A stretch of DNA of 64,000 bases from an uncultured Eubacteriales bacterium (GTDB lineage: Bacteria; Bacillota; Clostridia; Oscillospirales; CAG-272): positions 3,533-67,532 of the forward strand of contig URHI01000001.1 in the NCBI GenBank assembly GCA_900547565.1, read 5' to 3'. This document shows, piece by piece, positions 1 to 64,000 of this stretch; position 1 is the first letter of the stretch, and every line of letters begins with the position of its first letter. The position numbers and the translations under genes were made by a program. Under the pieces are notes generated by a model. It saw only the letters and a list, made by a program, of their open reading frames with translations. It made no database searches and was not told the origin of the DNA.

Positions 1-120
1 ACCGACACACTGCGCGTCTACCGCACGTCGGACGGCGGCAAGACATATACCTGCCAGACCTATGTATTCGCAGACCGCGCATTTTACAAGGCACGCCGTG
101 TATCGGCGCAATACACATAA
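1..120 (+). CDS. 3' end of an unidentified CDS that runs off the window start
   Basis: Frame 1 is open from the window edge to TAA at 118-120 (...TYTCQTYVFADRAFYKARRVSAQYT*). A strong hairpin follows. Confidence 0.4.
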   Translation, partial: TDTLRVYRTSDGGKTYTCQTYVFADRAFYKARRVSAQYT

Positions 121-135
121 ATATCAAACCAAAAA

Positions 136-194
136 CAGGGTAGAAAACTGATCTGATTAACAGCAGATAACCGATTTTCTACCCTGATTTTGCG
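136..194. terminator. Rho-independent terminator, possibly bidirectional
   Basis: Perfect 12-bp stem cagggtagaaaa (136-147) / ttttctaccctg (175-186). There is a T-run after the stem on both strands. Confidence 0.55.
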
Positions 195-398
195 TCTGCC
201 TGAACAGCTTACAGCTCATACTCCATCCGCAAGGTAGGCTGTTCTGGCAGGTGAAATATCTTCCCATTGAAAAAATCCGAAATTACCTGCTCCCGGGGTG
301 TGTAGCTCGTCCCGCAAGTATTCTGACGTTTGAAAGCATAACAAAGCAGACACGATAATTGAATTTTCAGTCGCCGCAGGTAAATGATACATCCATCT

Positions 399-436
399 GA
401 AATAACCGTCCTTTGGTGAAATAACCGTCCTTTGGT
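399..436. repeat. Perfect 19-bp tandem direct repeat (2 copies)
   Basis: gaaataaccgtcctttggt occurs at 399-417 and again at 418-436, about 70 bp upstream of the PadR promoter. Confidence 0.9.
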
Positions 437-508
437 GTTTATTTTACCACATACACCTTGTTGCCTGTAAAGTCGCCGAAAAATCTCAATAAAATTTTTA
501 AATACTAC

Positions 509-537
509 TTGACACGTAATACTATGTGTTGTATAAT
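509..537 (+). promoter_or_regulatory. Sigma-A type promoter of the PadR operon
   Basis: TTGACA (509-514), 17-nt spacer, TATAAT (532-537). It lies 23 nt upstream of the PadR ATG. Confidence 0.6.
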
Positions 538-559
538 ATTGTACGTAAGGAGGTGTTGT

Positions 560-871
560 ATGGACATTCAACTCAAACGAGGCCTGCTGGACGTCTGCGT
601 ACTGGCGGCAATAAAAGACGAAGACTCCTACGGCTACCGTATCGTCAAGGATATGGCACCGTACGTCGAAATCTCGGAGTCAACACTCTATCCCATACTG
701 CGGCGGCTGGAAGCGGCAGAGCTTCTTAGCGTGCGCACCGCCGAGCACAATGGCAGGCTGCGCAAATATTACCACATCACGCCGGCAGGACTTGAGCGCA
801 TCGAGCAGTTCAAAAACGAGTGGAGTGAAATCATGGCAATATATCAATACATCACAAGGGAGGAAAAGTGA
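560..871 (+). CDS. PadR family transcriptional regulator
   Basis: MDIQLKRGLLDVCVLAAIKDEDSYGYRIVK...STLYPILRRLE is a typical PadR winged helix. RBS aggagg precedes the ATG at 560. The 458 start in the ORF track is rejected because it overlaps the promoter. Confidence 0.9.
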   Translation: MDIQLKRGLLDVCVLAAIKDEDSYGYRIVKDMAPYVEISESTLYPILRRLEAAELLSVRTAEHNGRLRKYYHITPAGLERIEQFKNEWSEIMAIYQYITREEK

Positions 872-872
872 A

Positions 873-1475
873 ATGACAAAATCCGATTTTGTTTCCGCAC
901 TGCGCGAACATCTGTCGGGGCTGCCGGAAGCGGATATACGCAGATCAACGGATTACTACAGCGAGATCATAGAAGACCGCATGGAAGACGGAGTTGATGA
1001 ACAGCAGGCAGTAGCGGCGCTGGGCCCAATCGACGAAATTGCGTCGCAGATACTCATGGACACACCGCTGACCAAACTGGTAAAGGCCAGAGTAAAACCT
1101 TCACGCGCACTACGCGCATGGGAAATAATATTTCTGATATTAGGCTCGCCGATCTGGCTTTCACTGCTGATAGCGGCAGTCTGTGTCATACTCGCAGTGT
1201 ACACCGTGCTTTGGGCCGTGATAGTGGTGTTTTACGCCGTGGTTCTGAGCTTTGCTGCCGCAACGATAGCCGGGGCGGGCGGTGCATTCATGTTTGCCAT
1301 CATGGGTAATGCATTGTCGGCACTGGGGATTTTCGGCGTTGGACTGGTCTGCGCCGGGCTTGCAATACTGCTGTTTTTCGGCGTAAATGCACTTACGGTG
1401 CTTTTCGTACGTCTGAGCCGCATAATATTGCACGGCATTAAATCATGCTTTATCAACAAGGGGGACAAACAATGA
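873..1475 (+). CDS. DUF1700-like (PadR-associated) membrane protein
   Basis: The N-terminus MTKSDFVSALREHLSGLPEADIRRSTDYYSEIIEDRMEDG is followed by several TM helices. Its ATG lies 1 nt after the PadR stop. Confidence 0.75.
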   Translation: MTKSDFVSALREHLSGLPEADIRRSTDYYSEIIEDRMEDGVDEQQAVAALGPIDEIASQILMDTPLTKLVKARVKPSRALRAWEIIFLILGSPIWLSLLIAAVCVILAVYTVLWAVIVVFYAVVLSFAAATIAGAGGAFMFAIMGNALSALGIFGVGLVCAGLAILLFFGVNALTVLFVRLSRIILHGIKSCFINKGDKQ

Positions 1476-2383
1476 AAAGATCCATTAAAGTTGCAATAAT
1501 CGTGGCTGTCGCGCTGATAGCGGCAGGACTGCTCACTGTACTGGCCGCGTTTGCCGTCGGCGGTTTCGATATAAGATCATTCAACACCGTCACATACATC
1601 GAGAACTCAGTCCCGATAGACATACCGTTTGACAGCGTGTCAGTCGACTGCACAACTGCAGACGTGCGCATCATACGCTCTCCGGACGGCCGTGCACGTG
1701 TCGTATTCTCCGACTGTGATGACCACGCGATCTCCCATTCGGCAACCGTCCGTGACGGAGAACTGACCGTCACGCGCACCGACAACCGCACTGTGCACAT
1801 ATACGCAGAGGTCAACATCGGACAGGGCGGCCCAACAATTACTGTCTATCTGCCGCAGGACCAATACAGCGAGCTTGACATCAGTACAACCAGCGGAAAC
1901 GTTGACATTTCAGCGGGATTCCGATTTGATGAAGCTGAAATTCACACCACCAGCGGCTCAATCCACGCAGTCGGATGCACCGGTCAAAAGCTTGAGGGAC
2001 GTTCGTCAAGCGGGACTGTACGGCTTGAAAATGTGCAGTGTGAGGAAATAAAAGCACAAAGCAGCAGCGGCGGCATACAGCTTGAAGCCGTCCGTTGTCT
2101 GAATACAGAAGCGCAAAGCAGCAGCGGCACCATCCGCCTCACCGACGTCATAGCGACCGGCTTTATCAAAATTCACAACAGCAGCGGAGGCGTGCGTCTG
2201 GCCCAAAGCGACGCTCCAAAACTGCAAATTGAGACCTCAAGCGGCAGTGTCACCGGTTCCCTGCTGACATCAAAATTATTTGATATCACAACATCAAGCG
2301 GCACCGTACGACTGCCCGAGCAGGGCGACGGAGGTGTGTGTGAGATCAGAACCTCCAGCGGAAATATAAACTTAACCCAATAA
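1472..2383 (+). CDS. DUF4097-like beta-helical repeat protein with an N-terminal TM anchor
   Basis: ATGA overlap with the upstream gene. There is one TM helix, then about 9 repeats of [ST]SSG.[IV].[LG] (TTSGNVDI, SSSGTVRL, SSSGGIQL and others). Confidence 0.7.
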   Translation: MKRSIKVAIIVAVALIAAGLLTVLAAFAVGGFDIRSFNTVTYIENSVPIDIPFDSVSVDCTTADVRIIRSPDGRARVVFSDCDDHAISHSATVRDGELTVTRTDNRTVHIYAEVNIGQGGPTITVYLPQDQYSELDISTTSGNVDISAGFRFDEAEIHTTSGSIHAVGCTGQKLEGRSSSGTVRLENVQCEEIKAQSSSGGIQLEAVRCLNTEAQSSSGTIRLTDVIATGFIKIHNSSGGVRLAQSDAPKLQIETSSGSVTGSLLTSKLFDITTSSGTVRLPEQGDGGVCEIRTSSGNINLTQ

Positions 2384-2389
2384 CGGACA

Positions 2390-2431
2390 AAAAGCTCTGA
2401 CGGACGATCTTTATCCGCCAGAGCTTTTATC
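2390..2431. terminator. Bidirectional rho-independent terminator
   Basis: 15-bp stem aaaagctctgacgga / tccgccagagctttt with 1 mismatch. T-runs are present on both strands. It lies between convergent genes. Confidence 0.65.
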
Positions 2432-2480
2432 ATATCCTAAGGATGGCTGATTAAATCCCCTTCCCTGTCACAGCCTTCGC

Positions 2481-3632
2481 TCAGAGCTTGCTTGCAAACT
2501 CCGCCGCCTGCTCCTCGGTCATATCCGGGTCTACATTTATGTAAACCGTACGGCTGAGTATGTCAAGCGTGCGAGGGCACATATCTGTGGTATAGTCGGT
2601 TCTCAGCCCCTGATTTTCCTTCATCAGGAAGGGATCCATAGCCGGGTGCGACGCTCCCTTTTTATTCAGTATGAAAGTCCAGTTGGAATATACGTGCTTT
2701 CCGGTGTCGATAGGCAGCTTGGTGTGGCAGGGTGCATTCTCCGCAAAGCGGCGTGCCTCAGCCTCACTATCAAACTGAAGCGCCAGCGTAGTTCCGCAGT
2801 CACCATCAATATCATTGGAGGGAATACATTTGTACTTGGCGCCGATAGTCTGCATCATTATGCGCTTGTTGCGGCGCAGATCTGCAAGTATGCCGTCAAG
2901 ACGGTCAAGCTGAACCGACAGTATTGCACCGCTGAACTCGTTGGCACGGTACTCGGTACCGGCAAACACCGGCTCGGAAATGTCATCGAGCTGATTGCCG
3001 AAATATGCTATAGCACAGCTGTCATGATATATCAGCGCCCGTTCGTAGATGCGGCGGTCAGAGGTTATGAGAGCACCTCCCTCTCCGGCAGAAACAATCT
3101 TGTAATAGTTGAAGCTGAACGCGCCGACATCGCCGATAGTGGCAAGTCTGCGGCCATGATAAGCACCGCCGTCTGCCTGGCAGGCGTCCTCAATAACGTG
3201 TATTCCATGCCTCCGGGCGATATCGCAAATTGCATCCATATTGCAGGGGAAGCCCTGAATGTGCACCGGCATGACCGCACGGGTGGCGGGGCCGATCTTT
3301 TTTTCAAAATCAGCGGGATCAAGCGTGCAGGATTCGTCTATCTCGGCCAGCACGGGAATAGCGCCTACTGCCAGTACAGCCATAGCGGAGGCTATATATG
3401 TATACGCCGGAACTATGACCTCATCGCCGGGGCCTATGCCAAGACCGACCAACCCGCTTATAAGTGCGCCCATACCGGACGTCATCATAACAGCATAATC
3501 GGCGCCGGTTATTTTCTTCATCTTCTCCTCACATGTATAGACCGTCTTAAGTATAGTATCGGTCTTGAAGAACTTTCTGCTGTTTACCACCGCCTCAACG
3601 GCAGCGACTTCTTCCTTGCCTATTCTGTACAT
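2481..3632 (-). CDS. DegT/DnrJ/EryC1/StrS family PLP-dependent aminotransferase
   Basis: Family-typical layout with ...FSFNYYKIVSAGEGGALIT (PLP-lysine region) and ...MPVHIQGFPCNMDAI...IEDACQA. Confidence 0.85.
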   Translation of the reverse strand: MYRIGKEEVAAVEAVVNSRKFFKTDTILKTVYTCEEKMKKITGADYAVMMTSGMGALISGLVGLGIGPGDEVIVPAYTYIASAMAVLAVGAIPVLAEIDESCTLDPADFEKKIGPATRAVMPVHIQGFPCNMDAICDIARRHGIHVIEDACQADGGAYHGRRLATIGDVGAFSFNYYKIVSAGEGGALITSDRRIYERALIYHDSCAIAYFGNQLDDISEPVFAGTEYRANEFSGAILSVQLDRLDGILADLRRNKRIMMQTIGAKYKCIPSNDIDGDCGTTLALQFDSEAEARRFAENAPCHTKLPIDTGKHVYSNWTFILNKKGASHPAMDPFLMKENQGLRTDYTTDMCPRTLDILSRTVYINVDPDMTEEQAAEFASKL

Positions 3633-3646
3633 AGCTGATTTCTCCT

Positions 3647-4477
3647 TTACCAGTTTTCGTTGAGATACTTGAGGCTGATAGCTGCACTCTCTTTGTTTGT
3701 ATATCTTGTCTTGTCAAGCTCGGCACAGAGATAGCCGCCGTAGTTAACGCTCTTGAGCACGCGGAACACGCCCGGGAAATCTACAATACCCTCTCCCAGC
3801 TCGCGGAAGTTGCTGTACACCTCAACACCTATAGTCTGATCAATACCTCTGACGTCCATGTCGCCGGTTATATCCTTGAGATGCACAAACTTTATGCGCT
3901 CTTTGTACCTGTCGAACATGGTAACGGGGTCGCACTTGCCGGCAACCAGATGGGCAGTGTCGGGACCGAAGCCGACCAGCTCGGGATCTGTATTCTGCAT
4001 AATAAAATCGATCTCATTTTCGTACATTATCGACGAATTGAAGTGCGGGTGCACACAGGGCGTGATGCCGTACTCGCGGCAGATTTTGGCCACCTCAATT
4101 GTGGTGTTCAGAGCGTAGCGCATGTGCTCGTTGTCGGCGAGGTTGGTGTACGGCTCGGGGCGGCTCGGGAACATGGCACTCTGCAGGCTTATGGTCTTTA
4201 TTCCGTTCTTGGCAACAAAGCCTATGCGATCCTTAAGCCCTATAACGTCGTTTTCGTAGTTGCCCTTAAGATGAAAGTAAAAGCTGACCGGGTGTACGTC
4301 ATACTCGTCTGTTATGGCCTTGAAGTCGGCAAAATCGTTTATAAATGTGTCTATAAAAGCGCGCACGCTTTCAAAATATTTAAAGCCCACTGCGCTCATA
4401 TCGGCACAGGACTGTATAAATTCTTCGCGTGTTTTGGTACCCCATGGCCACTGGGCGTATGCGAACTGATTTGACAT
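3647..4477 (-). CDS. Sugar phosphate isomerase/epimerase (xylose-isomerase-like TIM barrel)
   Basis: 276 aa with family-like motifs (HPHFNS, DTAHL, VHLKD). Confidence 0.8.
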   Translation of the reverse strand: MSNQFAYAQWPWGTKTREEFIQSCADMSAVGFKYFESVRAFIDTFINDFADFKAITDEYDVHPVSFYFHLKGNYENDVIGLKDRIGFVAKNGIKTISLQSAMFPSRPEPYTNLADNEHMRYALNTTIEVAKICREYGITPCVHPHFNSSIMYENEIDFIMQNTDPELVGFGPDTAHLVAGKCDPVTMFDRYKERIKFVHLKDITGDMDVRGIDQTIGVEVYSNFRELGEGIVDFPGVFRVLKSVNYGGYLCAELDKTRYTNKESAAISLKYLNENW

Positions 4478-4482
4478 GATGT

Positions 4483-5799
4483 TTATTTTCTCCTTTTGAA
4501 TAATTCGATAAGCAATGAAAGATTTTGTTTAATAAGCAGACTGTCCGAATCGTCTGTAAGTCCGAAGGCCTTGCCAAAGCGGAAGGTGCCTATCTCATAT
4601 CCGCCGCGGCATATTTCTTCCTTATTGGGCAGATAGACGTTGGAGCCGTTTGTATTGCAAATGCACAGCGTATCGTCAAAGGGGCTGTAATGGCGAAGCC
4701 GCATGGCAATGACCGAAAACAGCTCAAACGGGAACGGCACTATGGCGATACCTCCAACTGCGACTATTACCTGCTCGTAGCTATACTCAGTTTCAGGCTT
4801 TTTGCCTTGCTTGTATATATCCAGCATATCCAGCACGTGACGGTATTCAAGATATTTGAGATTTGTCAGCTTGGACGGGTCGGGATACCGTGCGAGGATA
4901 TCGGACAGCTCATTCTCGAGATACTCACGTGAGGGAAGCGGGCAATATGGCAGCGTTACGGTACCGGTAATGACATCTATCACGGCATCGTCACGATAAT
5001 CGGATATTCCCTGCCGGGCCCGCAGTGCATCGGCCGCGGCAACAGCTCCCACCTCGGCGACATATGTGATATCGGCCGTGGTTTTTCCGTTGCTCAGGCG
5101 CGGCCCGACATCACCCGACGCGGCGTTAAAAAACATAGCAAGCCCGCCGTATTCGCGCTCCAGTGCATCAGTCATAGGACCGGGCCAGTCGCGCGTGACC
5201 TCGTGGTTACAGCCGGCACAGGTTCCGTGGCAACCGTAATGAACTATATTGACCAGCTGTGATCCGTCATCGCGTACCAACGACAGCACCGTCAGCCTCG
5301 GGTCAAAAGGTCCCCATGGGTTTTGTCCCAGGTGAACGTTGGACTCGGGATCTATCTCACGGCGGTTGATACCCAGGCGGCTCTCGGTCTGTCCGACACC
5401 AAGCCTTACCCTGCAGAGTGAGCCTGCAGCTGCGGCAACCGCTTTGAGAGTTTGAGGCATAAGTATTTCGTCGACAAACTTGTAGTCAATACCGCCCCAG
5501 CCCTCCATATCGGAAGCATTGGGTGCCGAGTGCGTGTGCGTGGCAGACGCCACAATGCGCGATTTTGACAGTCCGGTCAATGCGGCTGCTTCGCTTCTCA
5601 TACGGTCGGCAACCTCGTTGGCCAAAAGCCCCATATCGCAGTCTATGAACACAACGCTCTCATGACTGTCCGTCAGATAGAGCACATTCACGTTTATATC
5701 ATCGTTGACAGAAGTTGCCTCGACGCCCGGCTTATAGCCGAACAGGCATGTGCCCAGCGGCGGGGTTATTTTTTCTCTTGCCACACCGGCAAATAACAT
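4483..5799 (-). CDS. Neutral/alkaline ceramidase N-terminal-domain-like hydrolase, no signal peptide
   Basis: The N-terminus AGVAREKITPPLGTCLFGY...SATHTHSAPN...HYGCHGT resembles the neutral ceramidase fold. RBS aaagga precedes the ATG. Confidence 0.6.
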   Translation of the reverse strand: MLFAGVAREKITPPLGTCLFGYKPGVEATSVNDDINVNVLYLTDSHESVVFIDCDMGLLANEVADRMRSEAAALTGLSKSRIVASATHTHSAPNASDMEGWGGIDYKFVDEILMPQTLKAVAAAAGSLCRVRLGVGQTESRLGINRREIDPESNVHLGQNPWGPFDPRLTVLSLVRDDGSQLVNIVHYGCHGTCAGCNHEVTRDWPGPMTDALEREYGGLAMFFNAASGDVGPRLSNGKTTADITYVAEVGAVAAADALRARQGISDYRDDAVIDVITGTVTLPYCPLPSREYLENELSDILARYPDPSKLTNLKYLEYRHVLDMLDIYKQGKKPETEYSYEQVIVAVGGIAIVPFPFELFSVIAMRLRHYSPFDDTLCICNTNGSNVYLPNKEEICRGGYEIGTFRFGKAFGLTDDSDSLLIKQNLSLLIELFKRRK

Positions 5800-5826
5800 A
5801 TGATCAGATCCTTTCCGGACAAGCCG

Positions 5827-7629
5827 TCAGTTATATATTTCGTTGCCCCGGTTTGGGGTATACGGCAGCGACAACGTGACGTTTCTGCCGTCGGCATAGA
5901 ATATCTCAAGCACGTTCAGCTTGTTTACAAGATAATAATTCTGATAGTATTCAGACAGCGTACTGCTTGCCGAGGCCAGCTGTACGGCTTTTTCCTCGCT
6001 GTTCGGCCACAGTATTACCGAAGGATCGACATGCTTATAAAACTCCACCGATGCCGCAACATATCCGTGATGCGCCACCTGCATGATATCGCTCTTGAGA
6101 TAGTCTCCGAAGCGATCGATCATGATCTTGCAGCCTTCCTTGAGTATATCGCCGAGTATCATAACTGTCTGACCGCCGGCTTTGATGCGCGTCACCATAC
6201 TGGTGTTATTGAACTTGGCAATAGGGTCGGGATACATATCCTCCTGCGTATACAGCACCTCAAGTTCAAGTCCCTTGAGCCTGACCGGTTCTCCGGTGTG
6301 CAGCTTGACCAGCTTAAAGCCGCCAACCGCCTGACTTGCGGCCTGGTATTTTTCCGCCATAAAATAATGCGGTTCGTCCGAATTCATAACGGAGGTATAC
6401 GACGGAGTATTGCACAGGAAATATTTGACTTCAACCTTTGAACCGTATTTGCAGCAGAAGTCATACAAATTGGCATAATGGTCCCAGTGCTCGTGTGTCA
6501 ACAGCCACGCCGAGATGACTATTTTGCCGTCAGGACGCTCGTTAAGTGTGTTCAGCAGGTTGTACAGACGGTCAAAATCACCGTTTACGTTGCCGCCGCT
6601 GTCGTAGATCAGAAATGAACCGTCCTCCAGCGTGACAATATAGCACATTCCTATGTTTTTTCCGCCTGTGTAGTCCAATATCATCTGCGTGACCTTGATA
6701 TTGGTAATTGGCGTATATTCCTCGTCCTCAACAAAATTGGTTTCGGACAGCGGCGCCGATACCAACCGCGTCACACCGTTACACGGCGAGAACGACACGT
6801 AAATCACGGTGTCCTTTGCCGCGCTTTTGTAGCATATGAAGCGGTTATCGGTTATACTGTTTTCATACACCCGCTCGTACCCGGACGCGGCGAGCGTGCT
6901 CTCGTACGCCTCAAAGTCGGACAGCGAGGTATCAGTGTAGTACCATAACAGATTGTTATCGTTGCAGTCAGTGGTGCCTGTCAGCCGACCGGCTGTGAAG
7001 GCGGGAATATCAACTCTCCAGGTATACTCTTTTTTCAGCTGGACAAGGTCGCCTGCAAGCTCGAGAGCCTGCGATTTGGTTGAATAGTTAAGTTTGAAAT
7101 ATGTAGTAAAGCTGTCAATAGCCGACGACAGTGAGGTAAGGTTCCAGCCGAATATGACCAGCTTGTTCCCCCTGACACCGAAGCCGTACTGATTGATTGC
7201 CATATCCGCCATAAATTCGGCAGACTCGGCGCGGTTGGTTTCGCCGATCAGTATTTCGTGCTCGGAGGAGTGATCTTCCGATGCGCCCACAGCATCACTT
7301 TTGAGCTTGATCGACACATTTGAATAGTTCAGAAAGGTGTTGGCCATTTGCTGTGCCATAGTGCGGACGGTATCGTCACCTGAGCGGTATACTATGACAA
7401 AATCGGTCTTGCCGTCCTTGACAAAGGATAGCGGCTCGGCCGCCGGCACCGTGGTATCATCCGTCGGTGCGGTGGTGTTCTCAACGGACGCCGTTGTGCT
7501 GCCCGACACTTCCGGAGTTGTATCTCCGGACGTTGTGTCGGCAGGGACATTATTGTTATTGCACCCAGCAGCCAGCATTGACAGTGTAAGCAGCGCTGCT
7601 ATCAGGGTGGAAAATCTGATTTTTTTCAT
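5827..7629 (-). CDS. Surface lipoprotein: Thr-rich linker, shared N-module and MBL-fold metallo-hydrolase domain
   Basis: Signal peptide plus Cys (LSMLAAGC). The HxHxDH motif LLTHEHWDHYANL is present. The N-module is FVIVYRSGDD...EILIGETNRAES. Confidence 0.7.
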   Translation of the reverse strand: MKKIRFSTLIAALLTLSMLAAGCNNNNVPADTTSGDTTPEVSGSTTASVENTTAPTDDTTVPAAEPLSFVKDGKTDFVIVYRSGDDTVRTMAQQMANTFLNYSNVSIKLKSDAVGASEDHSSEHEILIGETNRAESAEFMADMAINQYGFGVRGNKLVIFGWNLTSLSSAIDSFTTYFKLNYSTKSQALELAGDLVQLKKEYTWRVDIPAFTAGRLTGTTDCNDNNLLWYYTDTSLSDFEAYESTLAASGYERVYENSITDNRFICYKSAAKDTVIYVSFSPCNGVTRLVSAPLSETNFVEDEEYTPITNIKVTQMILDYTGGKNIGMCYIVTLEDGSFLIYDSGGNVNGDFDRLYNLLNTLNERPDGKIVISAWLLTHEHWDHYANLYDFCCKYGSKVEVKYFLCNTPSYTSVMNSDEPHYFMAEKYQAASQAVGGFKLVKLHTGEPVRLKGLELEVLYTQEDMYPDPIAKFNNTSMVTRIKAGGQTVMILGDILKEGCKIMIDRFGDYLKSDIMQVAHHGYVAASVEFYKHVDPSVILWPNSEEKAVQLASASSTLSEYYQNYYLVNKLNVLEIFYADGRNVTLSLPYTPNRGNEIYN

Positions 7630-7637
7630 TTAATACC

Positions 7638-9143
7638 TTAGCTTATTTTTTTGAATGCTTCTACAAACTGGTCGAGCTTGTTGCTCCACAGCTTGCTTGA
7701 GGTTTTATAATATGATGCAAAGTTTGACGACTGCTGGGTAGCGCAAAGCTCGGTCAGACGCGGCCCACAGTTATATATCAACCCGAAATCATATCTGATG
7801 CCTGCACGTATGATCTCCAGCATCTCGGCCTGCTCGGCATCCTCGGCATATTTGTACTTGAGCGCCTTGTCGAAGGTTTCGGGTGTCACATATCGCCAGC
7901 TTTCGGCACACAGCGCCTCGGCTATCATGCCCGACATAGCAGGGTCGCGCGCGGTCTTCATGACCTCGACTGCCGATGCGGCATTGTCGCTGAGCGTGTA
8001 ATAATCCGGCTGAGCCTCGTTATACTTGGGCAGAGGAATTATGCCGTAGGTATCGTCCATATCGGTGAACACGCCCATAAGCGCTGTAACAAGCTGACCT
8101 GGCATCATGAGCGCCTGTCCGTTCTTGAACATGGTGTAGTAGCCCTGCTTCCAGTCAAAGAATGAATAACAGCCGGGGGTATTGTACATGAGGTCGTATA
8201 TCTTGGCGCTTATGTCTATCCACTTTTCCTGATCAGGATCAAGTATAGGCATACCGTCAGCATTGTGCTTGACTGAAATGGCATCAAACGACGCCTGGAA
8301 TGCCATGGGATAACCGGTACACTGAAGCGCACAGCCATATGTATCGCTCTCGTCACGGATACCGTTTCCGTCGTCAATGTAGACGTTGCTGAGCACCGTC
8401 AGAAACTTTTCATAAGTCCACTCACCACGGGACACTGTGGCATAAATGCCGTCAAGCCCATACTCCTTAGCCATGGCACGGTTGAAATAAATGCCGTACA
8501 TGGACTCAATATATGACTGTACGATATCTCCGACAATGAAATACGTCTCTCCGCCTATGCTGAGCTCATCATAAGCAACATTATTCCACCATTCGCGTGA
8601 AATATCAATGTTATCCACCTGGGAGAAGGGCAAAAAGCAGTCCTGTGTGATGAGCAGTGCCGACCATGAAGCACGCTGCGCAATAAGGTCAAAGCTGTCC
8701 TCTGTAGCTCCGGACGTCACTATGTTTTTGATCTTGTTATTGAGATCCTGATTGGTGTCGGTGGAAAAGTCAAATCGCACACCGAAGCGGTCCTCAACTG
8801 CAAGTTGTGCGGCGTGAATGGCACTTTGAATAGCGTCACCGCCGTGTGATTCCACAATAAAGTCGTCTACCGCAGGGCTGTAATTCTGAATCAGAATACG
8901 GTAGATTGCATTGTTGTAATTGGCTTCGGGGAGGTTATCCTGAACATCGGCGCGGTTGGTAACGGCAGTGGTTGTATCGGCCGGCGTGGTTGTATCGTTC
9001 TGAGTTTCCGACGAATCCGGCGAGACGCTCTGGCTGTCACCCGGAGTGGTGGTATCGTCGTTGGGATTAACCGTGGGCTTTGTACATGCTGCAAAGCAAA
9101 TCAGCATACAGCACATGATCAGTAGAGTAATAGTGCGTTTCAT
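7638..9143 (-). CDS. Orphan extracellular solute-binding-protein-like lipoprotein (paralog of 20189..21667)
   Basis: The start is chosen at MKRTITLLIMCCMLICFAAC (RBS ggagag). A Thr-rich linker follows. Family-1 SBP-like. There is no adjacent permease or ATPase. Confidence 0.65.
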   Translation of the reverse strand: MKRTITLLIMCCMLICFAACTKPTVNPNDDTTTPGDSQSVSPDSSETQNDTTTPADTTTAVTNRADVQDNLPEANYNNAIYRILIQNYSPAVDDFIVESHGGDAIQSAIHAAQLAVEDRFGVRFDFSTDTNQDLNNKIKNIVTSGATEDSFDLIAQRASWSALLITQDCFLPFSQVDNIDISREWWNNVAYDELSIGGETYFIVGDIVQSYIESMYGIYFNRAMAKEYGLDGIYATVSRGEWTYEKFLTVLSNVYIDDGNGIRDESDTYGCALQCTGYPMAFQASFDAISVKHNADGMPILDPDQEKWIDISAKIYDLMYNTPGCYSFFDWKQGYYTMFKNGQALMMPGQLVTALMGVFTDMDDTYGIIPLPKYNEAQPDYYTLSDNAASAVEVMKTARDPAMSGMIAEALCAESWRYVTPETFDKALKYKYAEDAEQAEMLEIIRAGIRYDFGLIYNCGPRLTELCATQQSSNFASYYKTSSKLWSNKLDQFVEAFKKIS

Positions 9144-9289
9144 AAAATCCTCTCCTAAAAATAATTTGAACGGATTTGACAGCGTCTTTTCGGACGACAC
9201 CGTGCCGCTCTGACATCCGGAGCTTAAGACGCCGGCGCTCCTGACGTATTGGCGGCCGCCGCAAGCGGCACGGTATGGCCCTATTACAG

Positions 9290-10138
9290 TTATGCTTCTC
9301 GACCGTATTGTCTTGACTCGCTTCGATATTCTGACGGCGTCATGCCGCAGTATTGCTTGAATATCCTGCTGAATTTCTTGCCTTGACTCATACCGCAGGC
9401 ATCACCCACTTCGCGTATGGTCAGCGGTGAGCCTTCAAGCAGATATTTTGCCTCATCAATACGGCAATTATTGAGATACTGAAGAAATGTAAGTCCGGTC
9501 GATGCCTTGAACACACGGCAGAAGCTGGTGCGTTCATAGCCTGCGACCGAGGCTACCGAGGAAATGGAAATGTCCTCGGCAAAATGCTGATCGATGTAGT
9601 TAAGCGCCACCTGCACGTTCTGCAGATACTGCAGGTGACCCTTGCGCTTGCGCGTTACCGTGCCTATTGTAGGCAGGCTGCGGCACAGAAGTGATGCCAT
9701 AAGCATGACATAACCCTGGAGCGCCCAGCTGGTATCCGGCGACTGTTGTTCCTTGAGTTTTTCCTCAAGTATGAGTCCAAGCAAGCGGGCAAGCTCGGCC
9801 GTCCAGCGTTGGCCGTCGTTAAGACGTATTACATGCTCAGGGCAGCAATGCGTCAGAAACCAGCTGAATTCCTCGCCGAGCATATGCTCTCCGACGATTA
9901 TCAGCATTTTTTCGGCATCTGCATGCGGCTGCTCCAGCCGATGCTCTTCCGCGCTGTTGACAAATATGACCTCTCCGGGGTTGGCAGTTACCTTTTCACC
10001 TTCCACTTCCATGTGTACCCGTCCGCTTATGCACCAATTCAGCTCGATCTCCTTGTGCCAGTGGTACGGAAATGACGGACCGGCGGCAATGGATACCTGA
10101 TACTTTTTTTCTTTTCTGAGTGGTGGCTGATACATCAT
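9290..10138 (-). CDS. AraC family transcriptional regulator (cupin plus HTH)
   Basis: The C-terminal AraC HTH reads ISISSVASVAGYERTSFCRVFKASTGLTFLQYLNNCRIDEAKYLL. The N-terminal part is cupin-like. Confidence 0.9.
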   Translation of the reverse strand: MMYQPPLRKEKKYQVSIAAGPSFPYHWHKEIELNWCISGRVHMEVEGEKVTANPGEVIFVNSAEEHRLEQPHADAEKMLIIVGEHMLGEEFSWFLTHCCPEHVIRLNDGQRWTAELARLLGLILEEKLKEQQSPDTSWALQGYVMLMASLLCRSLPTIGTVTRKRKGHLQYLQNVQVALNYIDQHFAEDISISSVASVAGYERTSFCRVFKASTGLTFLQYLNNCRIDEAKYLLEGSPLTIREVGDACGMSQGKKFSRIFKQYCGMTPSEYRSESRQYGREA

Positions 10139-10161
10139 AGCGTGTTTACCTCCGTTGCGGT

Positions 10162-11190
10162 TTACAGTGAAATTTTACCGACTCGGATCTCGGGCTGCGA
10201 CCATGCGGCCGCCTGCTTTTCCATTTCGGCAATTTCACTGATGCCGTCCGATGCTCCCGCAGTGAGCAGTGAGCAATTCGCGGCCAGCGTTCCCAGCTTC
10301 ATTGCCGCGTCGAGCGTGTATCCGCGGAACGCGCCCAAAAGGACTCCGGAACAGAAGGCGTCACCTGCACCGGTGGTGGAGGCAATTGCCTCGCGCGGCA
10401 CGCCGTAGACCGTTGCTTTGACGTAATTGCCCTGCGCGTCCACGCCGTAGCTTGCCAACTTGGAGTGAATTACCACCCACTCGCTGACTCCACACTCACG
10501 CAGAGCGCGGAAAACTGACGGCAGATTATCTTCGATTATACCACTGTCCCCCGACAGCTGTATACCCGTCGTACGTTCAGCTTCAAGCTCATTGATAATG
10601 CAGTAATCCGTGTATTTGAGTGCCGGCATGACTATGCCGCGAAAGCGCGTGCTGTTCTCACTGACGATATCAACCGAGGTTTTGAGTCCGCGCTCCTTTG
10701 CGCCTGCCAGCAGGCGGGCCAGTTTTGTTCCGTATTCGGCATCCGGGGCATCCAGCGCCTTAAGCAGAAGTATGTAGCCTATGTGAAGCAGTCCTTCATA
10801 GTCGTCAAGCTCAAGACAGCTCTCGTCAAAGTTTTCGTTTGCCCCCGCAAACTGGAAGAACGTGCGTGTATTGTTCTGCTTTTCGTACATAACGTCGGTA
10901 AATGACGTCTGACCGCTGATCTTTATTCCGCTGACATCGATGTTTTCATACGCGCTCAACACGTCCAATATAAAGCGTCCCTGCTGATCGTCGCCTACAA
11001 GCCCCGCGGCGTATAACGGAAGCTCGGGATCCATTCTGGCAAGATCCTGTATGCAGTTGCAGACAAGTCCGCCAGGAGCCAAAGACAGCTCGCTGATGTT
11101 GGCCAGTGTAGAAGGTGCGGGGTATGCGTCCAGCCGTTTGAGCTGATCTGCTATAATGCTTCCTGCACAGATTATCCCTCTTTTTTTCAT
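10162..11190 (-). CDS. PfkB family carbohydrate kinase
   Basis: C-terminal TTGAGDAFCSGVLLG and N-terminal GGLVCN motifs. The ATG at 11190 lies 1 nt after the upstream stop. Confidence 0.85.
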   Translation of the reverse strand: MKKRGIICAGSIIADQLKRLDAYPAPSTLANISELSLAPGGLVCNCIQDLARMDPELPLYAAGLVGDDQQGRFILDVLSAYENIDVSGIKISGQTSFTDVMYEKQNNTRTFFQFAGANENFDESCLELDDYEGLLHIGYILLLKALDAPDAEYGTKLARLLAGAKERGLKTSVDIVSENSTRFRGIVMPALKYTDYCIINELEAERTTGIQLSGDSGIIEDNLPSVFRALRECGVSEWVVIHSKLASYGVDAQGNYVKATVYGVPREAIASTTGAGDAFCSGVLLGAFRGYTLDAAMKLGTLAANCSLLTAGASDGISEIAEMEKQAAAWSQPEIRVGKISL

Positions 11191-11191
11191 T

Positions 11192-12226
11192 TTATCTCTC
11201 ACCCATAAGATGTGCCAGAACGTATGCTTCCAGCTTTTCGTAGTTACGCTCCGCTATGCACTTATTTTTATAATCGTTGTCAAAGGTTTCAACCTTTTTC
11301 TCCAGCATTTTGACCATTTCCATGCTGTTGATGATGTGGCGGTAACAGTCATCGGCCTTTTGCGTACGCATAACCTTTACATCAAGCCCGACATACTCGC
11401 CGCCGGCACCGTAGTTATTGTCACACAGCACCTTGATCTGGTTGAAGGCCGAACGGATATTCTCGGAGCCAAAAGATTTATCCTGATCGTATCTCATTCC
11501 GTTCTGGTCGTTGAGATGCACGCTTCCCAGCTTGCCGAAGGACAGCGCAAACGCCATTTCAATAGCGGGATCAAGTCCTGCAAGTATGGCATGTGCGCTC
11601 TCAAGCACGGCGCCTACACGGGCGGGATCAACCGTTGAGGCAGACACAGCCATAACATGACCGACCGTCGGACAAAAGCTGCGGTCAATAGGCTCATTGG
11701 GCTTAGGCTCGATAAGCACACGGATATTATCGTCATATTTCAGCATTTTGTTTATGCTTTCGATAAGCTTATGCGTCTTCTCGACCGGATCTTTTGTCTC
11801 GGCGCAAAGTGTACCCTCGCGGGCAAGCCACAGTACTATGTTGCGTGCTCCCAGCTCGCGGGCAATGTCAATGGAGCGGAAGGCTCTCCACATTGCGAAT
11901 TCATAGTCCTCGTCCGAGTTGGAAGTAAAGCCGCCGTCGGTCGTGTGGGGATCCATCCAAAGACGGGGCGCTACAAATTCGGCGGCCAATCCGTATTTAT
12001 CCAGCTTTTTCTTTACCTCGCGGGCGGCCGCCTTGATTTCGGCCTCGTTGAGATTGTTCATATCCGGGACAGCATCATCGTCGTGGAATTGCACGGCGGA
12101 CAGGCCTATCTCGGCAAATTTCCTGAATTTTTCTTCGATATCAATAGTCGGACGCACCTCGGGACCGAACGCATCCGCGCCCTCGTGAACATTCCAGGGA
12201 CCTGCTGTAAACTTGAATCTTGACAT
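11192..12226 (-). CDS. Class-I xylose-isomerase-like sugar isomerase (short, 344 aa)
   Basis: Motifs align by eye to actinobacterial XylA: FHDDD, LAREG, EPKPNEP, ESAHAILAGL, HLNDQNG, YDQD. Confidence 0.75.
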   Translation of the reverse strand: MSRFKFTAGPWNVHEGADAFGPEVRPTIDIEEKFRKFAEIGLSAVQFHDDDAVPDMNNLNEAEIKAAAREVKKKLDKYGLAAEFVAPRLWMDPHTTDGGFTSNSDEDYEFAMWRAFRSIDIARELGARNIVLWLAREGTLCAETKDPVEKTHKLIESINKMLKYDDNIRVLIEPKPNEPIDRSFCPTVGHVMAVSASTVDPARVGAVLESAHAILAGLDPAIEMAFALSFGKLGSVHLNDQNGMRYDQDKSFGSENIRSAFNQIKVLCDNNYGAGGEYVGLDVKVMRTQKADDCYRHIINSMEMVKMLEKKVETFDNDYKNKCIAERNYEKLEAYVLAHLMGER

Positions 12227-12256
12227 GACTTTCTCCTTTTTATGTATATTATTAAT

Positions 12257-13405
12257 TTACTGTTCAATGCTTATCCATCTGCGCTCCCGGCTGCTATGCA
12301 CAATGGCCTCTGTCAAGCGGACTATGTATGCAGCATCTTCAAAGGTGGCAAAATCGGGCTTATCGGTGCGGTCGGAGGCGAGATAGCGGTAAAACGCCCG
12401 GATATTTCCGCAAAAGGCGTCGTTCCAGCCCTCGGGATGACCCATAGCCAGCGAGGTATACTGTCTGACCTCGGGCGCCATAGTGTTGGGATTGCGGATT
12501 ATGTAGTGGTTGTCACCATCGCGGTGCCCTTCCCACAGACGGTCATTCTCCTCCTGATTCCAGCGCAATGATGCTTTGCTGCCATTGACCTCAATACCAA
12601 AGCAACAACCGTGTCCGGCGCTTATTTCCGAAACGTGAAACGAACCGTGCGCACCGTTGTCCATGCGGAACAGCACTGCGGCGTATTCTTCATTTTCAAT
12701 TTTGCGGAGCTCGTATTCAAAATCTTTGCGGCTGGTAAACGTTTCGGTCGCTTTGACCGGCTTTTTACGGTATGGAATGAATGTGTTGAGATCGCCCATC
12801 ACCTCGGTTATACGGGCGCCGGTTATGTGCTGTACGGCATCCATCCAGTGCGAGCCGATATCGGCCACACAACATGAAATACCGCAGATGTCGGGCTCAA
12901 GCCGCCACGAATAATCAGTATCGTACAGCAGCCAGTCCTGCTGGTACGCTCCCGACAGCACTCTTACCTCGCCTATGCTGCCGTTTGCAATGCGGTATCG
13001 CATTTCCTGAACCATGGGATTCATGCGGTAATTAAAGTTTACTGCCGCAACGACCTCAGGGTGGCGCGCCTTTATCTCAAGCAATTCACACGCCTCGGAA
13101 TAATTGCGCGCCAGAGGCTTTTCACTGAGCAGATGCTTACCCGACTCGATTATTTTTTTGTTGATCTCCAGATGAAGATGATTAGGCGTACAGTTGTGTA
13201 TTACGTCTATGTCCGGGTCAGCCAACAGCTGCTCCACCGAGGCATAGCATTTGGGAATACCGTACACCCCGGCCTTTTTGGCGGCCAGCTCGGCATTTGT
13301 GTCGGCAACCGCCTCAAGTCGGCAACCGGCAACGCGTCGCACGGCATCGATGTGGCTTTCACCTATGTAACCCATCCCTATGATACCCACTCTGAATTGT
13401 TTCAT
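12257..13405 (-). CDS. Gfo/Idh/MocA family oxidoreductase
   Basis: Rossmann-type N-terminus MKQFRVGIIGMGYIGESHIDA. RBS aggaga precedes the ATG at 13405. Confidence 0.85.
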   Translation of the reverse strand: MKQFRVGIIGMGYIGESHIDAVRRVAGCRLEAVADTNAELAAKKAGVYGIPKCYASVEQLLADPDIDVIHNCTPNHLHLEINKKIIESGKHLLSEKPLARNYSEACELLEIKARHPEVVAAVNFNYRMNPMVQEMRYRIANGSIGEVRVLSGAYQQDWLLYDTDYSWRLEPDICGISCCVADIGSHWMDAVQHITGARITEVMGDLNTFIPYRKKPVKATETFTSRKDFEYELRKIENEEYAAVLFRMDNGAHGSFHVSEISAGHGCCFGIEVNGSKASLRWNQEENDRLWEGHRDGDNHYIIRNPNTMAPEVRQYTSLAMGHPEGWNDAFCGNIRAFYRYLASDRTDKPDFATFEDAAYIVRLTEAIVHSSRERRWISIEQ

Positions 13406-13440
13406 TGGTTCTCTCCTGTTATGATATTTTGACTGTCGTA

Positions 13441-14382
13441 TCAGTCTTCGAACAGACCGTACTGCTCCAGGGCATATTTTCCTATACTGTAAAGCAGACT
13501 CTCGGCCTGAATACAAATCTCACGTGACGCATTGAAAAGCCGCGGTGCCTCACCTCCGGGACCGACAAACTCATTGCGCTTGTGCGGCCATGCTCCGGCA
13601 GGCATTATCATATTGCTCGCCTCAAAAGTAAACGGTCCCCCGAAGCCTACGGCAATCAGCCCCTGAATCACGGCATCAAGATTGAGTGTACCCATAAACG
13701 GTGCTATATGCTCGTCATACTTGCCGTAGTTGTCCTGAATGTGCACCGCCCGTAGCAGGTCGCCCAGCGCGACTATGTCGTCGTACTGGTTCACCCCGCG
13801 CATGTTGGCGTGTCCGGTATCCCAACAGGCGAAAAGTCTGTCAAAGTCGGTGTATTCTATAAATTCACGTATGTCTGCCCCGGTAAAAAAGAAGTATTTA
13901 CTTCCCATATTGCCCTCAGCGCTGTTTTCGGTCAGCACATTGACGCCGTAGTGCTCGGCGTCGTCCATCAGGCGGGCATAAAACTCACGGTTTTCGGCAT
14001 AATAGCGCTCACGTCCGCCGTCCGCAGGAATATCGCGGCTAAAACCCGCGTGCGTTACCAAATTTGGTATACCGAGAATGCCGCATGCTTCTATAGTTCG
14101 GCGCATGGCAAGCATACCTGTCTCGTGGTCGGCGGCGGGATCAAACGGATTGTAGCCCGGCGCATGCGCCTGCACATATGTAACTCCGTATTTTGCCGCA
14201 GCACCGGCATATTCGTCTATATAACGCTGGTAGTCATCTCCGACCAGCCGTGATCCCGGGCGATGATCGGTGTAAAAGCTTACGTCAAGATATTTAAACC
14301 CGGTTGTCCGGAAATTTCCTATTATACGGTCGGGTGTGTCTCCGCTCCAGAACAGGTCCCCTGTTGTTGTTGCAAGCTTCAT
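13441..14382 (-). CDS. Sugar phosphate isomerase/epimerase (xylose-isomerase-like TIM barrel)
   Basis: MKLATTTGDLF...; HAP, TEN, WDTGHAN and HIQDN motifs. RBS aaaggag precedes the ATG at 14382. Confidence 0.8.
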   Translation of the reverse strand: MKLATTTGDLFWSGDTPDRIIGNFRTTGFKYLDVSFYTDHRPGSRLVGDDYQRYIDEYAGAAAKYGVTYVQAHAPGYNPFDPAADHETGMLAMRRTIEACGILGIPNLVTHAGFSRDIPADGGRERYYAENREFYARLMDDAEHYGVNVLTENSAEGNMGSKYFFFTGADIREFIEYTDFDRLFACWDTGHANMRGVNQYDDIVALGDLLRAVHIQDNYGKYDEHIAPFMGTLNLDAVIQGLIAVGFGGPFTFEASNMIMPAGAWPHKRNEFVGPGGEAPRLFNASREICIQAESLLYSIGKYALEQYGLFED

Positions 14383-14419
14383 TGGCACATACTCCTTTCG
14401 CGCATTATCTGACAAATTC

Positions 14420-14448
14420 ATTATAACACAAAGAAGTGCTTATTTCAA
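14420..14448 (-). promoter_or_regulatory. Sigma-A type promoter of the 14382->2481 operon
   Basis: On the minus strand: TTGAAA (14448-14443), 17-nt spacer, TATAAT (14425-14420) with an upstream TGt extended -10. Confidence 0.55.
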
Positions 14449-14932
14449 CATTCCTTCACCCCCGTTAGTGACTGTTTTTTCTTAAATATTTGCCCATTTT
14501 TTTGCCTATCCAGTATTATTGACTTGCTTTTCGACTAAATAATATTTTTATCAGTCCAGGACAAGCCTATTTTCCCATTTTTTAGGAGATTTTGAGATGC
14601 AAAGGTCAGCCTGGCCGGCAAATAAATGAGACATGCCGCTCATCTCGGTTACAATTCAGGCAAAAAAATGATACCGCTTGCCGTATCCGTGCAAATTCAA
14701 GACAAAAGCCGTAAATATTTTAGTATAAAATCACCTGTCCCGAGGTGATTAAGAATTGTTCCGTTTGTTGTGCCGCTGCGGTATTTTCCTTCCGTTTCGA
14801 CACGTTGCGACTGTTCGCGCAATATCATATTAGTGGAACAAAATTCCACCCGGCAAAAGCACCGGACACTGACTAAATCCGGTGCCGGACAGGTAAAAAT
14901 ATACCTGAAACTAAAAGACAGGGGACATGATC

Positions 14933-15517
14933 ATGAACATTCGACGCGGAGATATTTATTACGCCGACCTGAGTCCGGTCGTTGGCTCGGAGCAGGGGGG
15001 GCTGCGCCCGGTACTTATCATTCAGAACGACGTCGGCAACCGCTATAGCCCAACCGTCATAGCAGCCGCCATAACCTCCCGCATGGGCAAAACACGTCTG
15101 CCCACACATATAGATATTTACGCCGAGCGGGCGGGCCTGGCCAAGGACTCGGTCATATTACTTGAGCAAATACGTACACTGGACAAACGCCGTCTCAAGG
15201 AACGCATGGGCCATCTTGATGACCACATAATGAATGAGGTCAACAACGCAATTGCCGTCAGCTTCGGACTCGGAGGAATACTGACTCCTCCTGAATCGTC
15301 AGGCAGTGAGCCGTTGCACGAAACTGCGGAGCCGGTACCGGCCTATGCCGCTATGGACGATCACGCACCTGCAGTTGCGGTGTCCGGAACGCACGGAGGC
15401 ACAATAGCACCTTCGGGCATTCCCACGGCCTCACTTACCGCCGAGCAAAACACTTCGGCAAACGGTGTCGGGCATTCCCCGGACACGTCCGGAACCACAA
15501 CGCCAGGCGCAACCTGA
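14933..15517 (+). CDS. mazF: MazF/EndoA-type endoribonuclease toxin with a ~80-aa low-complexity C-terminal extension
   Basis: [47 protein letters not shown]...[16 protein letters not shown] is near-collinear with B. subtilis EndoA. RBS gggga lies 7 nt before the ATG at 14933. Confidence 0.85.
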
Positions 15518-15578
15518 CGAAAAAGCGGCCCTGCTTATGCAAAACAGCAATAATTATATGCTTTTTTCGCCTAACCTC

Positions 15579-15607
15579 TTGATTTTTAGGCGGAAAATGA
15601 TTAAAAT
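15579..15607 (+). promoter_or_regulatory. Sigma-A type promoter of fba
   Basis: TTGATT (15579-15584), 17-nt spacer, TAAAAT (15602-15607). Confidence 0.55.
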
Positions 15608-15644
15608 ATAGAGTGATATATTTTGTATTCAAAGGAGATTCAAA

Positions 15645-16610
15645 ATGGCACTCGTAACAACAACCGAGATGTTCAAAAAGGCTTATGCCGGCGGTTACGC
15701 CGTAGGCGCCTTCAACATCAACAACATGGAAATAATCCAGGCTATCACCGAAGCCGCAGCCGAGCAGAAATCCCCCGTTATACTTCAGGTTTCTGCAGGT
15801 GCGCGCAAGTATGCAAGACACTCCTACCTCATGGCACTGGCACGCGCGGCCGCCGAGGACAGCGGTGTGGATTTTGCACTTCACCTTGACCACGGTGCAG
15901 ACTTTGATATCTGCAAATCCTGCATTGACGGCGGCTTTACCTCCGTTATGATCGACGGCTCCAAGTACTCCTTCGAGGACAACATAGCACTCACCAAAAA
16001 AGTTGTTGAATATGCTCACGCACACGGTGTTGTGGTCGAAGGCGAGCTGGGCAAGCTGGCCGGCATTGAGGACGACGTTCATGTCGCCGCAGAGGATTCC
16101 TCCTACACCCGCCCGGAAGAGGTTGAGGAGTTCGTTTCCAGAACCGGTGTTGACTCGCTGGCTATCGCTATAGGCACCTCCCATGGTGCTTACAAATTCA
16201 CTCCCGCTCAGTGCACCCGCAATGCAGACGGTATACTTGTTCCGCCTCCCCTCCGCTTTGACATTCTTGAGGAGATCTCCAAGAGACTGCCCGGGTTCCC
16301 GATCGTTCTTCACGGTGCTTCTTCGGTTCCTCAGCAGTACGTCAAGGAGATCAATGAGCTCGGCGGCAAAATGCCTGACGCTATCGGTATTCCCGAGGAC
16401 GAGCTGCGTCACGCCGCCAAGCTGTCGGTCTGCAAGATCAATATCGACTCCGATATCCGTCTGGCAATGACAGCGGCGATCCGTCGCGTCCTGCACGACG
16501 ATCCCTCTGTTTTCGATCCCCGCGGATATCTGTCCGTGGCCCGTGACGAGGTCAAAAAGATGGTTACTCACAAGATCGTTGAGGTTCTCGGCTCCAACGG
16601 CAAGGCCTGA
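15645..16610 (+). CDS. fba: Class II fructose-1,6-bisphosphate aldolase
   Basis: GGYAVGAFNINNME...PVILQVS...LHLDHG...GELG...IAIGTSHGAYKF are hallmark class II FBA motifs. Confidence 0.92.
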   Translation: MALVTTTEMFKKAYAGGYAVGAFNINNMEIIQAITEAAAEQKSPVILQVSAGARKYARHSYLMALARAAAEDSGVDFALHLDHGADFDICKSCIDGGFTSVMIDGSKYSFEDNIALTKKVVEYAHAHGVVVEGELGKLAGIEDDVHVAAEDSSYTRPEEVEEFVSRTGVDSLAIAIGTSHGAYKFTPAQCTRNADGILVPPPLRFDILEEISKRLPGFPIVLHGASSVPQQYVKEINELGGKMPDAIGIPEDELRHAAKLSVCKINIDSDIRLAMTAAIRRVLHDDPSVFDPRGYLSVARDEVKKMVTHKIVEVLGSNGKA

Positions 16611-16631
16611 TTTAAATAAAAGTACAAAATT

Positions 16632-16665
16632 ATCCGGTGGGTGTATGATGCCCACCGGATTTTTA
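16632..16665 (+). terminator. Rho-independent terminator of fba
   Basis: Stem atccggtggg / cccaccggat followed by TTTT. Confidence 0.8.
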
Positions 16666-16801
16666 TTGCCTCCCGGCTGTGCATATAAACAATATTATGA
16701 CTGAATACGCCGGGATTTTTTATTATTTTGTTCAAAATGCCCTTTGAAGCAAATGTAAAAAAGTAGTATAATATATATAATAAATCTTCGGAGGTAAGTG
16801 T

Positions 16802-17146
16802 ATGCAGTACCGGGTTGAACACATAATATGGGGAGCTGGTTACATAGAATACCGTGACGAGCGCTATGTACGCATCGTATTTGACAATACCGATATTGGC
16901 AAACGCACGTTTGTATGGCCTGACGCCTTCGGAAAATTCTTGCGCTATGAGGATAACGATCTGCAGTCTGCGGTCGAATCAGAGTTGCGCGAAAGAGAGC
17001 GTGCGGCATATGAAGCAAACGAAAAGGAACGACAGAAACAGCTTGAGGCCGCAGCAGCGCGCGATAAAGAACAGAACGAAAGAGCAGTCAAGCGTAAGCG
17101 CGCACTTGCATATGCCCACGCACGCAATAAAAATCTTCGTCATTGA
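16802..17146 (+). CDS. Hypothetical protein with a charged coiled-coil-like C-terminus
   Basis: RBS ggaggt lies 7 nt upstream and the gene has its own terminator. I recognise no family. Confidence 0.5.
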   Translation: MQYRVEHIIWGAGYIEYRDERYVRIVFDNTDIGKRTFVWPDAFGKFLRYEDNDLQSAVESELRERERAAYEANEKERQKQLEAAAARDKEQNERAVKRKRALAYAHARNKNLRH

Positions 17147-17159
17147 AGCGCCGAAATAT

Positions 17160-17212
17160 AAACTACCCGTGACAGGACGGTAAACACCGACTTAATCACG
17201 GGTAGTTTTATA
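17160..17212 (+). terminator. Rho-independent terminator
   Basis: Perfect 13-bp stem aaactacccgtga / tcacgggtagttt followed by a T-rich tail. Confidence 0.75.
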
Positions 17213-17270
17213 TTTACTTCATAACGGTAAGAAACACATACTATATCACGCTGTTGCAGCCATGTTAATC

Positions 17271-17382
17271 TCCATTCTGCCGCTTTGCGGCAGCACAAAT
17301 AGTAATCAATGAATTTTGCCTCGGCAAAATTCGTGCGTGAAAAAGTACATTTAACTTTTAGGCGAAAGCAACTTTCACGCTA
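17271..17382 (-). repeat. Copy A of a ~110-nt three-hairpin element (inverted relative to copy B at 60247..60358)
   Basis: The reverse complement matches 60249-60355 with 8 substitutions by hand alignment. All 8 fall outside the three predicted stems. Confidence 0.85.
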
Positions 17383-17392
17383 TTAACCGAAC

Positions 17393-18097
17393 TTATTTCC
17401 CGGACTGACGCAGACACACGGGGTTGATAGCCGCAATCGGTGCATTGCCCTCTCCGATGACAATGCATTTCCACTGCGACTCGTTCCCCTCAAACATTAT
17501 TTTGCCCAAAGATCCGCAGCCCTCGCTGGCACGCGGCGCTATTTTGCGCAGTTGTAGCGTAACATTAAGCGTCGTCATACTGCTTCCTGCCGGAATACAA
17601 ATGAGCTGCGTGTGATCGGCCGTGTAAAGCACGCCTCCCATTTCGCAATATGCAGTATTTTCTGCGTCAACGGATATGTATGCCAGCGCTGGGCAGGCGG
17701 CAAATGCACCGTCACCTATCTCGGTCACGCTGTCAGGTATCTGGACCGCACTTACGGTGGTGTTTCCCGCAAATGCACCTGACGAGATGGCTGTTACCGT
17801 CTCGCCCGATTCATTCACATCGGGAATAATAAGACAGCTGTCGCGGCAGTCACCTATTCCGGTCAGTGTACAGCTGCCGTCTCCGTTTGACTTGTAGCTC
17901 AGCCCGTGTGAATAAACGTCACCAACTGCAACCGGAACCGATTCTGTTGTTGTCTCGGGCGTGGTTTCGGGCGATGCCGTTGTTGTTTCGACGGTTGTGG
18001 TGTCATCAGCACCGCGACGCGACATGCCGCAGGCGGCGCACCCCAATGCGCACAAAAGCATAAGCGTCACCGCAAGAATTACTTTGAAATCCTTCAT
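17393..18097 (-). CDS. Lipoprotein with BspA-type leucine-rich repeats
   Basis: MKDFKVILAVTLMLLCALGCAAC signal, then a Thr-rich linker. The repeats contain IPDSVTEIGDGAFAACPAL and similar. Confidence 0.7.
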   Translation of the reverse strand: MKDFKVILAVTLMLLCALGCAACGMSRRGADDTTTVETTTASPETTPETTTESVPVAVGDVYSHGLSYKSNGDGSCTLTGIGDCRDSCLIIPDVNESGETVTAISSGAFAGNTTVSAVQIPDSVTEIGDGAFAACPALAYISVDAENTAYCEMGGVLYTADHTQLICIPAGSSMTTLNVTLQLRKIAPRASEGCGSLGKIMFEGNESQWKCIVIGEGNAPIAAINPVCLRQSGK

Positions 18098-18324
18098 TTT
18101 TTGTCCTTTCCCGGTGGGCTGTGATTTTGCCGTTACCCGGCACAGCCGCACCGTCACTCCGCTGTCCGCAGAGCTTGTCCACATTTTACCATTTGTTCGT
18201 TTGGTAGTCAATAAAAAAACATCGACCTCATTCCTCACATACTGTCCGGAAACGACAAAGCTCCCTGCCGACAACCGCGCGGATTGCCGACAGGGAGCCT
18301 GTTTTATGAAATTATGTCGTAATT

Positions 18325-20169
18325 TTATTCACCAAACGTCTGTGCACCGTATATTTTTGCGATGAACTTGGAGATATCGGTGTTATCTACCGTTGTATTG
18401 TTGAAACATTCTGTTCCGTAACCAAGTGCATAAACAGGAACATCAGCGTTGGTGTGTGTGGTGACTGTGTACTTATACTCACCGTTGTCGTTTTTGGTGA
18501 TACCGCCTGTCTCATGGTCGGCGGTTATGATAAGCACACTGCTGGGGTGACACAGCGTAAACTCTATGCAGTAGGCAATGATCGAGTTATACCTCACCAC
18601 ACGATTAGTCGTTCCGTTCAGGTCATTCTGATGTGAACGCTTATCATTGTCTGCCTCCTCTATCATGGAGAAGTAGCCCTTATCCCCCTGCGCAATTCCC
18701 CACAGTGCCTCGGGAATGTCGTTGATAATGTCATCGCTGTCTTTGTTGCTTATAGCATAATCGACCTGCTTGTTGGCAATCAGTGCGTCAATCTGTGACT
18801 GGATGACACTGGTGGAATTACGGTCGTTTACATGGGCCAGAAATGCGGCGGGAGTAGCGCCCGTAATGTAGTCGGTGGTAAGTATCGCAGTGCGTGCTCC
18901 GACCGAATGAGCCAGTTCACGGACATTGAGTATGGACTTACCCCTGTAGTTAAGCCCGAGATAGCTGTTGAATGTTTTGCACCCGGTTGCAAGTGCCGTG
19001 CCGGCTGCGGCACTGTCGGTATAACCGGCCTTGCCTATCTTGACTGAATACGAAAACGTCTTGGCGCTTCCCTTGTTCGGCAGCAGCCGGGCTACAAATT
19101 CCTGCAGCTTGCCCGATGCCAGCGTTGCCTCCACGTGATTGTAACCCATACCGTCACCTATAAGCAGAATGGCGCTATCCGGAGTTTCAAACTTGAAGGT
19201 CTTGGCAGTATACGCGGTTGGAAGGGCGGTCACGTCAATTGCCTGATTCGCTGTATGAGGCTTTGCGTAATTGTTAATAAAGTCACTGACAGCTCCGCCG
19301 ACCATATATGACTTACCGTACATAACTATTTTGCTTGCCGTCTGCGCCAGCACGTACTGGTCATCGGCCAGTTTTACGCCGGCAGCCTGTACCGACTCGG
19401 GACGGTTTGTTGCACCGACGAGTATTTCGCAGTCGGTCCGCTCGGCGGTGTCGGCAGCTGTATCCAGCCGCACGCCTGCGTAATAATACAGATAATCGGA
19501 CAGATTCTGCGCGGCGGCAGCTGCAAGTATGTCGCCGTCGGGAATGATGATTTTATAATCCATTATGCTGACGCCGCTCACCGACAGACTTCCCAGCGGA
19601 TAGCTGTAGCTCTGAAGGTAATTCAGGTCGTCCATAATGGCAACGCGCTTGTTGGAGGGATCCACATAATGGCTGACAAAATAATCCACTCCCCACCCGG
19701 TGGCCTCGTCATCACCGCCGATTATGTAAATACGCTCGTTGGCGTATACAATGGCGAAATCCTTTTCGCGCAGCCGTGATCTTATACTCTGCGCCTCGGG
19801 ACGGTCACACACGCCGACTACGATTTCCTTGGCCTTTTGCGGGACAGGTTCGGTTCTTTTATGCCAGTCGGTATCGATCTTGACATTGATCCCAGTTGCA
19901 TCTGCCAGCGTGGTGCGCAGACCTGATGCAATATTTGTCAGTCCCTTGCTGCAGGTTTCGGGACGTATGACCTTGTACTGCATTTCACCGTTCTCGGCAA
20001 CGATCACCGGCTGAGCGGGTGCTTGGGTCGTATTAGCCGGCATTGTGGTCGTTATCTCAGCCGGTGTGGTATCCGGAGTGATCTGTCCGGGATCCCGGGT
20101 GTCGGCACAGGCAGCCAGCGTCGCACATGTAAGCAATACCAGTATAAGCGCGGTAATTTTTTTCAGCAT
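18325..20169 (-). CDS. Surface lipoprotein: 2 copies of the shared N-module plus an alkaline phosphatase domain
   Basis: Lipobox TLAAC. Alkaline phosphatase motifs are LIGDGMGYNH, TDSAAAGTALATG and ITADHETGG. N-modules are YKVIRPE...EIVVGVCDRPEA and YKIIIPD...EILVGATNRPES. Confidence 0.8.
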   Translation of the reverse strand: MLKKITALILVLLTCATLAACADTRDPGQITPDTTPAEITTTMPANTTQAPAQPVIVAENGEMQYKVIRPETCSKGLTNIASGLRTTLADATGINVKIDTDWHKRTEPVPQKAKEIVVGVCDRPEAQSIRSRLREKDFAIVYANERIYIIGGDDEATGWGVDYFVSHYVDPSNKRVAIMDDLNYLQSYSYPLGSLSVSGVSIMDYKIIIPDGDILAAAAAQNLSDYLYYYAGVRLDTAADTAERTDCEILVGATNRPESVQAAGVKLADDQYVLAQTASKIVMYGKSYMVGGAVSDFINNYAKPHTANQAIDVTALPTAYTAKTFKFETPDSAILLIGDGMGYNHVEATLASGKLQEFVARLLPNKGSAKTFSYSVKIGKAGYTDSAAAGTALATGCKTFNSYLGLNYRGKSILNVRELAHSVGARTAILTTDYITGATPAAFLAHVNDRNSTSVIQSQIDALIANKQVDYAISNKDSDDIINDIPEALWGIAQGDKGYFSMIEEADNDKRSHQNDLNGTTNRVVRYNSIIAYCIEFTLCHPSSVLIITADHETGGITKNDNGEYKYTVTTHTNADVPVYALGYGTECFNNTTVDNTDISKFIAKIYGAQTFGE

Positions 20170-20188
20170 GGGAAAATGTTATCCTTTC

Positions 20189-21667
20189 TCAGTGTTCCAG
20201 GCCGTTTATCTGTTCAAGCGTTTTTGAAAGCAGCTTGCGCTGATTGGTCTCCTGCCCCTTGAGCAGTGAGTTGATGTCCATTTTGCCTGCGGCAAAGAAG
20301 GAGTATATCTGACTGCTGAAGGTTGTGCCTACAATTTTGTTGACATAGGAAATGTTGTCGTGAATAATGGTCAGCATTTCGGCAGACTCAACGTCGGTTG
20401 AGGACTTGTATTTGAGCGCCGTCTCATAATATGCGGGAATCAGCGCCGAGTCGGAATAATATGCGCTGGAATAATAGGACAGTGCCTCAAGCAAAACACC
20501 TGTGCGCTCAACGTTTTGGGTAGGGCTGGGTATCATGATCGAGTGTGGGTTGGGGCTGACCTGTATGTAGTTTTCCTGTGCCTCGTCCCACTTGGCCACG
20601 GGCAAAATGCCGAAGTTGACATCGGAAGCACGTGATTTTGAAGCCATGTACAGCGTATCGATAGTAAACAAGGTATTGTTGTTTATGAACATGCTGCGCC
20701 CGTCATCGGTATTGGTGATAAGGTAAAAATCTCCCTCAGAGAATGTGCTCAGCAGTTTTTGGTATACATTAACGAAAAATTCCTTCTCGTCAAAGCAACA
20801 GAAATACGGAATACCGTCACTTCCCTGCTTGATTATCTCGGCGTTGCAACCGGTGAGCATTGCCTCGTAGAAGGTAGTGGCGTTATTAGCAATACCGACA
20901 CGGTCGCTGATGTTATATATGCTATTGCCGTCGCGGTCGTTAAGCGCCGTTTTTGCCATAGTCTGCATCTTTTCTATAGTCCACTTATTTTGATTGACAA
21001 GAGTATACGGATCCTCAAGGTTCAGGTCGCGAATAAGATCCTTGTTGAAATAGGTTGCCCGGGCATTGTCGAGTGCCGTGATAAGAAAGTCGCTGAAGGT
21101 ATAGTACAGTTTACCGTTGATTGACAGCTTCTGCTGAGCATTCTGATCCCACCATGGCATGGACAGATCAATAGTCTCAATGTTTCTCATATCAAGCGAA
21201 TAACCTGCATTAACCATGCTCATTATGTTGGAAAGGTCAATGGTTGCGATTGCATAAAGGTCATCACCCGACTGAATGGCGGTCTTGATAGGGCCGATAT
21301 CGACATCCGCATCTACAATTTCCACGCCGAACATGCTCTCGATAAGCACAGTGCGGTCGTACAGTGCATCATTGATGGACTCCCCCTGCTGTATGTCGGA
21401 GCGAATAGCGTTGGTGGTATACTTGGTGGAGTCGGCAAAATCGTTAGCAACGACAAAAGAATATCCCTGGTACTTGACATCAGGCAAATCGGGGGTCAGC
21501 TTTTCCAATGTAGTATCGGTGGTGTTAGTATCTTCGGCGACATTGGTGGCAGATGTACTTTGTTGTTCCGGGGTAGTATCCTCACCGTCGCCGGTCTGAT
21601 TGGCACAGGCGGCCACCATAGGTAACAACATAAGCAAAACCAGTATCATAAGTAAACTTTTTTTCAT
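20189..21667 (-). CDS. Orphan SBP-like lipoprotein (paralog of 7638..9143)
   Basis: Lipobox MVAAC followed by a Thr-rich linker. It shares the motifs INGKLYY, FGILPVAKW and SAEMLTII with its paralogs. Its stop lies 19 nt before the alkaline phosphatase lipoprotein start. Confidence 0.65.
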   Translation of the reverse strand: MKKSLLMILVLLMLLPMVAACANQTGDGEDTTPEQQSTSATNVAEDTNTTDTTLEKLTPDLPDVKYQGYSFVVANDFADSTKYTTNAIRSDIQQGESINDALYDRTVLIESMFGVEIVDADVDIGPIKTAIQSGDDLYAIATIDLSNIMSMVNAGYSLDMRNIETIDLSMPWWDQNAQQKLSINGKLYYTFSDFLITALDNARATYFNKDLIRDLNLEDPYTLVNQNKWTIEKMQTMAKTALNDRDGNSIYNISDRVGIANNATTFYEAMLTGCNAEIIKQGSDGIPYFCCFDEKEFFVNVYQKLLSTFSEGDFYLITNTDDGRSMFINNNTLFTIDTLYMASKSRASDVNFGILPVAKWDEAQENYIQVSPNPHSIMIPSPTQNVERTGVLLEALSYYSSAYYSDSALIPAYYETALKYKSSTDVESAEMLTIIHDNISYVNKIVGTTFSSQIYSFFAAGKMDINSLLKGQETNQRKLLSKTLEQINGLEH

Positions 21668-21708
21668 GATGGAATACCGTTCCTTTCCCCTTTATGGGCG
21701 TTTTTTTA

Positions 21709-21737
21709 ATTTTAACATATTTTAAAGTGTATGTCAA
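21709..21737 (-). promoter_or_regulatory. Sigma-A type promoter of the SBP-like / alkaline phosphatase / LRR operon
   Basis: On the minus strand: TTGACA (21737-21732), 17-nt spacer, TAAAAT (21714-21709). Confidence 0.55.
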
Positions 21738-21775
21738 TGAAAACCTCTGCTTTTTCCATAACGTACCGTTCGGTG

Positions 21776-21804
21776 TTGACAGCAGGATGCTTTTGTGGTA
21801 TCAT
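21776..21804 (+). promoter_or_regulatory. Sigma-A type promoter of dus
   Basis: TTGACA (21776-21781), 17-nt spacer, TATCAT (21799-21804) with an upstream TGg. Confidence 0.55.
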
Positions 21805-21892
21805 ATTTTCGAAAAAAACAGAAAGGCTGTCCAATGGAGCAAAAGACCGAAAGCTTCATTAATGCAGTATCGGCTGGGCAGGCGTGGGAAAT

Positions 21893-22900
21893 ATGAAAAT
21901 CGGTAATATTACGCTGCCTCACGGCTTGATACTTGCTCCCATGGCCGGTGTTGCCGACACAACACTTCGGCGCATTTGCCGCAGTATGGGTGCGGACTAC
22001 ACTGTCAGCGAAATGCTGTCAGCCAAAGCGCTGTGCTATGAACAGCTCAGCCGTAAATCCGATCCCCATATTTTCAAAACAGCCTCACTGGCGCTCATCT
22101 CGCCCGGTGAAGTGCCTTGTGCAGTACAGATTTTCGGCTCCGAGCCGGAATATATGGCTCGCGCAGCGGAGATGCTTGAGAGCGGCGAATACAACGGTGC
22201 AGGACAGCTTCGTCCCGCAGCAATTGATATTAATATGGGGTGCCCGGTGCACAAGGTGGTGTCGTGCGGTGAAGGAAGTGCGCTTATGCGCGACCCTCAT
22301 CTCGTATCTGAAATAATCACCGCTGTCCGCCGTAAAATAAGCATACCGCTGACCGTCAAATTCCGTGCCGGGTGGGATGAGCACAGTATAAACGCCCCCG
22401 AGCTGTCGCGCATTGCCGAAGCCTGTGGGGCAGACGCCGTGTGCATACATGCCCGTACCCGAGCACAGTTCTACTCGCCGCGGGCTGATTGGAACGTAAT
22501 CGGCCGTGTCAAGCAGGCTGTGTCGATTCCCGTCATAGGCAACGGTGACATAAACTCCCCGGAGGACGCCGATGCCATGCTGTCACAGACCGGATGTGAC
22601 GGCATCGCAATCGCGCGCGGAGCACTTGGAAATCCATGGCTGTTCGCCGCTATTGCCGCCCATATGGACGGCAGTGAATATATACCGCCAACGCCCGCCG
22701 AACGGCTTGAAGTGGCCATGGCGCATGGAACCGCTCTGATCGAGCGCAAGGGAGAGAGAGCGGGCCTGGCTGAAGCTCGTGTCCGGCTGGCACAGTACAC
22801 ACGCGGGTTTCGCGGAGGTGCGGCCGCACGGGACGAAATAATGCGAGCTGACGATCTTGATGCCGTGCGCGTCATACTTGAGCGCGTCATGACAGACTGA
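21893..22900 (+). CDS. dus: tRNA-dihydrouridine synthase
   Basis: ILAPMAGVADTTLRRICRSMGADYTVSEM...DINMGCP...HARTR are typical Dus motifs. The start could instead be the GTG at 21884. Confidence 0.85.
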   Translation: MKIGNITLPHGLILAPMAGVADTTLRRICRSMGADYTVSEMLSAKALCYEQLSRKSDPHIFKTASLALISPGEVPCAVQIFGSEPEYMARAAEMLESGEYNGAGQLRPAAIDINMGCPVHKVVSCGEGSALMRDPHLVSEIITAVRRKISIPLTVKFRAGWDEHSINAPELSRIAEACGADAVCIHARTRAQFYSPRADWNVIGRVKQAVSIPVIGNGDINSPEDADAMLSQTGCDGIAIARGALGNPWLFAAIAAHMDGSEYIPPTPAERLEVAMAHGTALIERKGERAGLAEARVRLAQYTRGFRGGAAARDEIMRADDLDAVRVILERVMTD

Positions 22901-22950
22901 ATACGCGTCCGATCTTTAATTCCGATAAAATCTTCATTAGGGAGGCGATC

Positions 22951-23532
22951 ATGATTACCGACAATGAAATATTGCTTACTCTCATGAAGCGCACTGCCTC
23001 CGGTGATGAGGCTGCGTTCGAACAGCTGGTGTCGGCGTTTGAGAGCGCGGTGTACAACCTCGCATACTCAAGTCTGCGCCAGCGTCAGGACGCCGAGGAC
23101 GTCACGCAAGAGGTATTTTTGCGGCTGTGGCGTAACCGCAGCAGCTTCCGAGGCGAATGTGCAGTTAAAACATATATTATGCATATTGCCCACAATGCAG
23201 TCACCGATTCACTGAGGCGGCGAAACAGCCATGCTGTCACCGCTTTGCCTGATGACACCGACGATGAAGACGCTCCCCGCCGTGAGTTGGCCGACTCTAC
23301 CGACCTTCAGGCTGAATATATCAGAAAAGAGCGACAGGCGGCAGTTCATCAGGCCATCTCGGAACTGGATCCAAACAGCCGCGAGCTTATAATAATGCGG
23401 GATATAAACGGACTAAGCTATGCCGAAATTGCAGATGCGACCGACATTCCGCTGGGAACGGTCAAGAGCCGGCTGTCCCGTGCGAGAGACCAATTAAAAG
23501 AATTTTTAAAAAAGGGGAACTTTTTCAACTGA
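22951..23532 (+). CDS. ECF-type RNA polymerase sigma factor
   Basis: Region 2 reads DAEDVTQEVFLRLWRN. Region 4 reads LSYAEIADATDIPLGTVKSRLSRARDQL. Confidence 0.88.
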   Translation: MITDNEILLTLMKRTASGDEAAFEQLVSAFESAVYNLAYSSLRQRQDAEDVTQEVFLRLWRNRSSFRGECAVKTYIMHIAHNAVTDSLRRRNSHAVTALPDDTDDEDAPRRELADSTDLQAEYIRKERQAAVHQAISELDPNSRELIIMRDINGLSYAEIADATDIPLGTVKSRLSRARDQLKEFLKKGNFFN

Positions 23533-23573
23533 CGTTCGTCAGTAAATATAAATACACCGGAAAGGAGAGTTCC

Positions 23574-24437
23574 ATGGATAATAAAATCACATCCGACCTG
23601 GACTGTGAGCAGGCGGAATTGTTGATAAATGAATACCTGGACGGTGAACTTGACGCCGAAACGAAAGCTGCCGTGGAGGCGCATCTTAACCGATGTGACA
23701 GTTGCCGTCAGACATACAGTCAGCTGCGCGACATATGCGAAGCCGTCAGCGACTGCCGCGAAGAAGTCCCCGCGGGACTGCACAAAAGCATCATGTCGGC
23801 TGTAAAAGCCGAGTCAAGAGCCGCACGTCGCCGCCGCTTTGCCAGTCGCTTCGGTGTCGGAATTGCTGCTATTCTCTGCTTCGGACTTATTGCAACCGTC
23901 ACTGTGCGACAAATGGGCAAGTTCAATACCGGTGACACCACAGACGATTTTGCCATCAATTCCGCCCTTCGGCAGGACAAGGTAGACCATGCAAAATACG
24001 ATGATGTTGATAATAATGAAGGTATCGCCGCTGCTCCGGCAGAAACTTCCGGAGTCAAATCGGATACCCATGAGATGGCTGAAGCGGAGATAGCGAACCC
24101 GGCTTTGACCAAGAAAGTTACGGATGCCGTCGCTGACTGCACCATGGCACCCGTACCAGCCGATGCGCCTGTGCAGGAGAGCGATAACTCTGATGCCAGC
24201 CTGCGTGCTGACATTTGCGGCAACTGGGTAACCGATGACTGGACTTTGGTACTGAGTACCGACGGAACCTTCACATTTACCGGTAAATCAACCGCTGACA
24301 AGATACAGGGCAGCTACACCTACAGCGGCGGACTGTTGAGCTTAAAATACAACGGCGTCGCCTCGGTCTACACCGTCTCGGTCAGTGACAATATACTGAC
24401 CTTCTCTCACTGCTCAGGCGATAAACTGTTGCCATGA
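23574..24437 (+). CDS. Anti-sigma factor (zf-HC2, single TM, extracytoplasmic domain)
   Basis: HLNRCDSCRQTYSQL zinc-finger anti-sigma motif. The TM helix is FGVGIAAILCFGLIATVTV. Confidence 0.75.
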   Translation: MDNKITSDLDCEQAELLINEYLDGELDAETKAAVEAHLNRCDSCRQTYSQLRDICEAVSDCREEVPAGLHKSIMSAVKAESRAARRRRFASRFGVGIAAILCFGLIATVTVRQMGKFNTGDTTDDFAINSALRQDKVDHAKYDDVDNNEGIAAAPAETSGVKSDTHEMAEAEIANPALTKKVTDAVADCTMAPVPADAPVQESDNSDASLRADICGNWVTDDWTLVLSTDGTFTFTGKSTADKIQGSYTYSGGLLSLKYNGVASVYTVSVSDNILTFSHCSGDKLLP

Positions 24438-25018
24438 GTAAAATATGTATACTGACTGCAGACAAGCAACTGTACGATCTCACCGCACTTTTGCTTGAAA
24501 TGCACGGCCACTCTGCCACTACATCCGCCGGCGACTACCCGGTGGTGTGGGATGCTGATTCTGTATCACTTCCCCGCCTGACACATGCTCAGGCTGTCAT
24601 AGCCATCAGCCGCACCCCCGGACACATACCTGATTCAGCTGCACGGCGCTGCTGTGTAACACTCGGGCGTCCGTTTGAATTCGAATGCTTTACAGCTACA
24701 GTCGAGAAAGCGCTGTCATGGCAGGGAGAGCAGGTCAGCCCGCCGTCCCGCGGACAACGCCAGGCCATCACGCTTGACCGTCCGCGCAGGCGTCTTGTCT
24801 GCGGGCACAAAAGTGTCACATTGACGCCGGCAGAGTTGGCAATTTTTACGGCACTTTACGAGCAACGCGGACAGGCCGTGAGCCGCACTGTTCTGGAGCA
24901 GGCACTGCAAGGTGAAAGTCTGCCTGTGCATATGTGCTCACTGCGAAAAAAGCTGTCGGCACTCAACCGCCTGCCGCTGATAACCACTGTGCGGGGACAG
25001 GGCTACAAATTCGAATAA
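24434..25018 (+). CDS. OmpR/PhoB-type winged-helix regulator with a degenerate receiver domain
   Basis: The C-terminus LTPAELAIFTALYEQRGQAVSRTVL...LRKKL...TVRGQGYKFE matches Trans_reg_C. The N-terminal receiver-like part lacks the DD pair and has RPF instead of KPF. There is an ATGA overlap with the anti-sigma gene. Confidence 0.7.
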   Translation: MSKICILTADKQLYDLTALLLEMHGHSATTSAGDYPVVWDADSVSLPRLTHAQAVIAISRTPGHIPDSAARRCCVTLGRPFEFECFTATVEKALSWQGEQVSPPSRGQRQAITLDRPRRRLVCGHKSVTLTPAELAIFTALYEQRGQAVSRTVLEQALQGESLPVHMCSLRKKLSALNRLPLITTVRGQGYKFE

Positions 25019-25021
25019 ATT

Positions 25022-25053
25022 ATCCCGGAGAGCCGATCGGTCTCCGGGATTTT
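25022..25053. terminator. Rho-independent terminator between convergent genes
   Basis: Stem atcccggaga / tctccgggat followed by TTT. Confidence 0.7.
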
Positions 25054-25067
25054 GCTAATGCGGACGC

Positions 25068-25511
25068 TCAGAACAACCCAACAATATAATAAATAATCCC
25101 GTAAACCGCGCCCGCCAGTGTGCCGTAGAGCAGTACCGGCCCGGCAACGGTAAATATTTTTGCACCGATTCCCAACACAAGACCTTCGCGATAGCTGTCC
25201 ATGGCAGGCGAAACCACGGCGTTTGCAAAACCGGTTATGGGAACCAGCGTACCGGCACCGGCAAAGCGCGCAATACGGTCAAATACGCCGAGGCCTGTCA
25301 GCAGCACAGCGGCAAACACCAACGTTACCGAGCAGAGCAGCCCCGCCATATCCCGCTCAAGCCCGGCGTAAACATACAGCTTGTTCAATCCTTCTCCGAT
25401 CGCGCATATTATGCCTCCGCACACAAACGCGCGCAGACAATCGCGGACAAGTGCCGACTTAGGCGCACGCGCGTCGGCATAGCGCGGATAATTTGCTTTT
25501 GATATATTCAT
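25068..25511 (-). CDS. spoVAC: Stage V sporulation protein AC
   Basis: CLRAFVCGGIICAIGEG...FAGAGTLVPITGFANAV...EGLVLG is collinear with B. subtilis SpoVAC. Confidence 0.85.
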   Translation of the reverse strand: MNISKANYPRYADARAPKSALVRDCLRAFVCGGIICAIGEGLNKLYVYAGLERDMAGLLCSVTLVFAAVLLTGLGVFDRIARFAGAGTLVPITGFANAVVSPAMDSYREGLVLGIGAKIFTVAGPVLLYGTLAGAVYGIIYYIVGLF

Positions 25512-25587
25512 ACGATCTCTCCGTTTTTTATGTTATTATGCCCTTCCCGGCGTAATTTATAATTTTTTTTGATTTTTCCGTCACGAA

Positions 25588-25613
25588 TGAAACTTTTTCA
25601 GGCTTTTCTCGGT
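25588..25613 (+). promoter_or_regulatory. Candidate ECF-type (SigW-like) promoter upstream of the sigma-fusion gene
   Basis: TGAAAC (25588-25593), 16-nt spacer, CGGT (25610-25613). The -10 is imperfect relative to CGTA. It lies 44 nt before the ATG. Confidence 0.3.
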
Positions 25614-25656
25614 TGTATATGGCAGACGCGTCCAAGTTCAGAAAGGCGGTGAACCG

Positions 25657-26985
25657 ATGACAGAAAAGAATACCGTTGCCCTCGCCCGGGAAGGCAACAT
25701 TGACGCCCGCGAACTGCTTTACCGCAAATATTACGGCGACGTATACCGTTATTGTGTCTATCGCTGCGGTGACATTCACACCGGAGAGGATCTGACACAG
25801 GAGGTATTTCTGCGCTTTTTCCGTTACGCGGCCGAGTCGCGTGCATTTGACAACGCCAAAGCGTATATTATCAAGATCGCATGTCATGTCTGCACAGACT
25901 ACATGGCCTCACATACGCCTGTGTCACCACTTGCCGACGACTTCACAGACCGCACCGCTGAGCGCCTTACCGAAGGACAAATGGCTGTGCGGCGTGCAAT
26001 AGCAGCCCTCGGCGACGACCAGCGGCAGGTGATAATTCTCTACTACTATAACAATATTCGTATCAACCGTATAGCGGAAATACTCGAGACTCCGTGCTCA
26101 ACCGTCAAGAGTCGCTTAAGACGCGGACGTGAGCGGCTCAAACAAATTCTCATTCAGGAGGTGGAGATCGGCGGAAAGCTGTATTTTGCCACCGGAGACA
26201 TATCCATCAATACTGTATTATCAGCCCAGTTCATACTTAGCAATACCGGCATGCTTGCCGCCGCCGGCATAACCGACCCTTACGCGCTGGTGCGTGAAGG
26301 CAAGTGGACGCTTGAGACCGTACTGGCATTGGCCAAAAACGGCAACGGCCTGTACCTCGGCCCAGGAAACGGGTGCATAGCGCTTATAAACGCCGCCGGA
26401 GCACGGCTTACCGGAAACGATCTCGGGCTCTCGTCCGACTGGGACAACGGCAGGCTCTCCTCACTGTGCGGACTGCTCGCATGGACTGATGCTGTGTCGA
26501 CAGCTACCCCCGACAGCGTGTCAAGCATGCTGTCAGTACGCAGCCTGGGATACCTTATAAGTCTTACGAGCGATCAGAGTATCTCTGACAGTTATGATAT
26601 CTTGCCGCTTCCCAAGGCCGATGAAACAGACAGGAATTATCGTGCACCGCTGTCAGGCAGCGCGATGTATTACTCAATTCCCATGCTGAACGGCGCTGAG
26701 GATGCCGCATGCGTTATGCAGTGTACGGCAAGCGCAATGAACAACGACATCTACGATACACTCGCTATGCGCTTCTGCCTGAATACCCGCTCGGCCGAAA
26801 TGCTTGAGCTGATAATGGATAACATGTGTTACTGCCTCGACACGGCGCTGTCACTCAGCTCCGCCGGCGGTGTTTCCTTGACCAACGTCATCGGCGCGGG
26901 AAAAGAGCTTAACACGGCACTGGCTGTCAATCGCAAGTTGCTGGAAGTCCGACTTGCCACTTTGGTTGCAAGTATATCCGAATAA
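25657..26985 (+). CDS. Chimeric protein: complete ECF sigma factor (aa 1-168) fused to the C-terminal half of an SBP-like protein (aa 169-442)
   Basis: Sigma region 2 reads GEDLTQEVFLRFFRY and region 4 reads INRIAEILETPCSTVKSRLRRGRERL. The protein then continues IGGKLYFATGD...YDILPLPKADE...SAEMLELIM, homologous to residues from about 205 onward of 7638..9143 and 20189..21667. Confidence 0.75.
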   Translation: MTEKNTVALAREGNIDARELLYRKYYGDVYRYCVYRCGDIHTGEDLTQEVFLRFFRYAAESRAFDNAKAYIIKIACHVCTDYMASHTPVSPLADDFTDRTAERLTEGQMAVRRAIAALGDDQRQVIILYYYNNIRINRIAEILETPCSTVKSRLRRGRERLKQILIQEVEIGGKLYFATGDISINTVLSAQFILSNTGMLAAAGITDPYALVREGKWTLETVLALAKNGNGLYLGPGNGCIALINAAGARLTGNDLGLSSDWDNGRLSSLCGLLAWTDAVSTATPDSVSSMLSVRSLGYLISLTSDQSISDSYDILPLPKADETDRNYRAPLSGSAMYYSIPMLNGAEDAACVMQCTASAMNNDIYDTLAMRFCLNTRSAEMLELIMDNMCYCLDTALSLSSAGGVSLTNVIGAGKELNTALAVNRKLLEVRLATLVASISE

Positions 26986-27010
26986 GCACAAAATTTGATT
27001 ATTCAGCATT

Positions 27011-27057
27011 GCATACCGGCTTTATTGCACGCTAAACAAAGCCGGCATGCTTTTTTT
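27011..27057 (+). terminator. Rho-independent terminator after the sigma-fusion gene
   Basis: 13-bp stem gcataccggcttt / aaagccggcatgc (1 mismatch) followed by TTTTTTT. Confidence 0.75.
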
Positions 27058-27087
27058 GGCAAATATGCTGAATATACTGCATCATTC

Positions 27088-27116
27088 TTGACATTTTACA
27101 TGTATTTTGATATAAT
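27088..27116 (+). promoter_or_regulatory. Consensus sigma-A promoter with an extended -10
   Basis: TTGACA (27088-27093), 17-nt spacer, TGaTATAAT (27108-27116). Confidence 0.65.
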
Positions 27117-27153
27117 TACCGTAAACAATTAAATAGGAGGCATTCGATATTAT

Positions 27154-28086
27154 ATGAAAATCAAGTCTTTAATTGCACTGGCGCTGATATTTGTAATGAT
27201 GTTTGTAATGGTCGCCTGCAATAACGGTGACCAAAATCCTGCAGACACAACAACAGCTCCCAAGGCTGACACAACTCCGACACCGGTCACAACATCTGCA
27301 AAGCCCGCTGACACCACCACCCCCGCAGATTCCACAACAGCCGCACCTTCCGACACCACAACAGCCACACCTTCCGACACCACAACAGCTTCGTCCGGCG
27401 AATTAACGCCTGTCGATTTTTCCGAGTTGTCCGACGCTGAGAAGGCCGCGCTCAAATCAGTCATGCCCGCCACTCTGCCTAACGACGAGAAATATGACAT
27501 TGCTTGCCGTACCTTCTGCATGGACAGAGCAGATGAGGACTATCTCATAGAAGGCAACTCCAAAGGCAGCGCTTCATTCGTAGGAACTGATGACGGCGCT
27601 ATATACGGTAAAGCAGTAAAGTTTGCAGGAAAATCCGACTCCAAGGACAGCCGCGGTGAAATTCAGCTTACCTGCTACGGAGACGCTCCCATTGCGGGCT
27701 GCAAGGGCATACTGTTCTATGTCGACTTCTCCAACGTCGAAATAAACCCAGAAAAAACCAACGCAATGTGTGGTTCGGTAACTATCAACACCAATGATGT
27801 CCGCTCGCAAGGACCTGAAAACGCAGTCGGCTCAGCAGTCGCCTACTACTATGAAAACAACACTTGGGTTAAAACGACCAATATAACGACCTGCCGCATA
27901 TCCATTCCCGATAACTTCGCAGGCTGGATCTACGTTCCCGCATCTTCATACTATGATAAGAACGCAGGTGCGATCGGCGATACCTTCCCTGATATCTTTA
28001 TCATCAATATGCGTTGCTATACCGACGGCTACACCTACTCGGCCGATTCTTACATTATTTTTGACGAAATAACCTTCGTAAAATAA
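27154..28086 (+). CDS. Lipoprotein with a long Thr/Pro-rich linker and an uncharacterised ~200-aa C-terminal domain
   Basis: The signal peptide ends in MVAC. A ~70-aa TTTAP/ADTTTP linker follows. RBS aggagg. I recognise no family for the globular part. Confidence 0.6.
   Translation: MKIKSLIALALIFVMMFVMVACNNGDQNPADTTTAPKADTTPTPVTTSAKPADTTTPADSTTAAPSDTTTATPSDTTTASSGELTPVDFSELSDAEKAALKSVMPATLPNDEKYDIACRTFCMDRADEDYLIEGNSKGSASFVGTDDGAIYGKAVKFAGKSDSKDSRGEIQLTCYGDAPIAGCKGILFYVDFSNVEINPEKTNAMCGSVTINTNDVRSQGPENAVGSAVAYYYENNTWVKTTNITTCRISIPDNFAGWIYVPASSYYDKNAGAIGDTFPDIFIINMRCYTDGYTYSADSYIIFDEITFVK
27343..27390 (+). repeat. 24-bp tandem repeat (2 copies) inside the Thr-rich linker
   Basis: gcaccttccgacaccacaacagcc / acaccttccgacaccacaacagct, 22 of 24 identical. 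It encodes APSDTTTA and TPSDTTTA. Confidence 0.85.
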
Positions 28087-28151
28087 AAAAATATAAGTTC
28101 ATAAGACTACGCGGCACCGGCTGTGCCGCGTTTGTCATTAAAAGGAGCTAT

Positions 28152-30065
28152 ATGAAAAAAATACTGCTTATATTCGCCGCGGCTCTTGCTGTACTGCTCT
28201 GCTTCACTGCCTGTGACAGAGAAAATCCGCAGGATCTTCCCGACTGCAGCAGTGTGTCTGACAGCACGTCAGACACTACCGGCTCTTTGCCTGAAGCGCT
28301 GAATATTGTCACCGGCGGTGCGACAAAATATAAGGTCATACGCCCGGAAAACTGCTCAAAGCAGGTGACAGATGCCGCAGTTGCACTGCGCCTCGGCATA
28401 ATGAAAAAATATGACCTGTCCGAAATGACAATAACCACCGACTTTGAATCGCGTGATGCCGACCCGGCTGACCGGTATGAGTATGAGATCCTGGTAGGCA
28501 GCACCAACCGTGAACAGAGCATACTTGCACTCGGTTCGATAAAATACAATGATTTCGTAATATGCGTAGACGGTACACGTGTGGTCATCGCCGGCAACAA
28601 CGATGAAAAAACCGCCGAAGCGGTTGATTATTTCCTATCCAATTATTTGGGCGACAATACGCTTTCACTGCCGGCTGACCTGTCATATGTCAGCACTGCC
28701 GAATACCCCGCCGCCGGAGTTACTCTGCTCGGGCAGCCTGTTTCCGCTTATCGCGTAGTCTACAAAAGCTCATATAAATCCATGGCGGAAACGGTCGTGA
28801 GTACACTGGGAGCTTCATGCGGTGACGTCATGTCCATGAACAGCGACGCAGCAAACTCCACCTCCAATGAAATTGTCATCGGTACGACCCGCCGCGGCTC
28901 ATCTGGCAAGACCTTTGGTGCGGATGACTTTGCACTTACGGTAAAGGATGGCAGTATATTCATTGAAGGCGGCTCGGATTACGCCGTCGGCTCCGGCTGC
29001 CGCTACCTTTTGAATTTGGTCTCGTCTTCCTCAGGGGACCTGAGCCAGTCCGCTCTGAGCTACAGCTATACCCTGCCCGACCGTCAGGTATACATTGACG
29101 ACATATCCAAGCTGGCCATGCACTGGGACATTGAATTCGATACCCCCGACTGGATGACCGACTTTGAGGAAAAAGTCGCCTCAATGAACGATCCCGATGG
29201 CCGGCTTATGTCCTGCCTGCACCGCGGAGACATGCTGTACTACCCCGAAAACTCTATCGAAGGCATCATAAGCGCCATTCGCATGGGTGCCGATATGGTG
29301 GAGATCGACGTACGGGCAACCAAAGACGGCATACTGGTCCTCATGCACGACGACTCGCTGTCCCGCATGACAAATGCCGAACAGTTCGCCGGCAAAAACG
29401 GATTTCCGTCATCGCTTCTTATCAGCAACTGGACGTACGATCAACTGTGTCAGCTGTCGCTTAAGGAACGCAACGGCGGCACGTCAGCCGCGCTTACAAG
29501 CTATAAGATCCCGACACTTGATGAGGCAATGAAGGTGTGCGCCGAGCGCGTTTTCGTCCGTCTTGACAAGCTGGATCAGTGGAATTACGCGCAGGATATC
29601 TGGCCGCTGATACAAAAGTATAAGGCATATACCACCGTTATTTTCACTTGGCACAGCGCCTTCACCTCGTCAAATTACGCACTGGTCAAAAACTACAAAA
29701 AGAAAATGGAGACCGCCGCAGGGCGCTCATCGTTCTGCTTTGTGGGTATTAATTCAAGCGGCTCGGCGGCAGCCGCGCTGAACACTATAAATACCAACGA
29801 TCTGGACAGGTGCGTACGTTTGACCGACTGCGATTTTTCCAAATTCACGCTTGACGAATATCTCAGTAAGGTCAGCACGATTTTATCTGGCCTGAGTGGC
29901 CGTGCGAGATGCTACATAGACGCGCACGGCAATAACTCGCGTTACGAAACACCCGAGTGCTATGCTAAACTGTACGACGCAGGCATCAATATACTGCTGG
30001 TCAACAAAGGGCTTTCACTCTGCCAGTACATCGAACAAAATTACTCGGCAGGTACGACTGACTGA
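28152..30065 (+). CDS. Surface lipoprotein: 2 copies of the shared N-module plus a glycerophosphodiester phosphodiesterase (GDPD) domain
   Basis: GDPD signature HRGDMLYYPENSIEGIISAIRMGADMVEIDVRATKDGILVLMHDDSLSRMTN. N-modules are YKVIRPEN...EILVGSTNREQS and YRVVYKSS...EIVIGTTRRGSS. Confidence 0.8.
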   Translation: MKKILLIFAAALAVLLCFTACDRENPQDLPDCSSVSDSTSDTTGSLPEALNIVTGGATKYKVIRPENCSKQVTDAAVALRLGIMKKYDLSEMTITTDFESRDADPADRYEYEILVGSTNREQSILALGSIKYNDFVICVDGTRVVIAGNNDEKTAEAVDYFLSNYLGDNTLSLPADLSYVSTAEYPAAGVTLLGQPVSAYRVVYKSSYKSMAETVVSTLGASCGDVMSMNSDAANSTSNEIVIGTTRRGSSGKTFGADDFALTVKDGSIFIEGGSDYAVGSGCRYLLNLVSSSSGDLSQSALSYSYTLPDRQVYIDDISKLAMHWDIEFDTPDWMTDFEEKVASMNDPDGRLMSCLHRGDMLYYPENSIEGIISAIRMGADMVEIDVRATKDGILVLMHDDSLSRMTNAEQFAGKNGFPSSLLISNWTYDQLCQLSLKERNGGTSAALTSYKIPTLDEAMKVCAERVFVRLDKLDQWNYAQDIWPLIQKYKAYTTVIFTWHSAFTSSNYALVKNYKKKMETAAGRSSFCFVGINSSGSAAAALNTINTNDLDRCVRLTDCDFSKFTLDEYLSKVSTILSGLSGRARCYIDAHGNNSRYETPECYAKLYDAGINILLVNKGLSLCQYIEQNYSAGTTD

Positions 30066-30088
30066 AGCAACAGCTGCTGACCGAAAAG

Positions 30089-30122
30089 AATCCGGAGTCA
30101 TAATGACGCCGGATTTTTTTAT
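30089..30122 (+). terminator. Rho-independent terminator
   Basis: Stem aatccggagtca / tgacgccggatt (1 mismatch) followed by a T8 run. Confidence 0.7.
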
Positions 30123-30131
30123 TCTACCCTC

Positions 30132-30182
30132 TTGACACAGGCTGTATCCGGAGATATAATATAATTGTTCTAATACGATTAG
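30132..30182 (+). promoter_or_regulatory. Consensus promoter plus palindromic candidate GntR operator
   Basis: TTGACA (30132-30137), 17-nt spacer, TATAAT (30155-30160). The palindrome ctaat-acg-attag at 30170-30182 lies just downstream of the -10. Confidence 0.6.
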
Positions 30183-30220
30183 TACAGTTGCCGTATTAAA
30201 TCACAGAAAGGAGTTAGACT

Positions 30221-30598
30221 ATGCTTACGCTGGATAAGCTGTCGAGGACACCAATATATGAGCAAATAATCAATAATGTACGACGTGAAATCAGCGCCGG
30301 GACGATGGCCGAACAGTCACAGTTGCCGTCAGTACGCGAGTTGTCGGCATTTTTGGGTGTAAACCCCAATACTGTTCAACGCGCCTACAACGAGCTGTGC
30401 TTGCGCGGCTATATAGTAACCGTTGCTGCGCGCGGCGCTTTTGTAGCCGAGGGGGCGCGCGAAAAAATTCTGTCCGAGGGGCGCGATAAACTAAAGCAAC
30501 TGTCTGAATTGGCCGCAGAGCTCAGACACGCCGGTGTGACACAGGACGATATTATTGCGGCCGTGACCGAAAATCTTTCAGGAGGTAGCGAACAATGA
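30221..30598 (+). CDS. GntR family (YtrA-subfamily-like, short) transcriptional regulator
   Basis: PIYEQIINNVRREISAGTM...LPSVRELSAFLGVNPNTVQRAYNEL. At 125 aa it has no large effector domain. Confidence 0.88.
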   Translation: MLTLDKLSRTPIYEQIINNVRREISAGTMAEQSQLPSVRELSAFLGVNPNTVQRAYNELCLRGYIVTVAARGAFVAEGAREKILSEGRDKLKQLSELAAELRHAGVTQDDIIAAVTENLSGGSEQ

Positions 30599-31518
30599 TC
30601 AAAACCAACCGTCTCGACATGTATTTCGGTGATTTCTGCGCCATAAAGCAGCTGACGGTAAGCATACCGGAAGGGTGTGTTTACGGGTTGGTCGGAAGCA
30701 ACGGCGCAGGTAAATCAACGCTGTTGCGTATACTGTCCGGTATTTATCGCCAGACAAACGGCGATGTTACTATTGACAACTGCCGGGTATACGAAAATCC
30801 TTTAATCAAAGAGCAACTCGTGTTTGTGCCGGATGAGTTGTTTTTCATGCCGCAGGCAAATCTGAGGGAAATGGGGCGTATGTGGCAGCGGCTTTACCGG
30901 TCGTTTGATATGTCCCGGCTGTGCGTCCTTGCCGAACATTTTGAGCTTGACATGAACGCCAACATAAACACATTTTCCAAAGGTATGAAACGTCAGGCTG
31001 CAATCATTCTGGCGCTGTCAGCCAAACCAAAATACCTGTTTCTTGATGAGACATTTGACGGGCTCGATCCTATAAAACGAAACATGGTGCGCAATCTTAT
31101 TTACGACGACATAATACAGCGCCATGCGACTGCCATTCTGTCATCTCACTCACTGCGCGAGCTTGAGGACACCTGCGATCAGCTGGCTCTGCTGCACCGC
31201 GGAGGGCTGGTGCTTGAGAGCGACATCCAAAATCTCAAGACCTCACTGTTCAAGGTTCAGGTAGGCTACACACAGCCGTTCGGACGTGACATGTTTTACG
31301 GTGTGAATATGACATCATACCGTCAGTCAGGATCAGTGGCAACGCTCATCGTCCGCGGCGACCGAGATGCACTCCGGCATGAACTTATGAATCGCTCACC
31401 TGCCCCGGCTATACTGGATATCCTGCCGCTTAGCCTTGAAGAAGTCTTCATTTACGAACTGGACGCACTGGGATATTCCGACGGGCTGGATGAATTAAAG
31501 GAGGTACGCCATGAATAA
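30595..31518 (+). CDS. ABC transporter ATP-binding protein
   Basis: Walker A is GSNGAGKSTLL, the signature is FSKGMKRQ and Walker B is LFLDETFDGLD. There is an ATGA overlap with the GntR gene. Confidence 0.88.
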   Translation: MIKTNRLDMYFGDFCAIKQLTVSIPEGCVYGLVGSNGAGKSTLLRILSGIYRQTNGDVTIDNCRVYENPLIKEQLVFVPDELFFMPQANLREMGRMWQRLYRSFDMSRLCVLAEHFELDMNANINTFSKGMKRQAAIILALSAKPKYLFLDETFDGLDPIKRNMVRNLIYDDIIQRHATAILSSHSLRELEDTCDQLALLHRGGLVLESDIQNLKTSLFKVQVGYTQPFGRDMFYGVNMTSYRQSGSVATLIVRGDRDALRHELMNRSPAPAILDILPLSLEEVFIYELDALGYSDGLDELKEVRHE

Positions 31519-32932
31519 AGTATTCGACTTCGGACTTTACCGCGTAGGACTTCGCCGAGTCAAGGTGATCGGACTGTTCTCGGCGCTGGTATGCGTTGTC
31601 GGTTCAGCCATACTTCCCGTGGCCGAAATGTTCACAAAAATAAACTCCACTTATACGTACAGGGTCTCGCCGGGCACATATGCCGTAATGCTCTGGGCAC
31701 TGATCGTTCTCGCGCCGCTTATCATGTATCACATGTTTTCATTTCTGACAAACCGACGCGATTCTGACTTTTATCACTCGCTCCCCTACACCCGCACAAC
31801 CATGTATTTCAGCTTTTTTGCCGCCGCTATGACCTGGATATGGGGGATACTGCTGGCAAGCGTCGCGGTCTGCGGTTTGTTGTGGGTCGTACTGCCTTTC
31901 AATACGATAATCAGCATAAAAGTAGTGTATACCGCGCTTATCAACTTTGCAGTGGCAACACTGTGCACAGCCGCCTTTGTACCGGCCGCGCTGTCAGCGA
32001 CCGGAACAGTCACCTCGGCTTTCCTGCTGTACATCAGCGTCATGTTCACTCCGAAATTCACGGTGTGGATGTTCACAGAATGCCTGCTTATTCACACTCC
32101 CATTCTCTACATCCCGGATAAGTGGCTGAATTACCTGCAATTCGGGCTGTTTGAGCCGTATGCCATGATGCGAAACAACAGCGTCTGCGATTGGGCTTCC
32201 ATTATTTACACCACCGTACTGTCGCTGATATTCGTGGCGGCAGGTTGGATAATATTCCGCAAGCGCCGCAGTGAGACCGCAAGCGTCCCTGCTCCGTCCA
32301 AGGGCTTGCAGGTGCTGTACCGTTGCTGTATCACAATTCCGCTGCTTATGTGCATGATGTACTCGGTATTTGCGGACTCTGTAAACACTCTGACCATCGT
32401 CTTAGCAGTCACGTCAGTCCTGGCATACTATCTGTATGAGCTGATTACCACCAAAAAGATCCGCAAAATGCTTGCCGCTACCAAGTTTGTATGGTTGCTG
32501 CCGGTATTCTGCGCGGTATTTGCCGGAGGTGTACTGCTGACATCGTCGCTCATATATGCCGACACTCCCGACGCTGACAAAATCGACCATATCCGTATTG
32601 CGGCATACAACAACAATGACGCAATCTTGTACCACAAGTATGCCGAAACACCGATTGATGACCCGGAAATCATTGCGTCGACCGTGAAGCTACTGAAAGA
32701 CAAAAGCATAAAATCCTGGGGACGGCAAGCAATGGTGGAAATAACCACCACCTCAGGCCGCAAGCTGATGCGCCAGGTACGCTGCCTTGAAGCACTTATC
32801 TACCTCGAAGATTCGGATAAATATACGGACTTTATGAACCGGCTCTACACATATTACAAATCCAAAAATATTGACCACAGCATCTCCAAGGAATATTTCG
32901 ACTTTGAACAAACAAACTTTATTCAGCAGTAA
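31511..32932 (+). CDS. Multi-pass membrane protein (putative ABC-2-type permease partner) with a C-terminal soluble domain
   Basis: It overlaps the ATPase gene by 8 nt. About 9 hydrophobic segments are followed by a ~120-aa hydrophilic tail. Confidence 0.6.
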   Translation: MNKVFDFGLYRVGLRRVKVIGLFSALVCVVGSAILPVAEMFTKINSTYTYRVSPGTYAVMLWALIVLAPLIMYHMFSFLTNRRDSDFYHSLPYTRTTMYFSFFAAAMTWIWGILLASVAVCGLLWVVLPFNTIISIKVVYTALINFAVATLCTAAFVPAALSATGTVTSAFLLYISVMFTPKFTVWMFTECLLIHTPILYIPDKWLNYLQFGLFEPYAMMRNNSVCDWASIIYTTVLSLIFVAAGWIIFRKRRSETASVPAPSKGLQVLYRCCITIPLLMCMMYSVFADSVNTLTIVLAVTSVLAYYLYELITTKKIRKMLAATKFVWLLPVFCAVFAGGVLLTSSLIYADTPDADKIDHIRIAAYNNNDAILYHKYAETPIDDPEIIASTVKLLKDKSIKSWGRQAMVEITTTSGRKLMRQVRCLEALIYLEDSDKYTDFMNRLYTYYKSKNIDHSISKEYFDFEQTNFIQQ

Positions 32933-32944
32933 CACCGCCTTTCG

Positions 32945-33250
32945 ATGAATTATAAAGAATACTCAGAGGAACTGAAGCCGCTCATGGATTCACTGCTTGA
33001 AACCTATATCAACGAGTTCAACTCACTGACCGAAGACGAGCGGTCGTTGTTGATGGGATACTTTGAAATTGGCAGTGATGTCGATTATATTTACACCTGT
33101 TTTAGCTTTCCTGCCGATTGGCCATATTATCAATACAACGACAATACGACGTTTTACGTTATAAAGAAGTATACTCCCGAAAGCTATGAGCTGCTTCAGG
33201 AGCTATTTAAGCACTATAAACATTCTGAATATATAAAAAGCCATTCCTGA
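32945..33250 (+). CDS. Hypothetical small protein
   Basis: 101-aa ORF 12 nt after the permease stop, followed by a terminator. I recognise no family. Confidence 0.45.
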   Translation: MNYKEYSEELKPLMDSLLETYINEFNSLTEDERSLLMGYFEIGSDVDYIYTCFSFPADWPYYQYNDNTTFYVIKKYTPESYELLQELFKHYKHSEYIKSHS

Positions 33251-33261
33251 AGAATAAAAGC

Positions 33262-33298
33262 TTCCCCCTGTGTAACAAATCACACAGGGGGAAATTTT
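33262..33298 (+). terminator. Rho-independent terminator
   Basis: Perfect 12-bp stem ttccccctgtgt / acacagggggaa followed by ATTTT. Confidence 0.75.
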
Positions 33299-33304
33299 CC
33301 AGTA

Positions 33305-33345
33305 TACAAAACATAACCTCCGGCAGAAAATTTGCCGGAGGTTAT
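33305..33345 (-). terminator. Rho-independent terminator of the opp operon
   Basis: Perfect 13-bp stem ataacctccggca / tgccggaggttat. On the minus strand it is followed by GTTTTGT. Confidence 0.75.
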
Positions 33346-33347
33346 AT

Positions 33348-33767
33348 TCAATATAAGTTGTAAAATCTGATTATAAAAAACACAGCCACTGCCATGTAAG
33401 CCAATCCAGTGAAGAAAATAAAACCGTAGCCCTTCACTCCGCCCGTGCTGCGTTTGCGCTGTACATAATCAGCATAGGTTTCGTGCTTTTCAAGTGTACT
33501 GCCCAGTGGGATAAATGCCCGTGCCGCGCGCGACACCACATAAGACAGTCCGTAGAACATGCCTTCGTTTGAGATCCACACCAATGCCGCACACAAAATG
33601 AGCACTACTCCGGGAATGGTGAAAGCATCCGCAAGTATACGGCAACGCTCCAGCTCGGTCGCGGCCTCGGCGTAGCCGTGAAGGGCAATGACTGCAAAGG
33701 CCATAAGTCCCCCCACGGCAATGGTTACACCGTATTTTATCAGAGTCTTGGTTATTTTTTGCTTCAC
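33348..33767 (-). CDS. Small membrane protein (DUF3899-like), translationally coupled to oppF
   Basis: ATGA overlap with oppF. It has 4 hydrophobic helices. The family assignment is from memory only. Confidence 0.55.
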   Translation of the reverse strand: MKQKITKTLIKYGVTIAVGGLMAFAVIALHGYAEAATELERCRILADAFTIPGVVLILCAALVWISNEGMFYGLSYVVSRAARAFIPLGSTLEKHETYADYVQRKRSTGGVKGYGFIFFTGLAYMAVAVFFIIRFYNLY

Positions 33768-35038
33768 AGCCCCAGCTCCTTGCGGTAGCGCGCCTCCTCC
33801 TGGTCATTGCACCGGACAAAGTGACCGGGAGTGATCTCACGCATTGAAGGCTTATCAACGCTGTAGTCATGCTCGGCTATTGCGTTGTATATTATACGGG
33901 TGCGCTTTTTTTCGGCACGCGGGTCCGGCAGAGGTATGGCCGACAGTAGCGAACGCGTATACGGATGCAATGGATGTGCAAAAAGCTCATCAGAGCTTGC
34001 CAGCTCAACCATTTTACCGTAATACATAACACCTATGCGGTCTGAGAAATACTTGACTACCGAAAGGTCATGCGCAATAAACAAAATAGTCAAGTTCAGC
34101 TTGGAACGCAGCTCGTTAAGCAAATTAATAACCTGTGCCTGTATAGACACGTCGAGCGCCGACACCGGCTCGTCTGCAATCAGCATATCCGGATTCATAA
34201 TCACAGAACGCGCGATGCCTACTCTCTGTTTTTGGCCGCCCGAAAACTCGTGCGGATAACGTCCTGCATGCTCACGTACCAAACCGACCAGCTCAAGTAT
34301 CTCATACACCTTTTCGTCGATATACTTCTTATCCTTGATACCGTTTATAACCAGCCCCTCGGAAATTATTTCACTAACCGTCATACGCGGATTAAGCGAC
34401 GCAACAGGATCCTGGAATATCATTTGAATCTGCGTGATGAGTTTAGTCTTTTTGGCTACTCTCAGCTTTTCACGGTACTCCTTCTTCAGTGCGGCCTCCT
34501 CGGGCTTGCTGGCAACCGCGGCCAACTTGGGACGATACTCTTCCTCCAGCTTTTTGACAAGTGTGTCGGAATACTCTCGGTCGGAGTTCTTGTGATCATA
34601 TTTTGCCGAACGTATCTCGGCACGGTCTTTTGCAACAGACTGCTTGAGCGACTTCTGGAGCTCGGCGATCCTGGCATCATTAGCCGCCTTATTACCGGGA
34701 TTCTCAGACGAATCCTTCTGTAACTCACGTATTTGAGCGGCAGTTTGCTTCTTGCTGGCCTTTATGTGGTCATAGTAAGACCGAGTACCGGCACATATAC
34801 GCTGCCCCTTGAAATAAATGCTTCCCGATGTTATATCGTATATTTTGAGTATTGAACGGCCGGTCGTTGTCTTACCACAGCCTGACTCGCCGACAAGTCC
34901 GAACACCTCACCCTTTTTGATATCAAAGCTGACATCGTCAACCGCGCGGGTTTCGTGCCCCTTGACTTTGAAATACTGACAGAGATGCTCTACTCTCAGC
35001 AACACTTCCTGCTGTTCATTGTTGTTATTGCTGTTCAT
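33764..35038 (-). CDS. oppF: Oligopeptide/dipeptide ABC transporter ATP-binding protein (OppF-like) with a ~100-aa insertion
   Basis: [40 protein letters not shown] and [13 protein letters not shown]. The charged insertion lies between Walker A and the Q-loop. Confidence 0.85.
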
Positions 35039-37208
35039 TTGCTTCTCCTTCCGTCAGTGATTTTTTCATTCTGGCGATACGGTCGGTTATGATTTTGGGA
35101 ACCTCAACCTTAGGAGCATCGGGATGCAACAGCCATGTTGCCGCAGTATGAGTCGGGGACACCCGGAACATGGGAGGCTGCTTTTCAAAGTCTATCTTCA
35201 TAGCATACCTGTTTCGCTCTGCAAATGCGTCGCCCTCGGGAGGGTAGATCATATTTGGGGGTGTGCCGGGGATAGCATCCAGCTTTTCGTTTGTATCAAG
35301 GTCCGGCATGGAGGATAGCAGCGCCCAGGTGTAAGGGTGACGCGGATCGTAGAAAATATCCTCTGCAGTGCCATATTCCACAATTTTGCCTGCGTACATA
35401 ACAGCAATATTATCCGCCATGTTGGCCACAACACCCAGGTCATGCGTGATGAATATAACCGACAGGTTGCGCTCACGCTTGAGATTATTGATAAGCTCAA
35501 GAATTTGAGCCTGTATAGTAACATCCAATGCCGTTGTCGGCTCATCACAGATGAGGATATCTGGGTTGGCGGACAGCGCAATGGCAATGACTATACGCTG
35601 ACGCATACCGCCCGAGAACTCAAACGGATACTGATAGAAACGGATACGTGGCTCAGGTATGCCGACCTCCTCCATGAGCTTAATGGCCTTTTCCTTGGCC
35701 ATAGCCTTGGTGACCTTATACACCACCGCGGACGCTTTTTCCTTAAGATAGTCGATTAGCGCCACGGCTCGCTGCTGAACATCCTCAGTGCCTGACTCAA
35801 GATAATTCTTGTAATGTTTTTCAAGACGATCGATGATGTCTATGATGTTCTGTCTGAGCATATCAAGGTCGCACACAGACTTCGGAACGACCTTCCAGTC
35901 GACCTGCTTGCCGCGGGCTATCAGCGCATCGCGTTTTGCCGTCTGTCGTGCGAATCTTGCTTCCTCACGCGGGTTATTTGCCTTGTAGTAAAAATATTTG
36001 TCAATGGCATTATCCATACTGGAGCGGAAGGTATATGCTATGCTGTCCTTTACGGTTTCCAGACGATCGATGGAGGTTTCCACAACGTCAGCCAGCTCAC
36101 GGACCAACTTTTTTGCCTCTGCCTTGTCAAAATCTGCGCTGAACAAGCCTTTGATCTGATCAAGGCGCTCGACAACCGTCTCCTTACCTTTAGAGGCATG
36201 GTGTACAGAATACTCGATGCCGCATTTTTCATACTCTATGAACTCATCCATAAATTCGCGGTTAAGCAGTTCAAGTGCACGCGAATTAGCCTCGTCAGCC
36301 GGAACGACCGACAGATCATCGTCAGGATTTTTCATAGTCCAGTATCCGATACGGAAAAAGTTGGGACGTGTAGCCGTCAACAGCTTATCAAGCAGCTCCG
36401 ACACCGCATCAAGCGAAGAACGTATCTCGGCAGGCAGAACCAGCGGCTGATTTTTGGGACGGTTTTTGTCCTCCTTATAGTGGGACACCTGCGTTTTAAG
36501 TTGCTGAGTCAACCCCGTCAGCTCCTCGCCGTGACCTGCCAGCAGATATTTGTCGTTTATCTGTACCAGCTTGGCGCACAAGCTCTTGAGATTGGCGGCT
36601 ACGTCAAGATTTTGCTTACGCTCTATTAAGAACAGCAGCTCGGAAATTTCGCCCTGACATTCCTCGGCACGGTTTCTTGACTCATTGTATACGTTTTCCA
36701 GTTTGATAGCTTCAATATTGAATTTATCAAACGTGCTGATGAGACGTTCAGTCTCATCGGTAGGCTTACCGGATGCTATAATGCACTCCTTGAGCTTGGC
36801 CAGCATCGAATTGAACTCTGCTCTTGCCTCGCGGCGATTGACCTTGTTTTTAAGCAGCATGGCCTCGGTGATCTGCTTGCCGATCTTGACTATGGGGTTA
36901 AGGGAGGACAGCGGATCCTGGAATATCATGGATATTTTATCGCCCCTGATCTTGTACATATCCGTCTCCGGCAGCTTGAGCAGATCTTTGCCGTCGTAGA
37001 GGATTTCACCGCTCTCCACAATGGAGTTACCGGCCAGTATCCCCAGAATGGCCTTGGAGGTGACCGATTTACCCGAACCCGATTCTCCGACTATAGCCAG
37101 TGTTTTGCCGCGTTCGAGATCGAAGGATATGTCTCGCACCGCCTTAAGCGTTCCACCGGGGGTACGGAATGATATTGTCAGTCTTTTGACCTGAAGTATA
37201 TTATCCAT
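35025..37208 (-). CDS. oppD: Oligopeptide ABC transporter ATP-binding protein (OppD-like) with a ~360-aa insertion
   Basis: GESGSGKSVT, ISMIFQDPLSSLNP, then an insertion, then FSGGMRQRIVIAIAL, ICDEPTTALDVT and the C-terminal oligopeptide-type tail HPYTWALL. Confidence 0.85.
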   Translation of the reverse strand: MDNILQVKRLTISFRTPGGTLKAVRDISFDLERGKTLAIVGESGSGKSVTSKAILGILAGNSIVESGEILYDGKDLLKLPETDMYKIRGDKISMIFQDPLSSLNPIVKIGKQITEAMLLKNKVNRREARAEFNSMLAKLKECIIASGKPTDETERLISTFDKFNIEAIKLENVYNESRNRAEECQGEISELLFLIERKQNLDVAANLKSLCAKLVQINDKYLLAGHGEELTGLTQQLKTQVSHYKEDKNRPKNQPLVLPAEIRSSLDAVSELLDKLLTATRPNFFRIGYWTMKNPDDDLSVVPADEANSRALELLNREFMDEFIEYEKCGIEYSVHHASKGKETVVERLDQIKGLFSADFDKAEAKKLVRELADVVETSIDRLETVKDSIAYTFRSSMDNAIDKYFYYKANNPREEARFARQTAKRDALIARGKQVDWKVVPKSVCDLDMLRQNIIDIIDRLEKHYKNYLESGTEDVQQRAVALIDYLKEKASAVVYKVTKAMAKEKAIKLMEEVGIPEPRIRFYQYPFEFSGGMRQRIVIAIALSANPDILICDEPTTALDVTIQAQILELINNLKRERNLSVIFITHDLGVVANMADNIAVMYAGKIVEYGTAEDIFYDPRHPYTWALLSSMPDLDTNEKLDAIPGTPPNMIYPPEGDAFAERNRYAMKIDFEKQPPMFRVSPTHTAATWLLHPDAPKVEVPKIITDRIARMKKSLTEGEANEQQ

Positions 37209-37211
37209 ATC

Positions 37212-38786
37212 TTATTCCTCCACTCCGCGCAGTGACGGGTTGAACGCGTCACGCAGACCGTTGCCGAACAGGTTGAAGCTGATTTCCAGCAGTGAAATTA
37301 TGAGTGCCGGGAACAGCATAAGGTGTGGGTAATTTGTCCAGATACTGCTGGCATCGGACAGCAAGGTACCCAGTGAGGTTGTTGTCGAGCCGCCCAGCTT
37401 AATAATACCGAGGAAGCTCAACATACTCTCGCTGAAGATAACACCCGGGATAACCAACACAGATGACGTAATGATAGTACCCAGCGAGTTGGGGAATATA
37501 TGCTTCATAATAATACGTCTGTCGCTGGCTCCGAGCGTGCGGGCTGCCATGACGTATTCCGAATTTTTAAAGCGATAGAACTGCTTACGCACAAGTGCCG
37601 AGGTACCTATCCAGCCTGTCAGCACAAATGCAAACAGCAGACTCGGAATTGCGCCCACCTTTGCCGCCAGATGTATCTGGAACAGCGTTGCCACGACAAT
37701 GAACGGCACACCCGACAAAACATCGGATATACGGTCCAGAACAAGGTCAATGGTTCCGCCGTAATAGCCCTGGACTGCGCCGTAAACCGCACCTATCACA
37801 AAGTTGATGACTGATACGCATACCGACACCAGCAAGCTCAGTCGAACGCCGTTTGCAAGGCGGAGAGACATATCATAGCCCTGTGAATCTGTGCCGAAAA
37901 TGTACTCCGGCTCAAACCCGTTTTTGAACTGATAGTAGTTGTAGTACAGCACCCTTACCTTGTACATTGCTGTTTCGGTAGTACCTCCACCGGTATACTC
38001 GTAATATTTAAGGCTGCCGTCTGCGTTGCGCTTGTAGTTGTCTTCCAGTATCATGTTGTCGGACAACTTGATCTTTTTAACGCTGCCGTCCTCAAGAACC
38101 CGGACCGGCTCGTATTTGGAGTTGGCCTTGTACCAGTAATTTCCCTTTGTACTTGTGGGATCGGGGTTGTACTCGTTGATCTCAACCAGCGGATAGAGCA
38201 CGTGCTTGCCGGTCTGTTTTTCCCACTCGACAATACGATCGTATTCCTCTCGCTCAATGCTGAGATAGAGAAAACCCACCTCAAGATAAGTGTCTACTCT
38301 GACCTCATAACGCGACTGCGGGTTATTTGCATCACCGTTAAGTCCGTTATTTTTGATAACCGGCTGATATTCGCTGTCAAGCGACTCGGCAAGCGTAACG
38401 CCTTTGCCGTCGTAATCCAGCGCACCCATACCGATGGCGTATATTGAAATAAGCCCCTTTTCGGAAAACTTACGTTCAATTCCGCCGTCTGCCATACCGA
38501 TTTTTTTGAGTGTCAGGTTTCTCGGCCCCATCTTCTGATAGTAAGTATCCAAAAAAGTGGCGTCGTATTTGACAGTCAGCAACGGTGTCAGAAAGGCAAA
38601 CAGCACTATTATCAAAATGATGATCGCCGCTACGATTGATGCTTTGTTACGGCAAAAACGCATCCAGGCGTCTTTGAAATAACCTATAGGCTTGTCTACA
38701 AATTTATGGTCGGTTATGCGTTCGCCATGATTGGCAAACTCAAACTTCTCGCGGGGGATATTGACGTACTGATTGTTGTCCTGCAT
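37212..38786 (-). CDS. oppC: Oligopeptide ABC permease (OppC-like) with a ~200-aa extracytoplasmic insertion after TM1
   Basis: The C-terminal half is a typical BPD_transp_1 core. At 524 aa it is well above the usual ~300. Confidence 0.8.
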   Translation of the reverse strand: MQDNNQYVNIPREKFEFANHGERITDHKFVDKPIGYFKDAWMRFCRNKASIVAAIIILIIVLFAFLTPLLTVKYDATFLDTYYQKMGPRNLTLKKIGMADGGIERKFSEKGLISIYAIGMGALDYDGKGVTLAESLDSEYQPVIKNNGLNGDANNPQSRYEVRVDTYLEVGFLYLSIEREEYDRIVEWEKQTGKHVLYPLVEINEYNPDPTSTKGNYWYKANSKYEPVRVLEDGSVKKIKLSDNMILEDNYKRNADGSLKYYEYTGGGTTETAMYKVRVLYYNYYQFKNGFEPEYIFGTDSQGYDMSLRLANGVRLSLLVSVCVSVINFVIGAVYGAVQGYYGGTIDLVLDRISDVLSGVPFIVVATLFQIHLAAKVGAIPSLLFAFVLTGWIGTSALVRKQFYRFKNSEYVMAARTLGASDRRIIMKHIFPNSLGTIITSSVLVIPGVIFSESMLSFLGIIKLGGSTTTSLGTLLSDASSIWTNYPHLMLFPALIISLLEISFNLFGNGLRDAFNPSLRGVEE

Positions 38787-38787
38787 C

Positions 38788-39747
38788 TTACTTCTCCCCC
38801 ATTCTTATTCTCGGATCGATAAATCCGTAGCTGATGTCGACCACGATACCTGCCAGCAGACCGACAAAGGTATAGAACACGGTGTCCATCATAAATACAT
38901 CGTAGTCCAGCAGGTTAATTGATTTTATATAAAGCTGTCCCACTCCGGGTATGGAGAAAATCTCCTCGATTATCATCGAGCCACCAAGAATACCGATAAA
39001 GCTGGAGATAATCATAGGCAGAATCGGGACCATGGCGTTCTTAAGAGCATGGCGTGTGGTTGCCTGCGTACGCGTCAAACCCTTTGTACGAGCCAAAAGC
39101 ATGTAGTCAGATGTTAGTGTTTCGGTTAGTTCGGCACGGGTAAATCGGCATAGTCTCGCAATTTCCGCAAAGGAAAGTGCCAGAATAGCCGGGATCATAC
39201 TGTAAAACATTTTGCCGGTAAACCATGAGCCGCCCGCATCGGCAAGCGAATAAACAGTAAGCGGGAACAAATTCCATTTAAGATACAGAAAATACTGCAC
39301 CAAGAACGCATAAACATAACTCGGCACGGAAACAAACACCATAACCATGGTGCTGATAACATGATCCTGCCACTTGTTCTTTCTGATTGCAGCATAAATT
39401 CCGAAACCGATACCGAGCGGTATCGAAAACAGAAGTGAATAAAGATTGACCAGCACTGTAGGCAAAAGCCGGCTGGTAAGCACTTCCCAGGCGGGCGTGC
39501 GGAAAGATATGTTCCAAGAGGTACCGAAATCCCAGCTTGTAACTATGTTTTTGAGATAAATGCCATATTGTATAAGCAACGGCTTGTTGTAGCCGAGCGC
39601 TTCGAATCTTGCGAGGATAACTGCCCGCTGGTTTTTATCAATAGGCAGCTCACGCGGAAGAATTCTGATCAGCATAAAGCAGATCGTGGTTATCACGAAA
39701 AGTGTGAACAGCATCAACAGAACTCTTTTGATAACATATTTCGTCAT
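38788..39747 (-). CDS. oppB: Oligopeptide ABC permease (OppB-like)
   Basis: The N-terminus MTKYVIKRVLLMLFTLFVITTICFMLI and the EAA-like region LARTKGLTRTQATTRHALKNA are typical. Confidence 0.88.
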   Translation of the reverse strand: MTKYVIKRVLLMLFTLFVITTICFMLIRILPRELPIDKNQRAVILARFEALGYNKPLLIQYGIYLKNIVTSWDFGTSWNISFRTPAWEVLTSRLLPTVLVNLYSLLFSIPLGIGFGIYAAIRKNKWQDHVISTMVMVFVSVPSYVYAFLVQYFLYLKWNLFPLTVYSLADAGGSWFTGKMFYSMIPAILALSFAEIARLCRFTRAELTETLTSDYMLLARTKGLTRTQATTRHALKNAMVPILPMIISSFIGILGGSMIIEEIFSIPGVGQLYIKSINLLDYDVFMMDTVFYTFVGLLAGIVVDISYGFIDPRIRMGEK

Positions 39748-39811
39748 CGGTTATCTCCTTGATAATATCGGTTAACGCCCGAAGGGCTTTTTTACCCGCC
39801 GGGCGCATGCC

Positions 39812-39852
39812 GAAAAATCGTAGACAGGCGGAGGTAAATTAATACCTCCGCC
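39812..39852 (-). terminator. Intercistronic hairpin or partial terminator between oppA and oppB
   Basis: On the minus strand: ggcggaggta-ttaatt-tacctccgcc, followed by ...GATTTTT. Confidence 0.5.
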
Positions 39853-39891
39853 CACCCTCATAGGGATATTCAAATCCCGGTTGCTACGTTA

Positions 39892-42381
39892 TTATTCGTA
39901 GTTAAGAGTTCCGTTCTGGCTTGCAACGTACTCAGCCCATGCAGCGTCATCATAGTTGAAGCTCATCAGACGTAGGCCGCCGAAGTCATACATGATGTTG
40001 TAGTCCTCGGTGTAGTACTTAACCTGGTAGGAAAGCATGGAGCAAGCGGTGGTGCCGCAGAGCGGGATACGATAGTACAGCTTGAGGTACATTTCCTCGA
40101 GCTGAGCCGTGATGGACAACTTTACATCGAAGCCCGCATTAGCGTACTTACCGTTACCGATAAGGCAGTTAGACCACTCATAGCAAGTCATGGTAACATC
40201 CTCGCCTTTGACCTTGAGAGTCCATTTCGTCGAGGTGGGATCCCAGCAGGCAGCCTCATTGATGTCGTAAGTAACGGGATCCATGTAGACCTGGAAGTTA
40301 CGGAACGGGTAGAAGGCAGCGCCGCCCCATGCGCCGTAACCGATAGCGAACTCGCCCTTCGGAACATCGGCGTAACGGTCGGAAATATTGCCGATAGCCT
40401 CAAAGGTCACCTTGCCGAAGCCGGAGCCTTCGATAGCAGCGTTGACAAACTCGTTGAGCAGTGTGACCTGCTTCTGGTCAGCGGAATCAAGCGCACCCTT
40501 CTTCCAGCCTATACGGATCTTGATCTCTTCACCGGCTTTGTACAGACCGTCTTTAACAAGCTGTTCGCAAGCAGCCTTCATCAGAGCCTTTGCCTCAGTG
40601 AGGTTGTAACCGTTGATGGAATCATATGCTTCCTTAAGAGTAGCATAAGCCTTGCCTGCACCGTATTCAACACCGTAAAGGTTGCAGACAGCCTGCATAG
40701 CCTCGTCGGAGTTACGGTAAGAGGAGGTAGGATCGTTGTAAACATCGTAGAAGTACAGATTGTTCATCAGCGCATATGCGGGCTTGTAGCCGGCGGTAGC
40801 GGTGACGTACTTAGCTCTGTCGATACTGAGCGACATAGCCTTACGGAAATCTGTGCTGGAAAGAACAACAGAGTTGGTGTTGCCCTTGGAGGTATCCATA
40901 GCCTTGAGCGCTTCAACATTGGTGTTGAAGAAGAAGGACTGTGTATAGGTTTCGTCAACCTTGTACAGCTGGTCGGAGGTAGAGTAGGTCAACAGATCGT
41001 CGGCAGAAGGCGTCCACTCGGTCAGCTCGCCCTTCATGAAGGCCAGCTTAGCGGCCTCGTCCTTCATGACGTCAATGACTATCTTGGTTGCCTGATACTG
41101 CTGACGCTTTTCACCGTCAACCTCAAAGTTTGTGTAGGAAATGAGAGAGCCGTCTTTCTGCTTCTCAAAGCCGTACCAGTTTTCGTTCTGGACAAAGACC
41201 ATCTGCTTGTCTTTTTCAAGAGACTCAATCTTGTAGACGCCATAGGACATGGTAGTCTCGGGAGAAGTACCGTAGTTGGTGGTAACCAGCTCACCGGTCG
41301 TATCCTTGCCGGCCTCGTACAGATCCTTGTAAACAAGCCATGTGGAGGTGCAGGAGGTGAGGAAGTAGTTCAGCTCGATGCTGGTCTGGCAGACGTAACG
41401 AATGGTGTAGTCGTCAACCTTGTAGCAACCGACGTTGCCGTCGTACTCAACCTTTTCACCGACCTTGCCGGTATTTATAAACAGAGCTTCCTTAAGAACA
41501 TTCGCCTGCTCAGTTGCATCGGTAATACCGAACAGATTTGCCAGCAGGTCATTGACCAGCTTTATGGCAGTATCCTTGTTCTCGGCTGTGAGCTTGGTGT
41601 AGCCATAAACGTTGGCAGCATCACCGATAGCCTTGTAATCGGCATCGTCACCTACACCGTAGGTGGAGTGCAACTCGTTGAGGCTCATGCTGTAAAGAGT
41701 AATGTCAGAGCTGGACAGGTTGATATAGACCTCGCCCTTGGCGATACCGGCTTCGAGATCATAGGAGTAATCAGGTGTATCTTTTTCACCGTAAGCGGGA
41801 ACCATCGGCTCGTAAATAGGAGCCTCGGAGTTGTAGTATGCGAGACCGCCTGCAACGGCAGACTCACCGCCCCAATAGAGGTTCGAACGGTAGTTTCTCA
41901 TCTTGGAGTCGAGCAACTGCTGCATGGAGTAGATATAGTCGTCAGCGGTGATCTTGACGCCATTTTCCCACATTGCATTGGGATTCAGCTTGATTTCGAA
42001 AACATAACCGGAATCAACGGAATCAACAGTTACGCCCTCGGGAAGAGTGACCTTATACTTGGTCAGATCATCCTTGTGATCCTTGGTAACGTCGGTGATG
42101 GAGGTAGCCATCTCGTATACCCACTGATACACGCCGTTCTCAGAGTCCAGAATTGACATCGTGCAGAACGGGGATGAGAGGTAGCCGAGGATAGCATCAT
42201 CAGCATTGGTTTCCCAGGTGTGAGGGTTCCAGTTGTTACCCAGGGCAGTGGAATAAGATTTGTAAGTGTAGGATTTCGCGTTAGCCTTAGTGTTTTTGCA
42301 GCTGGAGAAAAGAACTGCCATAGACAACAGCATGCAAACGGCCAGAGCTATACTGAGAATCCTTCTCATTGTCTTACTCAT
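39892..42381 (-). CDS. oppA: Family-5 (OppA-like) solute-binding lipoprotein, unusually large (829 aa)
   Basis: The signal peptide ends in LFSSC. It is the first gene of the opp operon. RBS aaggag is present. The call rests mainly on SBP_bac_5-like context. Confidence 0.75.
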   Translation of the reverse strand: MSKTMRRILSIALAVCMLLSMAVLFSSCKNTKANAKSYTYKSYSTALGNNWNPHTWETNADDAILGYLSSPFCTMSILDSENGVYQWVYEMATSITDVTKDHKDDLTKYKVTLPEGVTVDSVDSGYVFEIKLNPNAMWENGVKITADDYIYSMQQLLDSKMRNYRSNLYWGGESAVAGGLAYYNSEAPIYEPMVPAYGEKDTPDYSYDLEAGIAKGEVYINLSSSDITLYSMSLNELHSTYGVGDDADYKAIGDAANVYGYTKLTAENKDTAIKLVNDLLANLFGITDATEQANVLKEALFINTGKVGEKVEYDGNVGCYKVDDYTIRYVCQTSIELNYFLTSCTSTWLVYKDLYEAGKDTTGELVTTNYGTSPETTMSYGVYKIESLEKDKQMVFVQNENWYGFEKQKDGSLISYTNFEVDGEKRQQYQATKIVIDVMKDEAAKLAFMKGELTEWTPSADDLLTYSTSDQLYKVDETYTQSFFFNTNVEALKAMDTSKGNTNSVVLSSTDFRKAMSLSIDRAKYVTATAGYKPAYALMNNLYFYDVYNDPTSSYRNSDEAMQAVCNLYGVEYGAGKAYATLKEAYDSINGYNLTEAKALMKAACEQLVKDGLYKAGEEIKIRIGWKKGALDSADQKQVTLLNEFVNAAIEGSGFGKVTFEAIGNISDRYADVPKGEFAIGYGAWGGAAFYPFRNFQVYMDPVTYDINEAACWDPTSTKWTLKVKGEDVTMTCYEWSNCLIGNGKYANAGFDVKLSITAQLEEMYLKLYYRIPLCGTTACSMLSYQVKYYTEDYNIMYDFGGLRLMSFNYDDAAWAEYVASQNGTLNYE

Positions 42382-42809
42382 GGTTTTGAAATCTCCTTAT
42401 TTAAAAATTTTGTAACTGAATCTAACACAGGCTGTACCCCGGCACGGAACAGGTATCACCGTTCACCCGAACGACACCGATAATTCACCTTATGTTTTGA
42501 TTATTATATCAAAATGTTAATAAGTTGTCAATACTTTATTTAAATTATAAACATATTTATCCAAATAAGAGCATATAAAATGATTTTTTATCAAACCAAA
42601 TTATCATTTTTAGATAAATAGTCAACAATGACAAGTAAAAATGGCGGCTGCACAGCCGTCGGCAACACAAATTCACACGCAGCATAAGGCGATTCGCCTT
42701 TCCCTCCGGCTCACAAAAGCCACCCCGGCATTGCACTGTATATGAGCTTATATATAATTAGGAAGGTATTTGATTCCCGGGCACATATTGCGTCCGAAAC
42801 AAGCCGCCA

Positions 42810-42865
42810 CCACAAGATATAGGCAAAAACGCACAAAAAGCGCCTACAACATCTATATATTGTGT
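42810..42865. promoter_or_regulatory. Two candidate NrdR boxes
   Basis: ccacaagatataggca (42810-42825) matches the remembered consensus acacwatatatwgtgt at 11 of 16 positions. catctatatattgtgt (42850-42865) matches at 13 of 16. The centres are 40 bp apart. Confidence 0.35.
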
Positions 42866-42890
42866 CGAAATTTCAAAAAAGGGGTTGCAT

Positions 42891-42932
42891 TGTGACTTTG
42901 TCACAGAAAAGCAAATTATCTGATGCTATAAT
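42891..42932 (+). promoter_or_regulatory. nrdGD promoter: perfect palindrome TGTGAC-ttt-GTCACA plus an extended -10
   Basis: The palindrome is at 42891-42905. TGcTATAAT is at 42924-42932. There is no good -35. The palindrome centre lies about 41 nt upstream of the predicted TSS. Confidence 0.5.
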
Positions 42933-42967
42933 GACACTGCTGAGCTATTTTAGGGGGAGGTGTGCCG

Positions 42968-43666
42968 ATGCAACATACAATAAACGGGCTGGCAAAGCTG
43001 ACACTGCTGGATTTCCCGGGCAAAACGGCTGCAACCGTCTTTCTTGCCGGTTGCAACTTCAGGTGCCCCTTCTGCCATAATGCACCTCTTGTGACCGAGC
43101 TTGAGGGTGCACAGCACATCGGATATGACGAGCTTGAAGCCTTTCTGAAAAAGCGGGCAGGACTGCTGGACGGCATTGCAATAACCGGCGGTGAGCCTAC
43201 GCTGCGTCCGGAGCTTGATGAGCTGCTGAGTCTCATAAAGCGCTACGGCTACGCCACAAAGCTGGACACCAACGGCACAGATCCCGTCCGCCTTGGCCGT
43301 CTGATTGACGACGGACTGCTGGATTACGTCGCCATGGACATAAAAAATTCGCCCGCGAAATATGCGCTCACGGCCGGACTTGCCGATATCGACATGGACG
43401 CCATAAACGAAAGTATATCGCTGTTGCGCGGCGGCAGCGTGGAGCACGAATTCCGCACAACTGTGGTGTGCGGCCTGCACACGCCTGACGACATGGAACA
43501 GATAGGGCGCTGGCTGAGCGGTGAAACACGGTATTTTCTGCAGAATTTTGTTGATTCGGGAGCGCTCATCGTGCCGGGCACCAAAGGCGTCTCTCACGAT
43601 GAAATGCGGAAGTATCTTGAGATAGTCCGCAGGTATATCCCAACTGCAGAATTGCGCGGAATGTGA
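42968..43666 (+). CDS. nrdG: Anaerobic ribonucleoside-triphosphate reductase activating protein (radical SAM)
   Basis: CNFRCPFCHN cluster motif followed by GIAITGGEPTL. RBS gggggagg lies 7 nt before the ATG at 42968. Confidence 0.88.
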   Translation: MQHTINGLAKLTLLDFPGKTAATVFLAGCNFRCPFCHNAPLVTELEGAQHIGYDELEAFLKKRAGLLDGIAITGGEPTLRPELDELLSLIKRYGYATKLDTNGTDPVRLGRLIDDGLLDYVAMDIKNSPAKYALTAGLADIDMDAINESISLLRGGSVEHEFRTTVVCGLHTPDDMEQIGRWLSGETRYFLQNFVDSGALIVPGTKGVSHDEMRKYLEIVRRYIPTAELRGM

Positions 43667-43705
43667 AAAAATTATTAATATAATGACATATCGGAGGAAA
43701 AACTA

Positions 43706-46096
43706 ATGTACAGAGTCGTAAAAAGAGACGGCAAGATCGCAGACTTCAACATAGAGAAGATCAGCGAAGCCATTACCAAGGCGTTCGATGCCACCCAGAA
43801 GCCCTATACCCCCAACATCATTGACTTTCTCGCTCTTAAAGTAACCGCCGATTTTGCCCCTAAGGTAAAGGACGAGTTAATCGCTGTCGAGGACATTCAG
43901 GACAGCGTTGAGGAGGTCCTGAGTCAGGCGGGCTACGGCGATGTGGCAAAGGCCTATATTCTTTACCGCCGCAACCGCGAAAAGCTGCGTACCATGAGTA
44001 ACACAATACTTGACTACAAAAACGTCGTCGACAGCTACCTCAAGGCCGCAGACTGGCGCGTCAAGGAAAACTCCACCGTCACCTACTCGGTCGGCGGACT
44101 TATTCTCTCCAACTCGGGTGCAATCACCGCCAACTACTGGCTCAGCGAGGTGTACGACGATGAAATCGCCAACGCTCACCGCTCGGCCGATATCCATATT
44201 CACGACCTGTCCATGCTGACCGGTTACTGTGCCGGCTGGAGTCTGAAGCAGCTGATACAGGAGGGGCTCGGCGGAATTCCCGGCAAGATCTCGTCCTCTC
44301 CCGCCGCACATCTGTCCACGCTGTGCAATCAGATGGTCAACTTTCTCGGAATCATGCAGAATGAGTGGGCCGGTGCTCAGGCCTTCTCGTCGTTTGACAC
44401 CTATCTTGCCCCCTTCGTCAAGGTGGATAACCTGACCTACAAGGAAGTCAAGCAGTGCATACAGTCGTTTGTGTACGGTGTCAACACTCCGTCACGTTGG
44501 GGTACTCAGGCTCCCTTCACCAACATCACACTGGACTGGACGGTCCCGGCAGATCTCGCAGACCTCAACTGCATTGTCGGAGGCAAGGAATGTAACTTCA
44601 AATACCGTGACTGTGTGGCAGAGATGGCCATGGTCAACAAAGCATTCATCGAGATCATGATCGAGGGAGACGCCAACGGACGCGGCTTCCAGTACCCCAT
44701 TCCCACCTACTCGATCACGCGCAACTTCGACTGGTCGGAGACCGAAAACAACAAACTGCTGTTTGAAATGACCGCCAAGTACGGTACGCCCTATTTCTCA
44801 AACTATATCAACTCGGATATGGAGCCTTCGGACGTGCGTTCGATGTGCTGCCGCTTGCGGCTTGACCTGCGCGAACTGCGCAAAAAATCCGGCGGCTTCT
44901 TCGGCTCAGGCGAATCAACCGGTTCTATCGGTGTGGTTACTATCAATATGCCGCGTCTTGCATACCTTGCAGAAGACGAGGCTGACTTCTACCGCCGCCT
45001 TGACCGCATGATGGACATTTCGGCACGTTCGCTTAAGGTCAAGAGAACGGTCATTACACGTCTGCTTGAAGCCGGACTGTACCCCTACACCCGCCGCTAT
45101 CTCGGCAAATTTGACAATCACTTCTCAACCATCGGCCTTGTCGGCATGAACGAGGCCGGACTGAATGCCAACTGGCTCCGTGCCGATATGACACACAAGG
45201 AAACCCAGGAATTCACCAAAAACGTTCTCAATCACATGAGAGAGCGCCTGTCTGATTACCAGGAGAAATACGGTGACCTGTACAACCTCGAGGCCACTCC
45301 CGCCGAGTCAACATCATACCGCCTTGCCAAGCACGATGTTGCAAAATATCCCGACATCATCACCGCAGCACAGAACGGCGGAACACCCTATTATACCAAC
45401 AGCTCGCACCTCCCTGTCAGCTTTACCTCTGATATTTTCGAGGCTTTGGATATACAGGACGAGCTTCAGACACTGTACACCTCGGGCACAGTTTTCCACG
45501 CCTTCCTCGGTGAGAAGCTGCCTGACTGGCGCGCTGCAGCAAATCTTGTCCGTAAAATTGCCGAAAACTACAAGCTGCCCTACTACACACTTTCACCCAC
45601 ATATTCGGTCTGCCGGAACCACGGCTATCTGCCGGGTGAGCAGTTCAAGTGCCCCGAGTGCGGCTCCGAGGCTGAGGTCTACAGCCGCATAACCGGATAT
45701 TATCGTCCCGTACAGAACTGGAACAGCGGAAAAGCGCAGGAGTATAAGGAAAGACGCGTGTACGATCCTGCAGCATCCGCGCTGCACACCAACCAAGTGG
45801 CGGCCGAAGCTGTTCACGAAATGCAGGAGGGTTGCTGCTGTGGGCATCACCAGACAGGACACCGCGTGATACTTTTTGCGACAAAAACCTGCCCCAACTG
45901 CAAAATAGCCGCTGCCAAGCTGGACAAGGCCGGGCTGGCATATGAAAAGATATATGCCGATGAAAATCCCGAGGCCGCAACGCAGTTCGGTATCCGTCAG
46001 GCGCCCACGATCGTGGTTGTGGAAGGCGACAGTATCGAAAAATTCGCAGGTCCCGGTCCGGTTCAGAGATTCATAGACGAGGCCGTCAAGGCCTGA
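43706..46096 (+). CDS. nrdD: Class III anaerobic ribonucleoside-triphosphate reductase with a fused C-terminal glutaredoxin/NrdH-like domain
   Basis: An ATP-cone N-terminus, the finger-loop region RSMCCRLRL, the Zn-ribbon CPECG and the glycyl-radical motif SRITGYYRPV. A linker EGCCCGHHQTG follows, then VILFATKTCPNCKIAAAKL...QAPTIVV (Trx fold, CxxC). Confidence 0.9.
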   Translation: MYRVVKRDGKIADFNIEKISEAITKAFDATQKPYTPNIIDFLALKVTADFAPKVKDELIAVEDIQDSVEEVLSQAGYGDVAKAYILYRRNREKLRTMSNTILDYKNVVDSYLKAADWRVKENSTVTYSVGGLILSNSGAITANYWLSEVYDDEIANAHRSADIHIHDLSMLTGYCAGWSLKQLIQEGLGGIPGKISSSPAAHLSTLCNQMVNFLGIMQNEWAGAQAFSSFDTYLAPFVKVDNLTYKEVKQCIQSFVYGVNTPSRWGTQAPFTNITLDWTVPADLADLNCIVGGKECNFKYRDCVAEMAMVNKAFIEIMIEGDANGRGFQYPIPTYSITRNFDWSETENNKLLFEMTAKYGTPYFSNYINSDMEPSDVRSMCCRLRLDLRELRKKSGGFFGSGESTGSIGVVTINMPRLAYLAEDEADFYRRLDRMMDISARSLKVKRTVITRLLEAGLYPYTRRYLGKFDNHFSTIGLVGMNEAGLNANWLRADMTHKETQEFTKNVLNHMRERLSDYQEKYGDLYNLEATPAESTSYRLAKHDVAKYPDIITAAQNGGTPYYTNSSHLPVSFTSDIFEALDIQDELQTLYTSGTVFHAFLGEKLPDWRAAANLVRKIAENYKLPYYTLSPTYSVCRNHGYLPGEQFKCPECGSEAEVYSRITGYYRPVQNWNSGKAQEYKERRVYDPAASALHTNQVAAEAVHEMQEGCCCGHHQTGHRVILFATKTCPNCKIAAAKLDKAGLAYEKIYADENPEAATQFGIRQAPTIVVVEGDSIEKFAGPGPVQRFIDEAVKA

Positions 46097-46259
46097 ACGA
46101 GATGCTCCGAACAGGCATCATTAAGTCGTAGCAGAATTCACTGTCCGAAATATAATGGCCTCGGCGGCCTTACATAACAACACACAGCCGGGGACTGTCG
46201 TCCGGCGCACAATGCGCCAAAATCGCAGCAGCCCCCGGTCATTGCATGAGGATATTATA

Positions 46260-47165
46260 ATGTATGATATAATTGTAATCGGCGGTGGCCCTGCCGGGCT
46301 GACCTCCGCACTTTACGCACTCCGTGCAGGCAAGCGGGTGCTAATAGTCGAACGCAGTGCCTTCGGCGGCCAGATGACCTACTCACCTAAAATTGAAAAC
46401 TACCCCGGCATCGCGTCGGCCAGCGGAAGTGAGATAGCAGACGCAATGGTAGACCAGGTATTAGGTCAGGGGGCGGACACCGAGTTTGACAACATTACCG
46501 GTATCCGTCGCGCGGATGACGGTAGCTTCACCGTTACCGGGGAGGGCGCCTCATATACCGGCCGTACGGTTATTATTTCGGTTGGGTGTCGTCACCGCCG
46601 TCTGGGACTTGACCGTGAGGAGGAGTTTATCGGTGACGGTATATCCTTCTGCGCCGTCTGTGACGGAGCGTTTTACAAGGACAAAACCGTAGCGCTCATC
46701 GGCGGCGGCAATTCGGCGCTTCAGGAGGCCATACTGCTGTCTGAAACCAGCCGAAAAGTCATCATCGTTCAGAATCTTGACTTTCTCACGGGCGAAGCCA
46801 GGCTGGCCGAACAGGTCAAAGCCCGGCCTAACATCGAAATAATATATGGCCACACGGCCGATTCACTCATTGCCGACACATCGCTGACCGGGTTGCGAAT
46901 AAAGTCGGAGTCAGGGCAAACACGCGAGCTAACAGTTGACGGAATATTCGTGGCCATAGGCCTTCAGCCTGAAAACGAACCCTTCGCCGGCCTTGCCGCG
47001 CTCAACGATTACGGATATTTTGACTCAGCCGAAGACTGTCTTACATCAACGCCGGGACTGTTTGTCGCGGGTGACTGCCGCTCAAAGCGCATACGTCAGG
47101 TCACGACAGCAACGGCCGACGGTGCCGTAGCCGCTCTTGCCGCCTGCCGGTATCTGGATAATTGA
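46260..47165 (+). CDS. trxB: Thioredoxin-disulfide reductase
   Basis: MYDIIVIGGGPAGLTSALYA, the redox motif CAVCDG and GGGNSALQEA. RBS gagga precedes the ATG at 46260. Confidence 0.88.
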   Translation: MYDIIVIGGGPAGLTSALYALRAGKRVLIVERSAFGGQMTYSPKIENYPGIASASGSEIADAMVDQVLGQGADTEFDNITGIRRADDGSFTVTGEGASYTGRTVIISVGCRHRRLGLDREEEFIGDGISFCAVCDGAFYKDKTVALIGGGNSALQEAILLSETSRKVIIVQNLDFLTGEARLAEQVKARPNIEIIYGHTADSLIADTSLTGLRIKSESGQTRELTVDGIFVAIGLQPENEPFAGLAALNDYGYFDSAEDCLTSTPGLFVAGDCRSKRIRQVTTATADGAVAALAACRYLDN

Positions 47166-47177
47166 GCTACTATATAA

Positions 47178-47217
47178 AAAATTCCTGCAGGGATACACCT
47201 GCAGGAATTTTTATTTT
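47178..47217 (+). terminator. Rho-independent terminator
   Basis: Stem aaaattcctgcagg / cctgcaggaatttt followed by a T-run. Confidence 0.8.
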
Positions 47218-47304
47218 CTGACCGGCAATGTGTCGATCAGGCAGTTCGTACATCTCGTACACTCAGTACTCATTTGTGTATTGGCTGTCCATATCGCTTC
47301 GACA

Positions 47305-48465
47305 CTACCTGAAATAGCGGATTGCACGGTGATTATCACGTATCAGTGTGAATATCTGACGCAGTGAGTGGGTAGAACAAAAGTGTACAAAGTCATCAAG
47401 TCCGTACGGCGACGGAACCGAAGCATACATTCTGCTCATAAGATCAGCCATACGGTAACTTATATCCGACAGCTGGCCGTCCAACTCCTCAATATAAGCC
47501 TCAAGCGAATCATAGCCCGCAATTTCGGCAAGCAACTTCTCATAAGCGCTGTATTTTTCAGAATACAGTCCATCAAACCCGGTAATGTGAAAGCCGTACT
47601 CAGAGTGGGCGTCACGAAACCATTCAAGACAGATGCGCAGCTTTTGGAGAGAACAATCCAGCGCGTCATCGGCAGCCTCGTCTGTGACGCGACGCGTTGT
47701 AACCACCATAGCCCCGCCGTCAAGTCCCGCATAATACACTGACTCCTGAACCTTTGACTTGTTATTCTGAAGCGTTGCAGAACCGCAAAAAAACATACCG
47801 TGCCACCATTTTCCGGTATAGCGATACGACTGGAGCTCAGGCTGAAAGCCTTGAATTACAATACGTATTCCCTGCTCTGCAAGCACCTGCAGGCAGAGCT
47901 CTGCGGCGTCGGCCTGCTCAAGATAATAAACCTGCGGCGGTGCAAAGCCTTGCTGAGCAAGACTGAATTTCACATCGGTTATGTACCGCCTAAAATTCCC
48001 TGCTGCACTTTCATCTGACAGATCAGCTCCCCCGTCACCGCCAAGCACCACGCGCCAACCGGCAGAAATCAGTTTGCCGTAATCGGACAGAGACAGTCCT
48101 CCGGACGTCCCCGGCAGAGTATCTCCCGTAACCATAAATGAACCCGTATATCCGAACTGTTTTATCAGCGGATAGGCGTTTTGCATGAGCGCACTGTCGG
48201 GCTGACGCAAAAGCAAAGTCACCGCAGCGCGACCGCTTGAGCGGTCGGCCGCCAGATTTTTTATATTGTTGCGCAGGCCGAGCAGCTGAAATGATTCTTT
48301 ATAATATAAACGCATCTGTCCATTTTCCGAATTAAGACATTCATACATTTCAGCCAGCCGACACTCGCCCACAAACAGCAAAAAAGCGACAACGAACGCC
48401 ATAAGCACGCATATCGTAATACATGCGCGTCTGACCTGTATTAAATTGTCTCTTTTTGTTTTCAT
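47305..48465 (-). CDS. Membrane-anchored hypothetical protein (degenerate polysaccharide-deacetylase-like region)
   Basis: An N-terminal TM helix (ITICVLMAFVVAFLLFV) is followed by AVTLLLRQPDS...YPLIKQFGYTGSFMVTG. This resembles the NodB layout but lacks the DD catalytic motif. Confidence 0.5.
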   Translation of the reverse strand: MKTKRDNLIQVRRACITICVLMAFVVAFLLFVGECRLAEMYECLNSENGQMRLYYKESFQLLGLRNNIKNLAADRSSGRAAVTLLLRQPDSALMQNAYPLIKQFGYTGSFMVTGDTLPGTSGGLSLSDYGKLISAGWRVVLGGDGGADLSDESAAGNFRRYITDVKFSLAQQGFAPPQVYYLEQADAAELCLQVLAEQGIRIVIQGFQPELQSYRYTGKWWHGMFFCGSATLQNNKSKVQESVYYAGLDGGAMVVTTRRVTDEAADDALDCSLQKLRICLEWFRDAHSEYGFHITGFDGLYSEKYSAYEKLLAEIAGYDSLEAYIEELDGQLSDISYRMADLMSRMYASVPSPYGLDDFVHFCSTHSLRQIFTLIRDNHRAIRYFR

Positions 48466-48481
48466 GAGCATTCCTGAAATA

Positions 48482-49438
48482 TTAATATTGTTTTGATCTA
48501 TTTCCCGGGTATACACCTGTAAGGTCAAATATCGGGGTAAAGCCGGCGCTGTCCGAGCCACTCTGCTGGCAATAGCCATCAAAGCCTAACCTGTCCGCCA
48601 CATCAACTACAGACCTGTACTCAAACGTAGTCAGCCGCCGGCCAAGCTCCGGGTATCGATCCCGATCGACAAAATCGGGCGTATACTGCCGCATAAGGCT
48701 CAGGCGTATATTGCCGACCGGGACCGCTTCCGCCAGCAGCCTGAGCACCCTCTCCGAGTCGTGCCGACACCCCGGCAGAACAAGATGACGAACCATTACC
48801 CCTCGCTTCATCATTCCGTCGTCGTCAAAACCGACCGGTCCGCACTGGCGGTACATCTCACAAATGGCATCATATGCGCGTTCCGGATAATCCGGTGCAC
48901 CGGAATAGCGCCTGGCAAGCTCCGCTGACGCATACTTGAAATCAGGCAGGTAAATGTCTATCAGTCCATCGAGCATGCGGAGCGTTTCTACGCTTTCATA
49001 ACCCCCGCAGTTGTATATGACGGGAATTTTCAGCCGCGGACGCACGCAAGTCAGCACACGGGCAAGTGCTTCTGAATATTGCGTAGGTGTTACAAGGTCA
49101 ATATTGTGTACTCCTGTATCCTGAAGCTCTAAAAAAATTTCGCCCAACCGTTGCTCGCTTACGACCGCACCGAAGCCTTCTCTGCTGAGCCGGCGGTTCT
49201 GACAGAAAACGCACCCCAGCGGACACCCTGCAAAAAACACAGCTCCCGCACCGCTACGGCCGCTGATACACGGTTCCTCCCACATGTGAGGAGCAGCACG
49301 TGCGACCACAATATCAGCATCCATACCGCACCGGCCGCACTGTCCGGCAGCTCTGTCCGCCCCGCATCCGCGCGGGCACAGTTTGCAGCCATCTGATTTC
49401 AACCTCAACACCTCTCTTACACCGATATTATACACCAT
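48482..49438 (-). CDS. Radical SAM protein, PflX-like (PFL-activase homolog)
   Basis: The N-terminus has CKLCPRGCGADR...GQCG, then the CPLGCVFCQN radical SAM motif. The start is uncertain: ATG at 49438 or TTG at 49468. Confidence 0.8.
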   Translation of the reverse strand: MVYNIGVREVLRLKSDGCKLCPRGCGADRAAGQCGRCGMDADIVVARAAPHMWEEPCISGRSGAGAVFFAGCPLGCVFCQNRRLSREGFGAVVSEQRLGEIFLELQDTGVHNIDLVTPTQYSEALARVLTCVRPRLKIPVIYNCGGYESVETLRMLDGLIDIYLPDFKYASAELARRYSGAPDYPERAYDAICEMYRQCGPVGFDDDGMMKRGVMVRHLVLPGCRHDSERVLRLLAEAVPVGNIRLSLMRQYTPDFVDRDRYPELGRRLTTFEYRSVVDVADRLGFDGYCQQSGSDSAGFTPIFDLTGVYPGNRSKQY

Positions 49439-49532
49439 CGCCACACGATATGCAAGTAAAATTACCAATCCGCTTTACAATCAGCCACTTTTTTGATATA
49501 ATTACATATGAAAAAACACAAGAGGTGATATC

Positions 49533-50795
49533 ATGCTAAGCATTTCAAGTGCAGAAATACTGTGTGTCGGCACCGAGCTTTTGCTGGGCGATATAGTCAA
49601 CACAAACGCGGCATATCTTTCCCGTCGTATGGCTGAGCTGGGTATATCGGTATACCGGCAGGGAGTGGTAGGCGACAACCCGGAAAGACTGACCGAAGCC
49701 ATAACCGAGTCACTGCGCCGGGCAGAGCTGGTAATCATGAGCGGAGGACTCGGTCCCACCTGCGATGACCTTACAAAGGAAACAGTTGCCCGGCTTTTCG
49801 GCCGTACAATGCAACTGCATCAGCCCTCGCTCGAGCGCATAAAGACATATTTTTCGCAGTGCGCCAAGCACATGACCGACAACAACGTCAAGCAGGCCAT
49901 GATGCCCCAGGGAGCCATAATTTTCCCCAACGACTACGGCACTGCGCCGGCACTGGCCATCGAAGGCTGTATTGACGGCATAAACGGAGAGCGTACCGTA
50001 ATAATGCTGCCGGGACCGCCCCGGGAGCTTGAACCGCTGTTTGACACTCAGGTTATGCCCTATCTCATACGCCGCACAGGGTCTGTGCTGGTGAGCCGGA
50101 ATATAAACATTCTCGGTATGGGTGAGTCAGCTGTTGAGGAGGTACTGCGGCCGCTGATGAACGGTTCGGCCAATCCGACATTGGCGCCGTACTGCGGCAC
50201 TGGAGAGGTGAGGCTGCGCGTCACCTCGCGCGCGCATGACGCTGCCACGGCAGGCGCGATGTGCGACGACATGGTAGCTACAATACGAAATACAGCTGTC
50301 GCACCGTATATTTACGACATCGATTCCCCGTCGATCGAGGACACCGTTATACGCCGACTTCGGGAGCGCGGCATGACTGTCAGCTGTGCAGAGTCCTGCA
50401 CGGGCGGGCTTGTTGCAAAGCGACTGACGGATATTGCAGGATGCTCCGATGTATTTATGGGAGGTTGCGTAACCTACGCGAACTCAGCCAAGGTAAATCT
50501 GCTTGGTATCGAGCCTGACGTGCTTGAGAGGTTCGGTGCGGTTTCAGAGCAGGTCGCGCTTCAGATGGCGCGCGGCGTGCGTCAACGGTTGGGAACTACG
50601 ATCGGCATATCAACGACCGGAATCGCAGGTCCGGGAGGCGGTACTCCTGATAAGCCGGTCGGAACTGTTTGGATAGCTATAAGTACTCCGGAACGTGAAT
50701 TTGCCCGTCTTCTCCATTTGTCATCAAAACGTGAACGTGCATATTTGCGCACGCTGGCCGCAAATCAGGCGCTGGCACTGGTATTTGAACTCTGA
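49533..50795 (+). CDS. cinA: Competence/damage-inducible protein CinA (MoCF-like plus PncC deamidase domains)
   Basis: AEILCVGTELLLGDIVNTNAAYL...GGLGPTCDDLT...SCAESCTGGLVA...GISTTGIAGPGGG. Confidence 0.9.
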   Translation: MLSISSAEILCVGTELLLGDIVNTNAAYLSRRMAELGISVYRQGVVGDNPERLTEAITESLRRAELVIMSGGLGPTCDDLTKETVARLFGRTMQLHQPSLERIKTYFSQCAKHMTDNNVKQAMMPQGAIIFPNDYGTAPALAIEGCIDGINGERTVIMLPGPPRELEPLFDTQVMPYLIRRTGSVLVSRNINILGMGESAVEEVLRPLMNGSANPTLAPYCGTGEVRLRVTSRAHDAATAGAMCDDMVATIRNTAVAPYIYDIDSPSIEDTVIRRLRERGMTVSCAESCTGGLVAKRLTDIAGCSDVFMGGCVTYANSAKVNLLGIEPDVLERFGAVSEQVALQMARGVRQRLGTTIGISTTGIAGPGGGTPDKPVGTVWIAISTPEREFARLLHLSSKRERAYLRTLAANQALALVFEL

Positions 50796-50831
50796 ATTCT
50801 GAATACAACGGGCGTTGCAGGATGTGCATAT

Positions 50832-51125
50832 ATGTTTGAGGTTTATTGGGGAAATGTCAATCTTGCGGTACTTACACTGATTATTTCAGTTGTATTTGTT
50901 TTGCCGGCTCAGCTTTTACTCTGCTTCAAAGCAAAGCGCCTTACTGTTCGCCTATTGCCTGTTATCATACTTTCAGGGCTTATTATTGCCTTTATTGTTA
51001 TGAATTTTGCGGCCATTGGTTGGGACAGATTGTTATATATCTTTTTTACTGTATACACCGCTTTTATGCTTTTTATGTGCTGTATAGGCTGGGGGATCTG
51101 GGCCATCGCCTGCAAGAAGGAATAA
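50832..51125 (+). CDS. Small hydrophobic membrane protein (hypothetical)
   Basis: 97 aa with three hydrophobic segments. I recognise no family. Confidence 0.4.
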   Translation: MFEVYWGNVNLAVLTLIISVVFVLPAQLLLCFKAKRLTVRLLPVIILSGLIIAFIVMNFAAIGWDRLLYIFFTVYTAFMLFMCCIGWGIWAIACKKE

Positions 51126-51275
51126 GTTATTTGAATTTACCGAATCAACTTATCTTCGCAGTCAAGAACAGAATTGTCCGGGATCGGACATATATATGTA
51201 ACTATACCATACCACATATAAACAGCAATTCGTTCGCGATTGCTTAACGACCGAATACCGGAAGAACGGTCCGAC

Positions 51276-51309
51276 AGAAAAGCATCCGTATCATAACGAT
51301 ACGGATGCT
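51276..51309. terminator. Bidirectional rho-independent terminator
   Basis: Perfect 12-bp stem agcatccgtatc / gatacggatgct. T-runs are present on both strands. Confidence 0.7.
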
Positions 51310-51338
51310 GAACTTTTTCCGGACAACGCCGTGCCTGA

Positions 51339-51749
51339 TTACTGTATATACTTTTTAAGCGACTCCGGTTCCTGGCCCTTGGGAATGGACGAGGTAATTA
51401 TTATGTTTACATTGGTCTTGTTGGCCAGCTGCTCCATTTCGTTAACCGCAGTCTCGAAAGCTGGCATATCGTTTTGACAGATCTTAAGTGCGGAATCTAT
51501 GAAAATCTCGGTCACATCGTGATTGCTGGCGATAATGCCGGAAAGGAAGCCGAACAGCGACTGCGCATCGTCAATCAAATACTCGTCTGTATTGATAAGG
51601 CGCACATTGTAGTTGATATCAAAGCGCAGCTTAATGCCCTTTTCTATGCACACTACGTTTCCGTTTGTCGCCTTAACAGCCTCGTTGACCATGCCGATGA
51701 GCATTTTTGTTTTGCCTGTTCCGGGAACACCGGTAATAAGTTTGATCAT
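51339..51749 (-). CDS. Mini P-loop NTPase (136 aa), hypothetical
   Basis: Walker A is GVPGTGKT. A Walker-B-like EIFIDSA is present. RBS ggagga. It starts 21 nt after the pgi stop. Confidence 0.6.
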   Translation of the reverse strand: MIKLITGVPGTGKTKMLIGMVNEAVKATNGNVVCIEKGIKLRFDINYNVRLINTDEYLIDDAQSLFGFLSGIIASNHDVTEIFIDSALKICQNDMPAFETAVNEMEQLANKTNVNIIITSSIPKGQEPESLKKYIQ

Positions 51750-51770
51750 TTTGTTCCTCCAAAAATATTT

Positions 51771-53105
51771 TTATGCTAATCTGTTTTCAAGTGCGGCCCG
51801 CGCCTCTTCAAAGCCGGGCTTGCCAAGCAGTGCAAACATGTTGTTTTTATAAGCCTCGACGCCGGGCTGATTGAAGGGATTTACACCAAGCAGATATCCC
51901 GAGATTGCGCAGGCAAGCTCGAAAAAGTATATCATACTGCCAAGATTGCGCGCGTCTCTTGCCTCAAGCTCAAGCACTATGTTGGGCACACCGCCGTCAA
52001 CATGCGCCAGCAATGTTCCCTGCTGTGCCATGGTGTTGACATAATACACCGACTTACCGGACAGGAAATTCAGTCCGTCGATATCGGCCGGATCATCGGG
52101 AATTACAACGTCGGCGTCGGGCGTTTTTATGGATATGACGGTCTCAAACTGGTTGCGCATACCATCCTGAATATACTGACCAAGAGAGTGAAGATCAGTT
52201 GAGAAAATGACGGACGAAGGATAAATACCTCTCTTGTCCTTACCCTCGCTCTCACCGTACAGCTGCTTCCACCATTCGCAGAACATCTGCATGTACTGCT
52301 CATAGCCCACAAGTATCTCGGTGACTTTTCCCTTGCGATACAATATATTTCTCAGCGCGGCGTAGCGGTAGCAGTCATTTGTTTTAATATCGGGATTGCC
52401 AAAACGGACTCTTGCGTCATTGGCACCTGCCATAAGCTCGTCAATGTCAATACCGGCAACGGCAATAGGAAGCAGCCCCACCGGTGTCAGCACTGAAAAT
52501 CGGCCGCCCACGTCATCAGGGACCACAAAGGTGGTATATCCCATACTGTCGGCAAAATGCTTGAGGTTTCCGCGCTCGCGGTCGGTAGTAATGAATATAC
52601 GTTGCTTTGCGCCTTCAACTCCGTACTGTTCCTCAAGCAGATTGCGGAAAATGCGGAATGCAATTGCCGGCTCGGTTGTCTTACCCGATTTGGAAATAAC
52701 ATTAATGCAGAATCTGCGTCCGCGGCAGATATCAACCAGCTCCTTTATTGCCAGGGCGCTGATATTATTGCCCGCAAAATAAATTTCGGGCATATCGTCA
52801 CAGAACTTATTGCACATGTTTGACTTGAGAAACTCAATCACAGCACGCGCGCCGAGGTAGGAGCCTCCGATGCCGATAACTACAAACACGTCGCAAATCT
52901 CTCTGATTTTTTTCGCAGTTTGCTTTATTTTGTCGAATTCGACACGGTCATAATTCTCCGGCAGGTTGACCCAGCCGAGAAAGTCATGTCCGGCACCGGT
53001 GCCTTGGCGAACCATATTATCCGCCGTGTACACCATTTCACTGATATTTGCCAGTTCTTGTTCGCTGACAAAGGGCTTTACATATTTTTCATTTAAACTG
53101 ATCAT
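51771..53105 (-). CDS. pgi: Glucose-6-phosphate isomerase (short Firmicute type)
   Basis: [10 protein letters not shown]...[14 protein letters not shown]...SKSGKTTEP...GGRFSVLT...GESEGK. Confidence 0.92.
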
Positions 53106-53189
53106 ATTCCTTGCCTATTGTACCTTCTGTGGTTATCTTACTATAATAATACTATATTTCTGCTCTTTTTTCAAGGGCTTTTTAATTTT

Positions 53190-54398
53190 TTACATCACAA
53201 ATGCCGATAAAATCCGCAAAAACAGCTGTCCGAAGCTGATCTTTACCACATTGCCGCCCGCTCTGACTTCACACTCGCCCAGCACCTCGTCTCCGCAGAC
53301 ATACTTCACGCTCCCAACGCGGTCGCCCTTTGCGACCGGGGCCGAGACGGTGCTCTCAAGAGTCAGCTGTTTTTCCACGCGGTTCTCGCTTCCCTTTGGC
53401 ACCACGACACAAAAGCGCTCACATTCGGCCGTCACGCTGTCGTCCACACCTCCCGTAACGGCGACATTTCCGACCTCACCGGCATCGTCCGTATACAGTG
53501 CATAGTTGGCAAAACCCCAGTCAAGCAGCTGTGTCGCGGCAGAGTTGCGTATATCGCGCGTTTCGGCTCCCATTATAACGCAGATAAGATGCATTCCGTC
53601 ACGTTTGGCCGTAGCGCTCATGCAGAATTTTGCCTTGGACGTCGATCCGGTCTTAAGGCCGGTCGCGCCCGGGTAAAAACGTACCAGTCGGTTGGTGTTG
53701 GTCAGACCGAATGCGCCGTTGCGTATCGTATCCATCCAGATTCCGCTGTATTCGAGTATCTTGGGGTGCTTTATAAGCTCGCGCGACATAATAGCTATGT
53801 CCCGTGCAGACGTTACATGCCCGGTTGCGGTGTCGTCAAGTCCATTGGTGTTCTGGAACACGGTATTTTTCATGCCCAGCTCGGCTGCCCGTTTGTTCAT
53901 GCGGACTACGAACGCCTCCTCGCTTCCGGCTACGCCTTCAGCCAGCATGACCGCCGCGTCGTTGGCGGAGCTGATAACAACGCACTTTATCAGTTCCTCT
54001 ACCGACATCTGCTCTCCCGGCTCAAGATATACTTGCGAACCACCCATTGATGCTGCATTCGGACTGCAGCTGAGAATATCTGTCAGCTTCATAGCCCCTT
54101 GGTCAATTGCTTCCATTACCAGCAGCAATGTCATGATCTTGGTGACCGAAGCCGGCGGCAATGCTTCGTCGGCATTGTGCTCCATCAACACCTTGCCTGT
54201 TTCTGCCTCCATAAGTATGGCAGATATACAGTTTGGCGTGATATCAGCCGCAAGCGCATTATCACCTATTCCCGTGGTGCCGTTTACCGCTGTAATTACC
54301 GGGGTACTCTGACCCGCCTCCGCGTACGCAGGGATCCCCAAGATCAGTATTACAAACATCAAAAGGACAGCAATTATTTTTCTCGGACTCATAGTCAC
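53190..54398 (-). CDS. Serine-type D-Ala-D-Ala carboxypeptidase (peptidase S11, DacB/DacF-like)
   Basis: A signal peptide, SxxK (ASVTKIMT), SxN (SSANDAA) and KTG (LKTGST). Confidence 0.88.
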   Translation of the reverse strand: MTMSPRKIIAVLLMFVILILGIPAYAEAGQSTPVITAVNGTTGIGDNALAADITPNCISAILMEAETGKVLMEHNADEALPPASVTKIMTLLLVMEAIDQGAMKLTDILSCSPNAASMGGSQVYLEPGEQMSVEELIKCVVISSANDAAVMLAEGVAGSEEAFVVRMNKRAAELGMKNTVFQNTNGLDDTATGHVTSARDIAIMSRELIKHPKILEYSGIWMDTIRNGAFGLTNTNRLVRFYPGATGLKTGSTSKAKFCMSATAKRDGMHLICVIMGAETRDIRNSAATQLLDWGFANYALYTDDAGEVGNVAVTGGVDDSVTAECERFCVVVPKGSENRVEKQLTLESTVSAPVAKGDRVGSVKYVCGDEVLGECEVRAGGNVVKISFGQLFLRILSAFVM

Positions 54399-54466
54399 AT
54401 ACCTCTCATAAAATTTCTTCTAATCAAGAATATGTGAGCTATCCCCAGATTATTACGCCGCCGACC

Positions 54467-55537
54467 TCAGTAGCGTACCCCGAAGCGGTATTCGGTTACC
54501 GAATGGAACGGTTGCCCCGCCTCAAGCACTGCATCAGAAAAAACGAACTCCGGATGATGTATTGAATCGGGCGCGTTCTGTGTTTCGAGGCAAACAGCGT
54601 GCCGCCTCTGCTGCGGCACACCGCCCTTGAGCGGGAACTCAGCGTTATTCATAAAGTTTGCCGTGTAGCACTGAACGCACGGCCGATCGGTGAAGACCTC
54701 CATATGCCGTCCGGTACGCGGGCAATACAGCTCGCAACGCGCCACCGGCTCGCTCGTTCTCCCACCGTTGAACACAAAGCAGTGGTCATATCCGCCGGCA
54801 CTCCTGATATCGGGGTCGGATGAGTCAATGTCCCGTCCGATCGGGCGTTCAGTAAAGTCAAACGCACCTCGCGCCGCCTTTATCTCTCCGGTAGGGATGA
54901 GCGCATCGTCGGTAGGAAGATAGCTGTCTGCATCAATTGACAGGATATGGTCGTACACGTCTCCCGCGTCGTACCCACCGAGATTGAAGTATGTGTGATT
55001 TGTCAGATTTATCAATGTCTTTTTGTCACTGACAGCGAAATATTCGATCACAAGAGCCACGTCTTCGCCGCGCGTGACAAAGCTGTACTTCACCCGCACG
55101 TCCATACATCCGGGATAGCCCTCATCACCGTCCGGCGAGGTAAGCGTGAGCGTAAGTGAATCATCATTTTGCCCCATCTCTGTCTTCCACAGCCGGTGTG
55201 AAAACCCCACCTTGCCGCCATGCAGTGAATTTTCACCGTTGTTGCGGTACAGCGTATATTGCCGCCCGTCAAGCGTAAAACGTCCACCTGCAATGCGGTT
55301 GCCGACGCGCCCGACCAGCGCTCCCTGATATCCGTCCGCACGGACGTAGCTGTCCAAGCTGTCATAGCCGCACACCACATCGCCGAGGTGCCCCTCTCTG
55401 TCCGGAACGAACAGCCGCATCACCGCACCGCCATAGTCGGTTATATCCACACACGCCCCTGTGGCGGCCTGTATGCGATACACCGAAGCTATGCTGCCGT
55501 CCGGCAATGTGCCGAATTTATTAACTGTAATACTCAT
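54467..55537 (-). CDS. galM: Aldose 1-epimerase (galactose mutarotase)
   Basis: NSLHGG, LTNHTYFNL and GYDHCF motifs. There is an ATGA overlap with galE. Confidence 0.85.
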   Translation of the reverse strand: MSITVNKFGTLPDGSIASVYRIQAATGACVDITDYGGAVMRLFVPDREGHLGDVVCGYDSLDSYVRADGYQGALVGRVGNRIAGGRFTLDGRQYTLYRNNGENSLHGGKVGFSHRLWKTEMGQNDDSLTLTLTSPDGDEGYPGCMDVRVKYSFVTRGEDVALVIEYFAVSDKKTLINLTNHTYFNLGGYDAGDVYDHILSIDADSYLPTDDALIPTGEIKAARGAFDFTERPIGRDIDSSDPDIRSAGGYDHCFVFNGGRTSEPVARCELYCPRTGRHMEVFTDRPCVQCYTANFMNNAEFPLKGGVPQQRRHAVCLETQNAPDSIHHPEFVFSDAVLEAGQPFHSVTEYRFGVRY

Positions 55538-56550
55538 TCTTTATCATACCCCATAGGATTGAGCGTCTGCCAGCGGTCGGCGTCACGGCACATGTCGTCA
55601 AGTCCCAGCTCTGCGTGCCAGCCGAGCACGCGGTTGGCCTTGGTGGGATCGGCATAGCACTCGTCTATATCCCCCGGGCGGCGGGGTGCCAGGACATACG
55701 GCACACGCTTGCCGGTAACGCGCTCATACGCCTTAACCATTTCAAGCACAGAATAGCCCTTTCCGGTGCCGATATTGAAATAATCTACACCCTTGTGACT
55801 GTCGGCATAATCCAGTGCTTTGGTGTGAGCGCGGGCAAGATCGCTGATATGGATGTAATCACGCACGCCCGTTCCGTCGGGAGTGTTGTAATCGCTTCCG
55901 AAAATATTGAGGTGATCCAAACGCCCCTCGGCAACCTGTGTGATATAAGGCATAAGGTTATTGGGGATACCGCAGGGATCCTCACCTATCATGCCGCTTA
56001 TGTGCGCGCCCACAGGATTGAAATAGCGCAGTATAGTAACGCTCCAGTCGGGATCGGCCCGGTAAAGGTCAGAAAGTATGCGCTCGATCATGAGCTTGGT
56101 TTCGCCGTATGGATTTTCGGTCGAAAGCGGAAAATCCTCGCGTATCGGTACGCTCTTAGGACGTCCGTACACCGTTGCGGAGGAACTGAACACTATCTCC
56201 TTTGCACCGTATTTCTGCATCAGCTCACACAGATTAAGCGTACCGGTGATGTTATTGTGGTAATACAACAGCGGCTTTTGCACCGACTCGCCCACAGCCT
56301 TAAGCCCGGCGAAATGAATACATGACTCAATTTCGTTTTGCCTGAATATCGTCTCCATACTGTCGATGTCAAGCATATCGGCACGGTAAAAACGTATTTC
56401 CTTGCCGGTTATCTGACGAAGCCGCTCCAGTACAACAGGCTTGCTGTTGCAGAAGTTATCCATCACCACAATGTCGCGGCCGTCAGACAACAGCTCAACT
56501 ATAGTATGCGAGCCGATATAGCCGGTGCCGCCTGTAATAAGAACAGCCAT
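55534..56550 (-). CDS. galE: UDP-glucose 4-epimerase
   Basis: MAVLITGGTGYIGSHT...SSSATVYG...PYGETK...RYFNPVGAH. Confidence 0.92.
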   Translation of the reverse strand: MAVLITGGTGYIGSHTIVELLSDGRDIVVMDNFCNSKPVVLERLRQITGKEIRFYRADMLDIDSMETIFRQNEIESCIHFAGLKAVGESVQKPLLYYHNNITGTLNLCELMQKYGAKEIVFSSSATVYGRPKSVPIREDFPLSTENPYGETKLMIERILSDLYRADPDWSVTILRYFNPVGAHISGMIGEDPCGIPNNLMPYITQVAEGRLDHLNIFGSDYNTPDGTGVRDYIHISDLARAHTKALDYADSHKGVDYFNIGTGKGYSVLEMVKAYERVTGKRVPYVLAPRRPGDIDECYADPTKANRVLGWHAELGLDDMCRDADRWQTLNPMGYDKE

Positions 56551-56620
56551 TTTCCAAAGCCTTTCTTGGCGATTTACGCCACGGTGCGTTAAACTCAGTC
56601 GTTTCTCACGCAAATGTCCG

Positions 56621-57724
56621 TTAATTGAATTTTTTTATTATGTCCCGGAATTCATCCATGCGGCTCTCAATATCGTAAACCAGCTTGAACTGGTTGCGCG
56701 CGCGCACGAGATTATGGTCGGGATACGCAGTTTTGAAGTATACGTCGCCCTCAAGGTAGTCGGTAAGAAAACGCATGCCTGTTTCCAGCGTTATAATGTA
56801 AGCTCCCATGGGCAGATACTCGATTTCCTTTTCGGTCAGCGAGTGGCCGGAGCCTTCAATATAGCCCTTGGCAAACGCCTCAAACATATCGTTGCGGAAG
56901 AACACCTTATCGAGGTCGCGCTCGTCCTCCAGCGCACTTGAAGCGCCGAAGCGGATTGCGTCGCCGAAATCGTACAGTGCAGAGCCGGGCATAACGGTAT
57001 CAAGATCGATGATACATACGCTGTCGCCCGTTGCAGCGTCCATGAGTATGTTATTGAGCTTGGTGTCGTTATGCGTAACGCGCAGCGGGATCTCTCCCGT
57101 TCCCAGCTTATCGACGATAAAGGAGCACTGCTCGCCCCGGTCGCGCACAAACTTTATTTCATCCGAAGCGATGCTCCTGCGCTCGCTGCCACACCCATCG
57201 ACAACTTCACAAAAACGCTCATAGCGCCGCTTGGTATTGTGGAAATCGGGAATTGTTTCATTGAGCATTGAGGCATCGTATCCCGCCATGCGCTGCTGGA
57301 ACTGACCGAAGGCATATCCCGCCTTCATGAACATCTCCGGGCTGTCGGCCAGCGCATAAGACACCACATTGTCGATATAGCGATACATTCTCCAGCAACC
57401 GCCGTTTTCATCGCGATAATATGTGTGTCCGTCCCGGCTGAACACAAAATTGAGCGTTCCGCGACGCGGGTCCTCACCAATGGCGACAAGATAGCCGCGC
57501 AGGTAGTTGGTCACACCGAACATGTTGTTCATAAGAACGTCGGGGCGCTTGAAAACGTACGTGTTTATGCGCTGAAGCACATACTTATCGGTGTTGCCGC
57601 GATTGTAAAAATCCACGATATAGGTATTGTTTATATGCCCCATGGTACATTCCTCGACGCCGCACGGCTCTCCGGCTACATCAAAATTGCGGGAAATATT
57701 AAATATCTCGGTGTTCATTTCCAA
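56621..57724 (-). CDS. APH/NahK-family phosphotransferase (putative anomeric sugar-1-kinase)
   Basis: GHINNTYIV...YVLQRIN...VTHNDTKLNNIL...IDLDTV is the kinase catalytic loop HNDxxxNN plus DLD. It resembles N-acetylhexosamine 1-kinase. Confidence 0.65.
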   Translation of the reverse strand: MEMNTEIFNISRNFDVAGEPCGVEECTMGHINNTYIVDFYNRGNTDKYVLQRINTYVFKRPDVLMNNMFGVTNYLRGYLVAIGEDPRRGTLNFVFSRDGHTYYRDENGGCWRMYRYIDNVVSYALADSPEMFMKAGYAFGQFQQRMAGYDASMLNETIPDFHNTKRRYERFCEVVDGCGSERRSIASDEIKFVRDRGEQCSFIVDKLGTGEIPLRVTHNDTKLNNILMDAATGDSVCIIDLDTVMPGSALYDFGDAIRFGASSALEDERDLDKVFFRNDMFEAFAKGYIEGSGHSLTEKEIEYLPMGAYIITLETGMRFLTDYLEGDVYFKTAYPDHNLVRARNQFKLVYDIESRMDEFRDIIKKFN

Positions 57725-58620
57725 AGCCCCTTAGGGTATCTTACGCCGTCGGTCAGCGCGCCTATCTTGACAACCACATCGGCTCTGTCTTCATGATATG
57801 TAACGCCGAACCATACCGAATCGGTTGAATACGCGCGTACGGTGCAGGCATTATCCGCAAGCATCAGTCCTATGTCGTTGGGCAACAGACATTCCTTCTT
57901 GAGCGGATTTTCAACCAGCTCATTCTTGAGGAAAAGCTCAAACCTGTTCTGCAGCTGCGGAAACACTGCCGGAGTAAAGCCCCAGAAATTCATGGAGACG
58001 ATGGTATCGTTGGTCAGCGGGAAACGCTCACCGTTTTCCTCAAACACAGGGCCATCGGGAGTGCAATAAATCTTGGTGCGCTCGACAATGCTGTTAAGCA
58101 TTCCGTCCTTGGTAACACAAACTCCGCGGGAGACCGAGCCGTTGTCGGTCAGCGTATTATTGAGCACAAATCCGACCATGCAATACTGCGGTATTGCGGT
58201 ATTGATATCGTTTCTCACCAGATGCGCTGCCACCTTGCGAAAAGTGTCGGCACCGTAAAAGTCGTCGGCATTGCAGACGGCAAAGTTATCATCAATAATG
58301 TCGCGTGCGGCCAGCACTGCATGAGTGGTGCCCCACGGTTTGCTCCTCCCTTCGGGAACAGAGGCCCACTCGGGGATATCGTCCATCTTCTGGAAAGCAT
58401 ATTCAACCTTTATATGACCCTCGATACGGGAGCCGATGGTTTCACGGAAAGCCTCGTAGTTCTCCTCCTTGATAACGAAAACAACCCGATCAAAGCCGGC
58501 ACGTTTGGCATCAAAAACGGAATAGTCAATGATGAATTCGCCGTACTCATTGATCGGATCAAGCTGTTTCAGTCCACCATATCTGGAACCGAGACCGGCC
58601 GCAAGAATCAGAAGCGTCAT
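57715..58620 (-). CDS. Sugar-1-phosphate nucleotidyltransferase family protein
   Basis: The N-terminus LILAAGLGSRYGGLKQLDP is a G-rich NTP-transferase loop. It overlaps the kinase gene by 10 nt. Confidence 0.75.
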   Translation of the reverse strand: MTLLILAAGLGSRYGGLKQLDPINEYGEFIIDYSVFDAKRAGFDRVVFVIKEENYEAFRETIGSRIEGHIKVEYAFQKMDDIPEWASVPEGRSKPWGTTHAVLAARDIIDDNFAVCNADDFYGADTFRKVAAHLVRNDINTAIPQYCMVGFVLNNTLTDNGSVSRGVCVTKDGMLNSIVERTKIYCTPDGPVFEENGERFPLTNDTIVSMNFWGFTPAVFPQLQNRFELFLKNELVENPLKKECLLPNDIGLMLADNACTVRAYSTDSVWFGVTYHEDRADVVVKIGALTDGVRYPKGLWK

Positions 58621-58694
58621 AGTGGTATTCTCCTTTTATGTTGATTATAAATAAAAACTATGTACAGCCGCTGTGCGGCTGGCAATTCATATTA

Positions 58695-58723
58695 ATGATA
58701 CCTCATTTTTTCCCTTTTGTCAA
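58695..58723 (-). promoter_or_regulatory. Sigma-A type promoter of the NTase-kinase-galE-galM operon
   Basis: On the minus strand: TTGACA (58723-58718), 17-nt spacer, TATCAT (58700-58695). Confidence 0.55.
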
Positions 58724-58771
58724 CAGGAATACAATGTTTTTTCACAAGTCATTATTATATTGTAATAATCC

Positions 58772-59545
58772 TTATATTTGGGAACGCATCTTCTCAATCG
58801 CGCCTTTTTCCAATCTTGAGACCTGTGCCTGCGAAATGCCGATTTCCTCAGCTATCTCCATTTGCGTTTTATTTTTGTAAAATCTCATGTTGATGATCGA
58901 CCGTTCGCGTTCGGTCAGCTTTTTCATGGCATCGCGCAGGGCAATGTTCTCAAGCCAGCACTCGTCCGAGCTTCCTGCGTCGCTGACCTGATCGATGACG
59001 TAAATCGAATCGCCGTTTTCACTGTAAACAGGCTCATACAACGATATCGGCTCGACTATAGCCTCCATGGCACGCAGTACCGACTCTCGGCTCTCGCCCA
59101 GTCGCTCGGCAATTTCCTCGACAGTCGGCTCGCTCTCCTTTACCCGCGTCAACTCCTCGCGCGCTCCCAATGCCCGGTAGGCAAGATCTCTGACCGAACG
59201 GCTTATGCGTATGGCGTTGTTGTCGCGCAGATAGCGCCGTATCTCACCTATTATCATGGGAACGGCATAGGTAGAGAATTTTACATCAAGATCGGTATTG
59301 AAGTTGTCAACCGCCTTGATAAGTCCTACGCAACCGACCTGAAACAGGTCGTCCATGCTTTCGCGACGGTTGGTGAAGCGCTGTATTATACTGAGGACCA
59401 GCCGCAAATTTCCGTATATCAGCTCCTGCCGTGCGTCCATATCCCCCGCTTTGGTCCGTTGCAGGAGGTCGCGTTTTTGTTCGTCTGTAAGGGTTTTGAG
59501 TTTAGAGGTGTTTACACCGCATATTTCAACTTTATTATAATACAT
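58772..59545 (-). CDS. sigG: Sporulation sigma factor SigG
   Basis: NKVEICGVNTSKL...GNLRLVLSIIQRF...DDLFQVGCVGLIKAVDNF...KFSTYAVPMIIGEIRRYLRDNN...TQMEIAEEIGISQAQVSRLEK is near-collinear with B. subtilis SigG. Confidence 0.9.
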   Translation of the reverse strand: MYYNKVEICGVNTSKLKTLTDEQKRDLLQRTKAGDMDARQELIYGNLRLVLSIIQRFTNRRESMDDLFQVGCVGLIKAVDNFNTDLDVKFSTYAVPMIIGEIRRYLRDNNAIRISRSVRDLAYRALGAREELTRVKESEPTVEEIAERLGESRESVLRAMEAIVEPISLYEPVYSENGDSIYVIDQVSDAGSSDECWLENIALRDAMKKLTERERSIINMRFYKNKTQMEIAEEIGISQAQVSRLEKGAIEKMRSQI

Positions 59546-59548
59546 ATG

Positions 59549-59596
59549 AAATCTCCCGTTTGCTGGATACTCAAAGTATTGACAAACGGGAGATTT
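59549..59596 (-). promoter_or_regulatory. Perfect 14-bp hairpin sequestering the sigG Shine-Dalgarno
   Basis: In mRNA sense: AAAUCUCCCGUUUG, a 20-nt loop, CAAACGGGAGAUUU, then CAUAUG. The 3' arm contains the SD GGGAGA. Confidence 0.7.
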
Positions 59597-59640
59597 GATT
59601 ATTCATACATTGCCCTGCCTGTTTTTACCTGCACAGAACA

Positions 59641-59666
59641 AAAGGAAAAGGCCGCGCAGGGCGGCC
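59641..59666 (-). terminator. Short GC hairpin terminator after rplS
   Basis: On the minus strand: ggccgc-cctgc-gcggcc followed by TTTTCCTTTT. The stem is only 6 bp. Confidence 0.5.
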
Positions 59667-59679
59667 CTCTGAGCTATAT

Positions 59680-60021
59680 TCAGATTTTTTCCTTGACTTT
59701 GGAAGCCTTGCCGACTCTGTCACGCAGATAATAGAGCTTTGCACGTCTGATTTTACCGACGCGTATGATCTCTACCTTCTCAACGTTAGGAGAGTGGAGC
59801 GGGAACGTCTTTTCCACACCGCAGCCATAGGAAACACGTCTTACGGTGAAGGTTTCGGAAATACCGCCGCCATGCTTGGAGATGACAGTGCCTTCAAAAA
59901 GCTGGATTCTTTCCCGGTTGCCTTCCTTGATCCTGTTGTAAACGCGAACATTATCGCCTACACGTACAAGGGGCAGGTCCTTTTTCAATTGCTCATTTGT
60001 AAAAGCCTCGATTTTGTTCAT
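59680..60021 (-). CDS. rplS: 50S ribosomal protein L19
   Basis: [26 protein letters not shown]...[15 protein letters not shown]...TFTVRR. RBS aaggagg is present. Confidence 0.95.
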
Positions 60022-60107
60022 TTTGGCCCTCCTTAATAATGCGGACATTCATGCAGAGCTGCGCAGCGGACTGCCCGTGATAGCGCCATCGGCGCATAAC
60101 AAGTGAT

Positions 60108-60136
60108 ATTATACTACATATCCGGTATTTTTGCAA
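60108..60136 (-). promoter_or_regulatory. Sigma-A type promoter of rplS
   Basis: On the minus strand: TTGCAA (60136-60131), 17-nt spacer, TATAAT (60113-60108). This leaves a leader of about 80 nt. Confidence 0.6.
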
Positions 60137-60190
60137 TAGTTTTTCAAGAAAAAATTCAAATTAAATTTATTGTTCCCTCCTTATTTACCG

Positions 60191-60218
60191 TTGACAAAAC
60201 AACAAAACGTAGTATAAT
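60191..60218 (+). promoter_or_regulatory. Sigma-A type promoter driving the structured leader and GNAT gene
   Basis: TTGACA (60191-60196), 16-nt spacer, TATAAT (60213-60218). Confidence 0.6.
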
Positions 60219-60246
60219 GTGTGTAAAAATTCAAGAGAACAGGACT

Positions 60247-60358
60247 TAGCGTGAAAGTTGCTTCAATCTAAAAGTGAAATATACTTTTTCACGCACGAAT
60301 TTTGCCGAGGCAAAATTCACTGATTACTATTTGTGCTGCCGCACAGCGGCAGAATGAG
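60247..60358 (+). repeat. Copy B of the ~110-nt three-hairpin element, placed as the 5' UTR of the GNAT gene
   Basis: Hairpin 1 pairs 60249-60256 with 60287-60294. Hairpin 2 is 60297-60318. Hairpin 3 is 60336-60352. The RBS gagga and the ATG at 60368 follow. Confidence 0.85.
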
Positions 60359-60367
60359 GATTATTAT

Positions 60368-60823
60368 ATGATAGTCAGATGCTTTGAGCCGGGTGACCGG
60401 GACGATTTTCTGCGGCTTTGCCGTGATTTTTACGAATCACACGCAACTCTGCGCCCCTTCGACGCCGATATTTCTCAGCTTACATTCGAACACGCCATAA
60501 AACGCCATGCCAACCTTTCGGGATATCTTATGGTGGACAAACAGTCTACCGAACCTATTGGCTACGCACTGATCACTTCGTATTGGTGCAACGAGGAGGG
60601 CGGCAAGGTCGTTGTGCTCGATGAACTGTATATAAGCCCCCAAAACCGTCACAAGGGCTATGCCACCAAGTTTATGGAATGGCTTGAGAAGGAGTACCGG
60701 GGGCGTGCAGTATCGGTTTCGCTGGAGGTACTGAACGACAATGTCACCGCACGTCAGCTCTATGCCAAGGAAGGCTTTGCGCCGGACGGATTTATTACGT
60801 ACAGTAAGCGGATCCCGCAGTAG
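60368..60823 (+). CDS. GNAT family N-acetyltransferase
   Basis: MIVRCFEPGDRDDF...VVLDELYISPQNRHKGYATKFMEWLE contains the acetyl-CoA binding motif Q/RxxGxG/A-like. Confidence 0.85.
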   Translation: MIVRCFEPGDRDDFLRLCRDFYESHATLRPFDADISQLTFEHAIKRHANLSGYLMVDKQSTEPIGYALITSYWCNEEGGKVVVLDELYISPQNRHKGYATKFMEWLEKEYRGRAVSVSLEVLNDNVTARQLYAKEGFAPDGFITYSKRIPQ

Positions 60824-60853
60824 CCGGTCACTAAAGATCTGAGCGCGGACAGC

Positions 60854-61717
60854 CTATACCTCGCGGAAGCCGCGGCCGATTATTTTGTTCGAGTTGGTTA
60901 CGGTGATAAAGGCATTAGGGTCGGTGGCACGAAGCTTCTTCTCAAGCCTTGCGGCCTCAATGCGGCGGCATGATGTAATCAGCATTTTTTTGGGAGTTCC
61001 GGTATAAACGCCGACAGCATCTACCATCGTGACGCCGTGGTGCATCTCATTAAGAATATAGTCGCACAGCTCATCCGGCTTTTCGGTAACTATCGTGAAG
61101 GATTTGCACAGGTTGATATTTTCAATTATATTGTCCACCAGAAACGCCTTGATAAACAGTCCGAGCAGTGAGTAAAGCCCCGTTTTTATTCCGCTGACAA
61201 ATATCGATGATGCGGCTATCAGCGCGTCGACAATAAGCAACGCGGTCCCTATGTTTACAGATGTGTATTTTTTGAGTATCATGGCGGTTATGTCGGTACC
61301 GCCACTCGACGCCGAACGCGAGAACAGCAGCGATGAGCCGGCCGCAGTTATAAGTATGGCATAAATGAGTTCAAGCAGACTGTCATCGGTAAGCGGAGCA
61401 CCCAGCGGTATCAACTGTTCAAAAAGCCATGTCTCGGCCGAAAACGCCAGACTGCAATAAACAGTTTTGATGCCGACAGTGCGCCCGAGAAAAATGAATC
61501 CGATTACAAGCAGTGCTACGTTGAGTGCCAGCATAAGCGTTGAGGCCGAAACCTCCCCGCCTGTCAGTCGGCTGACAATTATCGAAATGCCGCTGACTCC
61601 CCCGGTTGAAAAGCCGTTGGTCATTTTGAAAAAATAAACACCGATGCTCATAAGCAGCACTCCGGCGTTCATTATCCCGAAGTCGGCCAGTGCTGACAAG
61701 AATTTTTTGTTTTTCAT
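60854..61717 (-). CDS. YitT family membrane protein (DUF2179 C-terminal domain)
   Basis: NAGVLLMSIGVYFF...GFSTGGVSGISIIV... followed by a C-terminal soluble domain. RBS ggagga is present. Confidence 0.85.
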   Translation of the reverse strand: MKNKKFLSALADFGIMNAGVLLMSIGVYFFKMTNGFSTGGVSGISIIVSRLTGGEVSASTLMLALNVALLVIGFIFLGRTVGIKTVYCSLAFSAETWLFEQLIPLGAPLTDDSLLELIYAILITAAGSSLLFSRSASSGGTDITAMILKKYTSVNIGTALLIVDALIAASSIFVSGIKTGLYSLLGLFIKAFLVDNIIENINLCKSFTIVTEKPDELCDYILNEMHHGVTMVDAVGVYTGTPKKMLITSCRRIEAARLEKKLRATDPNAFITVTNSNKIIGRGFREV

Positions 61718-61915
61718 GTGTATTATCCTCCACATGTTCGGTCAGAAATTATTGTAACACGTTATCCATCCGCCATCAACCGGCAAAGCGAGGAAAGCCG
61801 GATATTTGCGCTAAGAGTTGATAGATCCGGCTGTTTTATGCTAAGATATAATTACTGTTCAGGAGATAACACAGCATACTTTTCAAGCAGCGTCGTCCGC
61901 TCTGTTTTAACGGCA

Positions 61916-62707
61916 TTACCACTTTGCACCGCTGTTGTGGTAGGGCGTTCCGATAAAGCCTACCTGCGTGAAATCGTCCGGATTGTTGCGGATAATGTAA
62001 TCTATATATGACGATATAACACGTGACGCCATAAGATATCCCGCTGCATTGAGGTGCCCGCCAAGGTAGAAATTGCGTCTGAACTCGTCATCGCACCGCG
62101 GAACATACTTTTCAAGGTCAACAACATACGTCCACTCAAACAACGCGGCTATGTCGTGTATCAGCCCGGCCAGCTCGGTGACCTTGTCGTCCTTATCACG
62201 GTTGAAGCCGTGCGGCAGCGTAAGCAGGAAGAACCGTGCTTTGGGCTGAATCTGCTTGTAACGCTGAATGATCTGACCATAATATCCCGCAAACGTTGGC
62301 TTGCTCAGATGGTAATCCTCAACATTGATGTCGGACGCACTGCCAAGCTCTATGTGGTTGATGTCGTTGCAACCAAGCGCAATGGTATAGGCCTGACATG
62401 CAAGCTCGGGAGCCCAGAAGCCGCGCGACTCGGCAAAGCTCTCGCAGTAATTCTTGGCCGTCATTCCACCCTTGGAGAAGTTGTAAACCTTGATGCCGGC
62501 GGCACGGGCAATGTACTGCCCCCACGAATATTCGAAATAATCGTGATATCCCTTTTTGTTGTTGTCGTCCAACGACTCGAACTCGCCGGACGACAGGCTG
62601 TCCCCGATACACCCCATAGTGCGGAAAATGCCGCACAGTCCTCCATCCGGCAGTAAACGCTCGAGCGGCTTCTCGCCGGGAATAGCCATATACGATCTTA
62701 TATCCAT
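61916..62707 (-). CDS. SGNH/GDSL-type hydrolase
   Basis: Block I reads MGCIGDSLSSGE. Block III reads ALGCNDIN. GHLN near the C-terminus resembles block V. Confidence 0.8.
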   Translation of the reverse strand: MDIRSYMAIPGEKPLERLLPDGGLCGIFRTMGCIGDSLSSGEFESLDDNNKKGYHDYFEYSWGQYIARAAGIKVYNFSKGGMTAKNYCESFAESRGFWAPELACQAYTIALGCNDINHIELGSASDINVEDYHLSKPTFAGYYGQIIQRYKQIQPKARFFLLTLPHGFNRDKDDKVTELAGLIHDIAALFEWTYVVDLEKYVPRCDDEFRRNFYLGGHLNAAGYLMASRVISSYIDYIIRNNPDDFTQVGFIGTPYHNSGAKW

Positions 62708-62917
62708 AACATGTCCTTTCTGCGGGGATGTCCCCTATTATTTGCAGTCATTTTACCACATTCCTGCCGTTTTTTCAATAGTCATGCGCAATTTCGAACT
62801 CAGTTTGCAGTTCGTCTGCGTAAAAAAATCAGTCTTTCATCGTCCGTCCCACTATACGGACTTTCCGGGACGTGCAGATGTAAAACACAAAAATATCCGA
62901 CAAAGGAGAATATGCAC

Positions 62918-63427
62918 ATGAAAAATCTGATTTTTGTCAACGGAACCATGGGTGCCGGAAAGACCTCGGTATGCCGGGAGTTGAAAATGCTGCTGCCGCC
63001 GTCGGTTTTTCTGGACGGCGACTGGTGCTGGGATGCCTTTCCCTTCTCCGTTACAGACGGTACACGGCAAATGGTAGTAAACAATATCTGCTTTATGCTC
63101 AACAGCTTTTTGAAGTGCAGTGAATACCAAAACATCATTTTTTGCTGGGTAATGCACGAGCAGACAATAGTCGACAGTATTCTGTCACGCCTCTCGCTCG
63201 ACGGTGTGAAATTCCGTCTGTTCACGCTGACTCTGTCTGAGGAGGCTTTGCGGACACGTCTGGGCGCTGATGTTGCCGCCGGGATACGTCAGCCGGACGT
63301 GATTGAGCGTAGTGTTGCGCGTCTGCCGCTATACCGTGCTATGGACAGCACAAAAATCGATGTGACCTATATAAACGCACATCAAGCGGCCGCCGAAATA
63401 GCTGCAGAATACATAAAGGCGGATTGA
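62918..63427 (+). CDS. P-loop NTPase, small-molecule-kinase-like (AAA_33-like)
   Basis: MKNLIFVNGTMGAGKTSV is the Walker A. The RBS aaggag is better spaced for the ATG at 62918 than for the one at 62912. Confidence 0.6.
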   Translation: MKNLIFVNGTMGAGKTSVCRELKMLLPPSVFLDGDWCWDAFPFSVTDGTRQMVVNNICFMLNSFLKCSEYQNIIFCWVMHEQTIVDSILSRLSLDGVKFRLFTLTLSEEALRTRLGADVAAGIRQPDVIERSVARLPLYRAMDSTKIDVTYINAHQAAAEIAAEYIKAD

Positions 63428-63505
63428 CCTCTCCTTGCGCCGGAGAGTCGTGCAGCCGGCGTGAACAAATACAAAAAACACCCCGGTGATATAAATCATC
63501 GGGGT

Positions 63506-64000
63506 TCAGCTGTTGAAAAGTATAAATCCTATTGTATTTGTGGCAAAATTGGCGAACATGTGAGCAAGCCATGACAGGTAAATATTGTTGAATTTTTCGT
63601 CAAGCCAGTTGAAAATCACGCCGCCGGCGAACAAGCCGACCAGCGACAGCAAAACCACAGGCCAGCCGAACCAGCCTATCATCATGGCAATATGGTAAAG
63701 TGCAAACATTGCTGCGCTGAACAAATAAGCAATTGTGCGCCCGGCATGTTTTTTCAGTGTAAGGAAGGCAAATCCGCGGAAAAAGTATTCCTCCAGAAGC
63801 GAATTTACAAATGAAATATACAGCGCTACGTACAGAAAATTCTGCCGGTTTACGCCGGTGGTGGAGGTCAGGCTTTTGGTCAGTGCGGAGAAGTCGAACA
63901 CATCCTTGAACACGAAATACGCCGTCAGAACAACGGCATAGACCGCTATTCCGGTTGCCGCTGCAATCAAAATGCCTCTTTTATCCGGCACAAACACCCT
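63506..64000 (-). CDS. CPBP family intramembrane glutamic endopeptidase (CAAX protease/Abi); the 5' end probably lies beyond the window
   Basis: Motif 1 is LLEEYFFRGF, motif 2 is FALYHI and motif 3 is WLAHMFANF. The ORF remains open at the window edge. Confidence 0.8.
   Translation of the reverse strand, partial: RVFVPDKRGILIAAATGIAVYAVVLTAYFVFKDVFDFSALTKSLTSTTGVNRQNFLYVALYISFVNSLLEEYFFRGFAFLTLKKHAGRTIAYLFSAAMFALYHIAMMIGWFGWPVVLLSLVGLFAGGVIFNWLDEKFNNIYLSWLAHMFANFATNTIGFILFNS

Follow-up and report, generated by a model that had tools for sequence, protein, structure and literature searches.

The window, that is, the whole stretch of 64,000 nucleotides that was analysed, holds ten co-directional open reading frames on the minus strand, g1 to g10, which occupy positions 2481 to 14421 as read and 2481 to 14382 once the start of g1 is corrected (Table 1). 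Since the ATG at 14421 falls within the promoter, the more likely start of g1 is the ATG at 14382, which follows GAAAGGAG; the other corrected starts are 13405 for g2, 11190 for g4, and 9143 for g6. With these starts, the intergenic gaps are 1 to 35 bp, except for the 146 bp between g5 and g6. In a consensus scan, the promoter scored 11 out of 12, the top of 26 sites in the region, and its −35, −10, TG, and RBS are all kept in a related locus, L088, whose DNA is 86–91% identical. The layout is the one given in the original prediction, one strong promoter followed by ten tightly spaced genes.

Table 1. Genes and other features of the cluster, in positions of the window.
Feature	Positions	Strand	Basis
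Conserved upstream regulatory region, repeated GCAAATA-type blocks	14449..14693	-	repeat search; L088 alignment
Sigma-70-type promoter, TTGAAA-17 nt-TATAAT, extended -10 TG	14420..14448	-	scan and direct reading
g1, xylose-isomerase-like TIM barrel, 313 aa	13441..14382	-	PF01261 (AP_endonuc_2), 110 bits
g2, Gfo/Idh/MocA NAD(P) oxidoreductase, 382 aa	12257..13405	-	Pfam, NCBIfam, PDB
g3, truncated class-I xylose-isomerase-like aldose-ketose isomerase, 344 aa	11192..12226	-	NCBIfam, PDB
g4, PfkB-family sugar kinase, 342 aa	10162..11190	-	PF00294, 92 bits
g5, AraC-family regulator, cupin sensor domain	9290..10138	-	Pfam
g5-g6 spacer, 146 nt, stable branched hairpin without U tail	9144..9289	-	sequence and folding
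g6, solute-binding-protein-like surface lipoprotein, 501 aa, lipobox FAAC	7638..9143	-	SBP_bac_8, 28 bits (weak)
g7, MBL-fold surface lipoprotein, 600 aa, lipobox LAAGC	5827..7629	-	PF00753 (Lactamase_B)
g8, predicted cytoplasmic Zn amidase, neutral-ceramidase catalytic fold, 438 aa	4483..5799	-	PF04734 and AlphaFold model
g9, IolE-like xylose-isomerase-fold TIM barrel, 276 aa	3647..4477	-	PF01261 (AP_endonuc_2)
g10, DegT-family PLP aminotransferase, KdnA-like subfamily, 383 aa	2481..3632	-	PF01041, 223 bits
Hairpin flanked by A and T runs, where the g10 and DUF4097 genes converge	2390..2428	.	direct reading

Upstream of the promoter, conserved blocks are seen in the alignment with L088 (alignment A6) as far as position 14693, where the homology ends, and we infer that the GCAAATA-type repeats there are candidate AraC-type operator sites. 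The g5–g6 spacer has a fold energy of −57.5 kcal/mol (z −2.5) and is not conserved in L088; its hairpin may serve in processing or stabilisation, or as a point of internal regulation. The consensus scan found no promoter-like site in this spacer and no convincing terminator between the g1–g5 and g6–g10 halves, the one weak terminator-like site inside the cluster on the minus strand lying within g7 (7444–7430). The hairpin and T run about 50 bp past g10 are absent from the scanner's list; judging by the sequence, they are likely to form a bidirectional intrinsic terminator.

Families were assigned to the ten genes with Pfam and NCBIfam profiles, which, together with an AlphaFold model for the fold of g8, reproduced every family named in the original prediction. 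The same profiles detected no transporter permease, glycosyltransferase, nucleotidyltransferase, phosphatase, acyltransferase, or exporter among the operon genes. Neither the operon, as had been noticed earlier, nor its vicinity encodes an importer, and the sole complete ABC system in the window is of the Opp type.

The nearest solved relatives of g1 are MJ1311 and ketose 3-epimerases, and all of these matches are weak. The oxidoreductase g2 scores 176 bits against LevoglcsnDh (cut-off 650) and 116 against IolG (cut-off 355); its PDB matches (4h3v, 6a3f, and 5ya8) place it in the neighbourhood of levoglucosan, scyllo-inositol, and L-glucose dehydrogenases, with the levoglucosan dehydrogenase 6a3f as the closest characterised solved relative. 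The isomerase-like g3 reaches 205 bits against xylA_Arthro (cut-off 447), and its residues 5–318 match Streptomyces and Arthrobacter xylose isomerases at about 160 bits. Compared with a reference sequence, it presumably keeps the xylose-isomerase catalytic and metal residues, except that D245 is replaced by H. Since g3 additionally matches PF01261, the number of TIM barrels from this family in the operon rises from two to three. The kinase g4 reaches no NCBIfam equivalog and scores 48 bits against IolC (cut-off 300). In the second half, g9 scores 87 bits against IolE (cut-off 290), and its PDB matches are IolE (3cny), 8tcs/8tcd, and the hydratase 8ro4. The entries 8tcs/8tcd, weak matches deposited under the generic names of xylose-isomerase-like and sugar phosphate isomerase TIM-barrel proteins, we take to be 3-keto-glycoside lyases.

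The aminotransferase g10 reaches no NCBIfam equivalog; its Schiff-base lysine for PLP, K178, is present in every sequence of alignment A1. Over 341 residues, g10 shares 35% identity with KdnA, and its family profile matches KdnA over the full length with 283 bits, whereas other solved DegT enzymes reach at most 199 bits, mainly in the N-terminal domain, inosose aminotransferases at most 196, in the N-terminal domain alone, and NtdA 95–131. In sequence, g10 is therefore closest to KdnA and not to NDP-sugar or inosose aminotransferases. By these scores, g10 does not cluster with NDP-sugar enzymes, as expected, and inosose aminotransferases match it less well than KdnA does. DegT-family reactions are reversible, so the direction of g10 cannot be read from its sequence. 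KdnA of Shewanella (PDB 5k8b) acts on a free, non-nucleotide sugar acid and makes Kdo8N directly from free Kdo (PMC4402001). The KdnA/KdnB pathway belongs to envelope biosynthesis, whereas the partners of g10 are an amidase and TIM barrels, a catabolic context. The operon has no Fe-ADH partner, although a KdnB-like one adjoins two distant g10 relatives, and its host is a Clostridia bacterium, presumably without LPS or Kdo.

The amidase g8 scores 27.6 bits against PF04734 (Ceramidase_alk), under the cut-off of 32.1; its family profile matches the human (4wgk) and P. aeruginosa (2zws) neutral ceramidases with an E-value of about 3e-13, the HTHSGP motif being aligned. With the AlphaFold model (pLDDT 96) as a Foldseek query, neutral ceramidases alone were matched (E 4e-29, TM 0.76), so that the catalytic-domain fold is the same, and H88, H90, R146/147, H191, E359, Y389, and Y401 are invariant in the family alignment. 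By these alignments, g8 retains all of the Zn-binding and catalytic residues of neutral ceramidase, and an amidase role is predicted, which fits the deacylation step first suggested. In contrast to the true ceramidases, to which it is about 16% identical, g8 has about 430 residues rather than 650–700, lacks the C-terminal domain, has no detectable signal peptide, and is genetically coupled to sugar enzymes.

The two lipoproteins, g6 and g7, are kept together in three loci (L086, L087, and L088). A paralogue of g6, which has no partner permease in the operon, lies at 20189–21667 (26% identity). In the model of g7 (pLDDT 89), the MBL domain finds its best matches in the ComEC MBL nuclease domain (9ic4) and in Pce/CbpE, the pneumococcal teichoic-acid phosphorylcholine esterase (2bib/1wra), with E-values of 5e-13 and 4e-12 and about 16% identity. 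The phospholipase NAPE-PLD, also of MBL fold, is among the fold matches, and sulfatases, lactonases, and hydroxylases appear among the lower ones. The HxHxDH motif at residues 379–384 is invariant in the alignment. As modelled, g7 contains a binuclear metallo-β-lactamase-fold domain whose solved fold relatives are phosphodiesterases, a likeness at the level of fold that does not fix the substrate; release of a phosphoester at the surface, as originally proposed, would fit it. Both Pce and g7 are surface-exposed, but g7 is lipid-anchored, lacks choline-binding repeats, and begins with a possibly GH20b-like domain, a label given because one homologue, P0264, carries PF02838. The same N-terminal domain occurs in the alkaline-phosphatase lipoprotein. 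GDPD and alkaline-phosphatase surface enzymes are among the other products encoded in the window.

Is the cluster a unit? L088 shares with the window exactly positions 2481 to 14693, promoter included, while its flanks are unrelated to those of the window and carry IS fragments. Therefore, the cluster is a unit, with all ten genes moving together between sharply defined boundaries. L087 represents the same strain, and L086 keeps g6–g10 at 53–72% protein identity. A census of 15 Clostridia loci, with five genes on either side (102 proteins), gave AP_endonuc_2 (9), AraC (8), and Ceramidase_alk (8) as the top families. Many Clostridia MAGs have a conserved core of four families (AraC, TIM barrel, ceramidase-fold amidase, and DegT): all four occur together in L003-5, L011, and L038, the amidase and DegT genes are neighbours in L006, L008, L010, L012, and L013, g9 adjoins this pair in 11 loci, and g1 homologues adjoin the DegT gene in L001 and L003-5. 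The pair is also found in Defluviitaleaceae, Verrucomicrobia, Prolixibacteraceae, and Anaerolineae. In other phyla, genes in the vicinity of DegT relatives encode deacylases (YdjC or Amidohydro_2), TIM barrels, Gfo/Idh/MocA enzymes, regulators of the ROK and LacI types, and sugar ABC transporters.

At about 85 related loci, the frequent neighbours are TIM barrels, AraC regulators, deacylases, Gfo/Idh/MocA enzymes, and sugar ABC transporters, in keeping with the catabolic setting predicted for the DegT enzyme. Glycosyltransferases, the neighbours that had been named as speaking against such a setting, are not among the frequent families at these loci, but biosynthetic genes (Epimerase and Polysacc_synt_2) do adjoin a minority of distant DegT relatives. 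Beyond close relatives, the set that stays together is limited to g8–g10, the AraC regulator, and a g1-type TIM barrel. Homologues of g3 and g4 were found with the DegT gene only in two close relatives, and in L088 a deletion of about 500 bp has truncated g4, so the downstream half of the route proposed below may be strain-specific or dispensable.

On balance, we favour, with moderate confidence, an AraC-controlled catabolic operon that would break down an N-acylated amino sugar from a phosphodiester-containing extracellular glycoconjugate; an aminocyclitol is a less likely class of substrate. The comparisons establish the gene families, the folds, the conservation of catalytic residues, and the linkage of the genes; from family or fold we infer each step, and likewise the substrate, the sequence of reactions, and which way the flux runs. 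The SBP-like lipoprotein g6 would capture the substrate at the cell surface, and g7, as a Pce/ComEC-type metallo-phosphodiesterase, would free a transportable unit, to be taken into the cell by an importer encoded elsewhere. There, g8 would remove the N-acyl group and g10 would transfer the nitrogen of the free amine to a 2-oxo acid, leaving a keto- or aldehydo-sugar. The carbonyl sugar would then be isomerised, epimerised, or dehydrated by g9 and g1, its redox state adjusted by g2, and a ketose formed by g3, which g4 would phosphorylate for entry into central metabolism. The operon shares its pairing of a Gfo/Idh/MocA dehydrogenase and a DegT aminotransferase with NtdABC (kanosamine), GnnA/GnnB, and WbpB/WbpE, which interconvert hydroxyl, keto, and amino groups on sugars, and the proposed catabolic steps would be this chemistry in reverse. 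All of these serve biosynthesis, with sugar phosphates or UDP-sugars as substrates, and the conserved core described here differs from them in having an amidase instead of the dehydrogenase. No published description of the module was found in the literature. If correct, the proposal would add a so far uncharacterised route of amino-sugar breakdown in gut Clostridia; the organism itself comes from gut samples.

The alternative that survives best, although we hold it to be rather unlikely, is that one promoter serves two independent modules, g1–g5 for a neutral sugar or cyclitol and g6–g10 for amide or amine acquisition, with the product of the latter bypassing g1–g4. The reduced set retained in other genera, the strong hairpin in the 146-nt spacer, and the truncated PfkB gene of L088 beside an intact g6–g10 would all agree with this. 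So would the compact g6–g10 block of L086, except that the contig starts 210 bp upstream of the g6 homologue, and absence of g1–g5 is thus not established. Against it stand the movement of all ten genes as a single block, the lack of a promoter-like site in the spacer and of a convincing terminator between the halves, and the recurrence of Gfo/Idh/MocA genes and g1-type TIM barrels near DegT relatives (L001, L003-5, L008, and L053).

Catabolism of a rhizopine-type inosamine or another inositol derivative, in which g10 would convert inosamine to inosose, g9 would be the dehydratase, g2 the inositol dehydrogenase, and g4 an IolC-like kinase, appears improbable. The operon has several families in common with the iol and moc systems for myo-inositol and rhizopine (Gfo/Idh/MocA, an IolE/MocC-like TIM barrel, PfkB, an SBP, and a transcriptional regulator). 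Among solved structures, g9 is nearest to IolE, g2 weakly matches the scyllo-inositol dehydrogenase 5ya8 and IolG, and enzymes for scyllo-inosose and 2-deoxy-scyllo-inosose are among the DegT matches of g10. The inositol likeness pointed out originally is a resemblance between families. However, g2, g9, and g4 fall far short of the IolG, IolE, and IolC equivalog cut-offs, none of the ten products corresponds to IolD, IolB, IolJ, IolA, or the MocDE oxygenase, and the full-length match of g10 is to KdnA. Moreover, the operon adds an amidase, an MBL lipoprotein, a DegT enzyme, and g3, an aldose-ketose isomerase with no role in cyclitol breakdown. Taken together, these comparisons lend an inositol or inosamine pathway no support and leave it a low probability.

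Still less probable is the catabolism of lipid amides, for example sphingolipids (such as ceramide phosphoinositol, ceramide phosphoethanolamine, or sphingomyelin of Bacteroides or dietary origin) or N-acyl-ethanolamine-type lipids. Here, g7 would cut the phospho-head group at the surface, g8 would be a true ceramidase or N-acyl amidase, g10 would turn the sphingoid base or amino alcohol into a hydroxy-ketone or aldehyde by deamination, and the iol-like g2, g9, and g4, distant relatives of IolG, IolE, and IolC, would consume an inositol head group. The fold and catalytic residues of g8, for which no other fold relative is known, the NAPE-PLD match of g7, the GDPD and alkaline-phosphatase enzymes, and the gut origin are in its favour. 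Nevertheless, g8 is a cytoplasmic protein without the C-terminal domain that true ceramidases have, all iol scores lie below the equivalog cut-offs, and the substrates of all solved DegT relatives are sugars, cyclitols, or shikimate-type rings rather than lipids; the neighbours of the core are also of sugar type (TIM barrels, sugar ABC transporters, GH20, and heparinase-like), with no lipid-metabolism genes among them.

Least probable of all is biosynthesis of an amino sugar or aminocyclitol for an antibiotic or envelope decoration by kanosamine (NtdC/NtdA) or Kdo8N (KdnB/KdnA) logic, for which one could cite the NtdC/NtdA- and GnnA/GnnB-like pairing, NtdA among the PDB matches of g10, the biosynthetic role of KdnA, and the Epimerase and Polysacc_synt_2 neighbours of a few distant relatives. 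Against it, the most tightly linked partner is an amidase, the regulator belongs to the AraC type and has a cupin sensor domain, and the dehydrogenase that such a route needs is missing from the conserved core. The lipoproteins for surface capture and hydrolysis, like the isomerase-kinase pair, suggest a flow inward to central metabolism, and glycosyltransferases, nucleotidyltransferases, phosphatases, acyltransferases, and exporters are absent from the operon.

Returning to the breakdown of an N-acylated amino sugar, the oxidative 3-keto-sugar pathways (levoglucosan LgdA/LgdB, 3-keto-glycoside lyase/hydratase, and C-glycoside DgpA/DgpBC) offer a further comparison. Apart from its nearness to 6a3f, g2 has DgpA (9m37) among its matches, and g9 weakly matches the 2-hydroxy-3-keto-glucal hydratase 8ro4; all such similarities are weak, those of g9 to 3-keto-sugar enzymes being 25–58 bits. 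The carbonyl group is introduced by an oxidase or dehydrogenase in those pathways, whereas in the operon its source would be the aminotransferase. By analogy, a keto-sugar made by transamination could enter TIM-barrel chemistry of the 3-keto-sugar type.

It is tempting, though we hold it only tentatively, to propose that gut Clostridia and their relatives in other phyla have a new transaminative route for N-acylated amino sugars, in which g8-type enzymes would deacylate, a KdnA-like DegT aminotransferase would act catabolically, and TIM barrels would process the keto- or aldehydo-sugar. In the ten-gene operon of the window (g1 to g10, in order of transcription), the lipoprotein g6 would capture an extracellular glycoconjugate, which g7 would trim by phosphodiester cleavage, and a transporter encoded outside the operon would import the released unit. 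In the cytoplasm, g8 would deacylate it, and g10 would transaminate the free amine to give a carbonyl sugar. The TIM barrels g9 and g1 would isomerise, epimerise or eliminate, with g2 providing a redox step, g3 converting aldose to ketose, g4 phosphorylating the ketose, and g5 sensing the substrate or an intermediate. The targets are likely rare N-acyl amino sugars of microbial or host glycoconjugates. The substrate, the order of the steps and the direction of flux we infer from sequence, building on gene linkage and predicted catalytic competence.

The ten ORFs are co-directional on the minus strand, and Pfam and NCBIfam scans reproduced each of the ten family calls of the original prediction.

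Genes of the operon, in order of transcription (positions in the window)
Gene	Assignment	Coordinates	Strand	Source
g1	Xylose-isomerase-like TIM barrel	13441-14382	minus	Pfam/NCBIfam
g2	Gfo/Idh/MocA oxidoreductase	12257-13405	minus	Pfam/NCBIfam
g3	Class-I xylose-isomerase-like protein	11192-12226	minus	Pfam/NCBIfam
g4	PfkB kinase	10162-11190	minus	Pfam/NCBIfam
g5	AraC regulator with cupin sensor domain	9290-10138	minus	Pfam/NCBIfam
g6	SBP_bac_8, weak match	7638-9143	minus	Pfam/NCBIfam
g7	Lactamase_B	5827-7629	minus	Pfam/NCBIfam
g8	Ceramidase_alk, weak match	4483-5799	minus	Pfam/NCBIfam
g9	IolE-like TIM barrel	3647-4477	minus	Pfam/NCBIfam
g10	DegT aminotransferase	2481-3632	minus	Pfam/NCBIfam

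Start codons were revised for several of these genes; GAAAGGAG precedes the ATG at 14382, and the one at 14421 falls within the promoter. After correction the intergenic gaps are 1-35 bp, with the exception of g5-g6 (146 bp). The strong minus-strand promoter predicted earlier is borne out: TTGAAA-17-TATAAT with a TG extension is the top-scoring site of the region in a consensus scan. For terminator-like sites on the minus strand inside the cluster, the consensus scan listed a single weak one, within g7, and a hairpin with a T run lies 3′ of g10, at about 2390-2428.

The g5-g6 spacer (9144-9289) forms a stable branched hairpin (-57.5 kcal/mol, z -2.5) without a U tail, and the spacer is not kept in the related locus L088; possible roles of the hairpin are RNA processing, RNA stability or attenuation. 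GCAAATA-type motifs recur upstream of the promoter, within window positions 14449-14693 (one instance being TATTTGCCCATTTTTT, at 14487-14502 and 14568-14583), and are candidate AraC operator sites. Directly upstream of the operon, and divergent from it, is a PemK/MazF-type toxin gene (14927-15517, plus strand), also present in L087, a locus of the same strain. Downstream of g10, and convergent with it, are HAAS and DUF4097 (toastrack) genes (750-2383, plus strand), which in L087 adjoin a PadR-type regulator gene; they seem to make up a small module of their own, regulatory or stress-related, with no relation to the operon.

The ten-gene cluster is a unit. L087 comes from the same strain (99% identity across window positions 1-15799). 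L088 comes from a Hadza human-gut metagenome; its DNA is 86-91% identical to the window over one interval, which runs exactly from 2481, the stop codon of g10, to 14693, some 245 bp upstream of the -35 element, with no match to the window outside this interval. The -35, -10, TG and RBS are identical in L088, and several upstream blocks with GCAAATA-type repeats are also kept, the homology ending just past them. Since the L088 block is flanked by transposase fragments and unrelated genes, its different neighbours suggest that the cluster has moved. The fragments (rve, rve_2, HTH_21) bracket the block at L088 positions 1297-2227 and 14989-15402, and the L088 PfkB gene (L088 6172-6639) encodes 155 aa, having been truncated by the deletion of some 500 bp. 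In a third locus, L086, the five distal genes (g6-g10) are retained, their proteins being 53-72% identical. As a rival reading, two independent modules might share one promoter, which we consider unlikely. The best matches are from uncultured Clostridia (Eubacteriales, Acutalibacteraceae and Ruminococcaceae MAGs) of goat, sheep and human gut, and among GTDB representative genomes no g10 relative exceeds 62% identity.

The proposed transaminative route depends on g10. DegT-family enzymes are textbook biosynthetic enzymes, and in the related PMP-dependent dehydratases a His takes the place of the Schiff-base lysine. g10 scores 222.8 bits against PF01041 (DegT/DnrJ/EryC1/StrS; cut-off 19.8). Its PLP Schiff-base lysine, K178 in the motif SFNYYK, is invariant in the family alignment of g10 relatives and aligns with the corresponding lysine in the SFDSVK motif of KdnA; the EDACQA motif is likewise conserved. 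Therefore, g10 is an aminotransferase and not a PMP-dependent dehydratase. When g10 was ranked by bit score against characterised DegT enzymes (PDB and NCBIfam), it reached none of the NCBIfam NDP-sugar aminotransferase equivalogs (WecE, PseC, ArnB, LegC, DesI and others), the top score being 160 bits against a cut-off of 375 and the rest lying further below theirs. Among solved structures the Kdo8N transaminase KdnA (5k8b) is the best relative, with 188 bits over residues 43-379 in a single-sequence search (35% identity over 341 aa) and 283 bits with the g10 family profile, over positions 5-386 of 387. Other solved DegT enzymes reach at most 199 bits against the profile, mainly in the N-terminal domain, and all fetched g10 relatives are KdnA-like by best full-length profile match. 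The substrate of KdnA is free Kdo, not a nucleotide sugar (PMC4402001). In the KdnA/KdnB system the Fe-dependent alcohol dehydrogenase KdnB is adjacent and the host makes Kdo-containing LPS; the window ORFs that were scanned yielded no Fe-ADH, and, unlike the KdnA host, the closest g10 relatives are Clostridia MAGs.

As for the enzymes that would act on the sugar, g1 has weak matches to ketose 3-epimerases. g3 scores 205 bits against the class-I xylose isomerase equivalog (cut-off 447) and aligns with class-I xylose isomerases in the PDB over residues 5-318; it has 344 aa against about 388 aa, without the C-terminal extension. Compared with a xylose isomerase reference sequence, g3 seems to keep the catalytic and metal-ligand residues H54, D57, E181, K183, E217, H220, D255, D257, D287 and K289 and to have His for D245, a lead that agrees with its PDB alignment range. 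The nearest solved relative of g9 is IolE, with weaker matches to a 3-keto-glucal hydratase and to TIM-barrel entries which we take to be 3-keto-glycoside lyases, and g2 is nearest, in the PDB, to levoglucosan dehydrogenase and scyllo-inositol/L-glucose dehydrogenase. From its family set, the original prediction had likened the operon to inositol and inosamine catabolism, but the analogy does not hold at the level of equivalogs: g2, g9 and g4 fall far under the cut-offs (IolG 116 vs 355 bits, IolE 87 vs 290, IolC 48 vs 300), and no IolD, IolB, IolJ or IolA match was found among the ten gene products. Moreover, g10 is nearer to KdnA than to inosose aminotransferases, the BtrR/StsC-type (2-deoxy-)scyllo-inosose enzymes scoring 147-196 bits, below KdnA and in the N-terminal domain only. 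Membership of the iol pathway is therefore rejected, and inosamine or inositol catabolism in a broader sense is improbable. The rhizopine (moc) system, with MocA, MocB, MocC and the MocDE(F) oxygenase system, has counterparts in the operon at family level only (Gfo/Idh/MocA, SBP-like and TIM-barrel proteins), and the Pfam scan of the operon turned up neither a Rieske oxygenase nor a ferredoxin.

The deacylation step of the proposed amino-sugar route is assigned to g8, which scores 27.6 bits against Ceramidase_alk, below the gathering score of 32.1, and had no match in a single-sequence PDB search. Since such searches gave no or weak matches for g6, g7 and g8, profile and fold searches were needed. 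The g8 family profile matches the human and Pseudomonas neutral ceramidases (E about 3e-13, HTHSGP aligned), and the PDB matches of its AlphaFold model (pLDDT 96) are neutral ceramidases only (Foldseek E 4e-29, TM 0.76; 0.50-0.54 when normalised to the target). The invariant residues H88, H90, R146/147, H191, E359, Y389 and Y401 align with the HTHSGP, vHsT, aEf, sYv and eYE motifs of 2zws. We take these to be the counterparts of the residues that bind Zn and serve catalysis in the Pseudomonas enzyme, His97, His99, Arg160, His204, Glu411, Tyr448 and Tyr460 in P. aeruginosa numbering. By its model and motifs, g8 is a predicted amidase with the neutral-ceramidase fold and a full predicted catalytic set. 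At 438 aa, against 646-688 aa in ceramidases, it lacks their C-terminal domain, and no signal peptide was found in g8; its identification as a true secreted ceramidase is rejected. The fold of g8 would also suit lipid-amide or sphingolipid catabolism, with a sphingolipid as substrate and g10 deaminating the sphingoid base, which for an enzyme so shortened and a KdnA-like partner we regard as very improbable. When clustered at 50% identity, the short ceramidase-fold family has 240 clusters for E ≤ 1e-30 and 3775 for E ≤ 1e-10; to our knowledge, no short cytoplasmic bacterial relatives of neutral ceramidase have been characterised.

The coupling of g8-type (Cer) and g10-type (DegT) genes recurs elsewhere. 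Neighbourhoods were taken from 80 loci of representative genomes and 10 from exact-protein look-ups, with ORFs clustered de novo; divergent TIM barrels of related loci escaped BLAST at 1e-10, in place of which de novo clustering with a Pfam census was used. In Clostridia the recurring core begins with a divergent AraC gene, after which come a g9-type TIM barrel, Cer and DegT; it is complete in loci L003-5, L011 and L038; Cer adjoins DegT in L006, L008, L010, L012 and L013, and a g1-type TIM barrel lies 3′ of DegT in L001 and L003-5. Among 102 neighbours within ±5 genes in 15 Clostridia loci, AP_endonuc_2 (9), AraC (8) and Ceramidase_alk (8) were the top families, with one nucleotidyltransferase only and, among the families listed, no glycosyltransferase. 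Further Cer-DegT pairs lie in Defluviitaleaceae, Verrucomicrobia, Prolixibacteraceae and Anaerolineae. Immediate DegT neighbours in other phyla are heterogeneous, led by AP_endonuc_2, a second DegT, PhyH, Amidohydro_2, Gfo/Idh/MocA and Fe-ADH; nearby clusters include YdjC deacetylase-family, Amidohydro_2, enolase-superfamily and heparinase II/III-like proteins, and sugar ABC transporter, ROK and LacI genes were also assigned near DegT relatives. The common theme of deacylase, aminotransferase, TIM barrel and sugar uptake is a catabolic pattern. The catabolic setting predicted for this DegT enzyme thus stands, with a catabolic neighbourhood and no NDP-sugar equivalog; biosynthesis, to which the few distant DegT relatives adjoining biosynthetic genes would point, is rejected on the neighbourhood pattern as the least probable reading of all.

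Some loci carry other gene sets. In L002 (5257-11170) DegT lies 3′ of an OYE-type flavin reductase, an SDR, a 630-aa FAD_binding_2 protein and a 250-aa TIM barrel; L013 (1-11173) has a set of the same type, and there a heparinase II/III-like protein adjoins Cer-DegT. Such differences hint that the module exists in several versions, each specific for its own substrate. A 635-aa conserved protein without a Pfam match lies 3′ of TIM-Cer-DegT-TIM in L003 (12183-14090), L004 and L005, on Ruminococcaceae-type contigs.

Many MAGs of gut and rumen Clostridia show this tight and repeated linkage of Cer and DegT with a TIM barrel and AraC. The linkage, robust and widespread and with a predicted catabolic function, points to a widespread nutrient-scavenging pathway without an assignment so far; a full-text literature search found no published description of the Cer-DegT module. 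From its sequence, we rate the operon as a putative substrate-induced sugar catabolic operon around two enzyme types without known catabolic or bacterial cytoplasmic precedent. If this is true, the short ceramidase-fold family would gain its first function and a classically biosynthetic aminotransferase family a catabolic role. Identification of the substrate would annotate thousands of hypothetical genes, establish a new catabolic logic (deacylate, transaminate, isomerise), and could explain how some gut anaerobes recycle the cell-envelope sugars of other microbes.

The surface proteins g6 and g7 have lipoboxes (FAAC and LAAGC, respectively), followed in both by Thr/Pro/Asp-rich linkers. g6 exceeds the SBP_bac_8 cut-off narrowly (28.1 vs 27 bits), and a single-sequence PDB search with it gave no match. 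The corresponding search with g7 gave one weak match (9vc9, E 0.0023). In g7, the HxHxDH motif and the distal His and Asp metal ligands (H379, H381, D383, H384, D494, H520, H521) are invariant, and the top fold matches of its model (pLDDT 89) are the ComEC MBL nuclease domain (9ic4) and then pneumococcal Pce (2bib/1wra). Both of these nearest folds, the ComEC MBL domain and the teichoic-acid phosphorylcholine esterase Pce, are phosphodiesterases, and by motif and modelled fold g7 is a member of the ComEC/Pce-type MBL-fold phosphodiesterases, with predicted activity. The surroundings of distant g7 homologues, at about 40% identity, are unrelated and gave no functional clue; one homologue has a GH20b Pfam match. 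No BPD_transp_1 permeases were found in the operon, in agreement with the earlier view that it encodes no recognisable importer, so that of a CUT1-type importer (SBP, two permeases and ATPase) g6 alone is present; the window has one complete ABC system only, of Opp type (33764-42381).

A second lipoprotein pair spans 18325-21667 on the minus strand. It consists of a g6 paralogue (492 aa, 26% identity, 20189-21667) and then a 614-aa alkaline-phosphatase lipoprotein, whose two tandem N-terminal domains are homologous to the N-terminal domain of g7. The two pairs of SBP-like protein and surface hydrolase suggest a modular capture-then-hydrolyse surface system, and this twofold occurrence in the window may be a Gram-positive substrate-capture arrangement that merits its own study. 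With a 637-aa GDPD-domain protein (28152-30065, plus strand), the alkaline phosphatase and g7 make three phosphoesterases in 30 kb, the latter two being lipoproteins. A BspA-type LRR_5 lipoprotein gene (17393-18274, minus strand) separates the operon region from the alkaline-phosphatase pair.

Follow-up and report, generated by a model that had tools for sequence, protein, structure and literature searches.

GH20b (PF02838), found in GH20 hexosaminidases and lacto-N-biosidase, is a non-catalytic alpha/beta domain that lies N-terminal to the catalytic domain, and it is reported that the GH20 catalytic domain needs it in order to be expressed and stable (PMC4449183). Glyco_hydro_67N (PF03648), NAGLU_N (PF12971) and the N-terminal domains of GH84, GH115 and GH138 enzymes occur singly and always precede a glycosidase barrel, and DUF4838 (PF16126; GH163, GH185) has been described as a distant relative of GH20 (PMC10570127). 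Domains of the GH20b/GH67N type have hitherto been seen as obligate appendages of certain glycosidase barrels, with a role limited to stabilisation. An alpha/beta fold of some 100-130 residues is common to the N-terminal domains of GH20, GH67, GH84, GH89 and GH115 enzymes, and in these, as in DUF4838 enzymes, a single such domain normally stands right before the barrel.

We analysed a window of 64 kb (the whole stretch of DNA under study) in which an initial annotation had noticed one N-terminal module repeated in three lipoproteins with different catalytic domains: an alkaline phosphatase (AP), a glycerophosphodiester phosphodiesterase (GDPD) and a metallo-beta-lactamase (MBL). Our verdict is that the module is a known fold in a new architecture, a GH20b-type domain arranged in tandem and joined mostly to phosphoesterases; a search of the literature found no description of such a domain on phosphoesterases. 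The module would resemble GH20b in its alpha/beta fold, in being non-catalytic and in its position N-terminal to the catalytic domain. It differs in being tandem (one or two copies per protein in the window, up to eight in homologues), in being joined to non-glycosidase domains, in having an E-I-L-x-G-x-T-N-R motif of its own, and in that the window copies fall under the Pfam cut-off.

Three lipoproteins with a shared N-terminal module

The three genes and five homologous copies of the module, each of about 120 aa (two in the AP protein, two in the GDPD protein and one in the MBL protein), were found where they had been placed:

18325..20169 (-): AP lipoprotein gene, 614 aa; ORF, with Pfam Alk_phosphatase at 112 bits over aa 334-586
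20107..20169 (-): AP signal peptide and lipobox, aa 1-21, ending ...TLAAC; read off the sequence
20014..20106 (-): AP Thr/Pro-rich stalk, aa 22-52; read off the sequence
19606..20013 (-): module copy AP1, aa 53-188, predicted GH20b/GH67N-like alpha/beta domain; HMM 171.8 bits
19228..19593 (-): module copy AP2, aa 193-314; HMM 149.5 bits
18328..19197 (-): AP catalytic domain, aa 325-614; Pfam match and fold match to 2iuc
5827..7629 (-): MBL lipoprotein gene, 600 aa; ORF, with Pfam Lactamase_B over aa 325-529 and NCBIfam ComEC-type matches
7066..7437 (-): module copy MBL1, aa 65-188; HMM 165.8 bits
28152..30065 (+): GDPD lipoprotein gene, 637 aa; ORF, with Pfam GDPD at 90.9 bits over aa 357-501
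28293..28691 (+): module copy GD1, aa 48-180; weak Pfam NAGLU_N match at aa 133-167, E=1.1e-4
28713..29057 (+): module copy GD2, aa 188-302; of the five copies, this one diverges most

Judged by their N-terminal sequences, the AP, MBL and GDPD proteins are predicted bacterial lipoproteins with a signal peptide ending in the lipobox Cys (the motifs LAAC, AAGC and FTAC were read off within aa 18-23 of the three proteins), and the lipobox Cys is invariant across the homologue alignments (A4 and A5). The AP protein runs from signal peptide and lipobox through a Thr-rich stalk and two tandem modules to the alkaline phosphatase domain, and the GDPD protein has two tandem modules followed by its phosphodiesterase domain; in the MBL protein the stalk is followed by one module, an unassigned stretch of about 135 aa and a ComEC-like metallo-beta-lactamase domain. 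The initial description needs one correction: the MBL module does not abut its catalytic domain, from which it is separated by the ~135 residues of aa 189-324. That stretch was considered as a degenerate second module and rejected, as it gave no HMM signal even with filters off. MBL1 is most closely related to the second module of an MBL protein that carries two (P0042).

The catalytic domains themselves are ordinary TAB5-type (AP), GlpQ-type (GDPD) and ComEC-type (MBL) members with intact active-site motifs, including HEHWDH at aa 379-384 of the MBL protein. In the AP protein, Alk_phosphatase (PF00245) scores 112.3 bits vs a cut-off of 24.4, and the nearest solved fold for the catalytic domain is TAB5 alkaline phosphatase (2iuc), with E. 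coli alkaline phosphatase also matching. Residues D339, D385-S386, E504, D509, H513 and D551-H552 are invariant among 42 homologues, and H572 is nearly so (at least 90%); we equate the conserved residues with the Ser nucleophile and the metal ligands that are canonical in the E. coli enzyme. No solved alkaline phosphatase has such N-terminal domains, the TMq of about 0.45 meaning that the catalytic half of the model alone matches. A public protein 99% identical to the AP lipoprotein (P0166) bears the name 'alkaline phosphatase' only, and about 270 N-terminal residues are without annotation in database proteins named alkaline phosphatase, GDPD or MBL.

Pairwise BLASTP joins all five copies in one connected set: AP1 and GD1 match at 71.6 bits with 33% identity and seven further pairs at 26-43 bits, while AP1-MBL1 and AP2-GD2 gave no significant direct match. 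In a leave-one-out test each copy was scored by an HMM of the other four, with about 900 shuffles of the same sequence as control; the copies scored 57 (AP1), 54 (AP2), 49 (MBL1), 75 (GD1) and 34 bits (GD2), vs best shuffle scores of at most 8.9 bits overall (at most 5.2 for AP1 and 7.4 for GD2). The similarity, which the initial annotation had allowed might prove insignificant in a proper alignment, therefore holds against shuffled sequence. When the five-copy profile was run against the six-frame translation of the window, no sixth copy appeared.

Fold, family and partner domains

An AF2 model of AP1 (pLDDT 84.7, pTM 0.82) gave 45 Foldseek matches at E<=1e-3, with probability 1.00 and TMq of 0.42-0.69, nearly all of them N-terminal domains of glycosidases of GH20 (8pxt, 4h04, 3gh4, 3rcn), GH67 (1k9d), GH84 (2cbj, 6pv4), GH115 (4c90, 4zmh) and GH138 (6hzg). 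The Pfam matches of the window copies are weak and concordant with this result (NAGLU_N, Glyco_hydro_67N and Glyco_hydro_20b), lying under the curated cut-offs (best NAGLU_N, 22.4 vs 28.3 bits), and NAGLU_N matches 5 of 11 module sequences, again weakly. Among homologues the matches are significant, reaching 1.1e-11 for Glyco_hydro_67N and 5e-10 for Glyco_hydro_20b, and in one protein (P0046) the second module, which lies directly N-terminal to DUF4838, scores 32 bits for Glyco_hydro_67N vs a cut-off of 24.3. Glyco_hydro_67N and NAGLU_N are the best sequence links of the module, and the folds match those of 1k9d, 2cbj, 4c90 and 6hzg.

A profile search of PDB sequences gave marginal matches to GH84, GH67 and GH20 N-terminal domains; the PDB sequence and profile searches together gave E-values of 0.03-0.6, consistent with the fold result and not significant alone. 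The top marginal PDB matches, a Sen1-type helicase and an Iojap-like protein, were judged to be chance, being without support from the fold search. No CBM was present among the Pfam matches even at E<=10 or among the Foldseek matches, and NCBIfam names neither the module nor the SBP-like proteins discussed below.

Taken together, the predicted fold and the Pfam matches in relatives indicate that the module belongs, as a divergent member, to the GH20b / Glyco_hydro_67N / NAGLU_N accessory-domain superfamily; the initial annotation had not placed it in a named family, and had suggested the structure prediction and Foldseek search. It had also been stated that identity with a well-characterised domain of established role would refute a shared function. 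A known domain it appears to be, but GH20b-type domains have no well-established autonomous role, and this objection consequently applies only in part.

An exhaustive search with the five-copy profile over 1.84 billion proteins in 50%-identity clusters (E<=1e-3) matched 5166 cluster representatives, on which count the module is a real family, and one recombined with catalytic domains far more widely than the three of the window would suggest. With the module alignments as queries, a word-indexed search for homologues yielded just 7 and 13 short fragments that carried no domain context. Copies per protein range from 1 to 8, and 132 of the 149 top-scoring homologues have a lipobox-like motif. 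Tabulating the catalytic partners in the 148 nearest homologues, another step proposed at the outset, gave mostly phosphoesterases and few glycosidases: Exo_endo_phos (EEP) 42, Lactamase_B 24, Alk_phosphatase 22, GDPD 12 and Metallophos 4, next to DUF4838 6, GH16 6, BNR_2 3, GH43 1, GH5 1 and Beta_helix 1. About 70% of the partner domains are thus phosphoester-cleaving.

The module departs from two norms of its superfamily. Where a single copy is the rule, the AP and GDPD proteins carry two and all 149 top-scoring homologues carry at least two; where a glycosidase partner is the rule, one is present in only about 13% of the 148 nearest homologues. The tandem module precedes DUF4838 in six of the 148, with its last copy in the canonical position, and DUF4838 glycosidases are the likely ancestral context of the tandem module; the window proteins have neither DUF4838 nor any other glycosidase domain.

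In 94 of 102 comparisons across catalytic classes the best match of a copy 1 is another copy 1, copy 2 of AP and copy 2 of EEP proteins match each other, and the spacer between modules is short and constant (median 12.5 aa, IQR 10-15). We propose that a GH20b-type domain was duplicated in tandem within a gut clade of uncultured Clostridia (Eubacteriales / Oscillospiraceae MAGs), and that the pair would then have been joined by recombination, for the most part as one block of two domains, to many unrelated extracytoplasmic catalytic domains borne by membrane-anchored lipoproteins, mostly phosphoesterases.

Possible roles: scaffold, binding domain or docking surface

The full mature AP protein, the one class modelled, gave an AF2 model of 565 residues in three domains with pLDDT 95.1 and pTM 0.91, in which AP2 repeats AP1 in the order of its secondary-structure elements. 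With pTM taken as a proxy for inter-domain contacts, the model predicts that the AP lipoprotein is one rigid body, since a value of 0.91 is out of reach for flexibly linked domains, and the stabilising role reported for GH20b (PMC4449183) is in line with such a rigid unit. We consider it reasonably probable that the module is a divergent GH20b-type accessory domain, tandem and reused, that acts as a structural pedestal stabilising the catalytic domain. It would then keep its glycosidase role, being non-catalytic and packing rigidly on the neighbouring module and on the catalytic domain, which it would stabilise, and a flexible, Thr-rich tether, held by the lipid anchor, would present the compact body at its tip. 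In this subfamily the D...E-I-L-x-G-x-T-N-R-x-E-S motif would serve to determine the fold or as part of an interface.

The partner folds are unrelated to one another (alkaline-phosphatase alpha/beta, MBL, EEP, GDPD barrel, beta-helix and beta-propeller), so that one conserved stabilising interface is hard to imagine, a point that speaks against a scaffold. The motif does so too, both by its uniform conservation (below) and because its region does not align with the GH84 domains in the PDB profile matches, so that the superfamily at large does not obviously need it in order to fold.

It is rather unlikely, in our estimate, that the module is instead an autonomous binding or targeting domain whose conserved D/E/T/N/R patch recognises a common ligand, although the conserved E-I-L-x-G-x-T-N-R patch would allow a ligand-binding role, such as the shared targeting or substrate-binding function first suggested. 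Candidate ligands would be a cell-envelope polymer of the producer, holding or positioning the enzyme in the wall, or a phospho-glycan substrate such as teichoic-acid-like polymers, with phosphoesterases and glycosidases all sent to one target. The E-I-L-x-G-x-T-N-R motif is more than 90% conserved in 332 copies, whatever the copy position or partner, and a shared external ligand would explain this conservation no less well than packing. That the module travels without tie to any single catalytic fold, that its copy number is of the range typical of binding modules, and that most of its partners cleave phosphoesters are all consistent with recognition, as is one Foldseek match, 9fsa, the domain that anchors an archaeal S-layer protein (PMC11410804). 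On the other hand, stabilisation is the sole role reported for GH20b-type domains, with no binding activity (PMC4449183), neither Pfam nor the fold search gave any similarity to a CBM family, the pTM of the AP model suggests a fixed body and not an independently acting module, and the motif is equally conserved with glycosidase partners, which argues against specificity for phosphate-containing substrates. For the same reason a phosphate-binding site specific to the phosphoesterase fusions was rejected as an explanation of the motif. The more specific proposal, that the tandem module is an autonomous recognition domain whose invariant E/T/N/R patch binds a shared polymer (teichoic-acid-like or other phospho-glycan) or the producer's own wall, we hold to be somewhat more doubtful still.

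The window has three SBP-like genes, and two of them have a module gene directly downstream:

20189..21667 (-): SBP-like lipoprotein gene; ORF, upstream of the AP gene across a gap of 19 nt, same strand
7638..9200 (-): SBP-like lipoprotein gene; ORF, Pfam SBP_bac_8 28.1 bits, upstream of the MBL gene across a gap of 8 nt, same strand

These two are paralogues (26% identical), and the third is found 1.2 kb from the GDPD gene, on its upstream side, so that all three adjoin or lie near the three module genes. The initial annotation had suggested that the module might be a docking surface for the upstream SBP-like lipoprotein, giving a complex of enzyme and binding protein on the membrane, a reading that we consider improbable. 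Among related AP-module loci, which were found with an alignment of AP-type tandem regions, an SBP-like orthologue is kept directly upstream of the AP-module gene in the six closest (L001, L002, L004, L005, L006 and L024), and there are a few independent SBP-module adjacencies (a second pair in L004; L007; L037). However, no SBP-like gene lies within 7 kb in about 25 AP-module loci that are more distantly related, the module family spans far more architectures than the SBP pairing, and the adjacency is equally explained by product capture, the usual operon logic of an enzyme and a binding protein, with no physical docking.

That the five stretches are alike by chance or composition, with no genuine module among them, can be dismissed, the two pairs lacking a direct BLASTP match being set against the leave-one-out scores, thousands of homologues with E-values down to 1e-62 and a confidently predicted fold.

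Implications for the domain family and its hosts

Given that this domain is present in thousands of proteins, duplicated, and on unrelated phosphoesterase folds, it is a portable unit with a function independent of a glycosidase partner. The N-terminal ~270 residues of the AP, GDPD and MBL proteins gain an annotation, and a new Pfam family beside Glyco_hydro_20b, Glyco_hydro_67N and NAGLU_N would be justified. The analysis also draws attention to a large group of surface phosphoesterases, so far uncharacterised, from uncultured Clostridia of the gut; these enzymes may serve to scavenge phosphate or to turn over polymers linked by phosphodiesters. Were the module a recognition domain after all, a battery of surface phosphoesterases and glycosidases in these organisms would be addressed to one substrate, and the long-unexplained GH20b-type domain would have its first autonomous function.

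The module and its five copies

The module lies in three lipoproteins of the window:

18325-20169, minus strand: alkaline phosphatase lipoprotein (AP), 614 aa; copies AP1 (aa 53-188) and AP2 (aa 193-314), between stalk and catalytic domain
5827-7629, minus strand: metallo-beta-lactamase lipoprotein (MBL), 600 aa; copy MBL1 (aa 65-188), between stalk and catalytic domain
28152-30065, plus strand: glycerophosphodiester phosphodiesterase lipoprotein (GDPD), 637 aa; copies GD1 (aa 48-180) and GD2 (aa 188-302), between stalk and catalytic domain

All three start with a signal peptide that terminates in a lipobox Cys and runs into a Thr/Pro-rich stretch, and their C-terminal halves match Pfam Alk_phosphatase (112 bits), Lactamase_B (43.6 bits; ComEC-like according to NCBIfam) and GDPD (90.9 bits), respectively. 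Across 42 homologues of AP, D339, D385-S386, E504, D509, H513 and D551-H552 are invariant and H572 is nearly so (at least 90%), residues that we take to be the active-site motif of alkaline phosphatase; MBL has an H379-x-H-x-D-H384 motif and GDPD an HRGD motif, and as read from sequence the active-site motifs of all three are intact. Public annotation overlooks the module in proteins of the AP type: P0166, a public protein 99% identical to AP, is named only "alkaline phosphatase", with only PF00245/PF01676 annotated.

The initial annotation had described five related stretches in these lipoproteins, and their relationship is borne out. BLASTP joins all five into one set (AP1-GD1, 71.6 bits, 33% identity; seven further pairs, 26-43 bits; no significant direct match for AP1-MBL1 or AP2-GD2), and each copy scored 34-75 bits when tested with an HMM built from the remaining four, while shuffles of the same sequence (n~900) never exceeded 8.9 bits. 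A module-profile search found no sixth copy in the window. The proposed placement between stalk and catalytic domain is correct, but in MBL the two do not adjoin: ~135 residues (aa 189-324; window 6658-7065, minus strand) separate the single module from the MBL domain. This segment had no match to the module HMM or in Pfam, and may be an additional, unassigned domain.

Identity of the module

Sequence signals were weak, though concordant in pointing toward a single superfamily. Pfam NAGLU_N matched GD1 (E=1.1e-4) and five of the 11 module sequences searched; among those 11, Glyco_hydro_67N matched with E-values as low as 1.3e-5 and Glyco_hydro_20b with 0.058; and PDB profile searches returned the N-terminal domain of GH84 NagJ (E=0.3 and 0.03). 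It was structure prediction that settled the identity. The AP1 model, built from a 19-sequence alignment (pLDDT 84.7, pTM 0.82), has the predicted order beta-alpha-beta-beta-alpha-beta-beta-alpha and gave 45 Foldseek matches at E<=1e-3, nearly all N-terminal accessory domains of glycosidases: GH20 (8pxt/8pxu, 4h04, 3gh4, 3rcn), GH67 (1k9d, 1mqp), GH84 (2cbj, 6pv4), GH115 (4c90, 4zmh, 7pxq) and GH138 (6hzg). One match was unrelated, 9fsa, the anchor/dimerisation part of the Methanococcus voltae S-layer protein (PMC11410804).

Of the 148 closest homologues (from the best of 5166 profile matches), the module region was significantly similar to Glyco_hydro_20b in 16 proteins (best 5e-10), to Glyco_hydro_67N in 10 (best 1.1e-11) and to NAGLU_N in 4. 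In one homologue, P0046, module 2 passes the Glyco_hydro_67N cut-off and directly precedes a DUF4838 domain, the GH163/GH185 catalytic domain and a distant GH20 relative (PMC10570127); this order is the canonical glycosidase architecture. Given these fold matches, Pfam matches and architecture, the module, which the initial annotation could not place in a named family, is a divergent subfamily of a known glycosidase accessory domain.

Distribution, partners and neighbours

When 1.84 billion cluster representatives were searched exhaustively by HMMER with the profile of the five copies, 5166 matched at E<=1e-3, 2437 at E<=1e-10 and 105 at E<=1e-30. The best 150 of the 5166 included 149 new proteins, all with at least two tandem copies (149/149) and 132 with a lipobox-like motif; the first copy begins at median residue 47, and the short spacer between copies varies little in length (median 12.5 aa, IQR 10-15).

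Partner domains in 148 of these 149 proteins
Exo_endo_phos (EEP): 42
Lactamase_B: 24
Alk_phosphatase: 22
GDPD: 12
~280-aa C-terminal domain of no assigned family: 12
DUF4838: 6
GH16: 6
Metallophos: 4
BNR_2: 3
PI-PLC-X, GH43, GH5, WbsX, Beta_helix: 1 each

The many classes represented, ~70% of them phosphoesterases by partner count, confirm that one accessory module has been shuffled onto different catalytic domains. Between catalytic classes, copy 1 was closest to copy 1 in 94/102 cases and copy 2 of AP goes with copy 2 of EEP, which suggests that AP, EEP and GDPD proteins mostly exchanged the two domains together, as one block; the MBL lineage seems to descend from a duplication of its own. 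The extreme of the tandem architecture is P0017, a homologue of 3270 aa with eight copies; the region after each of them resembles, by eye, an EEP-type domain; a GDS-containing segment in its middle is, again by eye, suggestive of an SGNH hydrolase.

The 40 related loci recovered belong to MAGs of human, ruminant or other animal gut origin (best identity 72%). All but one carry labels such as Eubacteriales, Clostridia, Oscillospiraceae, Lachnospiraceae or Ruminococcus; the label of L001 is Bulleidia and that of L040 Planctomycetaceae. Among more distant AP-module loci, L009-L030 share a conserved arrangement of 1-2 extra module-bearing genes ~3-5 kb downstream (in L013, at 11949-13847 and 13947-14795), so module genes cluster in those genomes.

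Immediately upstream, the AP and MBL genes each have a gene for a solute-binding-protein-like (SBP-like) lipoprotein, at distances of 19 and 8 nt, respectively; the two are paralogous and 26% identical. A third SBP-like segment, fused to an ECF sigma factor, lies upstream of the gene for GDPD, 1.2 kb away. The SBP-AP pair is retained in the six closest loci and missing in ~25 more distant AP-module loci, and other loci show a few independent SBP-module pairings; the pairing is genuine within this lineage, but not a general one. Other features of the window are:

25657-26985, plus strand: the sigma-SBP fusion, 442 aa; aa 1-165 form an entire ECF-type sigma factor, with regions 2 and 4, followed by what corresponds to the last two-thirds of an SBP-like protein, 22-25% identical to both SBP-like lipoproteins and lacking a signal peptide; the ORF could be a sigma factor with a sensor-like extension or a deletion remnant
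27154-28086, plus strand: 310-aa lipoprotein with a long Thr-rich stalk and hits in neither Pfam nor NCBIfam, encoded between this fusion and the gene for GDPD
17393-18274, minus strand: BspA-type leucine-rich-repeat lipoprotein with a Thr-rich stalk, directly downstream of the AP gene; may share its operon
2481-14421, minus strand: cluster holding the MBL and SBP-like pair, an AraC regulator, PfkB kinase, three xylose-isomerase-like TIM-barrel proteins, GFO/IDH/MocA oxidoreductase, DegT aminotransferase and a neutral-ceramidase-like protein (weak match, 4483-5799)
35025-37208, minus strand: Opp-type ABC ATPase, 727 aa; its ABC_tran match is split (aa 25-141 and ~514-594), hence a ~370-residue insertion within the nucleotide-binding domain; the adjacent SBP_bac_5 protein is unusually long (829 aa)

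The gene set of 2481-14421 is reminiscent of inositol or sugar-alcohol catabolism, and could offer a clue to what the surface enzyme releases as substrate.

A probable scaffold, or a possible ligand site

The GH20 accessory domain, GH20b, has no catalytic activity and, to our knowledge, always precedes the barrel on its N-terminal side, and the GH20b-barrel interface is conserved. The catalytic domain is reported to depend on GH20b for its expression and stability (PMC4449183). When the full mature AP protein (565 residues) was modelled with 42 homologues, the model reached pLDDT 95.1 and pTM 0.91, a value out of reach for three flexibly linked domains, and both modules and the phosphatase are thus predicted to form one rigid body. 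Against solved folds the catalytic half alone matched, to TAB5 alkaline phosphatase (TMq 0.45), which lacks tandem modules, and the fold search returned no solved alkaline phosphatase with such N-terminal domains. From the model and by analogy with GH20b, our best reading is that the module probably retains a role as scaffold or stabiliser: it would stabilise the catalytic domain as GH20b does, and would present it as a compact unit at the tip of a flexible Thr-rich tether.

The main counter-evidence is a polar motif, D...E-I-L-x-G-x-T-N-R-x-E-S (E 94%, G 97%, R 90% in 332 copies), that is kept irrespective of copy position and with phosphoesterase and glycosidase partners alike. Since one conserved interface is unlikely to pack against folds this numerous and unrelated, the patch would either be intrinsic to how members of the subfamily fold or serve as the site of a shared ligand. 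That it is a ligand or targeting site we consider doubtful, the rigid body predicted for AP speaking against it. The module is a known accessory fold newly used, in tandem, on phosphoesterases and in lipoproteins of uncultured gut Clostridia.

Follow-up and report, generated by a model that had tools for sequence, protein, structure and literature searches.

The DNA analyzed here (the window) is a 64,000-nucleotide stretch of contig URHI01000001.1 (assembly GCA_900547565.1), which derives from an uncultured Eubacteriales bacterium. At 25657–26985 on its + strand, a single open reading frame (ATG start, 442 aa) joins a sigma factor to part of a solute-binding protein (SBP). The question raised by this locus is whether the encoded chimera is a regulator in one piece or the product of an accident. 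The original prediction allowed for both: a one-component ECF sigma factor controlled in cis by an extension derived from a ligand-binding protein, or a deletion scar that removed an anti-sigma gene and the 5′ half of an SBP gene while staying in frame. Comparison with related contigs leads us, with high confidence, to an account of the second kind: the reading frame is a derived allele, generated by one 686-bp deletion without microhomology that fused two adjacent, translationally coupled genes, and its product is probably an unrestrained sigma factor or a null, not a ligand-gated protein. Among the data compared, no evidence contradicted a deletion origin.

The fused reading frame and the deletion junction

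Profile matches from Pfam and NCBIfam identified residues 1–168 of the chimera (25657–26160, + strand) as a complete ECF sigma factor, as originally predicted. Sigma70_r2 (PF04542) was matched at residues 21–86 (7e-10), Sigma70_r4_2 (PF08281) at residues 109–161 (1.8e-13), and TIGR02937 at residues 16–165 (1e-21); the 168-residue part thus has the domains of the ECF (group 4) sigma-70 family. It is 98% identical to a stand-alone sigma factor of 171 aa (P0010), and alignment of the DNA showed that the ancestral sigma gene possesses three extra codons (G-F-R) and a stop. Annotation pipelines would label the chimera a 442-aa sigma-70 family protein.

The remainder, residues 170–442, is the distal part of a MalE/UgpB-type SBP fold. 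The segment at 26164–26985 (+ strand) comprises codons 227–499 and the stop of an ancestral gene for a 499-aa SBP-like protein anchored by a transmembrane (TM) helix; as judged from an AF2 model of that protein (P0001) and Foldseek, it encodes the second-lobe segment, the return strands, and the C-terminal helices. Both of the motifs previously assigned to this part, YDILPLPKADE and SAEMLELIM, are located there. Residues 171–442 also align, as had been claimed, with two lipoprotein paralogues in the window (7638–9200 and 20189–21667, both on the − strand) at about 24% identity (E = 4e-10 and 1e-9, respectively), with the alignments beginning at about residue 215 of the former and 183 of the latter; the true parent, however, is the TM-anchored protein and not a lipoprotein. 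The two lobes of an SBP are formed from interleaved segments of the chain. This fold is incomplete in the chimera, which keeps only residues 227–499 of the 499-aa protein, and in the model the retained piece is a contiguous fragment of a two-lobe fold rather than an autonomous domain. A hydropathy scan of the chimera found no 19-residue span with a mean of 1.6 or greater, in keeping with the earlier statement that it has no TM segment, and no signal peptide was present.

Compared to intact alleles, the window lacks 686 bp. In a MAFFT alignment with four contigs (L001–L004), this loss appeared as one clean 686-column gap in DNA that was otherwise 98% identical. Megablast returned identical breakpoints against the same four contigs and against four others (L021–L024), and the breakpoints were also the same when one JGI/ENA contig was used. 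The junction is between 26161 and 26162, inside a hybrid codon 169 (Val; 26161–26163, + strand) that takes G from one side and TG from the other; measured against the intact alleles, the original placement of the junction was correct to the nucleotide. The fused allele reads CAGGAGG followed, across the junction, by TGGAGATC. At the same place, the intact alleles read CAGGAGGGATTCAGATAATGAAC, i.e., AGGAGG, nine nucleotides, and the ATG of the 499-aa gene. By this comparison, the AGGAGG at 26156–26161 (+ strand) is a relic: the ribosome-binding site (RBS) of the 499-aa gene, which survives at the border of the deletion. The Shine-Dalgarno-like octamer that had been noted across the junction (AGGAGGTG, 26156–26163) was confirmed. 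An internal start after the relic RBS was considered and rejected; the GTG directly adjoins AGGAGG, with no spacing, and no RBS precedes M199, the first in-frame ATG after it.

Lost from the sigma gene were its final three codons and its stop; the second gene lost codons 1–225, which encode everything from the cytoplasmic tail through the TM helix and linker to the first lobe segment. The two genes are offset by +2 in frame, and a loss of 686 bp (2 mod 3) compensates for this, so that read-through is in frame. A deletion mediated by microhomology or repeats was rejected: the 686-bp segment is not bordered by direct repeats, and 0 nt are shared at the junction.

Intact alleles and the fused haplotype in the population

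The two-gene state is the norm in the species, and the 442-aa form is a single young haplotype. At least 11 same-species contigs, 98–99.6% identical and fully syntenic, carry two separate genes at this position. In the intact locus, a 171-aa sigma gene and a 499-aa gene overlap at TAATG; this arrangement was found on the syntenic contigs L001–L004 and, at 99.2–99.6% identity, on L021–L024. The comparison with relatives that had been proposed to decide between the readings therefore favored the deletion scar, as close relatives hold separate sigma and SBP-like genes at the exact locus. The scar had been described imperfectly: the 5′ half of the SBP gene was indeed lost, but a stand-alone anti-sigma gene between the two genes never existed. 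The 499-aa gene is the only partner gene in the sigma operon.

The best homologue of the chimera was the 499-aa protein, which is 95% identical to it over the C-terminal 63% only. In a 90%-identity cluster of 27 sigma members, the other 14 members listed are all 171 aa long and come from no fewer than 52 contigs; for the 442-aa form there is one sequence, on four to six contigs. The identical 442-aa protein was encoded on at least five contigs from at least three datasets (GCA_964312455.1, GCA_900753155.1, and ENA ERZ919656), and the fusion thus is not unique to one assembly but recurs in several independent ones. Contigs L007 and L008 each differ from the window by one base. Contig L006 differs at 57 sites, only two of which are within the 12.9 kb around the fusion; the fused allele occurs in two or more genomic backgrounds that differ slightly. 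Its persistence in these backgrounds implies that the allele is at least not strongly deleterious.

The fused haplotype features one private amino-acid change, T236P. The retained fragment shows two amino-acid differences over 273 residues from an intact protein (P0028) and no differences among the fusion-bearing contigs. Compared to the nearest intact allele, it has three synonymous and two nonsynonymous differences, which are too few to separate purifying selection from neutrality. The strain with the fusion has another gene-disrupting change not far away (a nonsense codon at 32930), and a second strain (L031) has an independent +1 frameshift in the 499-aa gene. The search for orthologous fusions, proposed with the original prediction, covered 19 sigma orthologues at 35–98% identity, all of which are 166–179 aa in length and none of which has a C-terminal extension. 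From the GTDB genome contigs that were scanned, only orthologues of 39% identity or less were returned.

The 499-aa putative partner and its conserved module

From its N-terminus, the 499-aa protein consists of a basic cytoplasmic tail, a single TM helix, a linker of about 50 residues that is disordered and rich in Ser, Thr, and Pro, and an entire MalE/UgpB-type SBP fold. The tail has the conserved sequence M-N-N-R-K-L-K-K-I-L-K-Q-N-A. In the AF2 model (mean pLDDT 83), a helix occupies residues 3–12, the TM helix residues 27–55 (hydropathy agrees; this helix, also delimited as about residues 28–58, is inside the deleted 686 bp), a disordered region residues 58–110, and the SBP fold residues 114–499. 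The pLDDT is about 90 or higher over most of the last region, which indicates a complete two-lobe α/β fold in the intact protein. Using this model, Foldseek matched GacH, UgpB, and MalE (E = 8e-11, probability 1.0, about 420–440 columns) and also a dinucleotide-binding protein.

A TM-anchored partner gene of 490–528 codons is located directly downstream of the sigma gene at every orthologous locus examined. In L005, L009, L010, L017, L020, L026, and L028, the gene immediately after the sigma gene encodes an SBP-like body preceded by a TM helix and an NRKL[KR]KIL tail; the pair is conserved in at least seven lineages, usually with a glycerophosphodiester phosphodiesterase (GDPD) lipoprotein gene downstream. 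The stop and start codons of the pair overlap or are 1 nt apart in four lineages, and gaps of 26–95 nt are present in L017 and L020. The tail motif is kept although the overall identity of the partners is only 29–41%. The tails are 27–34 residues long and basic (6–10 K+R vs. 1–2 D+E), and those of P0001, P0002, and the L009 protein had no Pfam match to an anti-sigma domain (zf-HC2, RskA, DUF4179, etc.), even at E ≤ 1. With predicted co-transcription, a single TM helix in the N-in orientation, and a large extracytoplasmic domain, the 499-aa protein has the layout of a single-pass anti-sigma factor; this sigma-linked SBP copy is TM-anchored, with a conserved cytoplasmic tail, and not lipid-anchored. 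Because the pair is conserved in at least seven lineages, the 499-aa protein is probably the membrane sensor or anti-sigma factor of the sigma factor. In the intact state, its tail would hold the sigma factor at the membrane, and the SBP-like ectodomain would sense an extracellular ligand, which may be glycerophosphodiester-like given the conserved GDPD neighbor.

An ECF-type promoter-like motif, TGAAAC-N16-CGGTT, is an exact match at 25588–25614 (+ strand), upstream of the sigma gene; the slightly shorter TGAAAC-N16-CGGT was present at 25588–25613 as originally noted. Five lineages (L001, L005, L009, L010, and L017) conserve a block of the form TGAA[AT]C-TTTT-N12-CG[GT]TT upstream of their orthologous sigma genes. 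The −10 element of TGAAAC-N16-CGGTT has CGG in place of CGT. It had been suggested that such promoters be sought elsewhere in the genome. Within the window, TGAAAC-N16-CGGT was no more frequent than expected by chance (two matches vs. 4.7 expected), and a regulon search there yielded only the sigma factor's own promoter, the other motif match being at chance level. The motif is probably the autoregulated promoter of the sigma operon. An intrinsic terminator at about 27011–27057 (+ strand), composed of a hairpin and U7 and conserved in L001–L004, ends the bicistronic sigma/partner operon; RNA folding (−18 kcal/mol, z = −1.96) bore out the earlier call of this feature.

A housekeeping-type promoter at 27088–27116 (+ strand; TTGACA-N17-TATAAT with TG, 12 of 12 consensus positions) serves the two genes that follow. 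The first (27154–28086, + strand) encodes a 310-aa lipoprotein with the lipobox MVAC; it is a member of the module in most lineages, is syntenic in L001, L009, L020, and L021, and matched no Pfam family. The second (28152–30065, + strand) encodes a 637-aa GDPD-domain lipoprotein (PF03009, 1.8e-25). It is found downstream of the pair in L001 and, as in the window species, in L009, L020, and L028, where the contigs reach far enough. An Rfam scan of the window gave no matches.

The ectodomain of the 499-aa protein has the fold of the cluster-D (MalE/UgpB-type) ABC SBPs, and the paralogues have weak SBP_bac_1/8 Pfam matches. Whereas cluster-D SBPs are accompanied by ABC permease and ATPase genes, no such genes neighbor the three SBP copies of the window, which are paired with secreted phosphoesterases (the neighbors are MBL-fold, alkaline-phosphatase, and GDPD enzymes). 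The intact pair resembles SigI/RsgI (Clostridium thermocellum, Bacillus) and SigV/RsiV in having a single-pass partner with a short cytoplasmic N-terminus and a large ligand-binding ectodomain. Anti-sigma factors of the RsgI type sense carbohydrates through extracellular modules, and RsiV itself acts as receptor for the ligand. However, SigI is not an ECF sigma factor, the fold of RsiV is its own, and RsgI is built from RsgI_N plus CBM/IDR sensors, while the partner described here combines a 27–34-residue tail, devoid of a recognizable anti-sigma domain, with a MalE/UgpB-type ectodomain. Full-text searches of the literature for anti-sigma factors with solute- or substrate-binding-protein domains found no such arrangement, nor did a term search of the ECF classification paper; both results are absence of evidence only.

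Probable consequences of the fusion

The deletion would destroy the membrane partner and leave a cytoplasmic chimera that bears a non-autonomous fragment of a two-lobe fold. With the partner gone and the fragment non-autonomous, the chimera is most likely an unrestrained sigma factor with a useless appendage, or a null if the appendage destabilizes it, as far as the modeled fold can indicate; a one-component sigma factor gated by a ligand is an unlikely outcome. In Pseudomonas aeruginosa, AlgU is freed by mutations in mucA whose phenotype has been demonstrated; most of them are truncations caused by a frameshift or nonsense change. As in those alleles, a spontaneous mutation in a host-associated population has stripped the (here putative) sigma-binding part from a membrane partner; in the present case, by contrast, the remnant is also welded onto the sigma factor.

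That the same deletion yielded a complete null is a sizeable possibility, although we do not favor it. The chimera would then misfold or be degraded, both sigma factor and partner would be lost, and a neutral or slightly deleterious pseudogene would be drifting in one lineage. The incomplete appended fold would expose hydrophobic lobe interfaces, the same strain has the nonsense codon at 32930, and the independent frameshift in the second strain is what would be expected if the gut did not require the module. Nevertheless, loss of an anti-sigma factor is the classic route to constitutive sigma activity (mucA/AlgU), and the reading frame is free of degenerative changes, the haplotype being too young for this count to be informative. 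Regions sigma-2 and sigma-4 are also complete in the chimera, and C-terminal extensions of 100–200 residues are tolerated by other ECF sigma factors (PMC8999054). A more elaborate proposal, which we consider unlikely, is that the intact pair is an undescribed ECF module, with a membrane-anchored SBP-type anti-sigma factor or sensor, a minimal NRKLKKIL tail, and an extracellular glycerophosphodiester-like or glycan ligand tied to the conserved GDPD lipoprotein, and that the deletion and the L031 frameshift are selected knockouts that lock the sigma factor on in some human-gut lineages.

It is very improbable that the fusion is a functional one-component ECF sigma factor, in which the SBP-derived extension would bind a cytoplasmic ligand and gate sigma-2 and sigma-4 in cis in the manner of ECF41, ECF42, and ECF238. 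The chimera does share with those groups a sigma-2/sigma-4 core and a C-terminal polypeptide (about 270 residues) in one chain, and this allele has no separate anti-sigma gene. The reading frame is intact and in frame, its ECF-type promoter and terminator are kept, the allele recurs in several assemblies and two backgrounds, and some regulatory extensions of ECF sigma factors originated in ancient sigma/anti-sigma gene fusions (PMC8999054). In ECF41, ECF42, and ECF238, however, the extension is group-wide and an autonomous domain, whereas that of the chimera is a fold fragment, results from a recent deletion, and is found in no orthologue of any lineage; the closest relatives have two genes, and the orthologous loci all have a TM-anchored partner gene. 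The piece begins in the middle of a two-lobe MalE-type fold of interleaved segments and for that reason is not expected to be an autonomous ligand-binding domain, and it evolved for the extracytoplasmic side. The haplotype has essentially no internal diversity and is too young to offer evidence of selection.

The chimera may also be set beside the sigma/anti-sigma fusions IutY (Pseudomonas putida) and ECF52 (e.g., SCO4117), since it too was formed when a sigma gene was joined to the gene of its membrane partner lying downstream; at their end, ECF52 proteins likewise have an extracytoplasmic module that binds carbohydrates (PMC8999054). IutY and ECF52 proteins retain both the inhibitory region and a TM segment, are tethered to the membrane, and are released by regulated proteolysis, whereas the tail and TM helix have been deleted from the 442-aa protein, and no TM segment follows its sigma core. 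Finally, an artefact of assembly or sequencing (a mis-join or collapsed region in one assembly) can practically be set aside: the data are mostly metagenome assemblies, and an intact-allele contig (L032) stops within 1 nt of the right breakpoint, a sign that assemblers struggle at this site, but the exact protein recurs in independent projects, no k-mer is common to both sides of the junction for a de Bruijn mis-join, and contigs as long as 177 kb have collinear flanks.

On the sequence evidence, then, the chimera is a recent mutational scar, not a designed one-piece regulator, and it is found in a single lineage of an uncultured Clostridia species from the human gut. Listing it as a novel class of one-component ECF sigma factors would be a mistake, as would citing it for the regulation of sigma factors in cis by SBP domains; what it marks is the loss of a neighboring gene. 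The comparison revealed a conserved sigma/TM-anchored SBP-like/GDPD module in uncultured gut Clostridia, and the partner, with no recognizable anti-sigma domain, is a tractable candidate for a new type of sensor. The species offers natural before-and-after alleles (intact, 686-bp deletion, and +1 frameshift) that could be used to test the role of this partner.

Origin of the chimeric ORF

The 442-aa ORF at window positions 25657–26985 (+) is uninterrupted, and a complete ECF-type sigma factor was confirmed within residues 1–168 by matches to Sigma70_r2 (residues 21–86), Sigma70_r4_2 (residues 109–161), and TIGR02937 (residues 16–165; E = 1e-21). The predicted SBP likeness of the C-terminal part was also borne out: in a BLASTP comparison with all ORFs of the window, residues 169–442 matched two paralogues at ca. 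24% identity (7638–9200 (-), E = 4e-10; 20189–21667 (-), E = 1e-9), with the alignments entering ca. 180–215 residues from the paralogues' N-termini. Both paralogues carry a signal peptide and a lipobox and are therefore lipoproteins; one of the two reached the Pfam threshold for SBP_bac_8. Hydropathy analysis of the chimera revealed no hydrophobic segment, in agreement with the claimed absence of a TM segment. All of the sequence motifs quoted in the original prediction were located where it had placed them, including the AGGAGGTG octamer (26156–26163), which spans the deletion junction, and the TGAAAC-N16-CGGT motif (25588–25613). The putative terminator took the form of a long hairpin followed by U7 (fold -18 kcal/mol, z = -2.0), as had been foreseen.

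When the chimera was compared to 5.8 billion proteins, the top match was P0001, a 499-aa protein that was 95% identical over the C-terminal 63% of the query only. Four contigs, each from a different sample, encode P0001, and their synteny with the window spans the alkaline-phosphatase gene to the GDPD gene. Each has two genes at the locus: a 171-aa sigma, then the 499-aa gene, whose start codon begins on the final base of the sigma's stop (TAATG). Nucleotide alignment featured one clean 686-column gap in the window, with ca. 98% identity on either side. Four more contigs, which carry the closest intact allele (P0028), were 99.2–99.6% identical to the window and had identical breakpoints (between 26161 and 26162); the two-gene locus was also found on one contig of the JGI/ENA collection. 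The ancestral left side reads CAG GAG G/GA TTC AGA TAA TG AAC (the slash marks the breakpoint; the sigma ends E-G-F-R-stop, and AGGAGG serves the next gene as its RBS), and the right side reads GCA C/TG GAG ATC (A225-L226-E227-I228 of the 499-aa protein). They are joined in the window as GAG G/TG GAG ATC, inside codon 169. The Shine-Dalgarno sequence that had been noticed on the junction is present, and its source, judging from these alignments, is the orphaned RBS of the 499-aa gene. The frames of the two genes differ by +2, an offset cancelled by the loss of 686 bp (2 mod 3); in-frame read-through was thus a one-in-three accident and is no sign of design. The junction lacks microhomology, and no repeats flank the deleted segment. 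By alignment, then, the chimera is a 686-bp deletion allele of two adjacent genes. The original prediction had placed the junction exactly to the nucleotide, and its reading of an in-frame deletion scar was correct with amendments, as the comparison to relatives that it had proposed yielded separate 171-aa and 499-aa genes at the same locus.

The fusion allele and other disruptions in the species

An assembly artefact is very unlikely, because the exact 442-aa sequence occurs on at least five contigs from several assemblies, including one ENA human-gut metagenome assembly and the NCBI MAGs GCA_900753155.1 and GCA_964312455.1 (contig of 177 kb). Two fusion-bearing contigs each have a single base that differs from the window. 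A third (L006, from GCA_964312455.1) has 57 differences, of which 55 are located in the upstream 8 kb (16082–24106) and only two in the 12.9 kb that include the fusion (24107–36985); the fusion seems to lie on a single haplotype block whose background has partly recombined. Nine of the SNPs fall within ca. 100 bp (22907–23013), and the mosaic indicates probable homologous recombination between strains beside the fusion haplotype.

All 14 other listed members (of 27) of the 90%-identity sigma cluster are 171 aa long and are spread over at least 52 contigs, and 21 members make up the 499-aa cluster. In the retained stretch of 273 residues, two positions separate the chimera from the nearest intact proteins; of these, only T236P, which falls in a loop modeled with lower confidence, is specific to the chimera. 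The DNA of the retained fragment differs from the nearest intact allele by three synonymous and two nonsynonymous changes, too few for dN/dS. No C-terminal extension was found in relatives of any lineage: 19/19 sigma homologues (35–98% identity) are 166–179 aa, and the proposed search for orthologous fusions was accordingly negative (0/19). On these comparisons, the allele is real but represents one young haplotype of a species that has the two-gene arrangement as its norm. In four intact contigs of the species (L001–L004, ca. 2% apart from the window), the sigma has 5 nonsynonymous vs. 1 synonymous changes and the SBP fragment 11 vs. 7; both genes appear to be fast-evolving within the species.

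In another strain of the species, the 499-aa gene has independently acquired a +1 frameshift shortly ahead of the TM helix (L031:4803–5013, Logan ERR14039759), where an inserted A converts CACATAGTC to CACATAAGTC at ca. codon 32; the gene call restarts at M53 (447 aa). This second, unrelated hit on the same part of the gene was observed on one contig only. Close to the fusion, the strain of the window has a second disruptive mutation of its own, a GAA-to-TAA nonsense change (window 32930, codon 474) in a 579-aa membrane protein gene (31511–33250 (+)) that adjoins, on the 3' side, those of a GntR regulator (30221–30598) and an ABC ATPase (30595–31518); L006 and L002 lack it (579/578 aa). In GCA_034117165.1, a contig with the intact allele (L032:3001–3675, JAXEQE010000109.1) stops 1 nt short of the right breakpoint of the deletion, at codon 225 of the 499-aa gene; the other contig of this MAG, which encodes P0024, takes up the gene from codon 179, and the two overlap by ca. 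141 nt. The pattern suggests that the assembly graph branches at this breakpoint, possibly because alleles were mixed in that sample; the alternative branch itself was not seen.

The intact sigma/SBP-type pair

The AF2 model of the 499-aa protein (mean pLDDT 83, pTM 0.76) featured a short helix (residues 3–12), a TM helix (27–55, also evident by hydropathy), a Ser/Thr/Pro-rich disordered linker (58–110), and a confident alpha/beta domain (114–499). Foldseek matched this domain to cluster-D SBPs in the PDB (GacH, a dinucleotide-binding protein, UgpB, and MalE) over 420–440 columns, with E down to 8e-11 and probability 1.0. The pair is kept in at least seven lineages (L005, L009, L010, L017, L020, L026, and L028; partner identity 29–41%), with the partner gene directly 3' of the sigma in all seven. 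The sigma stop and partner start overlap or are 1 nt apart in four lineages, and a 26–95-nt gap separates them in L017 and L020. A lipoprotein of ca. 310–320 aa is usually encoded next, and a GDPD lipoprotein (ca. 640 aa) lies downstream at every locus whose contig reaches far enough. The tail motif M-[NT]-N-R-K-L-[KR]-K-[IF]-L-[KR]-[QK]-N and the juxtamembrane G-[VIL]-G-Y-V-x-[ML]-[VL]-R-[FM]-V-G are nearly invariant across the seven lineages; paralogues not linked to a sigma have ordinary lipoprotein signals in place of the tail and TM helix. The tail matched no known anti-sigma domain family. From this overall architecture, we infer a role for the 499-aa protein as membrane partner of the sigma, either as an anti-sigma factor or as a sensor, with its ectodomain of the SBP type.

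A TGAA[AT]C-N16-CG[GT]TT block is kept upstream of the sigma in five lineages and fits an autoregulated ECF promoter. The 310-aa lipoprotein and GDPD genes have their own perfect extended housekeeping promoter (TTGACA-N17-TG-TATAAT, 12/12; 27088–27116 (+)), and these conserved neighbors are therefore probably independent of the ECF sigma.

Consequence of the deletion and known systems

The deletion removed the tail, TM helix, linker, and first lobe segment (in the AF2 model, beta-strands 114–120, 156–162, and 184–189 with their helices) of the 499-aa protein. Residues 227–499 remain, joined to a sigma that lacks only its last three residues. Each lobe of MalE-type proteins is assembled from two non-contiguous segments. 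Owing to this interleaving, the retained piece, though SBP-derived as predicted, should not be an independent "C-terminal lobe"; it would comprise the second-lobe segment together with return strands and C-terminal helices whose normal packing surface is the missing lobe, and its synthesis would now be cytoplasmic. Loss of partner function is the most likely outcome. The sigma would then be unrestrained, provided that the chimera is stable (roughly even chances), or inactivated together with its partner, which is somewhat less probable. A ligand-gated one-component sigma, the other reading in the original prediction, is not supported and is most improbable, given that none of the 19 homologues has the extension and that the partner gene is found at all orthologous loci examined.

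For the same reasons, the chimera stands apart from ECF groups with regulatory C-terminal extensions, and, having no TM segment, it lacks a defining feature of membrane-tethered sigma/anti-sigma fusions such as IutY and ECF52 (PMC8999054). The intact pair is most like RsgI/SigI and RsiV/SigV, in which single-pass anti-sigma receptors have ligand-binding ectodomains, but differs in its SBP-type ectodomain and minimal tail. Neither the ECF reclassification paper nor full-text literature searches turned up a description of such a pair, a negative result of little weight. Natural loss-of-function alleles of an anti-sigma factor are known in mucA, and the deletion resembles such losses. The chimera is an ordinary event, a gene fusion by deletion that destroyed the sigma's partner.

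A second ECF module, this one canonical, lies immediately upstream (22951–25018 (+)) and is syntenic across all relatives. Its products are a 193-aa sigma, a 287-aa anti-sigma that has zf-HC2 and a lipocalin/DUF5640-like C-terminus, and, from an overlapping gene, a 194-aa protein whose sole domain is an OmpR-type winged helix (Trans_reg_C), with no receiver domain recognizable. The window has three divergent SBP-like copies, each paired with a large secreted or lipoprotein phosphoesterase: the pair at 5827–9200 (-) has an MBL-fold enzyme (600 aa), that at 18325–21667 (-) an alkaline-phosphatase family member (614 aa), and that at 25657–30065 (+) the GDPD (637 aa). No ABC permease adjoins them at these three loci, and they may be "orphan" binding proteins that serve surface enzymes, not transporters. 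The interest of the locus is modest and rests mainly on the conserved sigma/TM-SBP/GDPD module exposed by comparison, which the natural allelic series in this species makes testable.
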